This document shows positions 1-64,000 of a stretch of 64,000 nt of DNA, piece after piece (the first letter of the stretch is position 1; the number at the start of each line of letters is the position of its first letter). Made by a program: the position numbers and the translations under genes. The notes under the pieces are model-generated. The model did not search any database. It was not told the DNA's origin and saw only the letters and a program-made list of their open reading frames with translations. The DNA comes from Zootoca vivipara (lineage: Eukaryota): positions 22,196,001 through 22,260,000 of the forward strand of contig NC_083280.1 of the NCBI RefSeq assembly GCF_963506605.1, in the 5' to 3' direction.

Positions 1-564
1 ACCTTTCGTGACACTTTGGATTGCACCCTGGAGGGATGGAAAGGTTCGTTAATAAAATTTGTCCTCTTGACAGTGTGGTGCAATGAAGCAGCTACTTAAC
101 TCTCTAATGTGAAGTACATTTAAGAAAATTGGTGGAATGCCCTCCCTGTTGGGGTGCATCTGTCTCCCTCATTAACATTCAGGAGGAGTTTAAATACATT
201 TCCGCTCACCCAGGCATTTGATGGCTGAAAGAAACTGTTCTTGCAAGCCTTCAGTTGTGACTCTATGAGCCTATGTGGCTGTCTTCAGAGATGTGTTCAG
301 GTGTTTTCAATGTTTTTAGATGTCCCAAACATGTTTTTATTTTATGTTTAATTGCATTGCTTTCTTGCTTGCTCTCCTGGACTCCTTTAGGAGGAAGGGC
401 AAGATAGAAATTTAAAAAACAAACAAACTTAAATGAACATTTTAAGCAACACACAGATATTTAGAACAGACAAGTGAAACAAATTTCCAATAGTAAAAAT
501 AAGAGCTTGGATTATGGCTCTGCAAGGTCTCAGGAAGGGAAGTCTACCCTGGGATTCTTTAACA

Positions 565-700
565 CAGGCTTCCTCAAACTCGGCCCTCCGGATGTTTTTG
601 GCCTACAACTCCCATGATCCCTAGCTAGCAGGACCAGTGGTCAGGGATGATGGGAATTGTAGTCTCAAAACATCTGGAGGGCTGAGGTTGAGAAAGCCTG
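565..700. mobile_element. hAT-type MITE (136 bp)
   Basis: TIR caggcttcctcaaac…gttgagaaagcctg; 8-bp TSD CTTTAACA. Confidence 0.85.
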
Positions 701-1214
701 CTTTAACAGGTTCTTTAAGGAACCTGTGTCCCTTTCAGATGCTATCTGGATCCAACTCCCATCCACCTCAGCCAGTCAGGGATGATGGGAGTTGTAGTTC
801 CAGCATCATCAGGGGGACCCCTGTAATGGGAAATGCTAGTGATGTCAAGAAGGTGTTCAAGCACAGAGCTGTGGGCCACAATATTCTCAGTGTGAGGGAG
901 TGTTAGACTTGAGCCCCAAATTGCCTGAAAACAGCCTATGCTTGCCTCCAGAATCCTAATGATCTCTCTCACCCCCTTGCTATAAAAGAATTATCAAGAC
1001 TATAAGAGATGAATCCACATTTTGGCTTCTGAACTAATTCAAACCTCAGGTTTTGCTGTTAATTACTTGGTTGTGATCTAATATAATGGGAAATTGTAAC
1101 CTAATATATTATTCTGGTAGGTCTATAAAATTGCTGTCTTGCGTGCGTGCTTTGGAAAGAGGAAATAATTACTTGAAATATGCATTTTCTGTTTCCCAAA
1201 AATGTCTCAAGCAG

Positions 1215-1299
1215 ATAATCGATCCATTTGTTGAGGTGGAAATTATTGGGTTACCGGCAGACTGCTGCAAAGACCAGACCAGGGTGGTGGATGACAATG
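1215..1299 (+). CDS. PLCH1: PLCH1 internal coding exon (start of C2 domain; IIDPFVEVEIIGLPADCCKDQTRVVDDNG)
   Basis: cag| acceptor at 1212-1214 and |gtaag donor at 1300. Typical PLC C2 motif DPFVEVEIIG. Phase 0 to 1, compatible with the next exon. Confidence 0.93.
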
Positions 1300-3422
1300 G
1301 TAAGAGGCTGCAAGCTGTACGTATGCTTGTTATATGCAAGCTGTAAGTGTTGTCAGGAGGGACTGATTGTAAAACTGCTCTGGAAATTGTAACTCTGTGA
1401 GGAGAATGGGGGTCTCCTAAGAACTCTGAGCACCCTTAACAAACCACAGCTCCCAGAATTCTTTGGGTAAAGCTATGACTGTTTAAAGTGATATCATATT
1501 GTTTTAAATGTATGTTATGAGTGTGGCCTTAATAATGTTCCTTCGGGTATTCAATTTCTCCTCTCCTGCCAATTTCAGCTCCCCATTTCTACTGGGCATA
1601 TGTGATTAGCAATGATTTTATATCAACTCAGTACTTTTCTATTATTCAAGACACTTGCCATTTTGCCTATATTCTTCTGCCCTTGGTATCAGTACTTCTC
1701 CCCCCCCCCCCTATTTTGGCTAAGCCTCCATCTGCAAATCTACGGTTTGCACTTCTTTATTGTGAAATTTGGCATGTTCTTTCTGCCAGCAACAATAAGT
1801 GCTTTTGAAATCAGAATATCAAGCACGGTTTTCGTGAAGATTCACCGGAGCCCTCCAAAAGGGACTGTCCAAAGGTTAAGTTATCGCTTAAGCGCAAGTA
1901 ATTTAGACAGAATCTGATGTTCGTTTTAGCAGATATGATCAGTATGAATGACAGGCCACAGTTGCTATAAAGAGTAGGCTCAAATTCTGTAGATAATGAG
2001 GAGGTTAAACAATGGGTTAAAAAAAATCCTTCTTCTCGAGAGTTATGGAAGAGGGCAGGGCCAAGCAATTACTGAATTTCTGTCACAATGGACAGGAAGC
2101 GACAGCACTGAAAATGTGTGTTAGCCAACACAATACTCAGAAACAGCCATTCAGAAGTGCTAACAAAAATGTCATGTTATTTGTTGAATGGCTATTGATT
2201 TCCTCATCACTGCTAGTGTCAGGGTAAGAAATAATTGCTTGTCCTCCTGCTCTATCAAGCTTTGGAGCTACCTTTTGGTGGGTGGCCTTATTCTCACCCC
2301 TGAACTTTCAACTTTCTGTTTTCTGTTGGAATATCATATTAAAGAGGTCACTTCTCCTTTTCTTGGTCATTTCATTTCATTCATTTTATCAGGGAACATA
2401 TTAAAAAGAAGGAGAGAAAGAAGCATGTCAGTGGATTTTTTGTTGGTTTGAGTTGAAGTCGTCTATAGCATCAATACTGGGCATCCTGTGGCTGGGCCAG
2501 CCTTAGGCATTATTTCCCCCAAGATTTGGCCTGCTCCCTGTCCCTCTGTGGTTCCAATCATGTCCCCTTTGTATTTGTGGGGGAAAGGGGATGCAACTTC
2601 TCATTCCATGCAGACTGACACTGTGGACCCAACCTCTTTATGTTAGCCGGGTACTTACTGGAGTGTTTTTGAGCGAAAGCTCACATGAGTTGTGGGAATG
2701 GCCTAGTGGAACTTTCATCTTGGCTCCTATTGCTAGAATTGACCTGAGACCACAGGCATTTGCCTGAGCACAGAAATGCTGCAAAATGTCCCTGGGGTGT
2801 GCACACAAGCACCACTCCTAATGTATGAGTGCGCATTGTCAAACCCACTCAGATGAACAACCTTCTCATGTTGAGCGGGAAATGTCTGACATGTGACAAG
2901 GTCTCCTGTTCAGGCACAGCACCAGAGTAGTGTGATGCTTCATGATAATACTTGGTAGGTACTGACATCAATTATTGGGTAACAGCATATTTCAAAAAAT
3001 TGCATAGTATAAAAGATAACGCAATTCGCAAATAGTATAATAGTATAAAAACGTTGCATCTGTTTTTCTTGCTTCAATTTGGCCTTGCACCAGTGTCAAG
3101 GAACATGCTTATAAACTTAAAAAAGAAGATGATGAATATACTGTAATGCACAAACTTTATTACAGTGTTCATGAGACTTTAAGCCGGTGGGTGAAATTAC
3201 CTCTGTTTTTGAATGGAAGGCAGGATAACAGGAATTTCTGTATTCTTTGGGGATGCTGTAATTTTCAGGTACTAGACTAAGAGCTGGAATAACCCAACAC
3301 AAAGTAAGACACCCCTTGGGCTTTCAGCGTAGACTCATTCGGTGGTTTGTTAACAGGGCGAGTACTTAGATGACTTGTTTCTCTTCCCGCACTTGACTTC
3401 TTGTATTCTCTGCTCCTTACAG

Positions 3423-3569
3423 GGTTTAATCCTGTCTGGGAAGAAACTCTCACTTTCAACATCCACATGCCCGAGATAGCATTGGTTCGCTTTCTTGTTT
3501 GGGATCATGATCCAATCGGCCGAGACTTTGTTGGACAAAGGACTGTCGCCTTCAGCAGCCTTATGCCCG
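3423..3569 (+). CDS. PLCH1: PLCH1 coding exon (C2: GFNPVWEETLTFNIHMPEIALVRFLVWDHDPIGRDFVGQRTVAFSSLMPG)
   Basis: Polypyrimidine tract plus ag acceptor, gttag donor, 147 nt, phase 1 to 1. Hallmark NGFNPVWEE and DHDPIGRDFVGQ motifs of PLC-eta. Confidence 0.95.
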
Positions 3570-3765
3570 GTTAGTGCCTCTGCTTACCTATCTTTGATCA
3601 GCAGCAAAGGCAAGGCTGGCAGTATGGGTGAAATTACAATATGTCTCAGCCTGTGCTGGTGCTGTAAGTTTGTGGGATTGGAAGGGAGGGGGCTCTAACT
3701 AGGTTTCTTTTCTGCTCAGAAAGCTTGAGATGTGGGGTTTTGTTGGAAAGAAGGAAATGCATAGG

Positions 3766-4192
3766 TGTGAGGGACAAGGGGTATCGCGAAGCCCCTCCCC
3801 TCCTGAGTTCCAGCCCAGCCCCGAGCGAGGCTGAAAAGAGGGACAGCTCCAGCTCAAGTGGGGAAACAGGAAGTGGTGTCCAAGGCTCTGGCAGGGTAGA
3901 AGAGCCATCGTCCCAGGTGGGACAGGAAGGGGGAAGGAAGGGGGGCAGACCCGTCCCCCCAACTCCGGAATTGCGCAGAAAACGTCGGGGGAAGAGGATG
4001 GGTCTCCCCAAGTTGTTATGCTGGCGCAAGACGCGCCAAAAGCCACTTGGAAGTTCTGATTCAAGCTGAGCAGATGTGTCTTTGTAAATAGCACTGCCAT
4101 TAGCACTGTAAATACTCAGCACCAATAAAAGATAAAATGCAGAGCTGTGTAGAGTCGTTACTCTGAAGTAGCCCACTCCGGCCACCGTGACA
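3766..4192 (+). mobile_element. Solo LTR (Gypsy/ERV-type), family A
   Basis: TG…CA termini, 5-bp TSD ATAGG, internal AATAAA. Homologous to 36621-37040. Confidence 0.85.
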
Positions 4193-4342
4193 ATAGGCAA
4201 ACAAGGCAAAACAGCAGTCTTCATCGGAGTAGGAAGCTGAGTCAAGTCATTATGTGTGGCAGACTTTGTGACCAGGACTGAGTGGGGATACTTGCAACTG
4301 TTGTCTTTGACGGCCATTCAAGCTTGGGCTGTTTCCCTAGTC

Positions 4343-5555
4343 CAGGGGTGTCAAACTCAAATTCATCGGGGGCCGCATCAGCAGTTTGGTCACCCTCAAA
4401 GGGCCGGTTGTATCTGTAGGACTATGTGTCCACTCTTTATTATCATAAATTATTGTCACTGCATTCAATTATTACTGTTTTTTGTAATAATGTAAGTAAT
4501 AACTAGCTCTGAAAGCAGAAACATAGTCAGAATAATGGCAAGTAGATATTCAAATGTACAATTATTGTACAATTTATTGAAAAATGATTTTTGGTAACTG
4601 CACTGGGTGGTGGAGGCTCGCTAGGGTTTCATGCAGGAGCTTTGCAGAGCTACTAGTACCTGGAGATGCTGGGGTCCTTCTGCATGCAGGACAGATGTTC
4701 TGCCAGTGAGCCACCACCCTTCACCAAAGGGACTGGCTGAGGTTGACTCACTGGAACTGCTCTCCTGGTTCCAGGGTTTAAGGGCCAGAAGTATAAAGCA
4801 GCATCCTATGTTTCTGAGGAGAGGGGGAGGGAGGGAGGGAGGGAGGAAGAAAAGAGGGAATGGGAGGGAGAGAGGAAGGAAGGAAAGAGGGGAGAGAAAG
4901 AAGAGTAGGAAATAAGGAAGGGAATAAAGAAGGAAAGAAAAAGAAAGAGGGAGAGAAGACGGAAAGGGAGAAATAAGGAAGGAAGTAGAGGGAAAGAAAG
5001 AATGAGGGAGAGGAAGAAAGATGGGAAGGACGGAAGGAAGGAAGGAAGGAAGAAAAGAGGGAGCAGGAGGGAGAGAGGAAGGAAAGAGGTGAGAGAAAGA
5101 AGAGTAGGAAAGAAGGAAAGAAAAAGAAAGAGGGAGGAGGAGGAGGAGGCTTGCCGGGTCGGTGCCTGGCAGCGCCATGCGGAGAGTCCCGAGCCTCTGG
5201 GACGCAGCAGTGCTCTGTAGCACTTTGAATCCTCCTCCTCCTCCACGCGGCGCTGCTGGGTGCTTTGTCTGTGCTTCAGCAGCAGCAGCAGCCGTTTCCA
5301 GGCGCCGAGCCGTGGCAGGAGGAGGAGGATTCAAAGTGCTACAGAGCACTGCTGCGTCGCAGAGGCTCGGGACTCTTCGTGCGGCGCTGCTCCGGCTGCC
5401 TTTCAACCCACCCCCCGGCTCCAGCTGTTTGTCGGCGCGGCGCTTCAGCAGCAAGGTCCCGCTGCTGGGTCCCGCTGCCGGGGGCGCTCGGTGGGCCACA
5501 TGACGAGGTCTGGCGGGCCGGATTTGGCCCCCGGGCCTTGTGTTTGACACCCGTG
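4343..5555. mobile_element. Non-autonomous hAT (Charlie-like) DNA transposon, 1.2 kb
   Basis: TIR caggggtgtcaaac…gtttgacacccgtg; 8-bp TSD CCCTAGTC. Contains a purine-rich tract and an internal inverted repeat. Confidence 0.88.
4815..5150 (+). repeat. GA-rich polypurine low-complexity tract
   Basis: About 330 bp almost entirely A/G (GGAA/GAGG motifs). It explains the spurious ORFs in this region. Confidence 0.9.
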
Positions 5556-5687
5556 CCCTAGTCCTTTTATCCCTGGACATTCAGGCTATGTTGCAGATGT
5601 TTGTGCCTCGACTAGTTGTGCCTAGATTGGAGTGCAATCTTTTTCTCTGGGATGTGGACATAGCCATGATTGCTTATGCCTTTACAA

Positions 5688-5921
5688 CAGGCATCCCCAA
5701 ACCATAGCTGCCAAGTTATCCCTTTTTTTAAGGGATTTTCCCTTATGCTGAATAGGCTTCCTCGCGAGAAAAGGGAAAACTTGGCAGCTATGCCCCAAAC
5801 TTCAGCCCTCCCGATGTTTTGGACTACAATTCCCATTTTCCCTGACCACGGGTCTTGCTAGCTATGGATCATGGGAGTTGTAGGCCAAAACATCGGGAGG
5901 GCCGCAGTTTGGGGGTGCCTG
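5688..5921. mobile_element. hAT MITE with a nested 90-bp MITE (5703-5792)
   Basis: Outer TSD CTTTACAA. Inner TIR catagctgccaagtt…aacttggcagctatg with TSD CCCCAAAC. Confidence 0.88.
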
Positions 5922-6128
5922 CTTTACAACCTTGAAAAGCACAGATTTCACATTTTATGCCTAATGTCTCATGTGTACAAAGGAGAAGGTAAAATAAGCC
6001 CAAGCCTCATCATTGTCTTGTTTTATCCTCAGCCACCTAAAGCAGGCCTGTATGATATGACATGCATAGTTTGGTGTGGTAGCATCTTGACGTATCAAAT
6101 ACTAATTGCTGGTTTCCACTTTCACCAG

Positions 6129-6208
6129 GCTACCGTCATGTTTATTTGGAGGGACTGACTGAAGCCTCTATATTTGTTCATGTAACAATCAATGAAATTT
6201 ATGGAAAG
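6129..6208 (+). CDS. PLCH1: PLCH1 coding exon (end of C2: GYRHVYLEGLTEASIFVHVTINEIYGK)
   Basis: ccag| acceptor and aag|gtaagg donor. GYRHV motif of the PLC C2 C-terminus. Confidence 0.95.
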
Positions 6209-6279
6209 GTAAGGGGGACTTGTTGCCATTTTGCAGCCTGCACTGTGGTCTTCCAGATTTGTTGGTTTTATTATCAGGG

Positions 6280-6660
6280 CCGCAATGCCCCAAGGGCCAC
6301 CTTTCTCCATATGAACCAACCCAGACCCTGCAATCATCATCTGAGGCCTTTCTTCATGTGTCTCCTCCATGAGAGGTCCAGAGGGTGGCAGCATGATAAC
6401 GGGCTCCCTATTTATGGAATGCTCTCCCCAGGGAAGCTCGCCTGGCACCTTCATTACATATGTTTAGGCACCAGGTGAAAATGGTTCTCTATAACCAGGC
6501 TGATTAGCATTCTATAACCTTTTAAATGTGCTTGTGGGAGCGGTAGTTATTGGTTTGTTTTTGTTTCGTTATGCATTTTGCATTCCCGTTTCGTATTTTT
6601 GTGTCATGAACTGCCCTGTGAACTTCAGATGAAGGGCAATATACTAATTTAATAATAATT
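6280..6660 (+). mobile_element. L2-like LINE 3' fragment
   Basis: tggaatgctctccc motif and …gaagggcaatatactaatttaataataat tail. Homologous to 37046-37440 in the opposite orientation. Confidence 0.65.
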
Positions 6661-6728
6661 TTAAAAAATCTTGTCTTGAGAAACATAACATATAATGAAC
6701 GGTTATGAATCTGGGAAATAAAATATAC

Positions 6729-6923
6729 CAGACATGTCCAACTTTCAAGACACTGCGGTCTACTCCCACTATAAAAAAAATGGGCAGTGATCTACCCATT
6801 GGATTGACCAAAGTTGTGGAACTTTTTTTTAGGGAGCCAAAGTTGTTGAGCGATCAACCGTGATCGGTCACTGACACCCACTGGTCGACCAGTAGATCGC
6901 GATCGACCCGTTGGACATCCCTG
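6729..6923. mobile_element. hAT-type MITE
   Basis: TIR cagacatgtccaac…gttggacatccctg; near-perfect 8-bp TSD AAATATAC/AACTATAC. Confidence 0.7.
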
Positions 6924-8492
6924 AACTATACCATGCCTCTTCTCTAATGGAGCCCTCAGGGCAACTTCCAAAATTATGACATAAATTACAAAACAAGTAG
7001 TAAACGGAACATCAGAGTTTAATTAATTAATTAATAGAAAACAAGTTACCCATTTTTAATGTATGCCATCCTGTCTCTAATGTTTGCCATATCTTCCTAC
7101 CTACCCACCCCCCAAACATAAAAGACATAAGAACAGTATTTCTGGATCAGGCTCAAAGTCCATCTGGTCCAATATCCTGTTTTGACCATCCATGAATGAG
7201 TTGCTTAGTTCACTACCATGCTTCCAAAGTGTACATTATTATTTGAAAGTCGGTGTCTGTAGCCCCTCTTCAGCTGTGGGGATCCATGGGCTTTAATATA
7301 TGAAGGGGCTTACCTAAAATATGCTAGTTAGCCCCACTCCCTATACTGCTGTGTGTCATCGGTCTGAAGATGGCCCATGCCTTGCCCCAACTGTAATGTT
7401 CCAGCTTCTCTAATAAATTAATTAATTTTCCTTATATCTGTTTGTGATCACTGGGGGAAATCAGTGCAGTGGTTTGCAAGACTGGGAAGGGACCCTCAGC
7501 AGGTATTCATTTTTTTGTGAGAGAAGAGGGTTCTGTGGCATTTGTTTCTCATATAAGTACTGAATATAGTTATATATTGCAGCAGTCTTAATCGGGGGTT
7601 TTGTTTAGTTTTTAAAGGTAATTTTTTTTGAGGTTGAGTTTGGATGCATCTTAATTAAAAACTGCTGCTATTCCATTTCATTTCAGAAGATAGATTTAAA
7701 AACTTGCTCCAAGTTTTAAAATGGCAAAAAGTCATCTTCATGAAATTATGAAATTTCATAATTTCAGCTTTGGGTGGTTTTTTCTTTTATTTATGTGGAT
7801 GAATATTTTTTATAGCTGAGGGGCTGTAGCTCAGCTGGAGAACCAACGCTTTTCATGCAGAGAGTCCCAGGTTTGATCCTTGGCATCTCTAGATTAGGCT
7901 GGCAAAGCCTGAAGAGTTGCTGCCAGTCAGTGCATGCAGTACTGAGCAAGGGTGACCAGTGGCATGATTTAATATAAGGCAGCTTGCTACTAGCAATTCA
8001 AGAATCCTTATAAGATCATGACACAATCAGAGAAATGCAATGTGGTGTATTAACAGAAAGGATTTTTAAAATGAGAAAAGGGAGTTTTTCAATCAATATT
8101 TTTCATATCAATGATTATATCAGTGAGTTGGGATTTGGGGACTTAATTTTTTCCTCCCTGTACCAGGCACCAGTCATAAAACTCATCAATGCCTATTATC
8201 TTCTTGCTTAAATGTTCCAGTGTTTCTTTTGACAGAAGGCTGAATGCATATTTTATGCTCAGCTCATATATTTTAATGAAGGCCACACCATTAATAACTG
8301 GATGCAACTTAGTGAGCACTGGTAGGTCAAACTAGTTGAAGGTCTTCGTCTGCCTTACAGGAGGGTTCAAGCCTGTAACAGAAGCCTGGGAACCATGTCG
8401 CCTAGCTACAATGTTAGAGGACAAAATCCTCTTCTTCCAACAGCTCCAGACAAGCACCTTTGCTCAAGCACCTATATAGACTTTCTTCCAAT

Positions 8493-9009
8493 AGCTGCAT
8501 TTGGATGTAACAGTAAACAATGGTTTGTTATTACAAGGGATGAGCCTGGGTGAACCATGGGCTCATCTGCAATCTCCGCCTTCTCGAGTGGAACCAAAAG
8601 GAGGAGACTGGAAGCTTTTGCTTCTGTTTTACCAAAACCTTCATAAATTGTGATTAATCTTAATTATGTTTTACTGAAACAAGTCCCCATTGAACCTTGG
8701 TTTTATGGTTCTGGCTTATTTCAGTGAATCCTAGGTTAAGCACAGTTTAGGGCAGGCATCCCCAAACTGCGGCCCGCCAGATGTTTTGGCCTACAACTCC
8801 CATGATCCCTACCTAAGAGGACCAGTGGTCAGGGATGATGGGAATTGTAGTCCAAAACATCTGGAGGGCCGAAGTTTGGGGATGCCTGGTTTAGGGTTTG
8901 AATGTAATTCTAAACTGTGGTTAAATCATAGGAAGAGGTAGGCAAATGAGTTAACCCAAGGCTCATTCCTATAACAATAACCATGGTTTATTGTTACAAC
9001 CAAACACCT
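8493..9009. mobile_element. Old MITE with long degenerate TIRs, interrupted by a younger hAT MITE
   Basis: tttggatgtaacagtaaacaatggttt…gatgagcctgggtgaac pairs with gttaacccaaggctcatt…ccatggtttattgttacaaccaaac. Confidence 0.6.
8753..8888. mobile_element. hAT-type MITE (same family as 565-700)
   Basis: TIR caggcatccccaaact…agtttggggatgcctg; TSD GTTTAGGG. Confidence 0.88.
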
Positions 9010-9331
9010 GCTATGAGTCAGGCACAAGTGATCTCTGTCCTTCCCAGCTTCAGAATCTGAAATCATAAATTTGACTTTTACTCTCATTGGGTAAGGAGAG
9101 CTAGATTACTTGATTTACTGTGGCATACAGCTTCCTTATTTTCAGCCTCCTGCAGACTTCCCTCCAGATGTTGTTGATGACTACAGATGACTACAACTCC
9201 CACAACCTCTGATTGTTGCCCTGCCCATGCTGGCTTGGGTGGATGGGAGCTGGTTTCAAACAACATCTGGAGGGCCTGGCCTACTGTACCTGTTATAGGT
9301 TTTCTATTGGAACCATAAAAATTGCCAGCTA

Positions 9332-9568
9332 CCCTGTTTCTCATATTTTAAGACATACCCATAAAATAAGCCATAGCAGGATTTTTAAGCATTCAAGGAA
9401 TATAAGCCATACCCCGAAAATAAGACATAGTGATAGGCGCAGCAGCAATGCTGGCCGCGGCAGGAGGAGGAGGAAAAAAAAATAAGACATCCCTTGAAAA
9501 TAAGCCATTGTGTGTTTTTTTGAGGAAAAAATAAATATAAGACGTGTCTTATAATATGTGAAACACGG
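9332..9568. mobile_element. Tc1/mariner-superfamily MITE
   Basis: TA flanks; TIR ccctgtttctcatatt…aatatgtgaaacacgg; internal aaaataag repeats. Confidence 0.7.
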
Positions 9569-10181
9569 TATTACTTGATGCCCTTCAGGACTGCAATGTG
9601 CAAGATAGTCCCGCTCTATTCTCATTAAACCAGATTTTAGACAATGGAATTTTGAGGTTAGACCCCTTTATCCATCTTGCTTGGTGGACGTGCTTTATTG
9701 TCAAATAAAACAGTGTTTGTTTGTTACAGTGAATTTATGGCTGCTGTTGATTGGCACACCCTTTTATGTTTCTCCCCTGTCTACCTAGAGCTTGAGGCTG
9801 CTGCTTTTTGTTCCTTGTTACTCAAATCTTGTGGCTTTGAGTAACTCTTTTTTCCCTGGCGCATCCTTGCTTGGTGGAGATTCCTTTATCGTTGCTGCAT
9901 GGACATAGAACTTTGGCACATTGTCTCAGGGCTTATTTTAAATAGGTGGTGTATAAATGGGCCAAAGATCTCTACCAGTCTCTAGTTCTGAGGAGGGTAC
10001 AGAGTTAAAACATGTAGAGTTATAGCCAGAGGTCCAAGTCTGATGGAATCCAACAGCAGCTAGAGAGAGCCATGTTGGCTACCCGTAATTCTATGACAAA
10101 CACGATGTATCCTGTTGTTTTCATTGTGACCAAATTAATGGAAATTTAGCCCGTCATTCTGTGCCTTTCTTTGCCTTTCAG

Positions 10182-10241
10182 TGGAGTCCCTTAATCCTCA
10201 ACCCCAGTTATACTATAATGCACTTTCTAGGAGCCACAAAG
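10182..10241 (+). CDS. PLCH1: PLCH1 60-nt frame-preserving (likely alternative) exon WSPLILNPSYTIMHFLGATK
   Basis: tttcag| acceptor, aag|gtagc donor, phase 0 to 0. The peptide matches the segment I recall between IYGK and NRQLQGL in mammalian PLCH1. Confidence 0.85.
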
Positions 10242-10780
10242 GTAGCTTTTATTTAGCATGTCACTTCTGCACTTGCTGGGCACTCCTTTTTTTAAAGGAG
10301 ACACCCCTAACCGCATGATCTGTTAAGTGCTGTGTCACTTCATTGCCCATCAAGCATTTGAAACCTTGGCCTGCTGCTGCTGCTGCTGCTTCGAAGTAGC
10401 CCATGTCATAAAATGCCCCAGGATCCCAGGGCAGCTTCTCACCCCAGGACATTTTTCGCAAGCTTGTCGTGTGTGATTAGGAGGCCTCTCGTAAAACTCC
10501 TCTGCTATCATGGCAGGCTGCCTTCCTGACGGAGAGAAATCCCCTCATACATGCATGAACCCATGGCGAGCAGTGCCTGTTTTCTCCTCAGTTGACCAGG
10601 TGTGGACATGCTTGGCTTGGTCACTTTGCTTGCTTGCTTGCTTGCTTGGGATTCTTCTCCATTCATCACCCAGATAATGTACCCAAGCAGCTGTTTAGAA
10701 ATGTGTTTTTGTGTGAAATAGGCCACATTTTCAAAAAACCGGTAGTATTTCCCTCCTTTTCGTTCCCTGTTCTTTTTTAG

Positions 10781-11147
10781 AACAAGCAACTGATAGGGCT
10801 CCGAGGGCTCTTTCACAAGAACCCCAAGCATAATTCCGTGGAAAACAGCGCTAATTATATTCGGAAAAGGTCGATTGGGGAACGTATTCTCCGGCGCACT
10901 GCCAGCGCGCCAGCAAAGGGCAGGAAGAAGAGCAAAATGGGCTTTCAAGAAGTGACTGAGCTTAAGGAGAGTGTGTCTGAGGCAACCAATTTGAAAGAGA
11001 AGGAAGGAATCCTGAGGCGTACGAGTAGAAGCTTGCAGGCACGTCCCATCTCCATGCCGGTTGACAAATACCTTCTGGTGGGCTTGCCATCAACAGATCA
11101 GGAGGCACCTCCTGTTGCTGACACCACCAAAACCGAAAATACTTCTG
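10781..11147 (+). CDS. PLCH1: PLCH1 coding exon (NKQLIGLRGLFHKNPK…RKRSIGERILRRTASAPAKGRKKSK…ENTS)
   Basis: ttttttag| acceptor and g|gtaagt donor. The RILRRTASAPAK motif is characteristic of PLC-eta. Confidence 0.93.
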
Positions 11148-11613
11148 GTAAGTTTCTTCTATAGAGGCCTCATAAATGCTTCTAAAAACATATAGATGTA
11201 TTCAGGCTTTCATAGATTCCAACTCTTGATTTTTGTTTTGTTTTGTTTTGTAACAGTTGCACTTTTACCTAGTTTCTAGGAAATCTTGCTGAGTGTTGTT
11301 TTATTGTTTTTTATGTAAAAGTGTTAAATCCTATTGCCCTTGGTGTCAGGAAGAAAATCTGCAACATATCATAGGTATAGGTGAACCTTAAATCATCCAT
11401 ACAAGAATAAATTCAGTATCAAGCTGTGAGACAGCAAATGGGCTTCATTTATTTTTCTTTCCTGGTATGCCTAACCTCTGATAACCGCAGTAGCCATAAA
11501 TGATTAGATTCTGCTTATTTCTTACTCATTTAAATTTACAACACACTCAAGAGTAAGGAATATCTTGGAAACAGACAGGCATTTCTATCAGCTTTAGTGG
11601 TTTTTAGTTTTAT

Positions 11614-11986
11614 GGAACGCGGGTGGCACTGTGGTCTAAACCACTGAGCCTCTTGGGCTTGCCGATCAGAAGGTCGGCGGTTCAAATCCCCGTGAGGGGG
11701 TGAGCTCCCGTTGCTCGGTACCAGCTTTTGCCAACCTAGGAGTTCGAAAGCACGCCAAAAAAGTGCAAGTAGATAAATAGGTACCGCTCCGGTGGGAAGG
11801 TAAATGGTGTTTCCGTGTGCTGCTCTGGTTTTGCCAGAAGCGGCTTAGTCATGCTGGCTACATGACCCGGAAAAACTGTCTGCAGACAAACGCCGGCTCC
11901 CTTGGCCTGTAAAGTGAGATGAGCGGCGCAACCCCAGAGTCATCTGTGACTGGACTTAACTGTCAGGGGTCCTTTACCTTTACCTT
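11614..11986 (+). mobile_element. Sauria SINE, full length
   Basis: tRNA-like head (gggtggcactgtggt…ggttcaaatccc) and ACCTTT tandem tail. Shared with four other copies in the window. Confidence 0.9.
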
Positions 11987-13210
11987 TAGTGGGTATGCCA
12001 CTGTGATGACCATTCCTGGAACAAGATAGCTTGACCACAGTAGTCAAAAGTATTCATACCTTCAAGACGAGATGGCAAAAATGTGTGAGGCTTAGTTTGC
12101 AGGTGGCCTGGAAGCTGCAGGTAGTTCAGAGCGCTGCCACATGATTGTTGACAGGAGTGAGATACCTCCAGCATATTGTACCTCTGTTCAAAGGTGTGCA
12201 CAGGCTGCCCATTGGTTGATGGAACAGGCTCAAGATTTTACTATTAGTACATAAAGTCCTGAATAGCTTGAGACCAGTTTAGTTGACAAATCACCTTGCC
12301 CACTCAACCACTTTGATCTGTGGAGCTTGTGCTTCCTTGGAGGTTTTTAAGCAGAGGTTGGATGGCCATCTGTCAAGGATGCTTTAGCTGAGATTCCTGC
12401 ATTGCAGGGGGTTAGACTAGATGACCCTTGGGACCCTTCCAGCTCTAAGATTCGAAGTGCCACATGATGTCCATTCTGTATCTGCTAGGTGTTGAAATTT
12501 CAGTGTGGCGACATCAATGTTCGCTATACTGTTTTAGGCACCTGCTAAAATCTTTATTTTATTGAAACAAGCCTATTCGGTTGTATAATTTAATATTTGC
12601 TTTATATTAATGTACGGTATATTGCTTGCAGATTTGTTTTTTTTAATTAAGCAGCTTAAGTTTTTTTTAAAATATAAACAAAGGGAGGCCTGACCCTTGT
12701 AATCTTTGGCATAGTCAAACTCTTGTGCTCAAACTCTTCTTTTTGCTTATCCAACGGTCAGGTGCTTTTAAAAAATAACAATATAAATCCATACACAGGG
12801 AATTGGAAAAGGTCCCTATATATATCCTTACTGACTCTAGAGGTAATAGGTCTGCATATGAATAGATTCCAAAATCTGTGATCCTACTGTGTTATCGAAA
12901 TGATATGCAACGGCGATGAAGATTAGCCTGTTTCATGGCAGTCTTGAAAGCGTTTTAATCTGACATCACTCTTTAGTTCCTAGAACTATAGATATGCAGA
13001 AATAGCGAGAAACAAAATGTACCAGTGAAACTGAAAAGGAAAAGTCACTTTCTTTTCATGAAAGCCAGATGCTTGTCTAAGGCCACTATGCATGGGAGTC
13101 CAGGATTTGGGCGTGTAATTCAAGAATTTTGATAAGCATGCCTCTTGTTTGCAGATGGTGTTTTAACAGAGCTGTTTTGTTCTGTCTTTGTTTGCCATGC
13201 TTCTGTATAG

Positions 13211-13221
13211 TACAAATCTGA
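13211..13221 (+). CDS. PLCH1: PLCH1 candidate alternative microexon (13211-13239) ending a short isoform in …VQI*
   Basis: Strong pyrimidine tract plus tatag|. Joining the phase-1 donor at 11147 gives G|TA CAA ATC TGA. There is a donor gaag|gtaatg at 13240. This agrees with my recollection of a short mammalian PLC-eta1 isoform ending VQI. Confidence 0.65.
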
Positions 13222-13535
13222 ATAGGAACCCAGCTGAAGGTAATGGTTATGGTACCTCATTGACATTCTTTGCAACAAATATTACATCACGCCTGCAGTG
13301 ATGTAATGAAACATTAAAGAAAAGCTTCAATGAAGTGCTATATATTTCCTCATTTCCTCATATCACATGGATAATTTGCACTAAACTTGCACAATCCCAT
13401 AATTAAGTCCTTTCACAATTGTGATCGATTTTTACATTCTCCATTTACCTATTCCAAGACAAAATGTAGCCATAAAAAGATGGACGAGCATCTTCCTAAC
13501 CACTGTTTTTGTGTTTTGTTTTTAAATTGATATAG

Positions 13536-15592
13536 CAAAAAGTAAAAAAGCTACCAAAGAGGACCAAGCACACCTGAAAGAAGCAGTCACCTCCTCTTCT
13601 CCTGAGAAAGATTTCTCATTTGCAAAGTTTGCATCTCCATTTAAAAGAGAGGCCATCGAAGCTGGCATTTATGTGAGCTCACCTGTGTATGAAAAGCCGG
13701 AAACCCTAGACTTTGCCATTGGGATAGCTGAAACCTATTTCTCCACCGAGTATTGGAAAAGTAATCTTTCCAGCGAGTCTGTTCAACCAAAGGAGGAACT
13801 TGAAAGGGACAAGAATGAAGGTATATGTTGCATGGGTCAAAAGGTCGATGATGCTCTATTTTGCAAAGAGAGAGAACTAGTAGCTGGAAATTCTCTTTCT
13901 CCAGGACAACAAGAAGTAACTAGCATTAGATCTCATGCAGTAGTAAATAGTACTATAACCAATTCCCCACTACCTGATGTATCTTCACCTACCTGTAGTG
14001 ATGTCCGTGACTTTCATTCCATACCAGCCATACAAGATAGTGACATTTCTCATCTGATCAGTGAGGTCTCTTTAACAGACGAGAGTGATGTGGGCAGTTC
14101 TGTCTCAGCACTGATAGGACAGTTTGATGTCACAAATGACCAGACTAAGTTGACTGTTGTTCCAAGTCCTCCTGGAATTAGCAAAAAGATTGACAATAGG
14201 AAGCCTGCACATGTACCACAGATGTCTCCAAGTGATCAGAATACATCTTTTGACCACAAGTCTCCTAGTGTAATGCCAAAAATTACTATGATATCAACCC
14301 CTCAGACAACAGAGTGTTCACTGTACACAATTATCCATGAGGCTTCGCTTTCTCCAGCCTCTCACCAAGCATCAATTGGCAAACCTCCTTGCAAGGACAC
14401 AACGTATGTTGAAGAAGATACTTGTCCGGTGTTTTCTTGCATTTCACCTGGGCTAAATGCAAGCACTAAAAGGAAGTGTGGAGCCAACTGGAACTCTCTT
14501 AGCAATAGCAACTCTTGCATCTCTGACAACTCAGATTTGGAACATACAATAGTTGTCCCTTTCACTTGTGTAAATTCTACAGGCAGCAGCCTAATGGAAG
14601 TTGATGGAGAGCTGCAGGACCTATTGATAACTGCCTATGAATATAAGAGAGAAGATATGAGCCAAGTTGCTTCTCCTCTGAAACTTAAGCATAATCAGGA
14701 CACTCTGTACTATGACAGTTCAGTCTGCAGAAACCTAACTAGTGAGGATCTCTCCAACACCAACCTACTTGAAGACTTCAAGTTCAGGAGCAAGAAGAAT
14801 CAATATCTTCCTTACCCAGAACATCAGTGTGTTGATCTTTTGTACCAAAATTATTTGCACATTTCAGACACCAAAAATGAATGGTTAAACATCTCTCCTA
14901 CAGGTAACATGGAGAACTCTCCTGCTCTTAAGCATTCTCTGCCTTCTCCCTCAGCTCAAAAACAACCAAGTCCTTGTAAATCCAAGAGCCTTGGAGACTT
15001 AACATCAGAAGACATCTCGTGCAATTTTGAAAGCAAGTACAAGTATATCAGCAGAGGTTTCATTACATCTGGCATGAGAGACAAGATGGTGACGGCTCTG
15101 AAGGCTAAGAGACCACAGGCTACAGATTCCCTGACGGAACAGTTACGAAAGCTAGTGTCCTTTGATCAGGAGGACAGCAGCTGCCAGTCATTTTGTAACA
15201 AGCAGGATGACGATTGCCCTAAAATGTTGGTCAGAAAACTGTCGTCCAGGAGTCAGAGCAGAGTGAGAAACATTGCTAGTCGTGCCAGGGAGCGACAAGA
15301 AGCCAATAAGCAGAAACTTTCTAATGCTAGCAGTAATGTAGCAGACATAGTCCTTAGAAATAAGCCTCTTGTCCCTCCTCACATTATCAATAGACATTCC
15401 ACTGGCTCTTACATAGCAAGCTATCTGGATAACTTCAATACAGACAATCTGGTGGACCGAGGGGTTCCGGAGGGTGCATGCACATCATTGCGCTATGCGT
15501 ACCATGACCGGTTTTATACAGATGACTCTCTTTTAGAGGCCAAGCCAAGCGAAGACGATAAACCAGAAATCTATTTTCTCCTGAGACTGTAA
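13536..15592 (+). CDS. PLCH1: PLCH1 terminal coding exon (long Ser-rich tail, ends …DDKPEIYFLLRL*)
   Basis: tatag| acceptor at 13535, in frame with ORF 13673-15592. Conserved blocks PSPCKSKSLGDLTSEDI, LTEQLRKLVSFDQED and LVRKLSSRSQSRVRNIASRA, plus the C-terminal PEIYFLLRL that I recognise as PLCH1. Confidence 0.93.
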
Positions 15593-18500
15593 ATTGTATA
15601 AATGTACATCTCCATTGTTTACAAGCTTTCTCACAGAATGAAGGATGACCCGTAAGCAACGTAGCCATTAGCATTTAAATGACTCGGAAATGTATTCTTT
15701 TCGCTACTGTTTGAGCCTTGTCATGAATTAATGTGTCCATTGCCATTTACAGTTGATGTAAATAGATGTTGTAAAACTTTATGTACTTGGTCTTTTCCCT
15801 CATTTTTTAAAGGAATTATACACAAAAAAATGTTGTTTGCATGACATAAAATGCAAGAGGTCCTGATGTCTTGTATTTGAAATGCTTGTACAATAGAATT
15901 TGGTATGGCTATTGATTACCACAAAATGCTGCACTCAATACAATGTTTCTTCCCTCTTTTGCCTCTCTCATTTAGCTACTTCTAAGGAATTTTAGAGTAT
16001 TTTATTATCTCCACGATGTTCCCTCCTTTGAACCTAATCACACAGCTTTTTAATTGATACCATTCTCATCAAAGAAATTAAATACACCTATATTTATTAG
16101 AGTGTGATCATGGTAATAGTAAGCACACTGAGGCGGTGCTGTTTTACGCTAGTAAAAGGGATGATGGGGACACACATTTTTAATTCCAAATGTTGAAACA
16201 AAGGTTTTGAATTTTCAAGTACAAATTTCAGATTTGGGGGAGGAAAAAGTAAAGGTAGCAAACTTAAAGCCTCACTTCATTGGCAGAAGGGAAAGAAAGC
16301 TTAAATGACAGTGACATGTCTTAAAATACACATTAGGATGTGAAGTTTGGGTTTCAGGATTTCAGGATTTTGTGTGTGGAGGGGTGAGAAATGGCCTCAG
16401 TCATACTACCATTTGTGCTTTCAAAGCACTGGCCTGCTTCTCTTGTGCTGAGACTCTACTGAGTATGCACATGAGGAATAATATACCCCTGACTCTGAAG
16501 GGAACGGAGCAAGCATTGTCCCCAAGAAGTTCTGCAATGTTTATGGACCCCCACTTGTCTCTTGAATCATGTGTTCTGTTTGCTATCTTTGTTTCAATCT
16601 ACACTTCAGATCTGTCTACAATTGCTGACTTTTTACATTGGGGTGGCTAACTTCTGGAGTTGTTGTTGCTGAACTACAACTCTCATCATCCCTGATAATT
16701 GACCATACTGGCTGAGACTCATGAGAGTGGTAGTTCAGCAACATCTGGAAGGCTACTGGTTGTCCACCTTTGTTTTACATGAACCGAGAATCATGTTGAT
16801 TTGTTTCACGTGTCTGTATCTCAGCATTGGATATCTGCCTGTTTTGAAACCAACACAGTTGATTAAACATCTTCCTACCCTTTGGGTGCATATCCTCTTA
16901 AGTATTATATAGGTTCACTCTTTCCACATTGGTTGCCTGGCTGTGTAAACTAAGTGGAATCTGATCTCATGGAACTACAGAGTTTAAATCCTGCCCAGTC
17001 ATACATAGTTAATTAAATACTAGGGGTTTTCTAAGGGTATCGCCAAGTTCCAAAATATCGTGCTTGTATTTGTGACTAGATAAACAGTACTGCAGCAGCA
17101 TCTAGTGACAGAAACCAAACACTGGATGATCAGGAAAAGGGGGAGCAGCTGCATCCCATTCAAACATTCCTTGAAACTTTCCATTTTTGAAACTTGCATG
17201 CAAAACTTGGGTGATCCAAGCACAGAGGCCCAGTGCAGATGTAACATTCCTGATCCTCTGATCATGGTGTGTCATTGACTTTCTTCCTTTCTGTGTGATT
17301 TCCCGCCTTCTCTTCTGTGTTTTCCTTTGACCATGACGTGATATTTCATTTCTATCAGATGTAGCCATGGTTAACATCAAGATTACCCATGTCACCAGTG
17401 TTTGGAATCAGGGTTGGTGGGTTTTCCAAACCCAGGTTTCAATGGAATCTAGCTCATGTTAACCATGGTTTAAATTGATGCAGTTGCAACAATTGTGTTG
17501 CTTTACTCAACTATGTAAAGTTTTTTTTGGGGGGGGGGGTTGAGGGGGGGAGGGTTGAAAGGAAAAACAGAAGCCAAAAAAGTTTGTCATTAAAAACCTA
17601 CCTAAGATTTATAAGACTATCATATCTTCTTTTCCAATAGAAGCTTTTTCACATTTCTCTGGGATCTATTAGATACCCATCTCTGATGGTCATAAAGGTG
17701 AAGATGATGCAAATATTGGGCTGCATACTCACCATTCATTTAAATCACATGACTTTCCCTCAAAGAATCCTGGGGACTGTTTAAGAGTGATGTGAACTGT
17801 AGCTTTGTGAGGGGGAACCTGCAGTTCCCTGGATTATTTGTGGAAATTGTGTGCTTTAAATGTATGGCCTGTTTGTCCAGCCTTGCTTTCCATGTATTTT
17901 GTTCCGTATATTTGGCAGTGAAAGACAGCAGCAAATTGGTGCAGAAGTTATGGGCCAATACACACTGTCTGAAACACTATTTTTTTGCACCTCCTTTCAT
18001 ATGAGGGGCAAAAGAAACCCTAGTAAACCATGATCACCAAGCTAACAACTAAACTTAGTTTAACCCTGGGCAGCAATTATGGTTTGCTAGGGTGAAACAA
18101 ACCATGCTTCTGGGTTCAGATGCCGCATTAAGCTAGCCACTTCGTGGTTTAGTTACCCACTCATGGGGGGGGGAATGCAGCAAGAGGGCTCAACTCCTGC
18201 ACAACAAGCTCAGAATTATGTGCAAACATGGCCACAATTATTCCACACTTAGAATAGGAAAAACTAGGGTGTTCATCATGCGCTTTTGAGACAAGGGCTT
18301 TTTCAGGAAGAGTGATTGTAAAAGAAAAAAGAAAAAAATCTTGTCCAAGCTCTTTCCTGTAGACTAGAAAAATGCAACATTATCCTAGAGGGTTTGTTCT
18401 CATTGTAAGCTGAATTTCTGGTTCAGTGTAAAAGTAATACCTCTTTTTCTTTTGTAATACAAGATATTATTTGTATTCATGGAAGACAAACATTAAAATA

Positions 18501-18977
18501 AATTCTTAAGCACCGAAATGCATGTTTTTGAAAAAAGAAACCAAGTTGAAAGACGCTGTCAAGTGAGTGGCAGTTTATAACAGCAGTTGTTCTGTCTTTT
18601 CACCCACATTCACTCTTTTCAAGGGGAAAATCACTTCTCAATTCACAAGATGGACAGTCATTCTGTCTAACTCAGTGTAGCCTGAAGGACTGCACTTTTT
18701 CACAGTGGAGGCTGCAGAAGTATCCGGCTTTGAAATAAAACTTGCATAGGCTGTATCTTTCTTGACCTGGCACACACTTCTGCAACAGAATTAGATTAGC
18801 TTTCAACACACCTGTATAGAAAGCTTTGATTCCTAACAATAACCAGGGCACTCTATCCTGTGCACACACTATTTATTCTTTACTTTGAATAAATAGTTTT
18901 AAAGGTGGAAAGTAAACGCACTTGTTCCGTATGCACCTATGACATGAAGATCTCTCATTCCCCCATAGGTTAAAACA

Positions 18978-19235
18978 AGGTAAAGGACCCCTGGACGGTT
19001 AAGTCCAGTCATAGGCGACTATGGGGTTGCAGTGCTCATTTCGCTTTCAAGGGAGCCAGCGTTTGTCCACAGACAACTTTCCAGGTCATGTGGCCAGCAT
19101 GACTTAAACCGCTTTTGGCACAACAGAACACTATGACGGAAACCAGAGCACACGGAAATGCCGTTTACCTTTGTGCCGCAGCGCTACCTATGTATCTACT
19201 TGCACTGGCGTGCTTTCGAACTGCTAGGTTGCCAG
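18978..19235 (-). mobile_element. Sauria SINE, 5'-truncated
   Basis: aggtaaagg tail in reverse complement, plus the core sequence. Confidence 0.85.
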
Positions 19236-20598
19236 GAGCCATTGTTTGTAAATGGGTCTATGGCAACAAGTCTGGTCTGTAGTGTGGATAACGACCAAAT
19301 GGGCATGGTTTTCTCTTTTTACACACTTCATTCTGCTGCTTCTGCTGTTTATAGGGAGGACAAAGAACTCAAGAGGGATACAGTTTCTCACTTCTCCCAT
19401 CCATTTCCTGGCAGTCAAACACACTGAGTACTGGAAATCATGTTCATTCTCTCCCAAACTTTCAGCCATAACTCCACAGACTTAAGAACCGGAAATGTGG
19501 CGTTTCTTTAAACACACACCCAGAGCATTCTTAATTCTTCTGTAAGGCAAATTACATATTATCTTAAATATGTGGTGACACTGATCCACCCCTCCTTCTA
19601 GCACCTATTGATGGTAGCAAATACTGTTTACTAATAGGGACCCAGACTGTAGGAAGGGTACCTAATATTCAAGCTATTGCACATTATTTTAAAACGTTTT
19701 AGTTAATAAAGTTATCCCCATTTAGAAACCCAAATGAGTGCCTTCCCTCTTTATTGTGGGGGTTAGGGACAAGAGGCCTTTCCTCCCTCTGCTGATTTTT
19801 ATAAAACCTGGCAGTAATGCAATATGACAAAAATGAGAAAATCTCCATCTAAATTAATTTGAAAGTAATACGTTTTTCAATAATGATACTGGGATGTGAA
19901 ACTGAAAACCAGTTTAAGAACAAAATGATTTCAAAACCAATGAAGAAAGCAATTTGGTCTGACCGACGGAAACCCAAGAAGTAGTGTACCTGCTGAGAAA
20001 CAGGAGTTTATATTGAAGGGGATGTGAGTATTAAGTATTTGGTCTAATTTTTTACCTACCATTTGATATGAGAAAAAAGAAAGGAAGAGCTTCATTGGAA
20101 ATAGAATGAAAACTTCACAATGTATCAGTGGAGGCTGGTTCATTAGCAAATGGGGCACTAGCCCACCAACATCAGTCTGCCCTTAACTAGTCCCTCCCTC
20201 CTTAAACCAGTCCAAGATACAGCCCTGCCTGTCAGCTTCCTTCCTCCAAGTCTCAATGTTGCCCAGCAGGAAGGAGAATTAGTTACCTCTGCCTCTTGTT
20301 AGATGTGGCTCCACCTACTGTCGGCCTCCTTGGATTCCGCCCAATGGGCACCATCCACAGTGGTAAACTCTGGGCTTTCAAATTTCAGTGGCTCCCTGTG
20401 CAGTGCAAAAATTTGGTGCCACCCACCTCTTACCTTCCGTTCCAAGTTGTTGTGGCGCCCCTTGTAGAACCCTCTCAGCTCGGTGCCCGGTGGCAGATGA
20501 ACCGGCCGTACTCCGCTAAATCTGCCTCTGCCAGCCACCACAGCAACACTCAGCTGGTTTTCTAAGAAATGAGTGCAGTCGTCCCTGACTCTTCTATA

Positions 20599-20786
20599 CA
20601 GTGGTACCTCGGTTTATGAACACAATTGGTTCCGGAAGTCTGTTCATAAACTGAAGCGTTCATAAACTGAAGCGAACTTTCCCATTGAAAGTAATGGAAA
20701 GTGAATTAATCCATTCCAGATGGGTCCGCGGCGTTCATAAACCGAAAATTCGTAAACCGAGGTGTTCATAAACCGAGGTTCCACTG
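20599..20786. mobile_element. Tigger/pogo-like MITE
   Basis: TA|cagtggtacctcggtttatgaacac…gtgttcataaaccgaggttccactg|TA. Confidence 0.88.
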
Positions 20787-20977
20787 TATGTGAAAAGGGA
20801 CAAAGGTGTTCATTTGCGCCAGTGCTGCAAATGGAGCTTTCCCTCTTATTTAACACACTCCATGGAAATTTCAGCTGCAGAAAAACAGACACAAGATTGC
20901 TAGATGTGTGGGCAACCTCTAGGGTGGGCATGTATTCCACATTACAAATGATAGTCCTCCATTTGAAGGTGTCCACT

Positions 20978-21665
20978 GATCTAGGAGTCTTGGTAGACCA
21001 CAAACTCGACATGAGTCAACAGTGTGACGCAGTATGATGCAGCAGCTAAAAAAGCCAATGCAATTCTGGGCTGCATCAATAGGAGTATAGCATCTAGATC
21101 AAGGGAAGTAATAGTACCACTGTATTCTGCTCTGGTCAGACCTCACCTGGAGTACTGTGTCCAGTTCTGGGCACCACAGTTCAAGAAGGATACTGACAAG
21201 CTGGATCATGTCCAGAGGAGGGCAACCAAATTGGTCAAAGGCCTGGAAACAATGCCTTATGAGGAACAGCTTAGGGAGCTGGGTATGTTTAGCCTGGAGA
21301 AGAGAAGGTTAAGGGGTGATATGATAGCCATGTTCAAATATATAAAAGGATGTCATATAGAAGAGGGAGAAAGGTTGTTTTCTGCTGCTCCAGAGAAGCG
21401 GACACGGAGCAATGGATTCAAGCTACAAGAAAGAAGATTCCACCTAAACATTAGGAAGAACTTCCTGACAGTAAGAGCTGTTCGACAGTGGAATTTGCTG
21501 CCAAGGAGTGTGGTGGAGTCACCTTCTTTGGAGGTTTTTAAGCGGAGGCTTGACAGTCATCTGTCAGGAATGCTTTGATGGTGTTTCCTGCTTGGCAGGG
21601 GGTTGGACTGGATGGCCCTTGTGGTCTCTTCCAACTCTAGGATTCTATGGTTCTATTCTATGATT
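20978..21665 (+). mobile_element. CR1 LINE 3' fragment (RT C-terminus + 3' UTR)
   Basis: ORF 21024-21578 ([25 protein letters not shown]) and ATTCTATG-type terminal repeats. Confidence 0.95.
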
Positions 21666-23145
21666 GAGGGGGCCTCCAGTTCAATTCCAGTTTCTAAAGA
21701 TAAAGAACCCTCAGAAGGGAGACCAAGGACCTTCAAGTTGCCCATCAATACTTAGTTGGACAGACATGCAGCAGGCATATAGATCACTTGGTCACAGTCT
21801 TCCCCATTGCGGTGATATTTAAATCATAGTCACTGGATTGTATCTAAGGTAGTAGTGAGGAACGTGAAAATAAATATTAAATTATTTTTAAAAATATTCT
21901 CTCTCCGCACAAGAACCCTCTTCCATAGCCCTGGGAACTTCTTTTAAAAAGTGGTGATATTTACCCATCACTATAGAAGAATGGGTGACCTTTGAGAGAA
22001 TGACAAGCCAGAAAGAAGACGGAAGGCGATAAAGCAGATCCTATGCCTATTGCACAGTTTCTGCTGTCTGTAGCTTTCAGCATCTTAAGGCATCCCCCGC
22101 TGAAGTAAACCAAGCCGGACAAAGATGTGATTCCCTAAAGGTCTTTCTGTCCTGAAAGAAAACCAGTGTGTTGCCAGTGCTTCCCATCTCCTTCCCATAG
22201 ATGGATCATATTATGGCCTGAATGTACCACTAACAGCAACTGAAAAGAAGTATACCTCCCCACTACTGCCCCCTTCTCTGTCATTTCCCTTCCTGTATGT
22301 TAGCTGACATAGATTAGGCTGCCTTCCTGGAAGACCTCTGACTTTCTAGGGTACCCTGCAAAAGATATTTGCAAGAGGTGTGTGCAAAGAATGCCAAGTG
22401 ATGTATTGGTCCAGTTTCTCGTTTAATGGAGAGGTCTGCTGGCTAAAAAAAAAATCACCCACCCACCCAAGTGTGGAATAGGCAATTATTCCAATTTGAT
22501 GGGAAATAGTGGTTTGCACCCCATGTGAATTAATTTGTTTGCACTCTCTGAAAGAGCGCATTTATTCAACACCGTATTATCCATCTACTTAACAAATTGG
22601 TAGAGTATGTGAGCAGCACGAGAGCCTACCAGCATTGTTAACAAATCCTAGAATGTCCCATTAAAAAAATATTAAAATTAATATACCACTTTCCATTTAG
22701 TAGAAAATGCAAGGGGCGTCCAGCATAATAAATACAAAATCTATTAAAATTGATGAGTGAAATAACAACAACAACAATATAGTAACCAGGGCATCAGACA
22801 CTGGTACTCAGTGTCAGGAAATGTCTGGGTGAACAGATAGGTTTTCACTTCCTGGTGTAAGCACCCCAACAATGGAGCCTTCCTGATCTTATCTGGGAGT
22901 GCATCCCACCTAGTATGCGCAACAATGGGTGGAAGTAGGGTGCTCCCCCTCTCACCGGATGCATTTCTGAAGGGGTACAGTTGGGGTGTTGGGGGGATAG
23001 TATTTCTGGGGTGGTTTGTTCATTTTTGGTCCCCACCCTGCACTCAGCCTTCACCTGTGGCTCCTAGAAGTTGTCAGCATGAGACAGCAGCCACACCCCA
23101 GGAATGGCTTCGACTGGCCAGCTAAACCAGGCGTTGGTTAGCTGA

Positions 23146-23147
<2 letters not shown>

Positions 23148-23195
<48 letters not shown>

Positions 23196-23520
23196 TTATA
23201 CCCCGCCCATCTGGCTGGGTTTCCCCAGCCACTCTGGGCGGCTTCCAACAGAAGTATTAAAATACAATAATTTATTAAACATTAAAAGCTTCCCTAAACA
23301 GGGCTGCCTTCAGATGTCCTCTAAAAGTCCGGTAGTTGTTTTTCTCTTTGACATCTGGTGGGAGGGTGTTCCACAGGGCAGGTGCCACTACCAAGAAGGC
23401 CCTCTGCCTGGTTCCCTGTAGCTTTGCTTCTCGCAGTGAGGGAACCGCCAGAAGGCCCTCAGTGTCCGGGCAGAATGATGGAGATGGAGACGCTCCTTCA
23501 GGTATACTGGACCAAGGCCG
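23148..23520 (-). mobile_element. L2-like LINE 3' end with (AAT)n microsatellite tail
   Basis: (AAT)n at 23148-23195 adjoining tttataccccgccc…ctctgggcggct. Confidence 0.75.
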
Positions 23521-23974
23521 TTAAACCCTTGACAAGTTAGTGACCTCCCCTGCATGCAAAGACAGGCTACTGCAGATTGAGCGAATGAGGCCAATAGAGG
23601 GGCCAACTGTCAAGAAGGCTGTTTCTTGTGCGTTACAGGGGAAAAAGAGGCGGATGGGGCTCATCAACCTGAGAAGGCAGCCTCTCTAGGAGAAGGAAAA
23701 CTCTGACCCCAAACCTCCGCTGCCTTGCGGGTTATCTTCAGAAGAAGAAAAGGCTAAGGAGTAAATCCTACACAAATCTGGAGTGGAGTCCCTAAGACAG
23801 TTGGATGGCACCTTGTATGCCTACTTCTGGCAACTCCTGCAGTCAAATTGGTGCCAAATGTATTGCTCTGCTTTCTTTTGGACCACATCAGTGAGGCTGA
23901 GAGGGGGATCTTGTCTGGACAGCCCAGGCTTGTGGCCTGGAGAAATCACTTTGGTGTTGCTAAACTGGTCCTGG

Positions 23975-24362
23975 CATGGGCGTACCCAGGATCAAAACTA
24001 GGGGGGGGGCAAGGGGAGGGGCCAAGGCACGGAAGGGGAGGGGCCACAAAGTGGGCGGGAACAGCGAACTCGTGCTCCGCCGGGCTGTGCCCCTCCCTAG
24101 AAGCAGGGCTGGTGGGCGGAGGCGGAGCCCAGCCCAGCGGAGCGCGAGTTCAGCGTTCCCGCCCGCCGCGCCGCGCTCTCTGGTTCCCCGCCGCGCTTGG
24201 CCTTGCCTGAGGGCGCGCCGGGGAGCTGGAGGGAGGGTGCGGCGCGGTGCGGCGGGAATGGCGAACTCGCGCTCCGCCGGGCTGTGCTCCGCCTCTGCCC
24301 ACCAGCTCTGCTTCTAGAGTAGGGCAGCTGCCCTAACTTGCCGCATGGTGGGTACGCCCTTG
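23975..24362. mobile_element. GC-rich hAT-type non-autonomous element
   Basis: TIR catgggcgtaccc…gggtacgcccttg; TSD GGTCCTGG. Confidence 0.85.
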
Positions 24363-26406
24363 GGTCCTGGAACTACTGTATTTAAAGCTTTGTAAACCAA
24401 ACCAAACTTGGCCTGGTAACTAATCAGCAGCCAAAGCAGCTTCTTCCACAAAGGTGTTATGTGTACATGGCAGGGAGCTTTGTTGAGCTACGAAGCTCCT
24501 GCATTCTGGTCCTGCTAGCAAGGAATGATGGGAGTTGTAGTCCAATGACGTCTGCAGACCCAAGGTTGAGAAAGACTGCTCTCATTTTTGCAGCACTGTC
24601 TGATTTCATATCATTTACAAAAAAGGAGGCATATGGATGGATGGTTCTTCCAACCTATGCCAAAGCATGAGTTGCTTGGAAATACAAACAAGATACAAGT
24701 CTTTTTATTTTGTCTTATTTTACTCTAGTTCTATTTCTATTCATAGGGCACACACTTTATAAGAAAGCAAGGGAATTAAGATTAATATTTTTGTTTGAAT
24801 TCAACATATTGGCAATTACGGCGGTATTTACCTTTTCAAATACATAGACGTATTTGTTAAATCTCAACAATGTTCTGTTGTACTCATGTTGCCCCCTTTC
24901 TTATAATTTTAAAACATAAATAAAAATTATATGAACCCCCCCCCTCAAGTACCCTTGATATGACAAGCAAATTGTGCACAAAGCATTGCATGTGCTTATA
25001 ACAGATGTGGTAGGAAACACTCCTTGGCCCTCATTATGTATGTATAAGACAATAGAGTGACTGATTTTACTGATTACTATTCTGCTTCAGTGTGCAAAAC
25101 CTGGAAGCAACAATAAATTGAATTTCTTTGGCAGATTATCTTTAATGTCCTTTTGCTGATGGAGAGACAAATTAGAAATCAGAAAAGTCTGTGACTCAGT
25201 AATTTATTGGACAAGAAGGCTTCCTTCCCCCTCAGTGTTTCAGAATAACTCTAATCTAATCTTTGCTCTTCATTTCCTCTGAGCAGAGTACCTGGGTTAA
25301 GACCAAAAAGTACTGAAAAATAGTGCCATGATGACTCTTCTTGACATCTTCACACACATAATCCTGAACGGAATTAAAAGATTACGATCTGCTGGATGTT
25401 TGGAGATGCAAGAAATCCCTCTGGACTACATCATTTTGTAATATTTTTGCAAGTCCTATATTGAAAAGGCTTTGCTTCTTTAGCCTTAGCTCAGCCAAAG
25501 GACAAAGACTTAACAGTCAGCAACCCAACTTCCTGTAATCTTTTCTGTTCCTTGTTTGCTGGAAATGTCTCGGCTGAATTGACTGCGGTCTTGACAACAG
25601 TTGTAGTAGGAACGGTTTGGTTCCTACCAGCAAATCCTTCATATTCTCTGATATTATAGTAAAATACATTGGAAAACAAAACAAAAACCACGAACGTAAA
25701 CACAGAAGAAATGAAATGGTGTTCTTAAATTAGAGCTGTGTCCCATTGTCTAGACTGAGCATGGATTTTCCAGGAAGTCACTTCCTTTTCACAAGGGCTA
25801 GTAGTGAAACCCTCAACATGTTGCTGCACTACAAGTCCCCAAATCCCTGAAGCCTGGCCTTGCCAGAGGCAGCTGAGACTCAGAGGCAGAGTAGCGCACA
25901 TACTGTGCACCTGGGGGGTGGGGCACCCACCGCACCCCCTTCCTCCGCCAGTGCTGAGACTAGCAGGAGTTGTAGTCCCAACAATATATTGGGAAGAGGG
26001 GAGAAACTACATTGAACAGCCCTACTTGCACATTCTATCTTGCTACTCTAACCTTAGACTTAAGCTTTACAATACCACACAAAGGACTTTGGTTCTTTTC
26101 TTGCTGTATTATCTTCTGGTTCATGCCGCTGTACCTTTTACACAATAAAAGAGACTGCAGAAATTATCTTTGGAGATAATTGCCTTCAAAGTAAGTAGCC
26201 TTTAGGACTGGTAATTCTTAAGCCTAAAGGCTACTTACTTTCTGTGCACACAGTTTATTGATTTGCATTTCTGTTCCAACGATCTTGCATCGCTACCATC
26301 ATAATCTTGCTTCGCTTCTCATCAACAATATCCACCAGCTCACTAAACCCACCTTTTCCTCCTAAGAGCTCTGCCACTGTAGAAAATGTCCTGAACCCCT
26401 GTCCTA

Positions 26407-26760
26407 AGGTAAAGATAAAGGGACCCCTGACTATTAGGTCCAGTCGTGACCGACTCTGGGGTTGCGTGCTCATCTCACATTATTGGCCGAGGGAGCCAGC
26501 GTACAGCTTCCAGGTCATGTGGCCAGCATGACAAAGCCGCTTCTGGCGAACCAGAGCAGCACACGGAAACACTGTTTACCTTCCCGCTGTAGCGGTACCT
26601 ATTTATCTACTTGCACTTTGATGTGCTTTCGAACTGCTAGGTTGGCAGGAACTGGGACCGAGCAACAGGAGCTCACCCCGTCGCGGGGATTCGAACCGCC
26701 AACCTTCTGATCGGCAAGCCCTAGGCTCAGTGGTTTGACCCACAGCGCCACCCGCATCCC
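26407..26760 (-). mobile_element. Sauria SINE, full length
   Basis: 13-bp TSD AACCCCTGTCCTA (26394-26406 / 26761-26773); intact head and tail. Confidence 0.93.
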
Positions 26761-29380
26761 AACCCCTGTCCTACCTGGTGGCAAGTCAGTATGTCAAGTC
26801 CCCAGACCAAGGTCAATCCACATGTCCAAAGTCCTGTAAGACTCTTGAAGTATCCAAGCTGAGGTCCATCAACATGAGCAGTTGAGCATCAGCTCTGGTG
26901 CCCTTTTGCATGCTGATTGCAGCATCTGGGCTTGATGAGGCAGGTGACTCTCACCTGTTCCAAGCCTGTTCCAGCTGATGAATTGGACCCCTCCTCTTAA
27001 AGCTAGTGAGCCCCAGCTGTCTGGCTAGTGAGCTGGACTGTGAGCCCTTGCCTGTCACAGTCTCCTAGAGCCCACTGCTCCCTACGCCTCAGAGCCTGCC
27101 GTGTTTGGGGAGACAGGGGCCCCTCTAGCTCTGGTGATGGTCCTGCTTTTCTGATTCCTGTGCCCTGACCCCCATCCCCTTGTCATCCTCTCTCACCCTG
27201 TGAGTACTTCCTACAAAGACCTCTCTTTCCCCATCCTCCGCTTGCCCTGGTGTATCCCAGCCCTGGTTACACCCCTTGCCACGATGCTCTTCCTCCTCTC
27301 CATAATCCTGCCAGTTCATGGCAGAAAACATGGCAATTATGACAGAGGTGGGTAAAATAGGAACCGCCAAACTCCATTAGAATCAATGGAGACCGAGCAC
27401 TTGCTTTTTCTATGTAGTTCACATACACACAATCTACAGCATATTTTCTTGCCCCTGAAACCCTTCTTGAGAAACTGGTTTAATTCCAAAGATAGGAGTT
27501 TGTTGCAGATTGAGTCTGCCTTTGCCCTGCAGTGTGCCCATTTGAAAACAGATGGAATCCGAAATAGGCAAGATTCCGGCATTGGGGTGTGGGGTGCCAT
27601 GCCCAATAACATTGTGGGTGGGCACATGCCAAGATTGCCATCACCACTTTCTCCTTCAGGGATGAAAAGGTGTGGTTAATCAAACCAAAGGGAAGGCTTT
27701 CAAGCATGAATCGAGCAACCACACCCATCCTGATGGCAGGATCTAGGGTAAAGCAAGATCGTAACACACCCTGGGGACCCCACTGCCCCTGGTACGAGAC
27801 AAACCTCTCCGGGCGTTGTCTGGTGTTGCGTCCCCCCAGGATGGACCTCAACCTTCATCCCGGAGCACTCAGCGACACAGGTTGGATGATCTCGTGCACG
27901 CTATTAATCAGCAGAGTCTGCAGTGACGTCTGGAAGCGTAAATGTGAGCATTCTTAGCTTTACTTTGCAATATTTACAGGACAAATCATATTGGTGTCTG
28001 TCCTCTTCTTCAGCTGCAGTCAGAGAGAGAAAAACACAGTGCAACAGCACAACATAACGGAAGAGATAAGATGTAACTTCCGTCCTCAGACTTTCCCAGC
28101 TCAGGAAAGTAAACAGTGACGTGACTTTGCAGCCACATATCAGTGCTACAAATGGATATTGAGTGTACATAGGACTAGTGTTTTATGAGCAATTGTTCTG
28201 AAAATTGAGAGAACTGTCCCTGGGGAAAAAGCCGGGCAAATTGCAGGAAAATAGGCCCATCCATAGGTTTTTGTGCTGGGGTCTTGAGATTTGATTTGTG
28301 GGGGAGGGAAGAATATAATATAATTTCAGGACAGCATTCTAATTTCATCCATAAAGCAAAAGCAAAGTGAGCAACAGTTTCCTGCCCGCGTAATAGCCAT
28401 GGCCAGAATAACAACAGACGCAGGCCAACATTGTAGCGCAGCGCAAACAATTGATTCGCTATTCAGAATAATCCGGTTGCACAGGCTTGGTTGACTTCAA
28501 AGGTTTAAAGCAGAGGCATGAACGGGGTGAATTTCTAGACTGATTGTACAGTTACGGTTTTTTAAAACCATACTTTCACAGTGTGCCACCCTGATTGCAG
28601 GAAGGAAGCTGCTGGAGGGATGCATATCATGTAGAGCTATTCCACGTCTATCAGCAGATTGCAGGAAATTCTTCTCAATGAGAAGGATCTCGGGGGCTTG
28701 AGAGCACTCATCTTAATTTTCCAACATTCAGGGACACCAGGAGGCAAAGATTTGCTCTGGGGGCATCGCTGTTTATGAAGCACATTGGTGGTTTATTGCA
28801 GAAAGTAAAAGGTTACAATAGCTGTAAAAATGCTAGGCAAAGCAGAGCCCAATAGTTCAATATTACGTGTGACTAAGATGGTTTGTGTGTTGTGTAAATC
28901 CACTAAAGGCTTTGTAAATGGCAAGCTGGGGTGCTGTTTCGTTTTCAGCAAGTCGAGCTGTGCTATTCCCAAGAGGAGCGGAAATCTAAGATTCATAGCC
29001 TTGGATTATTTGTCAATGGCAATCCAAGCGCCACTGCTCAGTCGCTTGGCCTGTCATTGAAAGTGCTTTCAATTGAAATGCGTGATGCTGCTGAAGTTAG
29101 TAACTTGCTCTTAGTTAGGGATGGGGGAAAATTTGATTCCATTTACATTTAAAGGTGAACCTACCTGATTCAATCTTTCTGAAACAGCCAAGTCATGTTT
29201 TTAAAAAATGCACGTACTGGAGTGAAGTGTACATATTAGTGAAAAGAACATACTGTACATAAATGTATTATTTTAGGAGAAATTGCTTTGTAAAAATGTG
29301 CATATTAAGCCAAATTGTATGCAAAGATCTGTATATTAGAAGAATTGGCACTGAAATGCTGCTGAATTTTCATGAGGGGA

Positions 29381-29418
29381 CACACACACAACACAACACA
29401 ACACAACACAACAACAAC
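29381..29418. repeat. (CA)/(ACAAC)n simple repeat
   Basis: cacacacacaacacaacacaacacaac…. Confidence 0.8.
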
Positions 29419-30899
29419 CCACAAACTGATGTGGAAATGTAGAAAACTGTAGTGGAAAAAATGAGGAACTGGAACGGACGAATTCACCCACCCCTCACTT
29501 ACCCTTAGATATCCCATCTTTGGCTCTGCAATATGTCCCACAACATCCCTCCCCCCCCCCCAGAGTAAGTAATGAACCAACCAGAGCTAGGAATGTTATT
29601 ATTATTATTTATTAAATTTATATATCACCCTTCAACTGAAGATGGCAGAGTGGTAATGTAAAGGAGTTCACTTTCTAGTTACTGATTCCCATGTGTTTTA
29701 GCACCAGTCTCTTACCCATTCTATTTTCATTGGCAATGCAAGTGTCAAGTATGGAATATCCAATCCCATCTTGCGGATTGGCCTTAGAAATTTATCTGTG
29801 ACCAGAAACGTTTGGAGGGCAACCCTTGTTTGGGTTCCTTGTTTCCTGCCTGCAAAACGCAAGAAAGATATTAATTTACCTCAGAATGCTGATATCCTGG
29901 ATATACGGTAAACCCTGCTTCATAAGAAATAAAGGTGCTGTTTCGACACGTCTGTCTCCAGACACTCCTGTCTCCCTCACAAAGCTAATCTCGCGTGTGC
30001 GTAATGAGCCTTAGACAAGCTGCCAATATTTCTAAACAAGTGGCTAAGATAGCAGGAGCCAGGTTTACAAGATTTCCACTTAACAATGCTGCCATTTGGT
30101 GTGAAATAATATGCTCTAGCTCTCAAATCCATCTGTTCAGCTACACGGCCTTTGCATGCAAATCAGTCAGTCTTGCACATATACAAAGGTGGCTTTGAGA
30201 CAAATATTCGACAGCTTAAATTGAATTGGGGTCGTGCAATAAGGAATGCCTAAATATCTTATGTTTTTATAAAGAAGAGTTTTTAAGTTTCTCATCGCCA
30301 AGTTTGGAGAGTGGGACAGAGTGGTATTGCGGTTGTACTTTTTGGAGGTTTTGACCATATTTGGAGAGTTTGACTATTTTGCACTTCTCAGTAAGGCAAG
30401 GTTGTTGGACTACAACTCCCATCACCTCTGACCATTGGCTATGTTATCTCACGCTGATGGGAGTTGTATTCCAACAACTACCAGAGGGCAACAAGTTCTC
30501 TACTCCTGAGATATGGATTGAAAGGTCAAGCCAGCCTCAGGTCAGTAGCCTAGTTAGGAACACAAAGGGCCTTCTCGTCAGGACTGGTATAAGAATGGTT
30601 GGATAAGAACCAGGGCCTGGGGCCACTGTGGATGACACTGGTGCTACTTCATTTTCAACTGGAAATGTAGAGGCCTGGTGCCGAATAGAGAAGCTCGGGG
30701 CTGGGAGGCTGCAACACCTCTCCTTCCCCTCAAGAACCTGTGGTATCTGGCATTGTGTTACATAGGGATGCTATGTTGGGGTTGGAGGCAGTAGGCCCTT
30801 GGAGGAAAGGAGAGAGTGGAAGCCACTCCTGACCCAGGGCTAGGCCCAACTGGGATTTGTTTGTTTTTAAAAGTATTGCACAGCCAGGCAAATAAGCCT

Positions 30900-31112
30900 A
30901 GGTAAAGGTAAAGCGACCCCTGACCATTAGGTCCAGTCGTGACCAACTCTGGGGTTGCGGCACTCATCTCGCGTTATTGGCCGAGGGAGCCGGCGTACAG
31001 CTTCCAGGTCATGTGGCCAGCATGACAAAGCCGCTTCTGGCAAACCAGAGCAGCACATGGAAACGCCGTTTGCCTTCCCACTTGGAGCGGTACCTATTTA
31101 TCTACTTGCACC
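30900..31112 (-). mobile_element. Sauria SINE, truncated
   Basis: aggtaaaggtaaag tail plus core. Confidence 0.85.
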
Positions 31113-31876
31113 TGCCAGTATCTAGTAAATTCAAGAAGACAACAGCAGCGGAGAGCATTTGCCCAGGATTTCCTCAAAACAGGTACCAGAGCTCAATGCC
31201 TTATGACAAGACAGACCATTTTTCTGGAGTACAGTATTGCATACACTGGATGGGCAGCAGTTCTACTGGTTTTCAGATAAGAAGAGTTGCCCTGCCTTAC
31301 CTGGAGATGTTGATGATTGGAACTGAGACCTACAAGCTCATGCTCCACCACTTTGACACTCAAAAGAGCAAAGCTATGAAAAAGCAGTTGTCCACACAGA
31401 GATGGAAGGGAGCAAGCTACCGTAGATTGATTTGGGGTCTTCTGTTGGGTTGGTAGAGGAAGTAAATGCAGTATTGGTTTTAATTCTACCTTACGTTCAT
31501 TATGTTTGATTGCCAAACAAACTGTTGACTTCTTCATTCCTGCAGAATCTTTACAGGAATCCTAAATAATATGAATAGAGATGTGAAGGCCCATAAAAAA
31601 TTCGAAGTTTTTTTCAAATTGTTCCCAATATATTATGGTGGGGGATGGCAAAGAAAAAATGGAGGGAAATGTTTCTCCCCAGCGCTGTCCTCCTGCTTTG
31701 CCTTCACACCTCTAGATGTGAAATTAATAAGTTCCTGGAAGAACAGTCCAGGAAAAATGTAACCCCCCCATCAAAAATCAATTGTGTACAAATTTTTGCA
31801 AGAAGAACACGTGATCTTGTGAGCAAGAAAGGGGTGTGTGTGATTCTCTAAAATGCTTGCTTTTAGTGGGTACAGG

Positions 31877-32066
31877 CACTGGCGGAGGAAGAAGAGTGGG
31901 GGGGGAGCGCACCGCCCCAGGCAGTGCGATCCCGGTGGGGTGCCATCGCAGCTGCCCCCTGCCCGCGCTGGATGCCAAGCCCCCGCAGGCGGCGTGCCAT
32001 GCCCCCAGGACACGCACCATGCCCCCGGGATGCATGCTAGCCCTGCCCCCGTCTGCTCCGCCACTG
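31877..32066. mobile_element. GC-rich hAT-type MITE
   Basis: TIR cactggcggag…ctccgccactg; TSD GGTACAGG/GGTACTGG. Confidence 0.75.
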
Positions 32067-33301
32067 GGTACTGGTAGCTTCCGAATGAGCTGTAGAAAAT
32101 GTTCATTGAGAGGTTAAGAACAAAAACAAAATGGAAACAAAATGGTGAAATAAATTGACTGATGTTGCCCTGGGCAAAACTGCAGGAAAAAAGATGATTG
32201 TAGGAAAGCAGAGAAAGGAAGGGAAAAAAACAAGATGACTTTGACTTTATGTGTTATATCTATTCAGTTTTGATATATGGTGATGTGCTGAATAGTCCCT
32301 GGAACTTAAGTATCCAGTGCAAGGCAATTTATGTTGATTAAATGGCCCGCTAGCTACGAAATGGCGCAGTGCCGAGTCTCCTGGAATGCATAGAGCTATC
32401 CTGGATGTCACCCACACTTGCATTAGAAGGAGCTAAAGGAAATATATATTGTTGCATGCCACCCGAGTGGCACAAGATTCCAGGGTTTCCAGGTGTTCGT
32501 GTTTCCTTTGGAATGAGAGACAGCAGAGACTGTGGTGTCTTTATGAAATATGATATATTGTCTATTGACACATATATACAACCTAAGCATTACGACCCCA
32601 AGAGGGTCTTGCTTCTTCCATAGTCACAGCCGTGGATTCTAGCAGCAATCAGGCATGGCTCTGTCTCTCCAACTCTAGCCTTTGTGAGTTGATGGAGGGG
32701 ACCCACCCTTTTGCTATCTGGCACAGAGCCTCTTCCTTTGTTATCTTAAGGCCCTATACTTTGTCGCACCGCGAAGTCAAAACACAGAGTCTTCACAGTA
32801 AATGAATAAAACTTTACTGGGGTGAACAGGCTTCTTTGCACAATTTGTACAAACAAAAATAGAAGAGAGCAAAGTAAAAATAAATAAGGAGCACACTGAG
32901 CCCATGTATTTATCCTTCCTGGCTCCGTGTAACTTCCTCTAATTGAAACAATATTTGTACAGTATAAGGAATGAGTCAGAGTGAGTCAGCTAGAAGAATA
33001 AATCTGCACTTTTCAGCATTTTCCAATACTTTACTGCTTCTGTTCTCAAAAGACCTTTGTCACATGACATACTTATAGGGCCATTACCTCAACAGGAAGC
33101 TAGCCTGGCTATTCCAGCAGTTGAATCTGTGCTGGATCCAGGAATTAGAAGGAGGCTCAGGCATATAGCCTACCTCCGCACAGACTTATAACACTATATT
33201 GCCTGACTCTGTACATGTTGGATTCTGGAAAGGAGACTTGAATAGAACAAGTACAATAAAGAAATAGTCTCCTACTTTTATTGATGTGTATTCATTGCCT
33301 A

Positions 33302-33666
33302 GGGGACCCAGGTGGCGCTGTGGGTTAAACCACAGAGTCTAGGGCTTGCTGATCAGAAGGTCGGCGGTTCGAATCCCTGCAACGGGGTGAGCTCCCATTG
33401 CTCGGTCCCAGCTCCTGCCCACCTAGCAGTTCAAAAGGACATCAAAGTGCAGGTAGATAAATAGGGACCGCTCTGGCGGGAAAGTAAACGGCGTTTCCGT
33501 GTGCTGCTCTGGTTTGCCAGAAGCAGCTTTGTCATGCTGGCCACATGACCCGGAAGTTGTCTGTGGACAAACGCCGGCTCCCTCGGCCTATAGAGTGAGA
33601 TGAGCGTCGCAACCCCAGAGTCAGACATGACTGGACCTGATGGTCAGGGGTCCCTTTACCTTTACC
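33302..33666 (+). mobile_element. Sauria SINE, full length
   Basis: 13-bp TSD TATTCATTGCCTA; ACCTTT tail. Confidence 0.93.
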
Positions 33667-34563
33667 TATTCATTGCCTATCACTTATCTAAGCTTTTACA
33701 AGGAAAAGGCTAATCACAGGGAAGTCACCTCTCCCTTTAAGAGCTGTCCTGGAGTTGTTTTCTGCATGCTTTTCACTGACAAGGTTCTGGATAATTCAAA
33801 CCAAAATAAAATCCTGACCTCCTTTCTGCCCAATTGCAATTGTATAGCTTTGGTTTAATACCCTATTACCATCTGGAATCCAGTTGTAAGTGAATCTATG
33901 TACATTATATAACTTGAATTGGTTTATACAACAAGAAGGGGGGGAATATAATATAGCCTTAAGCCATTTTAAATTGGGATAAGTCCAGTGCGAGAAATTT
34001 GTTCCTATTATCTAGTCTTGCTAAATTTGGATAAGTGCATGAACACAATTTAAAACAACAACAACAACTGTGGTTTTGCAGATGTCTTATACGATCATTC
34101 TCTATACTTTGCTGCTTGTTAATGGGCAGAATGATTTCCCTGTTATTAGTGGCTTGTTTAATAATAGTGCTTATTGAACCAAGTGCTTAATTTTTCAAAT
34201 GGAGATCTGCTGCGACTCAAGCCTGCCTGGTCACATTGTCAGAGCTGAACTTGGAAGCCCTACCTTCCAATCATGTATATACTGGAATTCTGCACATACT
34301 CAGAAGCCATTTTATTATCATTCCATTTTTTGCTGCAGGCACCGAAAGCAGGTTGTAGGAGACTAAGCCTTGGTGGGTCCTAGTTAGGGATGGGTGCACC
34401 TCTTAATTGTGGTTTCTCTTAGTTTCTCATTTTTCCAATCTTAAATTTGGGTCTCCACATTTCCACATCAATGTTTGACTAAAGTAAGTTCGCAACTTAT
34501 GCAGGCTTATGTTCTGATGATTACTCCGAAAGCCAAAATTGCATAAAGTCAAAATCCATTAGG

Positions 34564-34788
34564 TAGGGTTGCCATGTTTCAAAAAGTAAAAACCAGGACA
34601 CCCTGAGCTTTTTGTAGGAAGACCTCAAAATTGTTGAACTTTTTTTTTAAAGGAAACCACTGAATTTTAGGATAAAACCTGAATGTTGTTGGACAAAAAG
34701 CCCCTTTTTGGAAATCCCCCCTGGACGTCAATTCTGCCTTTGAAATCCCAGTAATGTCCAGGAAAAAGCCCGACATATGGCAGCCCTA
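34564..34788. mobile_element. hAT-Ac-like MITE
   Basis: tagggttgccat…atggcagcccta TIRs; flanking CATTAGG(T) duplication. Confidence 0.75.
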
Positions 34789-36589
34789 CATTAGGTTCAA
34801 TGGTGGATGGGAGTGCCAAAGTTATTTTCCCCACAACCTCACCCCCTTTCCACCCCTTCTTAATTTTTAAATATTTTTTGCCAGCCACATAAAGCTGAAT
34901 GAACAAAAGTTAAATGCCAGTAAGTTGTGGGCTTACTGAATTATTATTTTTAAAAATCCTGAAAATTCATCTACACTTGAGTGCAGATTTCTCTTAATAT
35001 ACACATTTCTGCAAAGCAATTTTGCTTAACATAATGGATTCTTGTATGTTATTTTCACCAATATATGTATTTTTATACACACTTTACCCAGGTATGTGCA
35101 TTGTTTTGCTCATATTGCTTGGCTGGGGGTCTGCATTGCAAAACTCGGAGAAGTGCAAATTTCAAAGGGTTCTACCTGCCCTGTGGAACGGGAGTGCTAG
35201 CAGAGGTTTGGCAGGAATCACCCCTGCTTACTTTCTGTTGAAAGTATCTGTTGAAAACTGTATTATTCCTTCCCAGCCAGCTTTCATGGGTGCTTTTCTA
35301 ATGCTTCCCCTATTGCTATGATGTCTTTATAGTTGTTGCTTTTAATCAAAGTGACTGTAATTTTCTAGGTTGTGTACTGCCTTGCTGTATTTTTATGAAA
35401 TGTGGTACATAAATATCGAAATAAAATAGATAAAAATAAAATCCCAAAGTTGACCAAGGAGATGAATGTTCTATGCATCCCCTTACCCTGAACCCTGATG
35501 GGGACTGAAATCAGACCCCACCTCCCCTGCAGATCTTAAGGATAAAGTTGCCAGTATCAGAGGAGCTGCTTCTACAGATATATGTGGGTCAAGCCTCTGT
35601 ACAGCTTAGTAACCTAACACCTTGAATGAAGTCCAGTGCAGGCCTTTTAGGACAGGTGTTATACGATCCCATCTCGCTGCCCTAGTTAGTAATCTGGCAG
35701 CTACAATTTTCACTAGGGGTGGCTTCCAGATTGTTTTCAAGTGCAGCCCCATGTAAAAGCACATTGCAACAATCCAAACATGGGATCATGAAGGCCTGGG
35801 TAACTGATAGCAGGCTATTCTGATCCAGGAACGGCCACAACTTTGCAAACCAGCTGGCGCTGTAAATAGACACCCTTTGCCACTGACGTCACACGGATCT
35901 CCAATAACAGCTGTGGCTCAAGGAGTACACCGGTTGAGACCCGACCTGCCTGTGCAGTGTCTCGCCAGGATGGTACATGTTCTGTCTGGTTATCTCCTTC
36001 TTGGACTACTGCAATGTGCTCTACGTGGGGCTACCTTTGAAGGTGACTCGGAAGCTACAACTAATCCAGAACGCGGCAGCTAGACTGGTGACTGCGAGTG
36101 GCCACCGAGACCATATAACATTGGTTCTAAAGGATGTACGCTGCCTCCTTCATTAGCTTAGGTGTGGGGACAAATAATAAAAGATCCTAGTCCTAAAACC
36201 ATGTATTTGATTGGTAATGTGTTTAAGTATTTTTAAGTCCTTTTGAGTCCTATAGGACAGTATCTTTCCTGTTCTCCTTCTGAGTATTTATTGTGATGGC
36301 AGATGACCCAAATGCATTAATATTTCAGAGAAAGTTGATATATATGTAAAAGTTGCATCTTACAGCACATGCACATTACCTCTCAGTTGTATTTTACATG
36401 CTGTATTCAGTATTAATCCCTCCGCCAGCTTAGTCACATGCATCACTAATTTAATTAGTATTCATCTGGAATGAAACATCCTTTGGCATTTGTACCATTT
36501 GAACTTTGAGGGGTACGGGTTTAAAAATAGCTAGGGGGGGGGAAGCCATTCTGAACAACTTGGGGAACACCTAAAAATATTGCTAGTTG

Positions 36590-37440
36590 AAATTATTATT
36601 TATTGAGTTTATATACCACCTGTGAGGGACAGAAGCTACAGGCAGGTCCCTCCCATCTTAAGTACCAGCTCGTCGCCCAGCGCTAGTGCTAGTAGGGAGG
36701 GAGATAGCTCCAGCGGCGACTCAGGAAGTGGTGACCGAGGCTCAGGCAAGGTAGCGGAGCCCATGCCTAGTGTGGGAAGGGAAGTGGGAGGCAAGGGAAG
36801 AAGGCCGATCCCGCCGACCCCAGAATTGCGCAGGAAACGACGGGGGCGGAGATTCAGTATTCCTAGACTACTTTGCTGGAAGAAAACGCGTGAACCTCCA
36901 TTTGGAGGTTCTGACCCCTAACTGACAACATGTACATAGCACTGTTCTGCACTGTAAATAATCAGCACTAAATAAAAGCATGAAAAGACAACGCTTTGAG
37001 GAGTCGTTACTCTAGAGTAGCCGCTACCGCGCCTGTGACACCACCCTATACCTGGAGGTCTCAGGGCGGTTCACAGAAATGATCACAACATACATAATCA
37101 GAATAAAAACCACAAACGACCCCCCCCAAAAGAGCCACATTTTAAAAGGGTATAGGGTGTCAAACAGATCAACCAAAAGCCTGGTTAAAAAGGAACGTTT
37201 TTGCCTGGCCCCTAAAGGTGTATAATGAAGGCGCCAGGTGAACTTCCCTGGGGAGAGCATTCCACAGATTGCGAGCCACAGCAGAGAAGGCCCGTTCTCG
37301 TGTTGCCACCTTCCGCACCTCTTGAGGAGGAAGCGCATGAAGGAGGACCTCGGAAGATGATCTTGGGGTCTGGGTAGGTTCATATGGAAAGGCAATCCTT
37401 GAGGTATTGCTGTCCTGAGCTGTTTAAGGCTTTATAGGTC
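36590..37440 (-). mobile_element. L2-like LINE 3' fragment split by the solo LTR
   Basis: tttatataccacc|ctatacctggaggtctcagggcggttcac rejoins when the LTR is removed. Confidence 0.7.
36621..37040 (+). mobile_element. Solo LTR, family A (diverged subfamily), nested in an L2 3' end
   Basis: TG…CA termini, 5-bp TSD CCACC, AATAAA. Confidence 0.85.
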
Positions 37441-37473
37441 AAATTCACTCTAGTACTGATCCAGAGATGGTTA

Positions 37474-37665
37474 CAGTGGTACCTAGGTTTCTGAACGTAA
37501 TCCATTCCAGAAGATCATTCAAGTTCCAAAACGTTTGAAAACCAAGGCGCAAAGGGCGGCCTGCAAATTCAATAGAGAAAATTGGGGGGGGGGAGCTCAG
37601 CAGAAGCCGTTCAACTTCTGAGATGCGTTTGAAAATAGAAGTGTTTGAAAACCGAAGCACTACTG
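37474..37665. mobile_element. Tigger/pogo-like MITE
   Basis: TA|cagtggtacct…accgaagcactactg. Confidence 0.7.
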
Positions 37666-37776
37666 CATCACATATAAAAATTTGCTCTGTGTGTGTGGCT
37701 GACAGATCAGAGGTGGTACTTGTACTTGCTTTTACTTTTACCACCTCTGATCTGTCAACCACACATGCAGAGCAAA

Positions 37777-40700
37777 CAAGTAAAAACCATATCCGGCCAT
37801 AATCCAACAACATTAGAAATAAAGGGAGAAGAGAGGAAAACTAGAAGATGGATAATAAATGAAGCAATTCTGAACGATAACAAAATTTTGGAAAAGGCCA
37901 AATCAACGTTAAAAGAATATTTTGATAATAACTTAAATAAAGAGACAGATATAAATATAGTATGGGACACTAGTAAGGTAGTAATAAGAGGCTTTTTCAT
38001 CCAGCAAAATATAATTCAAAGGAAAGAAAATGAAAAAAAAATAGAGAAACTTTTAAGGGAAGTAAGGGAAAATGAGAAAGATTTGGCCCCAAACCCAAGA
38101 AACGAAGTACCAAAAAACAACTCTCCATGATCCTGAATTACGAAGTGGAACAAAAAATCAAGAAGATAAGACAAAATTCTTTTGAATTTGCCAATAAGCC
38201 AGGTAGGCTGCTAGCATGGAAGCTGAAGAAGAGACAGAAGGAAAGAATAATAGAAAAAATAATGGAGGACGGGAAAATAATAGAAGACCCGAAGGAAATC
38301 AAAGCAAAATTTATAAAGTAACTTATATAAAGAAATGAAAGGGAATCAGGAGGATATGGAAAAATACCTAATAGAGAATAAAATCCAGACAATAAGAGCA
38401 GAGAAAAGGGAACAATTAAATCAGCCAATTGCAACAATGGAGGTGCACCAGGCAATTACGAAAGCAAAAGTAGGAAAAGCACCTGAAACAGATGGTTTGA
38501 TAGCAGCATATTATAAAAATTAGAGGAAATCTAATAACACCAATGAAATTGGTAATGAACAGAATTTTAAAATGTGGAATAATACCATGGGAAGAAGCCT
38601 TTGTCGTATTGATACCAAAACAAGGACAAGGCATGACACTTATTAAAAACTATAGGCCCATATCACTGCTGAACAGTGATTACAAAATATTCACTGACAT
38701 TCTAGCCAACAGATTGAAAAAATTACTAAATGAAACTATACATAAAGATCAAACTGGCTTCCTGCCAGGTAGATACATACACAGCAACATGAGGAATGTA
38801 ATAGATTTACTGGAATACCTAGAAGAAAGATTAGACAAAAAGGCTGCTTTTTAATATCAATAGATGCGGAAAAGGTATTCGACCAGGTGTCGTGGGACTT
38901 CATGCAAAGGGTCATAAAGGAAATGAAACTGGGGGAAGATTATATTAAAGGTATAGAAGCAATATATAGGAAACAAAAAGCCAAACCTATCCTTAATAAT
39001 GAAGTAACAGAAGAATTTAGTATAGGGAGGGGGGGACAATACAAGGTTGCCCCTTGTCACCATTATTATTTATTATGGTATTGGAATTATTGATGAATGC
39101 CATAAGAAACGATATTAAAATAAAAGGTATTTTATTAGGGAAAAAGGAATATAAGATCAAAGCATTTGCGGATGATCTGATTCTGACTGTTGAAAACCCC
39201 AAAGAAAGCATATTACAGATAATTGAAAGAATATTCGAATTTGGGAAAGTAGCCAGCTTCAAGTTAAACAAGAATAAAACCAACATGATAGTCAAATATG
39301 ACCAAGCAAGAAAAGGAAGAACTACAGGAGATATCAGGATTAACAATAGTAAATAAGACCAAGTATTTAGGAATTTGGCTGACCAATAATAATATTTAAA
39401 GATAATTATGTAAAAACCTGGAAAGGAATCAAAAGAGATTTAGAAATCTGGAATAAGTTAAGATTATCACTTGTTGGCAGAATATCGGTGGTTAAAATGA
39501 ATGTGTTGCCTAAAAGGATGTATCTATTCCAAATGATACCGATAATTGGAGGAATTGGAAGTCTTAGATTATGGCAAAAGGAGATATCCAAATTCATATG
39601 GCAGTATAAAAAAAACCAAGAATTAAACACAAACTTCTAATAGATAAAAAACATAGAGGTGGATTTGTGCTACCTGACCTAAATTTATATTACGATACTG
39701 TCTGTCTAAATTGGCTAAAAGAGTGGATTGTATTAAAAGATGATTTGTTAGATCTAGAAGGCTTTAATAATCGTTATGGTTGGCATGCGTATTTAGCTTA
39801 TGAAAAAGGAAAAGTACACAGGGGATTTATGAATCATGTCATAAGGATATCATTATATAAAACATGGACAAAATATAAGGATCTCCTAAAACTGAAAACA
39901 CCATGGTAGGCATTACCTCTAGAAGCAATTACAATAAAAAAGAAAAATATGGAATTAGAATGGGTCCCATATAAAGATCTGATTAAGGAAAAAGACAGTA
40001 AATTGATAATTAAAGATTATGAGGAAATTAAACAACTCCTTATGGGTTGGATCCAATACCATCAATTACATGAAGTGTTCAGGACAGATAAGAAAAAAGG
40101 TTTCTCAAACGAACTTTCATTATTAGAAAAAATATCAAAAATGTATGATACATTATTGGACTGGGAGGTCAAAGACGAACAGGTCAAGGAGGTCAAGGTC
40201 AAGTGGGCTTTAGACATTGGGAAAACCATTAACTTAACAACATGGGAAGAACTATGGAAAAGGAACTGGAAATTTACAGCCTGTGAAGTATTGAGGGAAA
40301 ACCTAATCAAGATGTTTTATAGATGGTACTTAACACCTACCAAAATAGCTAAAATGTATAAGACAAAAACAAATCTGTGCTGAAGGTGTGGTAAAAGTAG
40401 AGGGGACACTTATACATGTTTGGTGGACCAGTGAAAAAATCAAAAGCTTCTGGAACACGGTGTATGACAAGCTTAAAAAATGTTTAAGTATAACTTTATA
40501 AAAAATACAGAAGCTTTTCTACTAGGGATAATGGACACAGGTATAGCAAGAGAAGATCAGAAAATATTCCTCTATGCCACAGGAGCGGCAAGGAACCTAA
40601 ATGCTAAAAACTGGAAAAAAGAAACTGCCAATAAAAAAGGAATGGCAAGATAAACTGTTAGAGTATATTGAACTGGCTAGATTAACAGAGGCAATTAGAG

Positions 40701-41041
40701 AGCACACTAGACAAGAGTTTCAAAAAGCATGGGAAAATGCAGAGAACACTTCACAAAACAGTGCCCTAAAATACAAACCAGGATTTGTTTAGATTACTGT
40801 CTGCAGGAGACTTTGTAGATATAATTAGAAAAATCTTAATAATTATTCATAAAGGAAACAGTTTATAAGAAGTAAATCAGGAGGCCAGATACAGGATAAA
40901 GGAAGTCTTTTATTGGGTTGTTTGTATTGTTGTATGTTATGTTCACTGTATGCTATGTCCACATTTAATGAGGGTGGATTTGTGTATTGGGGGGTGGGGG
41001 GTTTGTGATATGTTGTAAATAAAATTCCAAAAATAAAAATA
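37777..41041 (+). mobile_element. 5'-truncated, decayed L1-clade LINE (ORF2: end of endonuclease, RT, C-terminus)
   Basis: A-rich sense strand. Motifs ISGHNP, NYRPISLLNSDYKIF, DQTGFLPGR, SPLLF, AFADDL, PDLNLYY and RWYLTP, broken by stops and frameshifts. A-rich tail; 16-bp TSD GACAGATCAGAGGTGG (37701-37716 / 41042-41057). Confidence 0.92.
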
Positions 41042-41991
41042 GACAGATCAGAGGTGGGTAGCCCTACACCTCTCACTGCCAAAGTGAATATCCATGCACT
41101 GCCAAGAACATTCACTGACAACCCACCTGAATTGCGAGAACATGAGAACAAGGCAAATGAAATTGGCTGCAGTCCTGTAAATTGTGGAATAGTCAGTGGA
41201 ATACAGCACCCTGCGAGAAAGAAACAAAAGACAATGCCAGCCTCTCTATCTATCATGGCGGCCAAACGCCTTCCTGTATACAGTACAGTAGTGTAAACCC
41301 TCTTTTCGAAGGGCTCCTTTATCTGAAGGTCTGCCCAGTTCAAATTTGGTTTAAAGATAAGGAACCCCAAGAAGGGAGAGCCGCAGGGAACTTGAAGTTG
41401 CCTGGTCAGTCATTCCCACCATTCTGAGATGTATTGCATTACTATTTAAATTATAGCCATTGTTTCTAAATGTGCAGGGACGCCTTTTTGCTGACACATT
41501 CTCCCCTTCCTCTCTATGGTTTAAACTCCTGTGTTTCACAGGCTCCAGGCTAGGAGAGAACCCTGCCTGAAACCCTGGAGAGCGGCTGCCAGTCAGTGTA
41601 GATAATATGGAGCTAGATGGGCCTATGGAATGATTCAGTATAAAATCAGCTTCCTATGTTCCTGCGATCTTCGAAATGCCCGGCCCTAAACATTTCAGCT
41701 GTCTAGTTCAACATACTGATTGAAAAAGAAAAACCTAAGCAGCAAAGCTATGATATTTTCCCCAACTTACCATTTGCAGTGAGTATGAGGTCCTTGATTG
41801 CCATCTGCTGGTAACAATTTCAAAATTATCTTTCATTCTGAATACTGTATACTGTAAAGGGGTGGGGAAATAAGTCACACTTTTGAGTCTTTTTCCCCCT
41901 CCGATACACTTTCCACCGGAAATTGTAAGTCTTGTTTACTACAGCCACTTCGCCCAATAAGTCATGTGTTTCAGCTAAGAGGGATATCTAA

Positions 41992-42126
41992 NNNNNNNNN
42001 NNNNNNNNNNNNNNNNNNNNNNNNNNNNNNNNNNNNNNNNNNNNNNNNNNNNNNNNNNNNNNNNNNNNNNNNNNNNNNNNNNNNNNNNNNNNNNNNNNNN
42101 NNNNNNNNNNNNNNNNNNNNNNNNNN
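41992..42126. other. Assembly gap (135 N)
   Basis: Run of N. Confidence 1.
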
Positions 42127-42349
42127 CCCGCTTTATCACTACCCGAAGGCGTCTCAAAGCGGCTAACAATCTCCTTTCCCTTCCTCCCCCACAACAAGCA
42201 CTCTGCGAGGTGACTGGGGCTGAGAGACTTCAGAGAAGTGTGACTAGCCCAAGGTCACCCAGCAGCTGCATGTGGAGGAGCGGAGACACGAACCCGGATC
42301 CCCAGATTAGGAGTCTACCGCTCTTAACCACTACACCACACTGGCTCTC
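42127..42349 (-). mobile_element. tRNA-derived SINE (Squam3/MIR-like) abutting the gap
   Basis: Reverse complement gagagccagtgtggtgtagtggttaagagcgg…gggttcg (A/B boxes), with core gtgaccttgggctagtcac. Confidence 0.8.
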
Positions 42350-43007
42350 TGATACTTTGTTCCTGTGATCCAGGATAGGTGACATGCAATAGCAGTTTAA
42401 AAACACAGCACCAATCATTCCTGTGTTCACAGCTGACATTAGTAAGACCTAATGCAGATGCTATATAGATATGTATCACTATTCATTAAATGTCTGGCAA
42501 GCCCTTATGCCCTGAGGGGCTTACACTCTAAAACAGGGGCAAGCAACTGAATCAGGACAGTGGATCTTGCGGATGCCTCATAAATTGCTCCAGGATCTCA
42601 ATATGGCTTCAGTGGGTGGGATGATGGTACTGTGAAAAGAAAATGCAATGGATAGAGGAGGAACATATGAAAACTTTTCTGAGAGTGCAATTCTAAGAGG
42701 CTGAAGGGCTGTGTACTAGATCTGTCTACTAAGTACTTCAGGCTTGCACCAACCAAGGTAGGCTGTATGGGGGTTGTATCCTTACCATATATTTAAAGCA
42801 CTCTTATACCACTCTAGCAGCCATAGAGAATCCTGAGAATTGGACTGTATTAAGGAAGTTTCCCTCACAGAGCTACAATCCCCAGAACCCTTAACAAACT
42901 AATCTTCCCAGGATTCCCAATGACAGTTAAAGTGGTTATAATAGTGCTTTAAATGTATGGCGTGGATGCCACCTCTCTCTTTTTCTCGCTTTGTGGACTT
43001 TTTAATT

Positions 43008-43690
43008 TCATAGAATCCTAGAGTTGGAAGAGAGCACAAGGGCCATCCAGTCCAACCCCCTGCCAAGCAGGAAACACCACCAAAGCATTCTTGACATATG
43101 CCTGTCAAGCCTCTGCTTAAAGACCTCCAAAGAAGGAGACTCCACCACACTCCTTGGTAGCAAATTCCACTGCCGAACAGCTCTTACTGTCAGGAAGTTC
43201 TTCCTAATGTTTAGGTGGAATCTTCTTTCTTGTAGTTTGAATCCATTGCTCCGTGTCCGCTACCCTGGAGCAGCAGAAAACAACCTTTCTCCCTCCTCTA
43301 TATGACATCCTTTTATATATTTGAACATGGCTATCATATCACCCCTTAACCTTCTCTTCTGCAGGCTAAACATACCCAGCTCCCTAAGCCGTTCCTCATA
43401 AGGCATCGTTTCCAGGCCTTTGACCATTTTGGTTGCCCTCCTCTGGACACATTCCAGCTTGTCAATATTCTTCTTGAACTGTGGTGCCCAGAACTGGACA
43501 CAGTACTCCAGGTGAGGTCTGACCAGAGAAGAATACAGTGGTACTATTACTTCCCTTGATCTAGATGCTATACTCCCATTGATGCAGCCCAGAATTGCAT
43601 TGGCTTTTTTAGCTGCTACATCACACTGTTGACTCATGTCAAGTTTGTGGTCTACCAAGACTCCTAGATCCTTTTCACATGTACTGCTCT
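43008..43690 (-). mobile_element. CR1 LINE 3' fragment
   Basis: Highly similar to 20978-21665; EKDLGVLVD…LVRPHLEYC. Confidence 0.95.
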
Positions 43691-44592
43691 CAATTTGTTT
43701 TTCAACTCCTCCTGGGCACAATAGTCGCAGAATCTCAACAACAACAAATTTTTTTTGAGCTACTTTTAAGGATATTCGCCAGAAAATCAATACATCTGGG
43801 TTTTTTTGATATCGGGAATTCTGCCCGGACGCGATTTCCGACGGACGAATCCAAGATATGTCTGGGAAGTCCCAGACATACAACAGGGATACTGAACCCA
43901 GTAGGTCCAATGCCATCACCTTCTTGCCCCACTACTTCCACCCACAGAATTTCTAATTTTCAACCCTAGAACTGGCTATCACTGGTGGAAGAACCACCAG
44001 TGGTAGTTTTACACCCATGGAACTATTCAAGGGCCTAGCAGAGGTGTCTGTGGTAGATGTCCTCCTTCATTGACAAAACTATCTGTGGAGAGGCATCTTC
44101 ACTTCTTAAGCATCTGAAATCACTGTCACTGGTTCTGGGGAATTGGATTGCAGTGTTTATTTACTTGCAGATTTTGCTGGCTCTTCCACTACGTTCAAAG
44201 AGGTTTCCTACATCTTCTTCTGTGAAATATTTTTTTCCTGCCTCTGCAGGGAGATGATTGGCTTATGCTTATGTTTTAACTTTTTCTGTTGTCTGTGTCT
44301 AATTAAATCAGGAGAAAAGTGTTCAGACTTAATGGATGCAGTTATTAAGGTATTAATGTCTTGCTTTCCACTACAGAAGACATTTGAGACCCATGGTATG
44401 GGTGGTGCTAGCTTAGAGCAAGAGCATTATTCAATTCTGAAACTCCCTTGAATAACAAGTTCCTTCGCTGAGTTCCTTTAAACTTTGGTTTCGCCCTCAT
44501 CCGGGATTCTAAATACTCTGTTTCCTGATTTAATATACATTCTAAAGTCTGCTTTGTGAAATCCCAGGAACCTGCTTACAGCGTTGCTGAAC

Positions 44593-46168
44593 ATGAACTT
44601 GAAATTGACTTATCTTCTCCTAGCTCTATGCACAGCCATCATATTCATCTTGGTCTGGGCTTTCCAAAACAGAGGAGGGAAGCCCATGCTTTGCGACAGC
44701 CATCTTCAGGAGATGGGATGGGAGGAAAGAGGCCATGGAATCTACAGCCAGGTATTTGCTGATTTAACTCCGGAAGAGATCATGGAAGTGAAGATCTACC
44801 TGCAGTACAACCTGGGGGTGCCATTGGTAGAACCTCCTCAAGCCAAACCATCGGACAACTGCATTTTTTCTATCACCCTTCAGCTTCCTCCCAAAGCTGA
44901 AGTGCTGCAATTCTTGGACCACCAAGGGACCAGGCCCTCGCGGCAAGCTCTGGCTGTACTCCATTTTGGAAACCAGGAGCACCCAAATGTCACAGAGTTT
45001 GTGGTAGGTCCTCTTCCAAAGCCAACGTACCACCAAGATGTCACAGTGCAGAAGTATGGAGGGAAGTTGCCTTACTACAGAAGGTTTTTTTTGGAGAATG
45101 AGCTGAGAGAGATCCATACTTTCTTGAGGAATAGGGAATACCCCAAGGATCCAAACTTTATGCAGAAAGTGCTTTATTACAATGGAAGCAAGTATGGATA
45201 CTCCTATGGATTACCACCTGGACTAAAATCAGGAGACCGGAAAATCTGGGTTGCTCATTTCCAGAATGTCCCTGGTAGTTACCTGCATCCAGTAGGATTT
45301 GAAGTCCATATGGATCTCAGCAGCCTAGACGTTTCTCATTGGAAGGTGCTAAAAGTCTTCTATAATGGACAGTACTTTGAGGACATGGAAGATATTGAGA
45401 GACAATTCATTTCAGGACATGTTAAAGTAGCCAAGGTCAAAAAGGCTCCTTTGGATGGAGGCTATTCCTCACTGAAGCAGAGGGTTCCCCACCAGAGACT
45501 AGGCCCCTTGTACTATGAACCTCGTGGTCCCCGCTACCGCATCTGGAATAACCAGGTTTTCTTCATGTCCTGGAGTTTTGCCTTTGGCATAGATGCCAAT
45601 AGGGGGCCACGTATCTTTGATGTAAGGTTTAAGGGTGAGAGGATAGTTTATGAGTTAAGCTTGCAAGACGGAGGTTCCATCTATGGCTCCAACAATCCAG
45701 CGTCAATGCTGACCAGGTACATGGACTTAAGCTTTGGCATTGGTTCAAGTGGCTCCACTCTCACCCAAGGTGTGGATTGTCCTTACCTGGCTACTTATTT
45801 GGACAGGCACTATTTTCTTGATTCCTCGTTGCCTGTCACTCGCAAACACTCTATCTGCATCTTTGAGCAGAATGCTGAGGTCCCTGTGCGAAGACATTAT
45901 GACCGCTCAGAGCCTCCGTTTTACGGAGGGTTGGTCGATTCCGTTCTTGTCTTTAGGTCCATATCTTCAGTTGCTAATTATGATTATGTTTGGGATTTTA
46001 AATTTCATCAAAATGGAGCTGTTGGTGTTGCGATTCATGCAAGTGGGTACATTCAATCTGCTTTTTATTTTGGCGATGCCTTGGAATTTGGAAACAGAGT
46101 TGAAGAGTGGGCACTGGGAGACATTCACACTCACAACATTAATTTCAAGGTGGATATGGACATTGGTG
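44593..46168 (+). CDS. AOC3: AOC3/AOC2-like copper amine oxidase, first coding exon, copy 1 (divergent variant)
   Basis: N-terminal hydrophobic anchor, VFADLT, GLKSGDR, catalytic Asp in RYMD, TPQ motif NYDY and Cu-ligand HTH. Ends at DIG-G|gtaagt, the position of the AOC3 exon 1 boundary. Confidence 0.9.
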
Positions 46169-47074
46169 GTAAGTCTATGCCTCTTTTGTAACTTTTATGG
46201 ATTGCAGTGATTTCTATTGATGGTAGCGGCTGACTTGCTGCCAGCTAATAGCTGTTTTTTAAGTGGTTCTGAGGTTATTTTGTTTCCCAGTTCTGCAAAT
46301 GGACCCATTTTCATGTTCCATGGAGTATTCATGAGTATACGTTTTCCCACCTCACCTGGCAGAATGCTGCATCATCCTAAGATGCAGAAAATAGGTGAAG
46401 CGTGTGGTGTATGTGTAGGAGGGAATTGTTGTGTGAGAAAGTTTAGGCCGATTCTGGAACCTTGGAGACACAGAGGCATGTTCTGAACACAAGTTGTGTC
46501 AGGGTTTCCCCCCTGGATGCCTAATAGAGAAGCACAATCTGTTCGTGTGTTAATGCTGTGCACCCACCCATCCTATGCTCAGGTTCCATATATGTGTAAA
46601 TAAAACCATACATTCTATAGACATCACCATCTCCACTGACCTTCATTCCATGGAAACAGAACCCTGGGGAAGCGCTTGGCATTCATGGAGTCTCTCCTCA
46701 AAATAGGTCTTGAGGGAGGCAAATCCATGTCTGCTTCTAATTCATTCAATGAATTATGAATGCACATCATTGTCAAAGTATTATATGGGCCCTTTGGGGC
46801 AACCGGTTGAGCCCTGCATATTTTAAGACCAAGGTCCATCTAGTGGCAGGCAGGCGGCGGGGGCCGGTCACTTCACTTTTGGTAGTGGAACAGAGCAATA
46901 TTCACAGCAGGGTTAAAAGGCTTCCCATTGAATAGATTCGGGAGTGAAATTAAAACACAATAGTACATTCTGAGAGCATTTTGTTGTGATTACTTTATAT
47001 TAATCAGAGAAGTATATGCTCCTCAGAAATAGATGCACATGAGCTAATACATAATTGATGGAGATTGCCCCCAT

Positions 47075-47251
47075 CAGGGCAGTCTCGAGCAGGTCACGCG
47101 CCCTGGCGCTGAGGGGCGGAGATCGCTCCGGTGCCCCTACCCTCGCAGGGCGCAGTATGGCTTCCGCGCGGCTTTGCCGTGCAGCGCCCTGCCTACTGGC
47201 CTGGCGCCCTGGCGCCCCGCGCCACCAGGACTCTACCTAGAGCCGGCCCTG
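47075..47251. mobile_element. GC-rich hAT-type MITE
   Basis: cagggc…gccctg ends; TSD GCCCCCAT. Confidence 0.8.
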
Positions 47252-50115
47252 GCCCCCATGTAAGTTAGGTTCATTCATTTCAAGGGGTCTTCTCTGAGGA
47301 AATCTTAGTTTAATGCCAACCGTTGAACGCTACCTTGCTCTCTTTTTTATATGAACTACTTTTTCTCATCCATAGTCAATTTGTAGACATGATTTACCTA
47401 TTTAATTTGTCATGTTAAAGTCCCATCTTTCTTCCAAGATTAGGGGGTTGCACTAGATGACCCTCGGGGTCCCTTCCAGTTCTATGATTCTATGAAACTC
47501 AATCTAAATTGTGTACTTGGCATTCTGCAAAAATCTTCCGTCTAGCCACTTGACCAAGATCTCCCTCATTTTCCAGTAAGGGCTGCTTTGTTGCCATGGG
47601 CAGCCATCCAGGGAGGCCCGGGAGCCATGGGACCAGCCAGTAGCCAGGGCTGAAGCCTAAGGGTTGTATTCAGTGCAGAACAAAGGACATGCTAGACATC
47701 CGGGGCAAAGACCAAGACAACAACAAAGGACTAAACAAAAGAAGGGACTAAGGTGTAACCAGTAATACTGGGGCACACCAAAAGATCTTGTTATTTGAGC
47801 AAAGCTTAGCAAGAAATAGTCTTTCCTGTCCAGGATAACCCAATGGCTAGTTTGGAGTCAGCCCATGGCCTGAAGGTACTTCATTAAGAAACTCAGACTT
47901 GCCATTCAATGGTTCACCACATGGGAGTATTGCACCGAGATCGAGCAGTTCCTGACAATTACGTGTCTTCAGGTCATGTCTTGAGGAATCCATCCACTCT
48001 GCTTTCTCATTCAATTTTAGAGTAGCTGCTGTTTTAAAAAGAATTCAAATACTACTGCTTCTTTGGCTATGACCCCCTGAAATCCTGCTGATCCAGGACA
48101 ACAGAGAAGGATAAATCTCTTCTCCACATAAAATAGTTTCCTTTTATGGCGATGATTGTTTCCCACCAGAGGGTGGTAAAACCACTTGAGATCCGAACTG
48201 CCATTGAATTACATAAAGGCATACTATGCAGATTTCTTCACGACCTTTCAGAAGCTGTGAAAGTGCTAAGGGCACAATCCAAAGAAAGCTCTTGACTTTA
48301 ATGAAATCTAAGCATGAGTGTGCTGTCTCCATTGAAATCATCCAGCGGTCCTTTACCTCTTCCTTTGACCTTTACCTTTACCTATATGCACTGTAGATTT
48401 AAAGCACGTTTAAAGTATTTCCTTCCTCCCGAGGAATTCTGAGAGCTGTAGTTTGTTGTGGGTGCTGGGAAATGGTAGTTGAGATGGACAAACTACAGTT
48501 CTCAGGATTCTAAGTTAAGGCAGTGCCATGCTGCTTTCACTTTCCTCTTCTCAACTCAATCTTCCTCTGCCCCCCGGGGGATGTACATGACAAGATACTT
48601 TCATTCCCCCTGTATTGGAGTAAGATTCAACTGCCAATCAAACTGGCTTCAGCATGTGCTTTGGGGCTGGGTGCCATCTTGTCCTTCACCTCAGGCAGCG
48701 AAATGTCTTGAGCTGACCCTGCCACTCACGGGGCTTGTTAGGCGAATCTCACCCAGTGATTTGCCAGGATTCAATAAGTTAGCTACTTTTAATTTCTCAG
48801 CTCTGAATTCTGGCAACCTGTCCCTTGCAAATCTTGTTTTAAGCTGCAGGGCACAAGCAAAACCAGCCAGGTAACAATTCAAGAATTACCAGAACATCAA
48901 ACTTGCTGTGCCTTTCTCAGAAATTGTGTGGATAATTCAGTGGTTAATTAATTTAAGGCCAGTGCTATGCAGGCTTACTGACAAACACAGGACTCTTGCT
49001 GGCTAGTGTTTGGTGTCTCCTGATGCTTCCTTCCTTGCAGTCTCCTGCCTCTCTCTCAATGATCTTTGATGAACAGCCTTTCCCTCCCAACACATGACAT
49101 TCTCTCTGACCCAGATATTCAGCATATAAGGAAATTAGAGGCTCACTGCGCAGCTCAGCTTCAGTGTTTTCTCCAGTCCACAGAAGAATAGGACTGGAAA
49201 TGAAAATCAAGTGTAAATGCATGGAAGCCGATACGCAAGTCAAAACAACAGTGTGAGATCCACACCAGACATTTTAAGCACGATGATACCACTTGGACAG
49301 TTATAGAGAACCCTTGGAACTGATTTAGGATGGATCATAATAGCTCAGTGGTAGCACATCTCCACATAGGGCCGGAAGCAAATCTCCACCTGAGATTACT
49401 TATGCCAGCTCCAAGATGTTATATAGAGAAAGCCCCATTGTGGGCCTCTCTGTTGAATGAATGAGTCTTGAGCCTCCAGAATGTCTAATATTGAACCCTA
49501 AGAGTGCATGGTGGTGGTGAAAGAACCACTCTACATCCATGGAACAATTCACGGGCATAGCTGAGGTGTTTGTGGCAGACGTGCTCTTTCATTGGCAAAG
49601 CTCCGTCAATAGACAGGCACTTCCATACCCTCCTAACCAGCTCCAGTTACTGTTCTGAGGGTGTGGCCTCAGTAAAGTTAAGTGCTGCATCAGCTAGAAG
49701 ACTCAACCACTAGGAAGTTCTGCTTTTTTTCTTGCAAAGCTTCCTCTTCCAAACATTTTTTGCACCCTCTACATAAAGAAGATTGCTTAAGAGTGGTTTG
49801 TTGTATCTCGGTAGGCTGCATCTAACTCAATTAGGAACAAAGGTGTTCAGAGGACATGACATAACAGGTTATCAAGGCTTGAAGGAAAATATCACTGCAT
49901 TCCTATTTACAGAAACATTGAGCTGCATCATACCGTCGGTGGTTGCTTAGATGAAAAATATTACTGATGTTTTGAAGCTCACTTGCATAGCAGGTCTTTC
50001 CCCGAAACTTTGGTTTCACCCTCATCCGGGATTCAAATACTCTGTTTGCTGATTCAATCTGCATTCTACAGTCTGCTTTGTGAAATCCTAGGAGCCTGCT
50101 TACAGCGTTCTGAAC

Positions 50116-51691
50116 ATGAACATGAAATTGACTTATCTTCTTCTAGCTCTATGCACAGCCGTCATATTCATCTTGGTCTGGGCTTTCCAAAACAGAGGAG
50201 GGAAGGCCATGCTTTGTGACAGCCATCTCCAGGAGATGGGACTGGAAGAAAGAGGCCATGGAATCTACAGCCAGGTATTTGCTGATTTAACTCCGGAAGA
50301 GATCATGGAAGTGAAGATCTACCTGCAATACAACCTGGGGGTGCCATTGGTAGAACCTCCTCAAGCCAAGCCATCGGACAACTGCATTTATTCTATCACC
50401 CTTCAGCTTCCTCCCAAAGCTGAAGTGCTGCAATTCTTGGACCACCAAGGGACCAGGCCCTCGCGGCAAGCTCTGGCTGTACTCCATTTTGGAAACCAGG
50501 AGGACCCAAATGTCACAGAGTTTGTGGTAGGTCCTCTTCCAAAACCAATGTACCACCAAGATGTCACAGTGCAGAAGTATGGAGGGAAGTTGCCTTACTA
50601 CAAAAGGTTTTTCTTAAACAATGAGTTCAAAGAAATCCTTAATTTCCTGAAGAACAAAGAATACCCCAAGGCTCCAAACTTTATGCAGAAAGTACTATAT
50701 TACAATGGAAGCAATCTCAGAAACTTCCGTGCATTACCACCTGGACTAAAATCAGGAGACCGGAGAATCTGGGTTGCTCATTTCCAGAATGTCCCTGGTA
50801 GTTACCTGCATCCAGTAGGATTTGAAGTCCATGTGGATCTCAGCAGCCTAGACGTTTCTCATTGGAAGGTGCTAAAAGTCTTCTATAATGGACAGTACTT
50901 TGAGGACATGGACGATATTGAGAGACAGTTCATTACGGGACATGTTAAAGTAGCCAAGGTCAAAAAGGCTCCTTTGGATGGAGGCTATTCCTCACTGAAG
51001 CAGAGGGTTCCCCACCAGAGACTAGGCCCCTTGCACTATGAACCTCGTGGTCCCCGCTACCGCATCTGGAATAACCAGGTTTTCTTCATGTCCTGGAGTT
51101 TTGCCTTTGGCATAGATGCCAATAGGGGGCCACACATCTTTGATGTAAGGTTTAAGGGTGAGAGGATAGTTTATGAGTTAAGCTTGCAAGATGCATCTGC
51201 CATCTATGGCTCCAACACTCCAGCGGCAATGTTGAACAGATTCATGGACCTAAGCATTGGCATTGGTTCAAGTGGCTCCACTCTCATCCAAGGTGTGGAT
51301 TGTCCTTACCTGGCTACTTATTTGGACAGGCACTATTTTCTTGATTCCTCGTTGCCTGTCACTCGCAAAAACTCTATCTGCATCTTTGAGCAGAATGCTG
51401 AGGTCCCTGTGCGACGCCATTATGACCGCTCAGAGCCTCCGTTTTACGGAGGGTTGGTCGATTCTGCTCTGGTCTTCAGGTCCATATCTACAGTTGGTAA
51501 TTATGATTATATTTGGGATTTCATGTTTCATCAAAATGGAGCTGTTGGTGTTGCGATCCATGCAAGTGGGTACATTCAATCTGCTTTTTACTTTGGTGAT
51601 GCCTTGGAATTTGGAAACAGAGTTGAAGAGTGGACATTGGGAACAATTCACACTCACAACATTAATTTCAAGGTGGATATGGACATTGGTG
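50116..51691 (+). CDS. AOC3: AOC3/AOC2-like amine oxidase first coding exon, copy 2
   Basis: Intact 525-codon frame with GNYDY and IHTH. Donor g|gtaagt at 51692. Confidence 0.9.
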
Positions 51692-51826
51692 GTAAGTCTA
51701 TGCCTCTTTTGTAATTTTTATGGATTGCAGTGTTTTCTATTGCTGGTAAGTGGATGTCTCTTTTGTGACTTTTCTGTGCCTGTTTGTGGCTTGCTTGCTT
51801 GCTGACAACTTATAGCCCATACAGAA

Positions 51827-52315
51827 AGAATCATAGAATCATAGAATGGGGGACTTGGAAGTGACTCCAAGGGTCCTCTAGTCCAACCCCCTGTAATGCA
51901 GGAGCCAAAGCTATTTAATCCCTGACAAGTGGTCCTCCAACTTCTGTTTTAAAACCTTCAAGGAAGGAGAGCCCCCCAACTTTCAAGATGGTGCATTGAA
52001 CTGTTGAACATCTACTCTCAAGAAATTCTTCCCATTGTTTATCCATAATCGCCTTTCCTGTAATTTGAATTCATTGGTTTGTTTCCTATCCTTTGGAGTA
52101 CCAGAAAACAAGCTTTCTGCATCCTCCATGTGACAGCCCTTCAGATACTTTTAAGAAGGCTATCGTATCTTCTCTATGTCTCCTTTCTTCCAGGGTAAAC
52201 CTATCCAACTCCCTCAACCATTCCTCATAAGCCTTGGTTTCCAGACCCTTGATCATCTTCATTGCTCTGCTCTGCACACATTCCAGTTGTCAATGTCCTC
52301 CTTAAACTGTTGCTC
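51827..52315 (-). mobile_element. Older CR1 3' fragment, co-duplicated in every tandem unit (also ~55550-56038, ~59273-59760, ~62984-63465)
   Basis: agaatcatagaatcat tail; degenerate QSRAMKMIKGLE…YEEWLREL. Confidence 0.85.
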
Positions 52316-53838
52316 CTTAAAATATGTTTTCCTTGTTACGGTTTACACAAACAGCTTACCAGTTACTTCCTTTTCATGCCACTCTCTCTGCCAAGAGCAA
52401 TGGAAAAACAGGCATTCAAGGCTCAGGGAACAACAGTTTGCAGGACACCTGAGCTGCTGCTCGTCTCCAACACTTGGAGTTTGCTACCACAGACATAGAT
52501 TTTGGGCTGTCCTGAAGCCAAGTACAGCTTTCGGCCTGTAGGTATTCTTGTGACTTGTATGTTTATAGAATCTGCAATCTCTTGAGATTTCCGCAACAGA
52601 CTCACTCATTCTGTGTAAGGCCAGGTGGGAGAGGCTGGAGCTGATGCCTTGCTGTGCCTTTCTCAGAAATTGTGTGGATAATTCAGTGGTTAATTAATTT
52701 AAGGCCAGTGCTATGCAGGCTTACTGACAAACACAGGACTCTTGCTGGCTAGTGTTTGGTGTCTCCTGATGCTTCCTTCCTTGCAGTCTCCTGCCTCTCT
52801 CTCAATGATCTTTGATGAACAGCCTTTCCCTCCCAACACATGACATTCTCTCTGACCCAGATATTCAGCATATAAGGAAATTAGAGGCTCACTGCGCAGC
52901 TCAGCTTCAGTGTTTTCTCCAGTCCACAGAAGAATAGGACTGGAAATGAAAATCAAGTGTAAATGCATGGAAGCCGATACGCAAGTCAAAACAACAGTGT
53001 GAGATCCACACCAGACATTTTAAGCACGATGATACCACTTGGACAGTTATAGAGAACCCTTGGAACTGATTTAGGATGGATCATAATAGCTCAGAGGTAG
53101 AACATCTCCACCTGAGATTACTTATGCCAGCTCCAAGCTGTTATATAGAGAAAGCCCCATTGTGGGCCTCTCTGTTGAATGAATGAGTCTTGAGCCTCCA
53201 GAATGTCTAATACTGAACCCTAAGAGTGCATGGTGGTGGTGAAAGAACCACTCTACATCCATGGAACAATTCACGGGCATAGCTGAGGTGTTTGTGGCAG
53301 ACGTGCTCTTTCATTGGCAAAGCTCCGTCAATAGACAGGCACTTCCATACCCTCCTAACCAGCTCCAGTCACTGTTCTGAGGGTGTGGCCTAAGTAAAGT
53401 TAAGTGCTGCATCAGCTAGAAGACTCAACCACTAGGAAGTTCTGCTTTTTTTTCTTGCAAAGCTCCCTCTTCCAAACATTTTTTGCACCCTCTACATAAA
53501 GAAGATTGCTTAAGAGTGGTTTGTTGTATCTTGGTAGGCTGCATCTAACTCAATTAGGAACAAAGGTGTTCAGAGGACATGACATATCAGGTTATCAAGG
53601 CTTGAAGGAAAATATCACTGCCTTCCTCTTTACAGAAACATTGAGCTGCATCATACCGTCGGTGGTTGCTTAGATGAAAAATATTACTGAGGTTTTGAAG
53701 CTCACTTGCATAGCAGGTCTTTTCCCGAAACTTTGGTTTCACCCTCATCCGGGATTCAAATACTCTGTTTGCTGATTCAATCTGCATTCTACAGTCTGCT
53801 TTGTGAAATCCTAGGAGCCTGCTTACAGCGTTCTGAAC

Positions 53839-55414
53839 ATGAACATGAAATTGACTTATCTTCTTCTAGCTCTATGCACAGCCGTCATATTCATCTTGGT
53901 CTGGGCTTTCCAAAACAGAGGAGGGAAGGCCATGCTTTGTGACAGCCATCTCCAGGAGATGGGACTGGAAGAAAGAGGCCATGGAATCTACAGCCAGGTA
54001 TTTGCTGATTTAACTCCGGAAGAGATCATGGAAGTGAAGATCTACCTGCAATACAACCTGGGGGTGCCATTGGTAGAACCTCCTCAAGCCAAGCCATCGG
54101 ACAACTGCATTTATTCTATCACCCTTCAGCTTCCTCCCAAAGCTGAAGTGCTGCAATTCTTGGACCACCAAGGGACCAGGCCCTCGCGGCAAGCTCTGGC
54201 TGTACTCCATTTTGGAAACCAGGAGGACCCAAATGTCACAGAGTTTGTGGTAGGTCCTCTTCCAAAACCAATGTACCACCAAGATGTCACAGTGCAGAAG
54301 TATGGAGGGAAGTTGCCTTACTACAAAAGGTTTTTCTTAAACAATGAGTTCAAAGAAATCCTTAATTTCCTGAAGAACAAAGAATACCCCAAGGCTCCAA
54401 ACTTTATGCAGAAAGTACTATATTACAATGGAAGCAATCTCAGAAACTTCCGTGCATTACCACCTGGACTAAAATCAGGAGACCGGAGAATCTGGGTTGC
54501 TCATTTCCAGAATGTCCCTGGTAGTTACCTGCATCCAGTAGGATTTGAAGTCCATGTGGATCTCAGCAGCCTAGACGTTTCTCATTGGAAGGTGCTAAAA
54601 GTCTTCTATAATGGACAGTACTTTGAGGACATGGACGATATTGAGAGACAGTTCATTACGGGACATGTTAAAGTAGCCAAGGTCAAAAAGGCTCCTTTGG
54701 ATGGAGGCTATTCCTCACTGAAGCAGAGGGTTCCCCACCAGAGACTAGGCCCCTTGCACTATGAACCTCGTGGTCCCCGCTACCGCATCTGGAATAACCA
54801 GGTTTTCTTCATGTCCTGGAGTTTTGCCTTTGGCATAGATGCCAATAGGGGGCCACGTATCTTTGATGTAAGGTTTAAGGGTGAGAGGATAGTTTATGAG
54901 TTAAGCTTGCAAGATGCATCTGCCATCTATGGCTCCAACACTCCAGCGGCAATGTTGAACAGATTCATGGACCTAAGCATTGGCATTGGTTCAAGTGGCT
55001 CCACTCTCATCCAAGGTGTGGATTGTCCTTACCTGGCTACTTATTTGGACAGGCACTATTTTCTTGATTCCTCGTTGCCTGTCACTCGCAAAAACTCTAT
55101 CTGCATCTTTGAGCAGAATGCTGAGGTCCCTGTGCGACGCCATTATGACCGCTCAGAGCCTCCGTTTTACGGAGGGTTGGTCGATTCTGCTCTGGTCTTC
55201 AGGTCCATATCTACAGTTGGTAATTATGATTATATTTGGGATTTTATGTTTCATCAAAATGGAGCTGTTGGTGTTGCGATCCATGCAAGTGGGTACATTC
55301 AATCTGCTTTTTACTTTGGTGATGCCTTGGAATTTGGAAACAGAGTTGAAGAGTGGACATTGGGAACAATTCACACTCACAACATTAATTTCAAGGTGGA
55401 TATGGACATTGGTG
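53839..55414 (+). CDS. AOC3: AOC3/AOC2-like amine oxidase first coding exon, copy 3
   Basis: Intact and nearly identical to copy 2 (GPRIF vs GPHIF). Same donor. Confidence 0.9.
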
Positions 55415-57561
55415 GTAAGTCTATGCCTCTTTTGTAATTTTTATGGATTGCAGTGTTTTCTATTGCTGGTAAGTGGATGTCTCTTTTATGACTTTTCTGT
55501 GCCTGTTTGTGGCTTGCTTGCTTGCTGACAGCTTATAGCCCATACAGAAAGAATCATAGAATCATAGAATGGGGGACTTGGAAGTGACTCCAAGGGTCCT
55601 CTAGTCCAACCCCCTGTAATGCAGGAGCCAAAGCTATTTAATCCCTGACAAGTGGTCCTCCAACTTCTGTTTTAAAACCTTCAAGGAAGGAGAGCCCCCC
55701 AACTTTCAAGATGGTGCATTGAACTGTTGAACATCTACTCTCAAGAAATTCTTCCCATTGTTTATCCATAATCGCCTTTCCTGTAATTTGAATTCATTGG
55801 TTTGTTTCCTATCCTTTGGAGTACCAGAAAACAAGCTTTCTGCATCCTCCATGTGACAGCCCTTCAGATACTTTTAAGAAGGCTATCGTATCTTCTCTAT
55901 GTCTCCTTTCTTCCAGGGTAAACCTATCCAACTCCCTCAACCATTCCTCATAAGCCTTGGTTTCCAGACCCTTGATCATCTTCATTGCTCTGCTCTGCAC
56001 ACATTCCAGTTGTCAATGTCCTCCTTAAACTGTTGCTCCTTAAAATATGTTTTCCTTGTTACGGTTTACACAAACAGCTTACCAGTTACTTCCTTTTCAT
56101 GCCACTCTCTCTGCCAAGAGCAATGGAAAAACAGGCATTCAAGGCTCAGGGAACAACAGTTTGCAGGAAACCTGAGCTGCTGCTCGTCTCCAACACTTGG
56201 AGTTTGCTACCACAGACATAGATTTTGGGCTGTCCTGAAGCCAAGTACAGCTTTCGGCCTGTAGGTATTCTTGTGACTTGTATGTTTATAGAATCTGCAA
56301 TCTCTTGAGATTTCCGCAACAGACTCACTCATTCTGTGTAAGGCCAGGTGGGAGAGGCTGGAGCTGATGCCTTGCTGTGCCTTTCTCAGAAATTGTGTGG
56401 ATAATTCAGTGGTTAATTAATTTAAGGCCAGTGCTATGCAGGCTTACTGACAAACACAGGACTCTTGCTGGCTAGTGTTTGGTGTCTCCTGATGCTTCCT
56501 TCCTTGCAGTCTCCTGCCTCTCTCTCAATGATCTTTGATGAACAGCCTTTCCCTCCCAACACATGACATTCTCTCTGACCCAGATATTCAGCATATAAGG
56601 AAATTAGAGGCTCACTGCGCAGCTCAGCTTCAGTGTTTTCTCCAGTCCACAGAAGAATAGGACTGGAAATGAAAATCAAGTGTAAATGCATGGAAGCCGA
56701 TACGCAAGTCAAAACAACAGTGTGAGATCCACACCAGACATTTTAAGCACGATGATACCACTTGGACAGTTATAGAGAACCCTTGGAACTGATTTAGGAT
56801 GGATCATAATAGCTCAGAGGTAGAACATCTCCACCTGAGATTACTTATGCCAGCTCCAAGCTGTTATATAGAGAAAGCCCCATTGTGGGCCTCTCTGTTG
56901 AATGAATGAGTCTTGAGCCTCCAGAATGTCTAATACTGAACCCTAAGAGTGCATGGTGGTGGTGAAAGAACCACTCTACATCCATGGAACAATTCACGGG
57001 CATAGCTGAGGTGTTTGTGGCAGACGTGCTCTTTCATTGGCAAAGCTCCGTCAATAGACAGGCACTTCCATACCCTCCTAACCAGCTCCAGTCACTGTTC
57101 TGAGGGTGTGGCCTAAGTAAAGTTAAGTGCTGCATCAGCTAGAAGACTCAACCACTAGGAAGTTCTGCTTTTTTTTCTTGCAAAGCTCCCTCTTCCAAAC
57201 ATTTTTTGCACCCTCTACATAAAGAAGATTGCTTAAGAGTGGTTTGTTGTATCTTGGTAGGCTGCATCTAACTCAATTAGGAACAAAGGTGTTCAGAGGA
57301 CATGACATATCAGGTTATCAAGGCTTGAAGGAAAATATCACTGCCTTCCTCTTTACAGAAACATTGAGCTGCATCATACCGTCGGTGGTTGCTTAGATCA
57401 AAAATATTACTGAGGTTTTGAAGCTCACTTGCATAGCAGGTCTTTTCCCGAAACTTTGGTTTCACCCTCATCCGGGATTCAAATACTCTGTTTGCTGATT
57501 CAATCTGCATTCTACAGTCTGCTTTGTGAAATCCTAGGAGCCTGCTTACAGCGTTCTGAAC

Positions 57562-59137
57562 ATGAACATGAAACTGACTTATCTTCTTCTAGCTCTATGC
57601 ACAGCCGTCATATTCATCTTGGTCTGGGCTTTCCAAAACAGAGGAGGGAAGGCTATGGTTTGTGACAGCCATCTTCAGGAGATGGGACTGGAAGAAAGAG
57701 GCCATGGAATCTACAGCCAGGTATTTGCTGATTTAACTCCGGAAGAGATCATGGAAGTGAAGATCTACCTGCAATACAACCTGGGGGTGCCATTGGTAGA
57801 ACCTCCTCAAGCCAAGCCATCGGACAACTGCATTTATTCTATCACCCTTCAGCTTCCTCCCAAAGTTGAAGTGCTGCAATTCTTGGACCACCAAGGGACC
57901 AGGCCCTCGCGGCAAGCTCTGGCTGTACTCCATTTTGGAAACCAGGAGGACCCAAATGTCACAGAGTTTGTGGTAGGTCCTCTTCCAAAGCCAATGTACC
58001 ACCAAGATGTCACAGTGCAGAAGTATGGAAGGAAGTTGCCTTACTACAAAAGGTTTTTCTTAAACAATGAGTTCAAAGAAATCCTTAATTTCCTAAAGAA
58101 CAAAGAATACCCCAAGGCTCCAAACTTTATGCAGAAAGTACTATATTACAATGGAAGCAATCTCAGAAACTTCCGTGCATTACCACCTGGACTAAAATCA
58201 GGAGACCGGAGAATCTGGGTTGCTCATTTCCAGAATGTCCCTGGTAGTTACCTGCATCCAGTAGGATTTGAAGTCCATGTGGATCTCAGCAGCCTAGACG
58301 TTTCTCATTGGAAGGTGCTAAAAGTCTTCTATAATGGACAGTACTTTGAGGACATGGACGATATTGAGAGACAGTTCATTACGGGACATGTTAAAGTAGC
58401 CAAGGTCAAAAAGGCTCCTTTGGATGGAGGCTATTCCTCACTGAAGCAGAGGGTTCCCCACCAGAGACTAGGCCCCTTGCACTATGAACCTCGTGGTCCC
58501 CGCTACCGCATCTGGGATAACCAGGTTTTCTTCATGTCCTGGAGTTTTGCCTTTGGCATAGATGCCAATAGGGGGCCACACATCTTTGATGTAAGGTTTA
58601 AGGGTGAGAGGATAGTTTATGAGTTAAGCTTGCAAGATGCATCTGCCATCTATGGCTCCAACACTCCAGCGGCAATGTTGAACAGATTCATGGACCTAAG
58701 CATTGGCATTGGTTCAAGTGGCTCCACTCTCATCCAAGGTGTGGATTGTCCTTACCTGGCTACTTATTTGGACAGGCACTATTTTCTTGATTCCTCATTG
58801 CCTGTCACTCATAAAAACTCTATCTGCATCTTTGAGCAGAATGCTGAGGTCCCTGTGCGACGCCATTATGACCGCTCAGAGCCTCCGTTTTACGGAGGGT
58901 TGGTCGATTCTGCTCTGGTCTTCAGGTCCATATCTACAGTTGGTAATTATGATTATATTTGGGATTTCATGTTTCATCAAAATGGAGCTGTTGGTGTTGC
59001 GATCCATGCAAGTGGGTACATTCAATCTGCTTTTTACTTTGGTGATGCCTTGGAATTTGGAAACAGAGTTGAAGAGTGGACATTGGGAACAATTCACACT
59101 CACAACATTAATTTCAAGGTGGATATGGACATTGGTG
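57562..59137 (+). CDS. AOC3: AOC3/AOC2-like amine oxidase first coding exon, copy 4
   Basis: Intact, with private changes (AMVC, PKVEV, VTHKN). Same donor. Confidence 0.9.
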
Positions 59138-61277
59138 GTAAGTCTATGCCTCTTTTGTAATTTTTATGGATTGCAGTGTTTTCTATTGCTGGTAAGTGGA
59201 TGTCTCTTTTGTGACTTTTCTGTGCCTGTTTGTGGCTTGCTTGCTTGCTGACAACTTATAGCCCATACAGAAAGAATCATAGAATCATAGAATGGGGGAC
59301 TTGGAAGTGACTCCAAGGGTCCTCTAGTCCAACCCCCTGTAATGCAGGAGCCAAAGCTATTTAATCCCTGACAAGTGGTCCTCCAACTTTTGTTTTAAAA
59401 CCTTCAAGGAAGGAGAGCCCCCCAACTTTCAAGATGGTGCATTGAACTGTTGAACATCTACTCTCAAGAAATTCTTCCCATTGTTTAGCCATAATCGCCT
59501 TTCCTGTAATTTGAATTCATTGGTTTGTTTCCTATCCTTTGGAGTACCAGAAAACAAGCTTTCTGCATCCTCCATGTGACAGCCCTTCAGATACTTTTAA
59601 GAAGGCTATCGTATCTTCTCTATGTCTCCTTTCTTCCAGGGTAAACCTATCCAACTCCCTCAACCATTCCTCATAAGCCTTGGTTTCCAGACCCTTGATC
59701 ATCTTCATTGCTCTGCTCTGCACACATTCCAGTTGTCAATGTCCTCCTTAAACTGTTGCTCCTTCTTAAAATATGTTTTCCTTGTTACGGTTTACACGAA
59801 CAGCTTACCAGTTACTTCCTTTTCATGCCACTCTCTCTGCCAAGAGCAATGGAAAAACAGGCATTCAAGGCTCAGGGAACAACAGTTTGCAGGAAACCTG
59901 AGCTGCTGCTCGTCTCCAACACTTGGAGTTTGCTACCACAGACATAGATTTTGGGCTGTCCTGAAGCCAAGTACAGCTTTCGGCCTGTAGGTATTCTTGT
60001 GACTTGTATGTTTATAGAATCTGCAATCTCTTGAGATTTCAGCAACAGACTCACTCATTCTGTGTAAGGCCAGGTGGGAGAGGCTGGAGCTGATGCCTTG
60101 CTGTGCCTTTCTCAGAAATTGTGTGGATAATTCAGTGGTTAATTTAAGGCCAGTGCTATGCAGGCTTACTGACAAACACAGGACTCTTGCTGGCTAGTGT
60201 TTGGTGTCTCCTGGTGCTTCCTTCCTTGCAGTCTCCTGCCTCTCTCTCTATGATCTTTGATTAACAGCCTTTCCCTCCCAACACATGACATTCTCTCTGA
60301 CCTAGATATTCAGCATATAAGGAAATTAGAGGCTCACTGCGCAGCTCAGCTTCAGTGTTTTCTCCAGTCCACAGAAGAATAGGACTGGAAATGAAAATCA
60401 AGTGTAAATGCATGGAAGCCGATACGAAAACAACAGTGTGAGATCCACACCAGACATTTTAAGCACGATGATACCACTTGGACAGTTATAGAGAACCCTT
60501 GGAACTGATTTAGGATGGATCATAATAGCTCAGAGGTAGAACATCTCCACCTGAGATTACTTATGCCAGCTCCAAGCTGTTATATAGAGAAAGCCCCATT
60601 GTGGGCCTCTCTGTTGAATGAATGAGTCTTGAGCCTCCAGAATGTCTAATACTGAACCCTAAGAGTGCATGGTGGTGGTGAAAGAACCACTCTACATCCA
60701 TGGAACAATTCACGGGCATAGCTGAGGTGTTTGTGGCAGACGTGCTCTTTCATTGGCAAAGCTCCGTCAATAGACAGGCACTTCCATACCCTCCTAACCA
60801 GCTCCAGTTACTGTTCTGAGGGTGTGGCCTCAGAAAAGTTAAGTGCTGCATCAGCTAGAAGACTCAACCACTAGGAAGTTCTGCTTTTTTTTCTTGCAAA
60901 GCTTCCTCTTCCAAACATTTTTTGCACCCTCTACATAAAGAAGATTGCTTAAGAGTGGTTTGTTGTATCTCGGTAGGCTGCGTCTAACTCAATTAGGAAC
61001 AAAGGTGTTCAGAGGACATGACATATCAGGTTATCAAGGCTTGAAGGAAAATATCACTGCATTCCTATTTACAGAAACATTGAGCTGCATCATACCGTCG
61101 GTGGTTGCTTAGATCAAAAATATTACTGAGGTTTTGAAGCTCACTTGCATAGCAGGTCTTTTCCCGAAACTTTGGTTTCACCCTCATCCGGGATTCAAAT
61201 ACTCTGTTTGCTGATTCAATCTGCATTCTACAGTCTGCTTTGTGAAATCCTAGGAGCCTGCTTACAGCGTTCTGAAC

Positions 61278-62853
61278 ATGAACATGAAATTGACTTATCT
61301 TCTTCTAGCTCTATGCACAGCCGTCATATTCATCTTGGTTTGGGCTTTCCAAAACAGAGGAGGGAAGGCCATGCTTTGTGACAGCCATCTTCAGGAGATG
61401 GGACTGGAAGAAAGAGGCCATGGAATCTACAGCCAGGTATTTGCTGATTTAACTCCGGAAGAGATCATGGAAGTGAAGATCTACCTGCAATACAACCTGG
61501 GGGTGCCATTGGTAGAACCTCCTCAAGCCAAGCCATCGGACAACTGCATTTATTCTATCACCCTTCAGCTTCCTCCCAAAGCTGAAGTGCTGCAATTCTT
61601 GGACCACCAAGGGACCAGGCCCTCGCGGCAAGCTCTGGCTGTACTCCATTTTGGAAACCAGGAGGACCCAAATGTCACAGAGTTTGTGGTAGGCCCTCTT
61701 CCAAAACCAATGTACCACCAAGATGTCACAGTGCAGAAGTATGGAAGGAAGTTGCCTTACTACAAAAGGTTTTTCTTAAACAATGAGTTCAAAGAAATCC
61801 TTAATTTCCTGAAGAACAAAGAATACCCCAAGGCTCCAAACTTTATGCAGAAAGTACTATATTACAATGGAAGCAATCTCAGAAACTTCCGTGTGTTACC
61901 ACCTGGACTAAAATCAGGAGACCGGAAAATCTGGGTTGCTCATTTCCAGAATGTCCCTGGTAGTTACCTGCATCCAGTAGGATTTGAAGTCCATGTGGAT
62001 CTCAGCAGCCTAGACGTTTCTCATTGGAAGGTGCTAAAAGTCTTCTATAATGGACAGTACTTTGAGGACATGGACGATATTGAGAGACAGTTCATTACGG
62101 GACATGTTAAAGTAGCCAAGGTCAAAAAGGCTCCTTTGGATGGAGGCTATTCCTCACTGAAGCAGAGGGTTCCCCACCAGAGACTAGGCCCCTTGCACTA
62201 TGAACCTCGTGGTCCCCGCTACCGCATCTGGGATAACCAGGTTTTCTTCATGTCCTGGAGTTTTGCCTTTGGCATAGATGCCAATAGGGGGCCACACATC
62301 TTTGATGTAAGGTTTAAGGGTGAGAGGATAGTTTATGAGTTAAGCTTGCAAGATGCATCTGCCATCTATGGCTCCAACACTCCAGCGGCAATGTTGAACA
62401 GATTCATGGACCTAAGCATTGGCATTGGTTCAAGTGGCTCCACTCTCATCCAAGGTGTGGATTGTCCTTACCTGGCTACTTATTTGGACAGGCACTATTT
62501 TCTTGATTCCTCGTTGCCTGTCACTCGCAAAAACTCTATCTGCATCTTTGAGCAGAATGCTGAGGTCCCTGTGCGACGCCATTATGACCGCTCAGAGCCT
62601 CCGTTTTACGGAGGGTTGGTCGATTCTGCTCTGGTCTTCAGGTCCATATCTACAGTTGGTAATTATGATTATATTTGGGATTTTATGTTTCATCAAAATG
62701 GAGCTGTTGGTGTTGCGATCCATGCAAGTGGGTACATTCAATCTGCTTTTTACTTTGGCGATGCCTTGGAATTTGGAAACAGAGTTGAAGAGTGGACATT
62801 GGGAACAATTCACACTCACAACATTAATTTCAAGGTGGATATGGACATTGGTG
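61278..62853 (+). CDS. AOC3: AOC3/AOC2-like amine oxidase first coding exon, copy 5
   Basis: Intact, with changes FRVLP and DRKIW. Same donor. Confidence 0.9.
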
Positions 62854-64000
62854 GTAAGTCTATGCCTCTTTTGTAATTTTTATGGATTGCAGTGTTTTCT
62901 ATTGCTGGTAAGTGGATGTCTCTTTTGTGACTTTTCTGTGCCTGTTTGTGGCTTGCTTGCTGACAGCTTATAGCCCATACAGATAGAATCATGGAATGGG
63001 GGACTTGGAAGTGACTCCAAGGGTCCTCTAGTCCAACCCCCTGTACTGCAGGAGCCAAAGCTATTTAATCCCTGACAAGTGGTCCTCCAACTTCTGTTTT
63101 AAAACCTTCAAGGAAGGAGAGCTCACCAGCTTTCAAGATGGTGCATTGAACTGTTGAACATCTACTCTCAAGAAATTCTCCCCATTGTTTAGTCATGATC
63201 TCCTTTCCTGTAATTTGAATCCATTGGTTTGTTTCCTATCCTCTGAAGCACCAGAAAACAAGCTTTCTGCATCCTCCATGTGACAGCCTTTCAGATACTT
63301 GTAAGAAGGCTATCGTATCTTCTCTATGTCTCCTTTCTTCCAGGGTAAATATATCCAACTCCATCAACCATTCCCCATAAGCCTTGGTTTCCAGACCCTT
63401 GATCATCTTCATTGCTCTGCTCTGCACACATTCCAGTTGTCAATGTCCTCCTTAAACTGTTGCTCCTTCTTAAAATATGTTTTCCTTGTTACGGTTTACA
63501 CAAACAGCTTACCAGAAGTTACTTCCTTTTCATACCACTCTCTCTGCCAAGAGCAATGGAAAAACAGGCATTCAAGGCTCAGGGAACAATAGTTTGCAGG
63601 ACACCTGAGCTGCTGCTCGTCTCCAACACTTGGAGTTTGCTACCACAGACATAGATTTTGGGCTGTCCTGAAGCCAAGTACAGCTTTCGGCCTGTAGGTA
63701 TTCTTGTGACTTGTATGTTTATAGAATCTGCAATCTCTTGAGATTTCAGCAACAGACTCACTCATTCTGTGTAAGGCCAGGTGGGAGAGGCTGGAGCTGA
63801 TGCCTTGCTGTGCCTTTCTCAGAAATTGTGTGGATAATTCAGTGGTTAATTTAAGGCCAGTGATATGCAGGCTTACTGACCAACACAGGACTCTTGCTGG
63901 CTACTGTTTGGTGTCTCCTGATGCTTACTTCCTTGCAGTCTCCTGCCTCTCTCTCTATGATCTTTGATTAACAGCCTTTCCCTCCCAACACATGACATTC

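Follow-up and report, generated by a model that had tools for sequence, protein, structure and literature searches.

Tandem first exons of an AOC3-like gene in Zootoca vivipara, with a framework likely homogenised by gene conversion and diverged patches at predicted substrate-channel positions

Why are two tandem copies of an exon nearly identical, even at silent sites, when the DNA that flanks them has diverged? The question arises in a stretch of 64,000 nucleotides from Zootoca vivipara (the window), where the initial annotation saw an old duplicate whose exon had been homogenised. Our answer, which we hold to be probable, is that the locus comprises seven first exons, in tandem, of a single AOC3-like gene, derived from an old duplication, with a framework likely homogenised by gene conversion or unequal crossover and predicted channel patches likely kept by selection; in the same reading, copy 1 is a hybrid, likely produced by unequal crossover.

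Seven first exons before a single set of exons 2–4

Copy 1 opens the array and represents the first exon of a copper amine oxidase gene of AOC3-like type (Table 1). Pfam recognises PF02727, PF02728 and PF01179 in it, corresponding to the N2 and N3 domains and the first half of the catalytic domain, and the copy aligns to hVAP-1 (AOC3; PDB 1pu4) with E=1e-147. Its catalytic residues are intact (D378, N462-Y463(TPQ)-D464, H512 and H514), with the third Cu histidine predicted to lie in the shared exons, and amine oxidase activity of its product is predicted. Among the matches listed, the closest named proteins come from Zootoca vivipara, Podarcis and Lacerta. Contig C5 of the Zootoca assembly carries seven exon-1 matches and a single set of exons 2–4, which begin 3.6 kb past copy 7. 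All seven frames are open, the catalytic residues are intact in the copies tabulated, and the donor G/GTAAGT is identical in 7/7 copies, in phase 1 and in frame with exon 2. Units 2–7, 3.7 kb each, are 96–99% identical to one another and differ by their own substitutions and indels, with up to 48 differences in the exon; copy 1 is the outlier. An AOC2/3-like cluster with 51–56% identity lies on contig C13, on a different chromosome from C5. The gene upstream of the array yielded no Pfam family and only a chance match in a PDB search; from motifs and the names used in Anolis databases, it is probably PLCH1. Databases list the upstream exons as separate truncated genes of ~500–550 aa, which is likely an annotation error.

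Table 1. Features of the array; positions are those of the window unless a contig is given
Feature	Position	Strand	Remarks
Old upstream flank of copy 1, candidate promoter region	43945..44478	+	type A; 71.5% to 49477-50003; one match in Zootoca assembly; orthologue in related species (organism B) at ~9-10% divergence
Homogenised sequence just 5' of the exon, probably 5' UTR	44479..44592	+	92% to copy 2; organism-B RNA-like contig (run X15) aligns from 44480
Copy 1 first exon	44593..46168	+	525 codons + 1 nt; Pfam and hVAP-1 alignment
Patch P1	45073..45138	+	aa 161-182; hVAP-1 F173/Y176/L177/D180 equivalents; type A
Patches P2 and P2b	45169..45315	+	aa 193-210, 217-241; T210/M211/T212/F227 equivalents; type A
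Near-identical framework tract with A-to-C switch	45331..45669	+	switch ~45415-45609, from two Zootoca types only
Patch P3	45667..45768	+	aa 359-392; Y384/F389/Y394 equivalents around catalytic base; type C
Patch region P4	45883..46125	+	aa 431-511; includes L468/L469 gate equivalents; type C
Donor (GT) with homogenised intron sequence	46169..46225	+	54/57 identical to copies 2-7
Spacer, copy 1 to array	46226..48901	.	no paralog except repeat fragments; orthologue in related species (organism B)
Array unit 2	48902..52647	+	3.7 kb; CDS 50116-51691; type B exon
Array unit 3	52648..56370	+	CDS 53839-55414
Array unit 4	56371..60096	+	CDS 57562-59137
Array unit 5	60097..63803	+	CDS 61278-62853
Unit 6 start	63804..64000	+	remainder past window end
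Units 6 and 7, single exons 2-4	outside window		exons at C5:22269844-22272215

Predicted database isoforms with different first exons share their C-termini, which are identical at 233/233 positions in Zootoca and show 0/232 differences in Anolis carolinensis (three isoforms), A. sagrei (four) and Paroedura (five). Snake paralogs differ throughout, C-termini included, consistent with whole-gene duplicates. Splicing to the shared exons is seen in a contig from run X15 (organism B; presumed RNA), which joins exons 1-2-3-4 at GT..AG and whose exon-1 part differs from the 3' half of copy 1 (type C) at 32/825 letters and from copy 7 at 54/822. Two further X15 joints, at L014 1988-2244 and 2270-6194, were disregarded because they rest on 21–27 letters and may stem from the C13 paralogs. 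Of three raw RNA runs with the same species label (X21–X23; ~6% of each, tissue unspecified), none gave a read in exon 1, and a single read crossed the exon 2–3 joint. NCBI names the A. carolinensis AOC isoforms as PLCH1 isoforms X8–X10, which suggests linked transcription. The lack of exon-1 reads in the three runs and the PLCH1 naming would suit an account in which the upstream copies are unused spares, or owe their transcription to read-through that starts in the upstream gene and not to promoters of their own, and patch diversity is largely neutral shuffling. We consider this unlikely, given the seven open frames with intact catalytic residues in the tabulated copies, the use of several first exons by database isoforms and the concentration of variation at channel positions described below. 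On the preferred reading, every first exon would have a promoter of its own and its transcript would be spliced to the common exons, and the resulting isoforms would prefer different amines.

Divergence of flanks, framework and patches

The upstream likeness of copies 1 and 2 noted in the initial annotation is real: both motifs that it quoted are present, at 44013-44053 and 49535-49575. Its remark that the rest of the upstream region barely aligns understated the homology, as 43945-44478 and 49477-50003 share 354/495 aligned columns (z=20.5 against 100 dinucleotide shuffles), indicating that all 530 bp are homologous and that ~650 bp can be aligned when the ATG-proximal part is counted. Further upstream, at 43400-43944, homology to the copy 2 upstream region is absent (z=−0.1). 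The last 114 bp 5' of the ATG are identical at 103/112 positions, and on the 3' side, where a collapse of similarity ~50 bp after the donor had been described, 46169-46225 matches copy 2 at 54 of 57 bases and homology stops there, at 57 bp (z=−0.7 beyond). Simulated evolution with indels reproduces the flank score at ~0.4 substitutions/site. No third promoter-like flank was found elsewhere in the Zootoca assembly in a lower-bound search.

A related species, organism B, dates the duplication. Its contigs from runs X13 and X14, which come from two studies, cover the upstream flanks of copy 1 and copy 2 separately, as well as the spacer; they are among the longest 31 of ~22,650 pieces, with at least 80% likeness needed per piece. 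Between Zootoca and organism B, the orthologous flanks mismatch at 86/875, 42/469, 23/276 and 29/281 letters (~8–10%). Because each flank has a separate orthologue at ~10%, against 141/495 mismatches between the paralogous flanks, the flanks must have split well before the species did. Since a flank orthologous to that of copy 1 thus exists separately in organism B, the distinct promoter proposed for copy 1 is a plausible candidate. The constant exons differ at 14/710 letters between the species. Across two framework tracts, 13/599 letters distinguish copy 1 from copy 2, and 26/599 distinguish it from the organism-B contigs, which are not assignable to one copy (P=0.049); this narrow margin tempers the conversion reading.

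Within the exon, copies 1 and 2 differ at 88/1575 nt, with an NG86 dS of 0.109 (95% CI 0.073–0.152) and a dN of 0.045; the longest identical run of copy 1 is 112 nt against copy 2 and 157 nt against copy 3. Silent mismatches in the exon (35/340) are far fewer than mismatches in the flank (141/495; Fisher P=9e-11). Equal exon dS and flank divergence had been named in advance as the outcome that would speak against homogenisation, and the values found were 0.109 and ~0.4. The exon is not uniform, however. To keep the patch definition independent of lacertids, we based it on differences among paralogs of the same species in up to 14 other squamates, using an alignment of 67 sequences (three Zootoca assembly copies and 64 database proteins, from 120 listed of 540 matches), yielding 144 patch and 331 framework codons over aa 51–525. 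Patch dS is 0.229 for copy 1 against copy 2 and 0.307 for copy 1 against copy 6, with framework values of 0.057 and 0.065, respectively. Purely synonymous codon differences show the same, with 15/114 in patches and 9/306 in framework for copies 1 and 2 (P=2e-4), and 21/110 and 10/307 for copies 1 and 6 (P=6e-7). Patch dS comes near the flank divergence. With flanks at ~0.4 substitutions/site and framework dS at 0.057, the description as an old duplicate with a homogenised exon is supported. The further claim of exon-restricted concerted evolution that spares specificity patches is borne out for the patches and needs correction for the restriction, as homogenisation also takes in the adjoining 114 bp on the 5' side and the first 57 bp of the intron. 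Raw GC3 values, which are confounded by amino-acid composition, are 0.50–0.52 in framework and 0.42–0.43 in patches. Copies 2 and 6 present the reverse pattern, with 37 exon differences and flanks at ~2%; here divergence is higher inside the exon than outside it, as expected under patch import.

Strong purifying selection, acting on silent sites too while the flanks drift, would account for the low framework dN (0.028) and for the small difference between constant exons of the two species without any conversion, and in our own Sawyer-like permutation silent third positions alone gave a non-significant result for copies 1 and 2 (P=0.074). The same permutation on all sites gave P=0.0005, and its longest-run statistics P=0.21 and 0.11. 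The upper confidence limit of framework dS (0.093) is close to the orthologue flank divergence, which counts against the conversion reading. Selection alone nevertheless fails on several points. The unconverted exon-1 paralogs on C13 stand at dS 1.4–1.7, so nothing inherent in this exon stops its silent sites from changing; an identity of 92–95% extends to non-coding DNA, over 114 bp on the 5' side and 57 bp of the intron; and constraint cannot yield framework residues that are common within species and differ between genera (see below). We therefore regard this account as largely refuted and extremely improbable.

In the conversion model, exchange would persist only where protein-level selection preserved homology, that is, in the exon with ~110 bp on its 5' side and 57 bp on its 3' side, and the flanks would escape through indels and repeat insertions. 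Conversions overwriting a channel patch would be selected against, leaving the linked silent sites diverged as well.

Channel patches, related lizards and the hybrid copy 1

Fifteen channel and pocket residues of hVAP-1 named in the accessible part of PMC7144023 were mapped by sequence alignment to hVAP-1. Thirteen of them fall inside patches (P=1e-5), and ten (equivalents of F173, Y176, L177, D180, T210, M211, T212, Y384, F389 and L469) are occupied by different residues in copies 1 and 2, compared with 42/475 positions overall (P=6e-8). Among non-lacertid squamates, the mean paralog difference is 0.56 at channel positions and 0.17 otherwise (P=8e-9). The catalytic Asp, the TPQ motif and the Cu histidines are the same in all 24 lizard sequences displayed. 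In mammalian AOC enzymes, channel residues determine subtype specificity, according to the accessible parts of PMC7144023 and PMC12058724, and by extension from the human enzyme the patches may alter substrate preference.

Comparing orthologous copies in related lizards, as the initial annotation had suggested, points the same way within lacertids. Four Zootoca/Podarcis protein quartets, in which sites were labelled as species-grouping or paralog-grouping, have species-grouping sites mainly at aa 65–145, 179 and 287, and paralog-grouping sites at 168–181, 201–207, 234–246, 360–387 and 451–510; framework thus tends to group by species and patches by paralog. In 4/4 quartets, the two kinds of site form clusters within the exon (P<5e-5, <5e-5, 0.018 and 0.00015), and the patch–framework contrast gives P=0.006, 0.007, 0.04 and 0.11. 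Framework residues common to the paralogs of a species and differing between genera are found at aa 79, 113, 116, 129, 143, 145, 179 and 287. Patch types, on the other hand, are common to Zootoca and Podarcis: P1 of copy 1 differs from P. lilfordi P0121 by 1 aa, and P3/P4 from P. raffonei P0126 by 1–2 aa. In a framework tree of 62/67 rows (omitting Croc_b, Sphaerodactylus, Eublepharis, Anolis_c and ZvO_532b), P. lilfordi type A pairs with Zootoca type A at a weak support of 65, so homogenisation is partial, mostly at aa 51–160.

Framework trees also group paralogs by species in 8/8 non-lacertid lizards with at least two copies, as would be predicted by a recent exon-only duplication of the birth-and-death kind, followed by fast positive selection that made the patches. 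That units 2–7 are recent, and that UGT1 offers a precedent (accessible part of PMC1885805), would fit such a history. It is contradicted by the separate organism-B orthologues of both flanks, by the patch types common to Zootoca and Podarcis and by the enrichment of silent changes in patches, and we judge it very unlikely. In a patch tree built with FastTree over distant squamates, many paralogs group by species too (Lerista, Anolis, Hemicordylus); deep trees therefore cannot separate conversion from lineage-specific duplication and were not used as proof. Homogenisation as a general pattern does not hold: in four quartets of Anolis carolinensis and A. sagrei, the first exons are orthologous in the framework too (species-grouping sites 1/19, 4/9, 1/17 and 0/9, none significant). 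Strong concerted evolution of the array looks lacertid and not universal.

Sites that distinguish type A (P0122, P0121) from type C (P0002, P0126) in both genera were used as diagnostic. Copy 1 is type A at 13/14 of these up to aa 246 and type C at 19/20 from aa 360, with a single A-to-C switch that falls within the near-identical tract. On these sites, copy 1 is a hybrid that combines two old exon types, and not one old paralog. The simplest reading is that an unequal crossover likely removed the stretch that separated A from C, and lower-bound searches found no intact A-type exon elsewhere in the Zootoca assembly. Alternatively, the hybrid may stem from a mis-join in the assembly across the near-identical tract. 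In run X6, from another individual with the same species label, the flank of copy 1 continues into the exon start with three differences, one collapsed high-depth contig covers 45350-45668, and a contig at 45874-46171 carries 43 differences (assembly copies 18–21) at the depth of single-copy flanks. Judged from its difference count and depth, the latter contig fits an A-type 3' half, as expected. Mosaics are also present in assembly copies 2 and 6 and in other lacertids, namely P. muralis (A-like P2/P2b with D-like P3/P4) and L. agilis (C-like P2/P2b).

The X6 data also lend support to an account in which conversion is real and the hybrid copy 1, together with part of the seven-copy array, is an assembly artefact created by mis-joining or over-expansion. 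Framework depth of 101–108 against flank depth of 35–38 suggests ~3 exon copies per haploid genome, bearing in mind that summed contig depth is not a copy number; the diverged 3' half is missing from the assembly; and the hybrid junction has no spanning read. Against this, the units carry distinct substitutions and indels, mosaics recur in P. muralis and L. agilis, and the near-identical tract spans only ~340 bp. We consider an artefact unlikely and retain the hybrid as a likely product of recombination.

Known systems and what the array may mean

Noonan (2004) reportedly described regional gene conversion in clustered protocadherin variable exons. Its strength there varies by lineage, as far as the accessible parts of reports on fugu (PMC1852091) and anole (PMC2764143) go. 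Protocadherins and UGT1 had both been proposed as precedents for concerted evolution at this locus, and the first of these is apt. In the second, according to the accessible part of Li & Wu (PMC1885805), gene conversion is not predominant, unlike in Pcdh, and UGT1 diversifies through birth and death with little conversion, dog a7–a11 being the exception; UGT1 is therefore the wrong precedent for conversion and the right one for layout and the hypervariable pocket. The same source describes few vertebrate clusters with variable first exons (Pcdh, UGT1, GCNT2 and UGT2a).

The array resembles the protocadherins in its large tandem first exons with common constant exons and in regional homogenisation that includes silent sites and spares the specificity region. 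It differs in encoding an enzyme and not an adhesion code, in having 3–7 copies, in alternating several short spared patches with converted tracts where Pcdh has one 5'/3' boundary, and in hybrid exons that recombine patch types. The likeness is one of sequence and layout, and stochastic promoter choice in the lizard array would be hypothetical. With UGT1A, GCNT2 and UGT2A (accessible part of PMC1885805), it has in common an enzyme product, alternative first exons with hypervariable substrate-pocket regions and a common C-terminal part, whereas the lacertid framework is homogenised and UGT1 shows little conversion. Mammalian AOC3/VAP-1, AOC2 and AOC4 (PDB 1pu4, 1tu5) have the same N2-N3-catalytic order, with the catalytic Asp, TPQ and two Cu histidines encoded in exon 1; the lizard array, however, forms a separate reptile clade and draws its variety from alternative first exons and not from whole genes.

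We found no paper on a lizard amine-oxidase array, in a search of limited reach for subscription journals, whose supplements could list these genes; the accessible text of PMC12058724, on copper amine oxidases, has 0 occurrences of 'exon' or 'lizard'. New here are the evidence for conversion with retained patches and the hybrid exon; the underlying mechanism is already known, which limits the surprise. The array joins a UGT1-like enzyme pocket with Pcdh-like conversion, and adds visible shuffling of active-site patches. By natural variation, the patches mark positions thought to set copper amine oxidase specificity, providing a small natural panel for the substrate and inhibitor selectivity of VAP-1-type enzymes. 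A more far-reaching proposal, which we put forward as possible and tentative, is that the lacertid array acts as a recombinational generator of enzyme specificity: the framework would keep the copies recombining, four or five ancient patch sets predating the Zootoca–Podarcis split would be maintained by selection, and unequal crossovers would create new active-site combinations and copy numbers, with repertoires differing among individuals. The hybrid exons, if true, would let recombination mix new enzyme specificities.

Copy number, variant exon positions and donor-like sequences of the array

In a sequencing run with the same species label from another individual, contig depths over window 43700-50060 suggested approximately three exon copies per haploid genome versus seven in the Zootoca assembly, and this comparison, depth being a weak measure, hints that exon copy number varies between individuals. 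Three exon positions carry a different letter in all contigs from four runs; the assembled letters must thus be either unique to this haplotype or mistakes of the assembly.

Each array unit contains an additional donor-like sequence 3' of the 54-bp intron tail. This sequence aligns with the exon end and intron start of copy 1 with a score of 71.5, compared with a shuffle maximum of 46.5. It also matches the tail that read-through gives the type-A Zootoca protein P0122 and, for that reason, may be the footprint of a misaligned conversion end. A repeat is present in the window as two inverted copies with 94.5% identity across 672 bp, and every array unit holds an older relative (71%). In a contig of a related species, aligned to locus L014, 72 bases of 3' UTR are skipped between non-canonical ends (AA..TG), a gap that is likely a species indel.

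Coordinates of the features discussed (window positions unless another locus is named)
Feature	Coordinates
ORFs resembling PLCH1 (presumed)	6083-6475, 10781-11161, 13526-15589
Inverted repeat copies	20978-21649, 43009-43670
Variant exon positions	45149, 45282, 45717
Copy 1 exon end and intron start	46162-46252
Donor-like sequence	51739-51816
Array-unit repeat (example)	51839-52310
Skipped 3' UTR	L014:8526-8599
AOC2/3-like cluster (L006-L010)	G000:C13:9973934-10012252

Relation to the upstream gene

Three amine-oxidase isoforms of Anolis carolinensis (P0014, P0149 and P0152) bear the database names of PLCH1 isoforms X8-X10, suggesting read-through from, or exons in common with, the upstream gene. 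Three ORFs in the window are putative 3' exons of PLCH1.

Homologues in other squamates and on a second chromosome

Snake paralog pairs differ in their C-terminal part (170-201 identical residues of 204-233), a pattern that fits duplication of the whole gene better than a choice among alternative first exons. The colubrid paralogs P0041 (Thamnophis), P0029 (Pituophis) and P0031 (Ahaetulla) have Asn replacing the catalytic Asp and Leu replacing one Cu histidine, and they represent a lineage predicted to be inactive and retained across species. The gecko protein P0050 (Heteronotia) carries Gln in place of the TPQ tyrosine.

The AOC2/3-like cluster on Zootoca chromosome C13 comprises three exon-1 copies and two exon 2-4 sets, the first two exon 1s (~69% nucleotide identity, dS 1.6) lying ahead of a single common exon 2-4 set. 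This cluster is a second alternative-first-exon arrangement, and it is unconverted.

Follow-up and report, generated by a model that had tools for sequence, protein, structure and literature searches.

A candidate multiple-variable-first-exon cluster for AOC3-like copper amine oxidases in Zootoca vivipara

Five AOC3-like first exons in tandem

Copper amine oxidases (VAP-1/AOC3, AOC2 and the serum amine oxidases) have so far been studied as separate four-exon genes. The 64,000 nucleotides of Zootoca vivipara DNA analysed here, referred to below as the window, contain an array made up of AOC3-like first exons, which raises the question of whether several first exons of this family can serve one set of remaining exons. 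We consider it probable (about 0.68) that the locus is the 5' part of a multiple-variable-first-exon cluster for AOC3-like copper amine oxidases.

Direct inspection of the array revealed five intact AOC3-like first exons of 1,576 nt each, arranged head to tail on the + strand. Each opens an ORF of 532 codons from its ATG, of which 525 codons are first-exon coding sequence; the mechanically called ORF of copy 1 opens at a TTG at 44584, with the ATG at 44593. The exons lie at 44593..46168 (copy 1), 50116..51691 (copy 2), 53839..55414 (copy 3), 57562..59137 (copy 4) and 61278..62853 (copy 5), and from M32 onward they are identical to RefSeq models P0003, P0123, P0124, P0121 and P0122, respectively. 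Start-to-start distances are 5523, 3723, 3723 and 3716 nt, leaving spacers of 3,947, 2,147, 2,147 and 2,140 nt. Matches of the exons to RefSeq proteins had E = 0 and 89-100% identity, so chance is not an issue.

Copies 2-5 belong to shorter, younger units, the borders of which were set at 48902, 52648, 56371 and 60093, with the next border near 63.8 kb. The first of these units opens with spacer sequence and a putative promoter region ahead of copy 2 (48902..50115, + strand), a segment 96.9% identical to 52648-53838. The spacer after copy 1 has a unique part without counterpart in the young units (46226..48901), in which AATAAA/ATTAAA hexamers occur at 46599 and 46949 and a dispersed repeat occupies about 46991-47590. 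The following spacer (51692..53838, + strand, 2,147 nt) consists of intron-like sequence and the copy 3 upstream region, with no similarity to exons 2-4. Because the spacer after copy 5 (62854..64000, + strand) matches that of copy 4 without a shift as far as base 64000, the array continues past the window, in keeping with an earlier note on this DNA that had placed the start of a further unit at ~63.8 kb; the next ATG would fall near 64,995, outside the window. The array is on the same strand as PLCH1 and about 29 kb downstream of it. A 639-aa ORF of the window was identified as PLCH1 by sequence search, an Atlas look-up having given weak leads only, and Pfam searches with four other long ORFs of the window returned no domain match.

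Every copy encodes a hydrophobic N-terminal anchor followed by Asp378, NYDY (aa 462-465) and HTH (aa 512-514); in copy 1 these three sites lie at 45724-45726, 45976-45987 and 46126-46134 (+ strand), respectively. ORF scan and alignment thus agree with the earlier description of five intact ~1.58-kb exons that each carry an ATG, an anchor and these three sites. In an alignment with bovine serum amine oxidase (1TU5), Asp378, NYDY and HTH fall on its catalytic Asp, NYDY motif and H-x-H, and structure matches for the exon-1 product were bovine 1TU5 and human 1PU4. In domain terms, copy 1 runs from the ATG and signal anchor through N2 (PF02727, E = 2e-16) and N3 (PF02728, E = 3.4e-11) into the first half of the catalytic domain (Cu_amine_oxid, PF01179, E = 5e-70). 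The last match spans only profile positions 4-224 of 407, so exon 1 does not encode a whole enzyme domain. Two copper histidines (HTH) are present in every copy; the third is found in HIPHAEDIPNT of the C terminus of the full-length homologues P0002, P0130 and P0140, and tblastn detected no C-terminal part containing it in the window. This is in line with the claim that the third copper ligand lies downstream of exon 1.

The exon-1 donor and the whereabouts of exons 2-4

The 3' ends of the first exons are alike in 5/5 copies (...ATTGGTG|GTAAGTCTATGCCTCTTTTGTAA), each with an identical phase-1 donor, G|GTAAGT (46169..46174, + strand, in copy 1; 51692-51697 in copy 2). Reading through the donor adds K-S-M-P-L-L before a stop, so the early in-frame intronic stop that had been described is likewise present. 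To locate the remaining exons, tblastn searches were carried out with four full-length squamate homologues; exons 2-4 were found neither in the spacers nor in the 44 kb upstream, and matches in the window covered residues 1 to about 530 only. The C-terminal 236-245 residues used alone gave only noise across the window (E = 50, word size 2). Searches with whole proteins and with C termini therefore both agree with the proposal that the array comprises first exons only and that the 2.1-kb and 3.9-kb spacers hold no exon 2-4 above noise; the lack of constant exons in the window is a direct observation. In the assembly protein sets, exon-1 sequence occurs in seven models (copies 1-5, P0129 and P0130) and exons 2-4 in P0130 alone (727 aa), the only full-length RefSeq model on the same chromosome; from these protein sets we infer that exons 2-4 exist as a single constant set downstream.

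In a relative, splicing from this donor position to exon 2 was observed directly. A 2,033-nt RNA contig from a related lizard covers 46036-46170 and then continues into exon-2 sequence, joining donor 46168 exactly to VKNSLVANDM (the loose end GTGAAAAATTCCCTGGTAGCC... encodes VKNSLVA). Its source could also be a different exon-1 lineage with the same 3' end as copy 1, for instance that of isoform X2. This isoform and X1 belong to an older Zootoca RefSeq annotation; their first exons are 91% identical over the differing part and are followed by an identical 248-aa C terminus. The X1 first exon is 98.9% identical to copy 3, and that of X2 is another exon-1 lineage. The same pattern is seen in Paroedura picta, in which six isoforms of one gene (XP_077170033 to XP_077170038) have N termini 53.6-90.6% identical pairwise and an identical C terminus of 234-242 aa, starting at the exon 1/2 junction GG|VKNSLV. 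Different first exons with a common C terminus are also found among protein models of Elgaria, Anolis, Accipiter, Mycteria and Heliangelus, and fused exon1-exon1-constant models occur in a skink and a sea turtle; such RefSeq isoform models are automatic and may be based on aligned proteins instead of RNA. In three same-species RNA-seq runs (X13-X15, tissue unstated, ~6% of each run read), zero reads fell on the exons queried (copy 1 3' end and copy 2), partial reads being confined to the repeat at 46991-47590; given the unstated tissue and the fraction read, these runs give no verdict on expression. The earlier proposal that each copy is an alternative first exon for one shared set thus gains partial, indirect support from the first-exon-only array, the seven exon-1 models set against a single C terminus, the isoform models and the spliced contig of the relative, and has zero same-species exon reads on its other side.

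The current RefSeq annotation presents the locus differently, calling the five copies, and a sixth elsewhere (P0129), as truncated 501-aa proteins of separate genes rather than isoforms. Taken at face value, each unit would be its own gene for a truncated 501/532-aa protein (exon 1 plus six intron-encoded residues), perhaps acting as a non-catalytic membrane or adhesion protein or as a modulator of the full-length enzyme. Although copies 1-5 each have a RefSeq model of this very form, and 530-556-aa exon-1-type models are common in squamates and birds, such a product would break off halfway through the catalytic beta-sandwich (profile position 224/407) and would lack the third copper ligand. 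The + strand of the 2.1-kb spacer contains no canonical poly(A) hexamer (AATAAA/ATTAAA) with which to end an mRNA, every copy has a perfect GTAAGT donor, at a position used in the relative, and models of this kind are the expected annotation by-product when an exon 1 cannot be linked to distant exons. We therefore regard this as the least probable of the readings considered here.

Upstream of each ATG, ~110 nt are conserved between copy 1 and copies 2-5, whereas the wider flank is 67% alike; in copy 1 this segment (44480..44592, + strand) is a candidate core promoter and leader, comprising the proximal upstream region and 5' UTR. An RNA contig from the related lizard begins at least 79 nt upstream of the copy 2 ATG. 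A TTACAG|CG 17 nt upstream of each ATG was considered as a 3' splice site. Splicing of an upstream donor into it would give a stop after two codons, and it was not taken for a used acceptor because the contig is unspliced across the site (50037-50152). A joint in the contig (49851>50037) was not called a 5' UTR intron, its ends being non-canonical (GG..AA) and its short side 21 nt.

Age and divergence of the copies

Between neighbouring units, identity is 99.8% (units 2 and 3, over 3,723 nt), 98.8% (units 3 and 4) and 97.8% (units 4 and 5). With 0.2-2.2% divergence, copies 2-5 are a very young 3.7-kb tandem amplification. Their proteins differ by 1-6 residues, so the amplification could affect dosage at most, and the earlier expectation of an enzyme family does not hold for these four copies. 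The real diversity lies between copy 1, copies 2-5 and the exon-1 lineages outside the window. Copy 1 and copy 2 are 94.4% identical in the exon and 67-71% identical in the flanks. Against copies 2-5, copy 1 shows a dS of 0.10-0.12 and a dN/dS of 0.41-0.43, with no stop and no indel; in neutral simulations with 88 substitutions, only 4.6% stayed stop-free. Exon-1 lineages also predate the split of Zootoca and Podarcis, as Zv_old_501 groups with a 556-aa protein of P. lilfordi (support 100/99).

These values bear on whether the units could be functionless partial-gene duplicates, in which exon 1 and its flank were copied, upstream copies are silent or unproductive, and only the last copy, beside exons 2-4, makes an enzyme. 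The copies would then be intact because they are young or because of gene conversion from the working copy. The 97.8-99.8% identity of units 2-5 over 3.7 kb fits this, as do the zero exon reads in the three same-species RNA runs. Among copies 2-4, divergence in the exon (0.2-1.0%) equals that in the spacer (0.2-0.8%), giving no sign that these copies are under selection. Mosaic variants, and a homogenised exon between diverged flanks, would be in line with gene conversion. Copy 1, however, is old (dS about 0.11) yet intact, with a dN/dS of 0.42, and exon-1-only lineages stay intact across lacertid genera. Isoform models with different first exons and one C terminus, in Z. vivipara and many other sauropsids, and the spliced contig of the relative also speak against silent duplicates, which we judge unlikely, albeit the most credible competitor to variable first exons.

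Units this similar are hard to assemble, and at 97.8-99.8% identity the four could in principle be an over-expansion of the assembly (e.g. haplotypes or collapsed reads laid out in tandem), with a lower true copy number. The copies differ, however, at 21 exon sites in a structured mosaic pattern, in addition to spacer indels, and an older Zootoca annotation independently has at least four such exon-1 loci (P0001, P0126 under two accessions, and the X1 first exon). Six DNA runs from three studies contain 56-68% of sampled words. An artefact of this kind is improbable, only marginally less so than stand-alone truncated proteins, and even at lower copy number copy 1 plus one further copy, with no exons 2-4 between them, would keep the architecture.

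Proposed splicing mechanism and comparison with known clusters

Under the variable-first-exon reading, a unit would consist of the conserved proximal upstream region, which may act as a promoter of its own, the ATG, the 525-codon first exon and the common phase-1 donor. The first exon encodes the anchor, D2, D3 and one half of the catalytic domain, namely that with the substrate channel, the TPQ tyrosine, the catalytic Asp and two copper histidines out of three. Transcription would start at one unit, potentially any of the five, and pass through the units downstream. As these would offer donors but no used acceptor, the cap-proximal donor would be joined to a single exon-2 acceptor beyond the window; with one such acceptor, every mRNA would carry the same ~232 C-terminal residues, including the third copper histidine (HIPHAEDIPNT). 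Copy 1 would be an older, diverged variable exon, and copies 2-5 a recent 3.7-kb amplification of one variable exon and its promoter, changing dosage rather than specificity.

If this is correct, the anchor, substrate channel and TPQ site reside on exchangeable first exons and the copper-completing C-terminal part is shared, which would bring an oxidase family into the small group of enzyme clusters with variable first exons (UGT1, GCNT2). The "truncated" 500-556-aa AOC3-like proteins in reptile and bird databases would then be mis-annotated variable exons rather than real short proteins. As natural chimeras, the exons could be used to ask which residues determine substrate preference; the question of mixed dimers would arise, and AOC2/AOC3 orthology assignment outside mammals would change. 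More tentatively, and with somewhat less than even confidence, this layout may be how AOC2/AOC3-type genes are normally organised in sauropsids (lizards, snakes in part, turtles and birds) rather than a peculiarity of lizards, with exons ranging from AOC2-like to AOC3-like (54-63% identity) on one exon 2-4 set, and mammalian AOC2, AOC3 and AOC4 a derived resolution, or the converse. One locus would in that case yield a family of amine oxidases that differ in substrate channel but have in common the C-terminal half with the third copper ligand, and these enzymes could form mixed dimers.

The earlier note knew of no such architecture in copper amine oxidases. No description of AOC variable first exons was found in the literature searched, but RefSeq isoform models embody the arrangement in several sauropsids. 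The closest existing record is Paroedura picta "amine oxidase [copper-containing] 3-like" X1-X6, with six first exons, the same junction and an identical C terminus; its first exons, at 54-91% identity, lie much further apart than lizard copies 2-5, and it is an automatic annotation seen as proteins. The paralogues of the mammalian AOC2/AOC3/AOC4 tandem cluster are full four-exon genes, each with exons 2-4 of its own. That cluster and the lizard locus have in common the protein family, the position of the exon 1/exon 2 boundary and diversity by tandem duplication, whereas the duplicated unit in the lizard is exon 1 only.

Among established systems, the UDP-glucuronosyltransferase 1 family locus, UGT1A, has multiple variable first exons (PMC1885805, PMC3325998), and protocadherins, GCNT2 and UGT1 have been listed together as multiple-variable-first-exon clusters (PMC1885805). 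Like UGT1A, the lizard locus has large paralogous first exons in tandem and in one orientation, each with its own 5' splice site and putatively its own promoter. Both encode enzymes acting on small molecules, with the substrate-facing half in the variable exon and the rest supplied by one downstream constant set, as is presumed for the lizard. The variable exons of UGT1A are well diverged and the use of each has been shown by experiment, whereas four of the five lizard copies are near-identical and their use is proposed; furthermore, the lizard split cuts through the middle of one catalytic domain, whereas that of UGT1A falls between two domains. In GCNT2 and the clustered protocadherins (Pcdh alpha/gamma), too, cap-proximal-donor first exons are spliced to shared constant exons, as is probable in the lizard locus, with stochastic, CTCF- and enhancer-dependent exon choice being a protocadherin feature. 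GCNT2, although it has only three first exons, resembles the lizard locus in that most of the protein is encoded by a small number of very large first exons.

Exon 1 copies and the proposed locus

An ORF scan of the window returned five ORFs of 532 codons each from ATG, all on the + strand from 44.6 to 62.9 kb, corresponding to five copies of an AOC3-like exon 1 (copy 1, 44593–46168; copy 2, 50116–51691; copy 3, 53839–55414; copy 4, 57562–59137; copy 5, 61278–62853). Their successive start-to-start distances are 5523, 3723, 3723, and 3716 nt. All five end in ...GGTG|GTAAGTCTATGCCTCTTTTGTAA, a consensus phase-1 donor, after which the frame stays open for six codons before a stop. Pfam domains N2 and N3 are present in every copy, and the catalytic-domain profile is matched only at positions 4–224 of 407. 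Each copy carries a hydrophobic N-terminal anchor together with Asp378, NYDY (amino acids 462–465), and HTH (amino acids 512–514), the last three of which align with the catalytic Asp, TPQ motif, and H-x-H of bovine serum amine oxidase (1TU5). When four full-length squamate homologues were used as tblastn queries, only residues 1 to ~530 were matched in the window, five times, and the C-terminal 236–245 residues of these homologues, which represent exons 2–4, gave no match anywhere in the window, even with an E cutoff of 50. The sequence description in the earlier note (five exon 1 copies, their motifs, a common donor, and no recognizable exon 2–4 sequence in the spacers) was thus reproduced in every detail. 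Because the spacer following copy 5 stays in register with that following copy 4 as far as base 64000, the array extends past the window. On the 5′ side, a run of 135 N lies at 41992–42126, 2.5 kb from copy 1.

The earlier note had proposed that the copies are alternative first exons spliced to one set of constant exons beyond the window. We put the probability at about two in three that the locus is such a cluster, in the style of UGT1A and GCNT2. Transcription would initiate separately at each unit, the cap-proximal donor of each transcript would be joined to a single shared exon-2 acceptor beyond the window, and every product would gain a common ~232 residues, including the third copper histidine.

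First exons, C-terminal parts, and transcripts

From Met32 to the intron stop, copies 1–5 are 100% identical to five predicted 501-amino acid RefSeq proteins on one 98.2-Mb Zootoca vivipara record (P0003, P0123, P0124, P0121, and P0122, respectively). The present annotation of this assembly accordingly favors truncated genes for the copies, but that the units encode real truncated proteins is very improbable in our judgment. The same record holds one further exon-1-only model, P0129 (XP_060130204), and its sole full-length model, P0130 (XP_060130205, 727 amino acids), bears the accession directly after that of P0129; the protein sets of this assembly therefore give seven first exons to one C-terminal part. 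Models of this assembly begin at Met32 and so are without the signal anchor (Met1 and Met32 of copy 1 are at 44593 and 44686, with the same places in copies 2–5), whereas Met1 is used as the start in older models and in other species. Met1 is the likelier start codon of the copies, because in a related lizard an RNA contig covering 50037–50152 includes the Met1 codon of copy 2 plus 79 nt 5′ of it.

Sets of predicted isoforms in which different first exons share one C terminus were found in several sauropsids. In the older Zootoca RefSeq annotation, isoforms X1 (P0140) and X2 (P0002) of a single gene differ at 46 positions, all within the first ~510 residues, and are identical over the last 248; X1 has a first exon with 98.9% identity to copy 3, and that of X2 belongs to another exon 1 lineage. 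In the gecko Paroedura picta, one gene has six consecutively numbered isoforms with ~524-amino acid N-terminal parts that are 53.6–90.6% identical pairwise, all continuing into an identical C terminus of 234–242 amino acids that starts at the exon junction GG|VKNSLV. RefSeq models from Elgaria, Anolis, Accipiter, Mycteria, and Heliangelus likewise combine differing N termini (63% identical between isoforms in Elgaria and 58% in Anolis) with one identical C terminus of ~233–246 amino acids, and in ab initio models from a skink and a sea turtle, two first exons are run together ahead of a single C terminus. The first-exon tree contains lineages that are older than the Zootoca/Podarcis split and intact in both genera. 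Shared constant exons may be the general sauropsid state of AOC2/AOC3-type genes. In several birds (P0164/P0165, P0187/P0190, and P0169–P0173), the isoforms have an identical C-terminal part of 433–534 amino acids and differ just in the first ~140–280 residues; the avian variable unit may therefore fall short of a complete lizard exon 1. Zootoca X3 (P0127) and Lacerta agilis X2 (P0132) are without the same 24 constant-part residues, VSFSGDHLPETDPMERAISWGRYK, a loss that corresponds to in-frame skipping of a small exon of the constant part, as modeled in these two lacertids.

Transcript evidence for the junction was obtained from the related lizard, in which a 2,033-nt RNA contig aligns to 46036–46170 with two mismatches and runs on beyond the copy 1 donor as GTGAAAAATTCCCTGGTAGCCAATGACATG, encoding VKNSLVANDM, the exact start of the P0002 constant part. 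A close relative thus uses the copy 1 donor position for splicing to exon 2; the contig may come from an exon 1 lineage with the same 3′ end as copy 1. Copy 2 is represented in the same run by other contigs, short and uneven in depth, as would be expected if several similar first exons were expressed. Upstream of copy 2, a related-lizard contig skips 185 nt at 49851–50037, with noncanonical ends (GG..AA) and a short side of just 21 nt; this could be a deletion in the related lizard or an alignment artifact. In three Zootoca RNA-seq runs (~6% of each, tissue unspecified), zero reads fell on the 3′ end of copy 1 or on copy 2. Same-species RNA reads were seen in only one examined part, 46991–47590, as partial fits with many loose ends and a joint that goes back 219 nt; this part appears to be a dispersed repeat transcribed at other sites and not a piece of the oxidase transcript.

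Divergence among the units

Units 2–5 form a very young 3.7-kb tandem amplification with its first base at 48902, neighboring units being 99.8% (2 versus 3), 98.8% (3 versus 4), and 97.8% (4 versus 5) identical. Among copies 2–4, exon (0.2–1.0%) and spacer (0.2–0.8%) have diverged to the same extent; only for unit 5 does spacer divergence (2.6–2.7%) exceed that of the exon (0.6–1.0%). All gap events among the units are in spacers, and the proteins of copies 2–5 differ at 1–6 residues. That the array is an assembly over-expansion is very improbable, given that 21 exon sites, among them positions 1407 and 1482 near the donor, vary among the copies as a mosaic, that at least four loci with such an exon appear in the older Zootoca annotation, and that six DNA runs from three studies contain 56–68% of the sampled words. 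Copies 2–5 are too young for any selection signal to show, and nothing in them separates working exons from fresh silent copies. We regard the reading of the units as silent partial duplicates as unlikely.

Copy 1 is older than copies 2–5. Its exon is 94.4% identical to that of copy 2, whereas its flanks match the unit spacer at just 67–71% identity, the 5′ flank (43008–43482 and 43945–44592) being an old copy of that spacer; exon 1 has been kept alike well beyond its flanks, through selection, gene conversion, or both. In the last 150 nt of the exon, eight sites separate copy 1 from copies 2–5 (exon positions 1443, 1476, 1482, 1519, 1522, and 1528–1530). Between copy 1 and copies 2–5, dS is 0.10–0.12 and dN/dS 0.41–0.43, with zero indels in 1,576 nt, and when the same number of substitutions, 88, was simulated under neutrality, only 4.6% of the runs were free of stops. 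Approximately 110 nt 5′ of the ATG are also conserved in this comparison, and no AATAAA or ATTAAA hexamer is present on the + strand of the 2.1-kb spacer. The differences include a cluster at amino acids 205–214 and, near the catalytic Asp, the pair RYMDLSFGIG (copy 1) versus RFMDLSIGIG (copies 2–5), regions that we take to line the substrate channel in VAP-1 structures. Within the window, the true diversity is that between copy 1 and the copy 2–5 type; the contribution of the four young copies would be one of dosage, or they would represent copy-number variation.

Genomic neighborhood and known cluster types

A 639-codon ORF at 13673–15592 (+) was identified by sequence search as the last coding exon, a large one, of PLCH1 (phospholipase C eta-1), with 61–67% identity to the closest squamate-type matches (including Crotalus and Pseudonaja) and 44–52% to bird PLCH1 tails; Pfam gave no match in this ORF. 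The AOC3-like array begins ~29 kb 3′ of this exon on the same strand, with copy 1 as the first unit. The Crotalus horridus PLCH1 model, Chor_014364, shares one record and neighboring gene numbers with the AOC3-like models Chor_014359, Chor_014361, and Chor_014362, and one Anolis AOC3-like protein is even listed under a PLCH1 isoform name, a hint of read-through or of merged models. Because both show it too, the position 3′ of PLCH1 is old in squamates.

The earlier note knew of no such architecture for copper amine oxidases. A full-text literature search found no paper describing variable first exons for these enzymes, and a 2025 survey of the family nowhere mentions exon structure, but the automatic RefSeq isoform sets of several sauropsids already embody the layout. 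As a locus type it is well known, with UGT1, GCNT2, and PCDH listed as clusters of this kind (PMC1885805).

Follow-up and report, generated by a model that had tools for sequence, protein, structure and literature searches.

Tandem AOC3-like first exons in a lizard amine-oxidase locus differ in blocks that correspond to the substrate channel of VAP-1

In the UGT1A locus, variable first exons encode the substrate-binding half of the enzyme and shared exons encode the cofactor half. The primate L/M opsins are gene-converted paralogues that nevertheless keep their spectral tuning sites. [quoted passage not shown] Residues X1 and X2 of the cofactor motif T/S-X1-X2-N-Y-D track substrate preference by subfamily, according to PMC7144023 and PMC12058724.

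Here we describe a tandem array of first exons of an AOC3-like copper amine oxidase in a 64,000-nucleotide stretch of the Zootoca vivipara genome (assembly GCF_963506605.1, contig NC_083280.1, positions 22,196,001 to 22,260,000 of the forward strand), hereafter the window. All positions below are those of the window. The sequence-only reading of this DNA had proposed that the first copy differs from the other four mainly at residues of the substrate channel.

The first-exon array and the position of its differences

Five intact copies of the first exon, starting at 44593, 50116, 53839, 57562 and 61278, lie on the + strand, each with 525 codons followed by the donor G/GTAAGT. The copies and the conserved tracts on either side of copy 1 are as follows.

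44473-44592, + strand: tract of some 120 bases that precedes the ATG and aligns closely with copies 2-5
44593-46168, + strand: copy 1, AOC3-like first exon of type A, 525 codons plus 1 base, frame and donor intact
46169-46225, + strand: donor GTAAGT and first 57 intron bases, 54 of 57 identical to copy 2
50116-51691, + strand: copy 2, first exon of type B
53839-55414, + strand: copy 3, first exon of type B, 3 bases different from copy 2
57562-59137, + strand: copy 4, first exon of type B
61278-62853, + strand: copy 5, first exon of type B, with A206V within the second divergent patch

The first exon runs from the membrane anchor through domains N2 and N3 to the middle of the catalytic domain. 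It passed the cut-offs of Pfam families PF02727 (Cu_amine_oxidN2), PF02728 (N3) and PF01179 (Cu_amine_oxid), covering only positions 4-221 of 407 in the last of these, and matched human VAP-1 with an E value of 1e-147 and bovine serum amine oxidase with an E value of 1e-154. Identity reached 54% with the canonical lacertid AOC2/3-type protein P0072 and 63-93% with a squamate-only 'AOC3-like' set; PLCH1 adjoins the locus. The array probably belongs to a squamate-specific group of AOC3-like copper amine oxidases. The stretch of about 120 bases conserved before each ATG, which lies within the homogenised tract, probably corresponds to the 5′ UTR and core promoter.

Copies 2-5 form a young repeat of 3.72 kb, with 1-6 residue differences between any two of them, and copy 1 is older. 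Their 18 variable codons divide into 8 with replacement and 10 with silent changes, where a ratio of about 3.6 to 1 would be expected; taken with the five intact frames and donors, this poverty in replacements looks like a sign of purifying selection. At 6 of the same 18 codons the state of copy 1 is also present, which suggests that exchange between copy 1 and copies 2-5 is ongoing.

Fixed differences separate copy 1 from copies 2-5 at 44 of the 525 residues, and copy 1 differs from copy 2 taken singly by 46 residues and 88 bases. The four pairs of patches quoted in the sequence-only reading were all found, at codons 164-177, 198-207, 358-381 and 458-465 (window 45082-45987), and the clustering it had noticed was confirmed, the observed dispersion being matched by none of 10,000 permutations. 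It had also proposed ten equivalences between these patches and human AOC3. All ten were reproduced by HMMER alignment to human VAP-1, numbered as in 1PU4, 1US1 and 2Y73, and the alignment was repeated with a full-length Zootoca protein. It is gapless in the relevant stretches, and the one nearby gap, of two residues, is placed alike against the bovine enzyme and that Zootoca protein. The ten positions are listed below.

E168N, human F173: E in copy 1, N in copies 2-5
L171F, human Y176: L in copy 1, F in copies 2-5
R172K, human L177: R in copy 1, K in copies 2-5
H175L, human D180: H in copy 1, L in copies 2-5
Y203N, human T210: Y in copy 1, N in copies 2-5
S204F, human M211: S in copy 1, F in copies 2-5
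Y205R, human T212: Y in copy 1, R in copies 2-5
Y376F, human Y384: Y in copy 1, F in copies 2-5
F381I, human F389: F in copy 1, I in copies 2-5
A461G, human L469: A in copy 1, G in copies 2-5

The catalytic core is invariant, as had been claimed: D378 (human D386), Y463 (TPQ471) and H512/H514 (H520/H522) do not vary among the five copies. The cofactor motif T/S-X1-X2-N-Y-D, aligned to human T467-D472, reads SVANYD in copy 1 and TVGNYD in copies 2-5. Three of the five positions to which PMC7144023 attributes the human-rodent inhibitor differences (173, 177 and 180) distinguish copy 1 from copies 2-5.

The association with the channel was quantified using the residues of human VAP-1 named as ligand or channel contacts in passages of sections 4 and 6 of PMC7144023, 18 of which fall in exon 1. 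This list is possibly incomplete, was gathered in part with the help of residues that the sequence-only reading had named, and omits the 'Phe368' of that paper, at which the human sequence has Ala368; the omission is conservative. With this list, 10 of the 18 contact residues differ, compared with 34 of the 507 others (odds ratio 17, Fisher p = 1.6e-7). Eleven of the 16 non-catalytic channel residues on it lie within the four divergent blocks described below, which make up 17.5% of the exon (p = 0.002 for random placement), and 9 of 525 circular shifts brought 11 channel residues into the blocks. Relative to the channel as this list defines it, the differences are thus not randomly placed, a result obtained by sequence alignment to the solved human structures together with the list of the review. 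The word 'mainly' is too strong when residues are counted, since 10 of the 44 differences fall on contacts named in the list, but is fair when segments are counted, since 31 of the 43 differences of residues 40-525 lie inside the four blocks.

Divergent blocks and exon types

Comparison of copies 1 and 2 base by base revealed two regimes of divergence within one exon, set out below together with the individual blocks.

Four blocks together (codons 163-206, 359-381, 450-470 and 507-510): 92 codons, 57 of the 88 base differences, pS 0.354, pN 0.169, omega 0.40
Exon outside the blocks: 433 codons, 31 of the 88 base differences, pS 0.051, pN 0.016, omega 0.31
45079-45210, + strand: block 1 (codons 163-206), with the equivalents of human F173, Y176, L177, D180, T210, M211 and T212; 29 of 132 bases differ, pS 0.42, pN 0.18
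45190-45210, + strand: seven consecutive changed codons, 200-206 (human N207-T213), KYGYSYG in copy 1 and NLRNFRA in copies 2-5
45667-45735, + strand: block 2 (codons 359-381), with the equivalents of human A368-A370, Y384 and F389; 13 of 69 bases differ, pS 0.26
45940-46002, + strand: block 3 (codons 450-470), with the cofactor motif; 10 of 63 bases differ, pS 0.33
46111-46122, + strand: block 4 (codons 507-510), A..D in copy 1 and T..T in copies 2-5; 5 of 12 bases differ, state of type C in copy 1

The blocks enclose or adjoin unchanged catalytic residues. The codon of the catalytic Asp, 378 (45724-45726), is unchanged inside block 2; block 3 contains the TPQ tyrosine at codon 463 (45979-45981), with Ala or Gly at X2 (human L469); and block 4 directly precedes the unchanged HxH copper ligands at codons 512-514 (46126-46134). 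A compensated frameshift behind the seven consecutive changed residues was considered and ruled out: the changes fall at codon positions 1 and 2 and the frame is unchanged.

Similarity between copies 1 and 2 extends from 43945 to 46225, beyond which the aligned bases agree no better than those of unrelated sequence would (236 of 512). In the 648-base upstream flank, 420 of 615 bases are identical (68%, a divergence of 0.32), the drop in identity lying at 43945-44472. Since the flanks are merely 68% identical, the duplication must be old. Silent differences lie nearer to replacement differences than expected by chance (p = 0.011), and Nei-Gojobori counts between copies 1 and 2 gave no signal of positive selection, with omega 0.41 for the exon and 0.40 for the blocks. 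The flanks are therefore much older than the exon and silent divergence is uneven within it. As the silent divergence of the blocks equals that of the flank while the rest is homogenised, an old duplicate gene-converted everywhere except in four islands accounts for the pattern, and recent adaptive point changes do not. Judged from its sequence, the first exon is a gene-conversion mosaic, and its blocks are old haplotypes spared by conversion.

Analysis of database proteins shows that lacertids possess at least five first-exon types. These were labelled from the cluster members of the best matches, with the assignment made partly from the blocks, and outside the window they are represented by proteins only.

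Type A: copy 1
Type B: copies 2-5 and older Zootoca models
Type C: Zootoca isoform X2 and a Podarcis raffonei protein
Type D: an older Zootoca model and a Podarcis lilfordi protein
Type E: the full-length protein of this assembly and full-length Podarcis proteins

Exons of the same type in Zootoca and Podarcis show 1, 1 and 2 differences among the 16 channel sites, and 4-11% of their block residues differ, so that 4 of 48 channel sites differ, against about 6.6% of residues outside the blocks. Between types of one species, 3-12 differences are seen among the 16 channel sites, and 7-34% of the block residues differ; the lowest values belong to the recently derived B-E pair. Outside the blocks, types within one species differ by 3.0-7.4% and orthologues by 5.1-8.4%. 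The blocks are thus conserved within type across genera and the rest is alike within species, which implies that the block haplotypes predate the split of the genera and that the remainder evolves in concert. Conservation within type is not a fully independent observation, because the types were partly defined by the blocks; the independent part is the contrast with the non-block columns. With that proviso, and for proteins only, the islands fall on functional sites, and each type keeps its own version of them across species. The residues concerned are varied in kind: the equivalent of position 212 is Tyr in types A and D, Arg in B, His in C and Pro in E, and X2 of the cofactor motif is Ala in A and C, Gly in B and E, and Asn in D.

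The reading that we favour, with a probability of about 0.6, is that of two old first-exon types between which conversion has acted outside four channel blocks, selection has kept the type-specific channels, and each exon is spliced to shared exons 2-4. An old duplication of the first exon was followed by gene conversion that homogenised the exon together with some 120 bases ahead of the ATG and the first 57 bases of the intron. The four blocks escaped this conversion and so kept their old silent and replacement divergence. They encode the walls of the substrate channel, namely the helix at its entrance (human 173-180), the loop formed by 207-213, the strand and loop that surround the catalytic Asp (368-389) and the motif of the cofactor (467-469). 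Selection would purge those conversions that wipe out a type-specific channel. Each first exon would then be joined to a single set of exons 2-4, which would provide the third copper ligand.

The alternative that survives best, although we consider it unlikely, is that the mosaic is neutral: weakly constrained, fast-evolving channel loops would locally block conversion, and the match with the channel would reflect low constraint. Gene conversion depends on local sequence identity, and the omega of the blocks (0.40), below 1, is near that of the rest (0.31). Among 53 squamate AOC3-like proteins, variability within the exon is highest at the channel columns (2.44 versus 0.84 bits, p = 3e-9), and of its 525 columns those equivalent to M211, T212, F173, Y394 and L177 rank 1, 3, 5, 6 and 7 (M211 and T212 being columns 204 and 205). 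The contrast is less marked in the canonical sauropsid clade, where the channel columns are still above average (1.35 versus 0.87 bits). Weakly constrained loops should, however, change freely between genera as well, and they do not: when one type is compared across genera, its channel residues vary no more than the remainder of the protein, at the 4 of 48 against about 6.6% given above, and Zootoca and Podarcis raffonei share the type C patch NFAYYHG unchanged, the opposite of what weak constraint predicts.

Channel blocks that are conserved within type and divergent between types are predicted by functional specialisation and not by relaxed constraint. The comparison of types thus supports a specialisation of their channels, as far as sequence can speak for it, and does not prove it. 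The proposal that the exons are diversified for substrate specificity stands in part: it agrees with the enrichment at positions shaping how human VAP-1 binds its ligands and with blocks conserved within type yet very different between types, but dN/dS gives no signal (0.40 in the blocks and 0.31 outside), and the differences are old haplotypes rather than fresh changes in copy 1. By analogy with the work on human and rodent VAP-1, we infer that the types may oxidise or bind different amines.

The constant part, the hybrid copy 1 and the remaining alternatives

The first exon cannot be active on its own, since it covers only positions 4-221 of the 407 of PF01179 and since the third copper ligand (human H684) belongs to the constant part, in which FLHIPH of the Zootoca database isoforms is aligned to it. 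The 233 residues of this constant part (exons 2-4) were found nowhere in the 64-kb window, even at E 50 and word size 2, the best match having an E value of 0.22. The array extends to the end of the window, so that tandem homologous first exons with their own donors follow one another over 19 kb with no constant exons between them, an arrangement typical of variable-first-exon loci such as UGT1A or the clustered protocadherins. In NCBI models of Zootoca, first exons of types B, C and E are joined to constant parts identical at 233 of 233 residues, the models for B and C being older ones. In Paroedura picta, isoforms X3, X5 and X6 have constant parts that are 100% identical and first-exon parts that are 54-77% identical; snakes have complete diverged genes instead. 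Automated models were also seen to fuse neighbouring genes in birds. The suggestion that the copies behave as variable exons would draws on automated gene models and is unproven.

Transcript data were searched for the first exons of the array. No reads fell on copy 1 or copy 2 in three Zootoca RNA-seq runs of unspecified tissues, about 6% of each being sampled, and none of the database entries listed as carrying the exon is recorded as RNA. Elsewhere in the window, RNA-seq reads were confined to a short repeat at 47442-47478. A fourth run yielded a few short contigs on copy 2, which are DNA-like in appearance.

These absences would be expected if the copies were orphan exons, that is, non-functional partial duplicates of exon 1 kept open by conversion from a functional exon lying beside exons 2-4, with channel differences of no consequence. 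The lack of exons 2-4 in the 19-kb array and of reads in the sampled runs, the current NCBI models of the array, which are 501-residue read-through products, and the frequency of exon-1-only models in sauropsid annotations all point that way. We regard this explanation as improbable, because conversion from another type cannot maintain type-specific blocks, and yet the blocks are conserved between genera. The variation among copies 2-5, moreover, is poor in replacements, all donors are intact, and older NCBI models link exons of types B and C to the constant part.

Recent positive selection in place, the model implied by the sequence-only reading, by which copy 1 or the ancestor of copies 2-5 would have gained adaptive channel replacements after a recent duplication, is very improbable. 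It could draw on codons 200-206, with 9 nonsynonymous and 1 synonymous differences (omega about 3.7), and on the fact that both types are derived relative to outgroups. The sample is too small for that ratio to be significant, however, block pS (0.35) is as high as the divergence of the flank (0.32), and the block sequences of copy 1 already exist in other types and in Podarcis.

Copy 1 is itself composite. Trees place its block columns nearest to type C and its remaining columns nearest to type B. At all diagnostic positions it agrees with type D over residues 32-274, which include the entrance helix and the 201-205 loop, and with type C over residues 340-517, which include the blocks of the catalytic Asp and the cofactor motif. 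Counted manually on the alignments, block 1 of copy 1 differs from type D at 3 of 44 residues, and block 2 equals type C at all diagnostic sites. At the level of its sequence, copy 1 is a recombinant, of type D up to about residue 307 and of type C from about residue 340. A single switch in a stretch alike among the types accounts for the hybrid pattern, which fits unequal recombination or a long conversion tract. Copy 1 also carries 14 residues private with respect to types B and C, at least six of which (W43, H130, R163, D186, K200 and Y307) were seen in no type examined. The sets of types differ between annotations of Zootoca, the older one having B, C and D and this assembly A, B and E, which may reflect polymorphism or a difference in assembly. 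An assembly artefact, with copy 1 as a false join of types D and C through their near-identical middle and a wrong copy number for type B, would agree with these differing sets and with a switch located where all types are alike, but is hardly credible, since the 14 private residues better fit a real, separately evolving exon, and the channel differences between types stand in any case, being seen in separate database proteins and in other genera.

If the favoured reading of conserved channel blocks spliced to shared exons is extended, one arrives at a cassette system in lacertids, and perhaps in squamates, in which first exons with different substrate channels would be spliced to one constant half of the catalytic domain and their blocks reshuffled by unequal recombination and gene conversion, as in copy 1. 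The enzyme is dimeric, and an arm of the partner lines the channel, so that mixed dimers could multiply the specificities. We put this forward as a tentative extension only, and doubt it more than we believe it.

Comparison with known systems

The closest described relatives are the mammalian AOC2 (RAO), AOC3 (VAP-1) and AOC4 (SAO), which, like the lizard types, are copper amine oxidases duplicated in tandem whose catalytic core has stayed unchanged. As described in PMC7144023 and PMC12058724, the substrate preference of the mammalian enzymes follows channel residues, X1/X2 and position 212, and the lizard types differ at those same places. The mammalian genes, however, are complete, with four exons, whereas in the lizard the first exon alone is multiplied, homogenised by conversion outside its blocks, squamate-specific and placed beside PLCH1. 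[quoted passage not shown] Channel variation in copper amine oxidases has previously been described between whole genes or species; here it occurs within one lizard locus. Our literature search found no paper that reports alternative first exons in this amine-oxidase family or its expansion in lizards.

With UGT1A the array shares the tandem arrangement of first exons, the possession of their own donors and the location of specificity in the variable part, although the joining to a constant part is known in the lizard from automated models only. The two also differ in where the enzyme is divided, the split in the lizard falling in the middle of the catalytic domain. Should the first exons prove to be expressed with a common constant part, the amine oxidases would join UGT1A as a second enzyme family in which alternative first exons widen the range of substrates, and the types would offer natural block-swap variants for the study of amine specificity of the VAP-1 kind.

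The likeness to the L/M opsins lies in the old flanks, the homogenised coding sequence and the islands of old divergence at sites of specificity. The opsins belong to another protein family, and the lizard blocks have in addition been reshuffled between types, as the hybrid copy 1 illustrates. The locus combines two known themes: the specialisation of amine oxidase channels among paralogues, and gene conversion with preserved islands.

Variation and possible exchange among the first exons

The four type B first exons of the AOC3-like array (copies 2-5, 50116-62853) differ from one another at 18 codons, with replacement changes at eight and silent changes at ten. At six of these 18 codons (38, 143, 217, 340, 469, and 494), the state of copy 1, the type A exon, is present in one or two of copies 2-5, which suggests that exchange between exon types is still ongoing. 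Between copies 3 and 4, and likewise between copies 4 and 5, the exons differ by about 1.0%, slightly above the spacer difference of about 0.8%. Two annotation releases of Zootoca vivipara differ in their first-exon types, the older containing types B, C, and D and that of this assembly types A, B, and E (database proteins P0122, P0123, P0132, and P0138-P0142). This discrepancy reflects either polymorphism of the array or a difference between the assemblies.

Surroundings of the array

The segment 5′ of copy 1 (43008-43482) shows 71% identity to the spacer following the type B exons (51839-52310), and appears to be the terminal part of an older repeat unit that lacks its exon. A run of N (41992-42126) lies at the possible place of the absent exon. 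Directly before each ATG, over about 120 bases (44473-44592 in copy 1), conservation between copy 1 and the type B copies is far higher than it is farther upstream; the segment and its counterparts before copies 2-5 may constitute a common 5′ UTR and core promoter.

Two further features lie in the window:
13673-15592, + strand: 639-codon open frame forming the long terminal coding exon of the phospholipase C eta-1 gene (PLCH1), with 63-67% identity to squamate PLCH1 fragments
51831-51892: inverted partial match to the short repeat at 47442-47478

PLCH1 adjoins the AOC3-like cluster in squamates generally, as indicated by this exon, by three AOC-like genes and a PLCH1 model adjacent in numbering on one contig of Crotalus horridus, and by a PLCH1 isoform name attached to an AOC-like protein in Anolis.

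Gene models and RNA reads

The database models of copies 1-5 comprise 501 residues, reading through the splice donor into the intron and ending in GGKSMPLL. Because they start at Met32, they leave out 44593-44685 of copy 1 and the corresponding segments of the other copies, and so lack the membrane anchor encoded by the full open frame. In the stretch compared with RNA-seq reads, matches were found only on the 47442-47478 repeat; since these reads extend on both sides into unrelated sequence, their source is other members of a dispersed repeat family.

First exons in other sauropsids

Orphan or shared first exons may be widespread in the AOC3-like family. Models of about 520-590 residues, resembling first-exon-only products, occur in many sauropsids among the database matches (birds, turtles, geckos, and skinks), in genera including Elgaria, Tiliqua, Gekko, Dromaius, Falco, and Chelonoidis. 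Two isoforms of the owl Athene cunicularia have exon 1 in common (98.9%) and differ in the remainder (85%).
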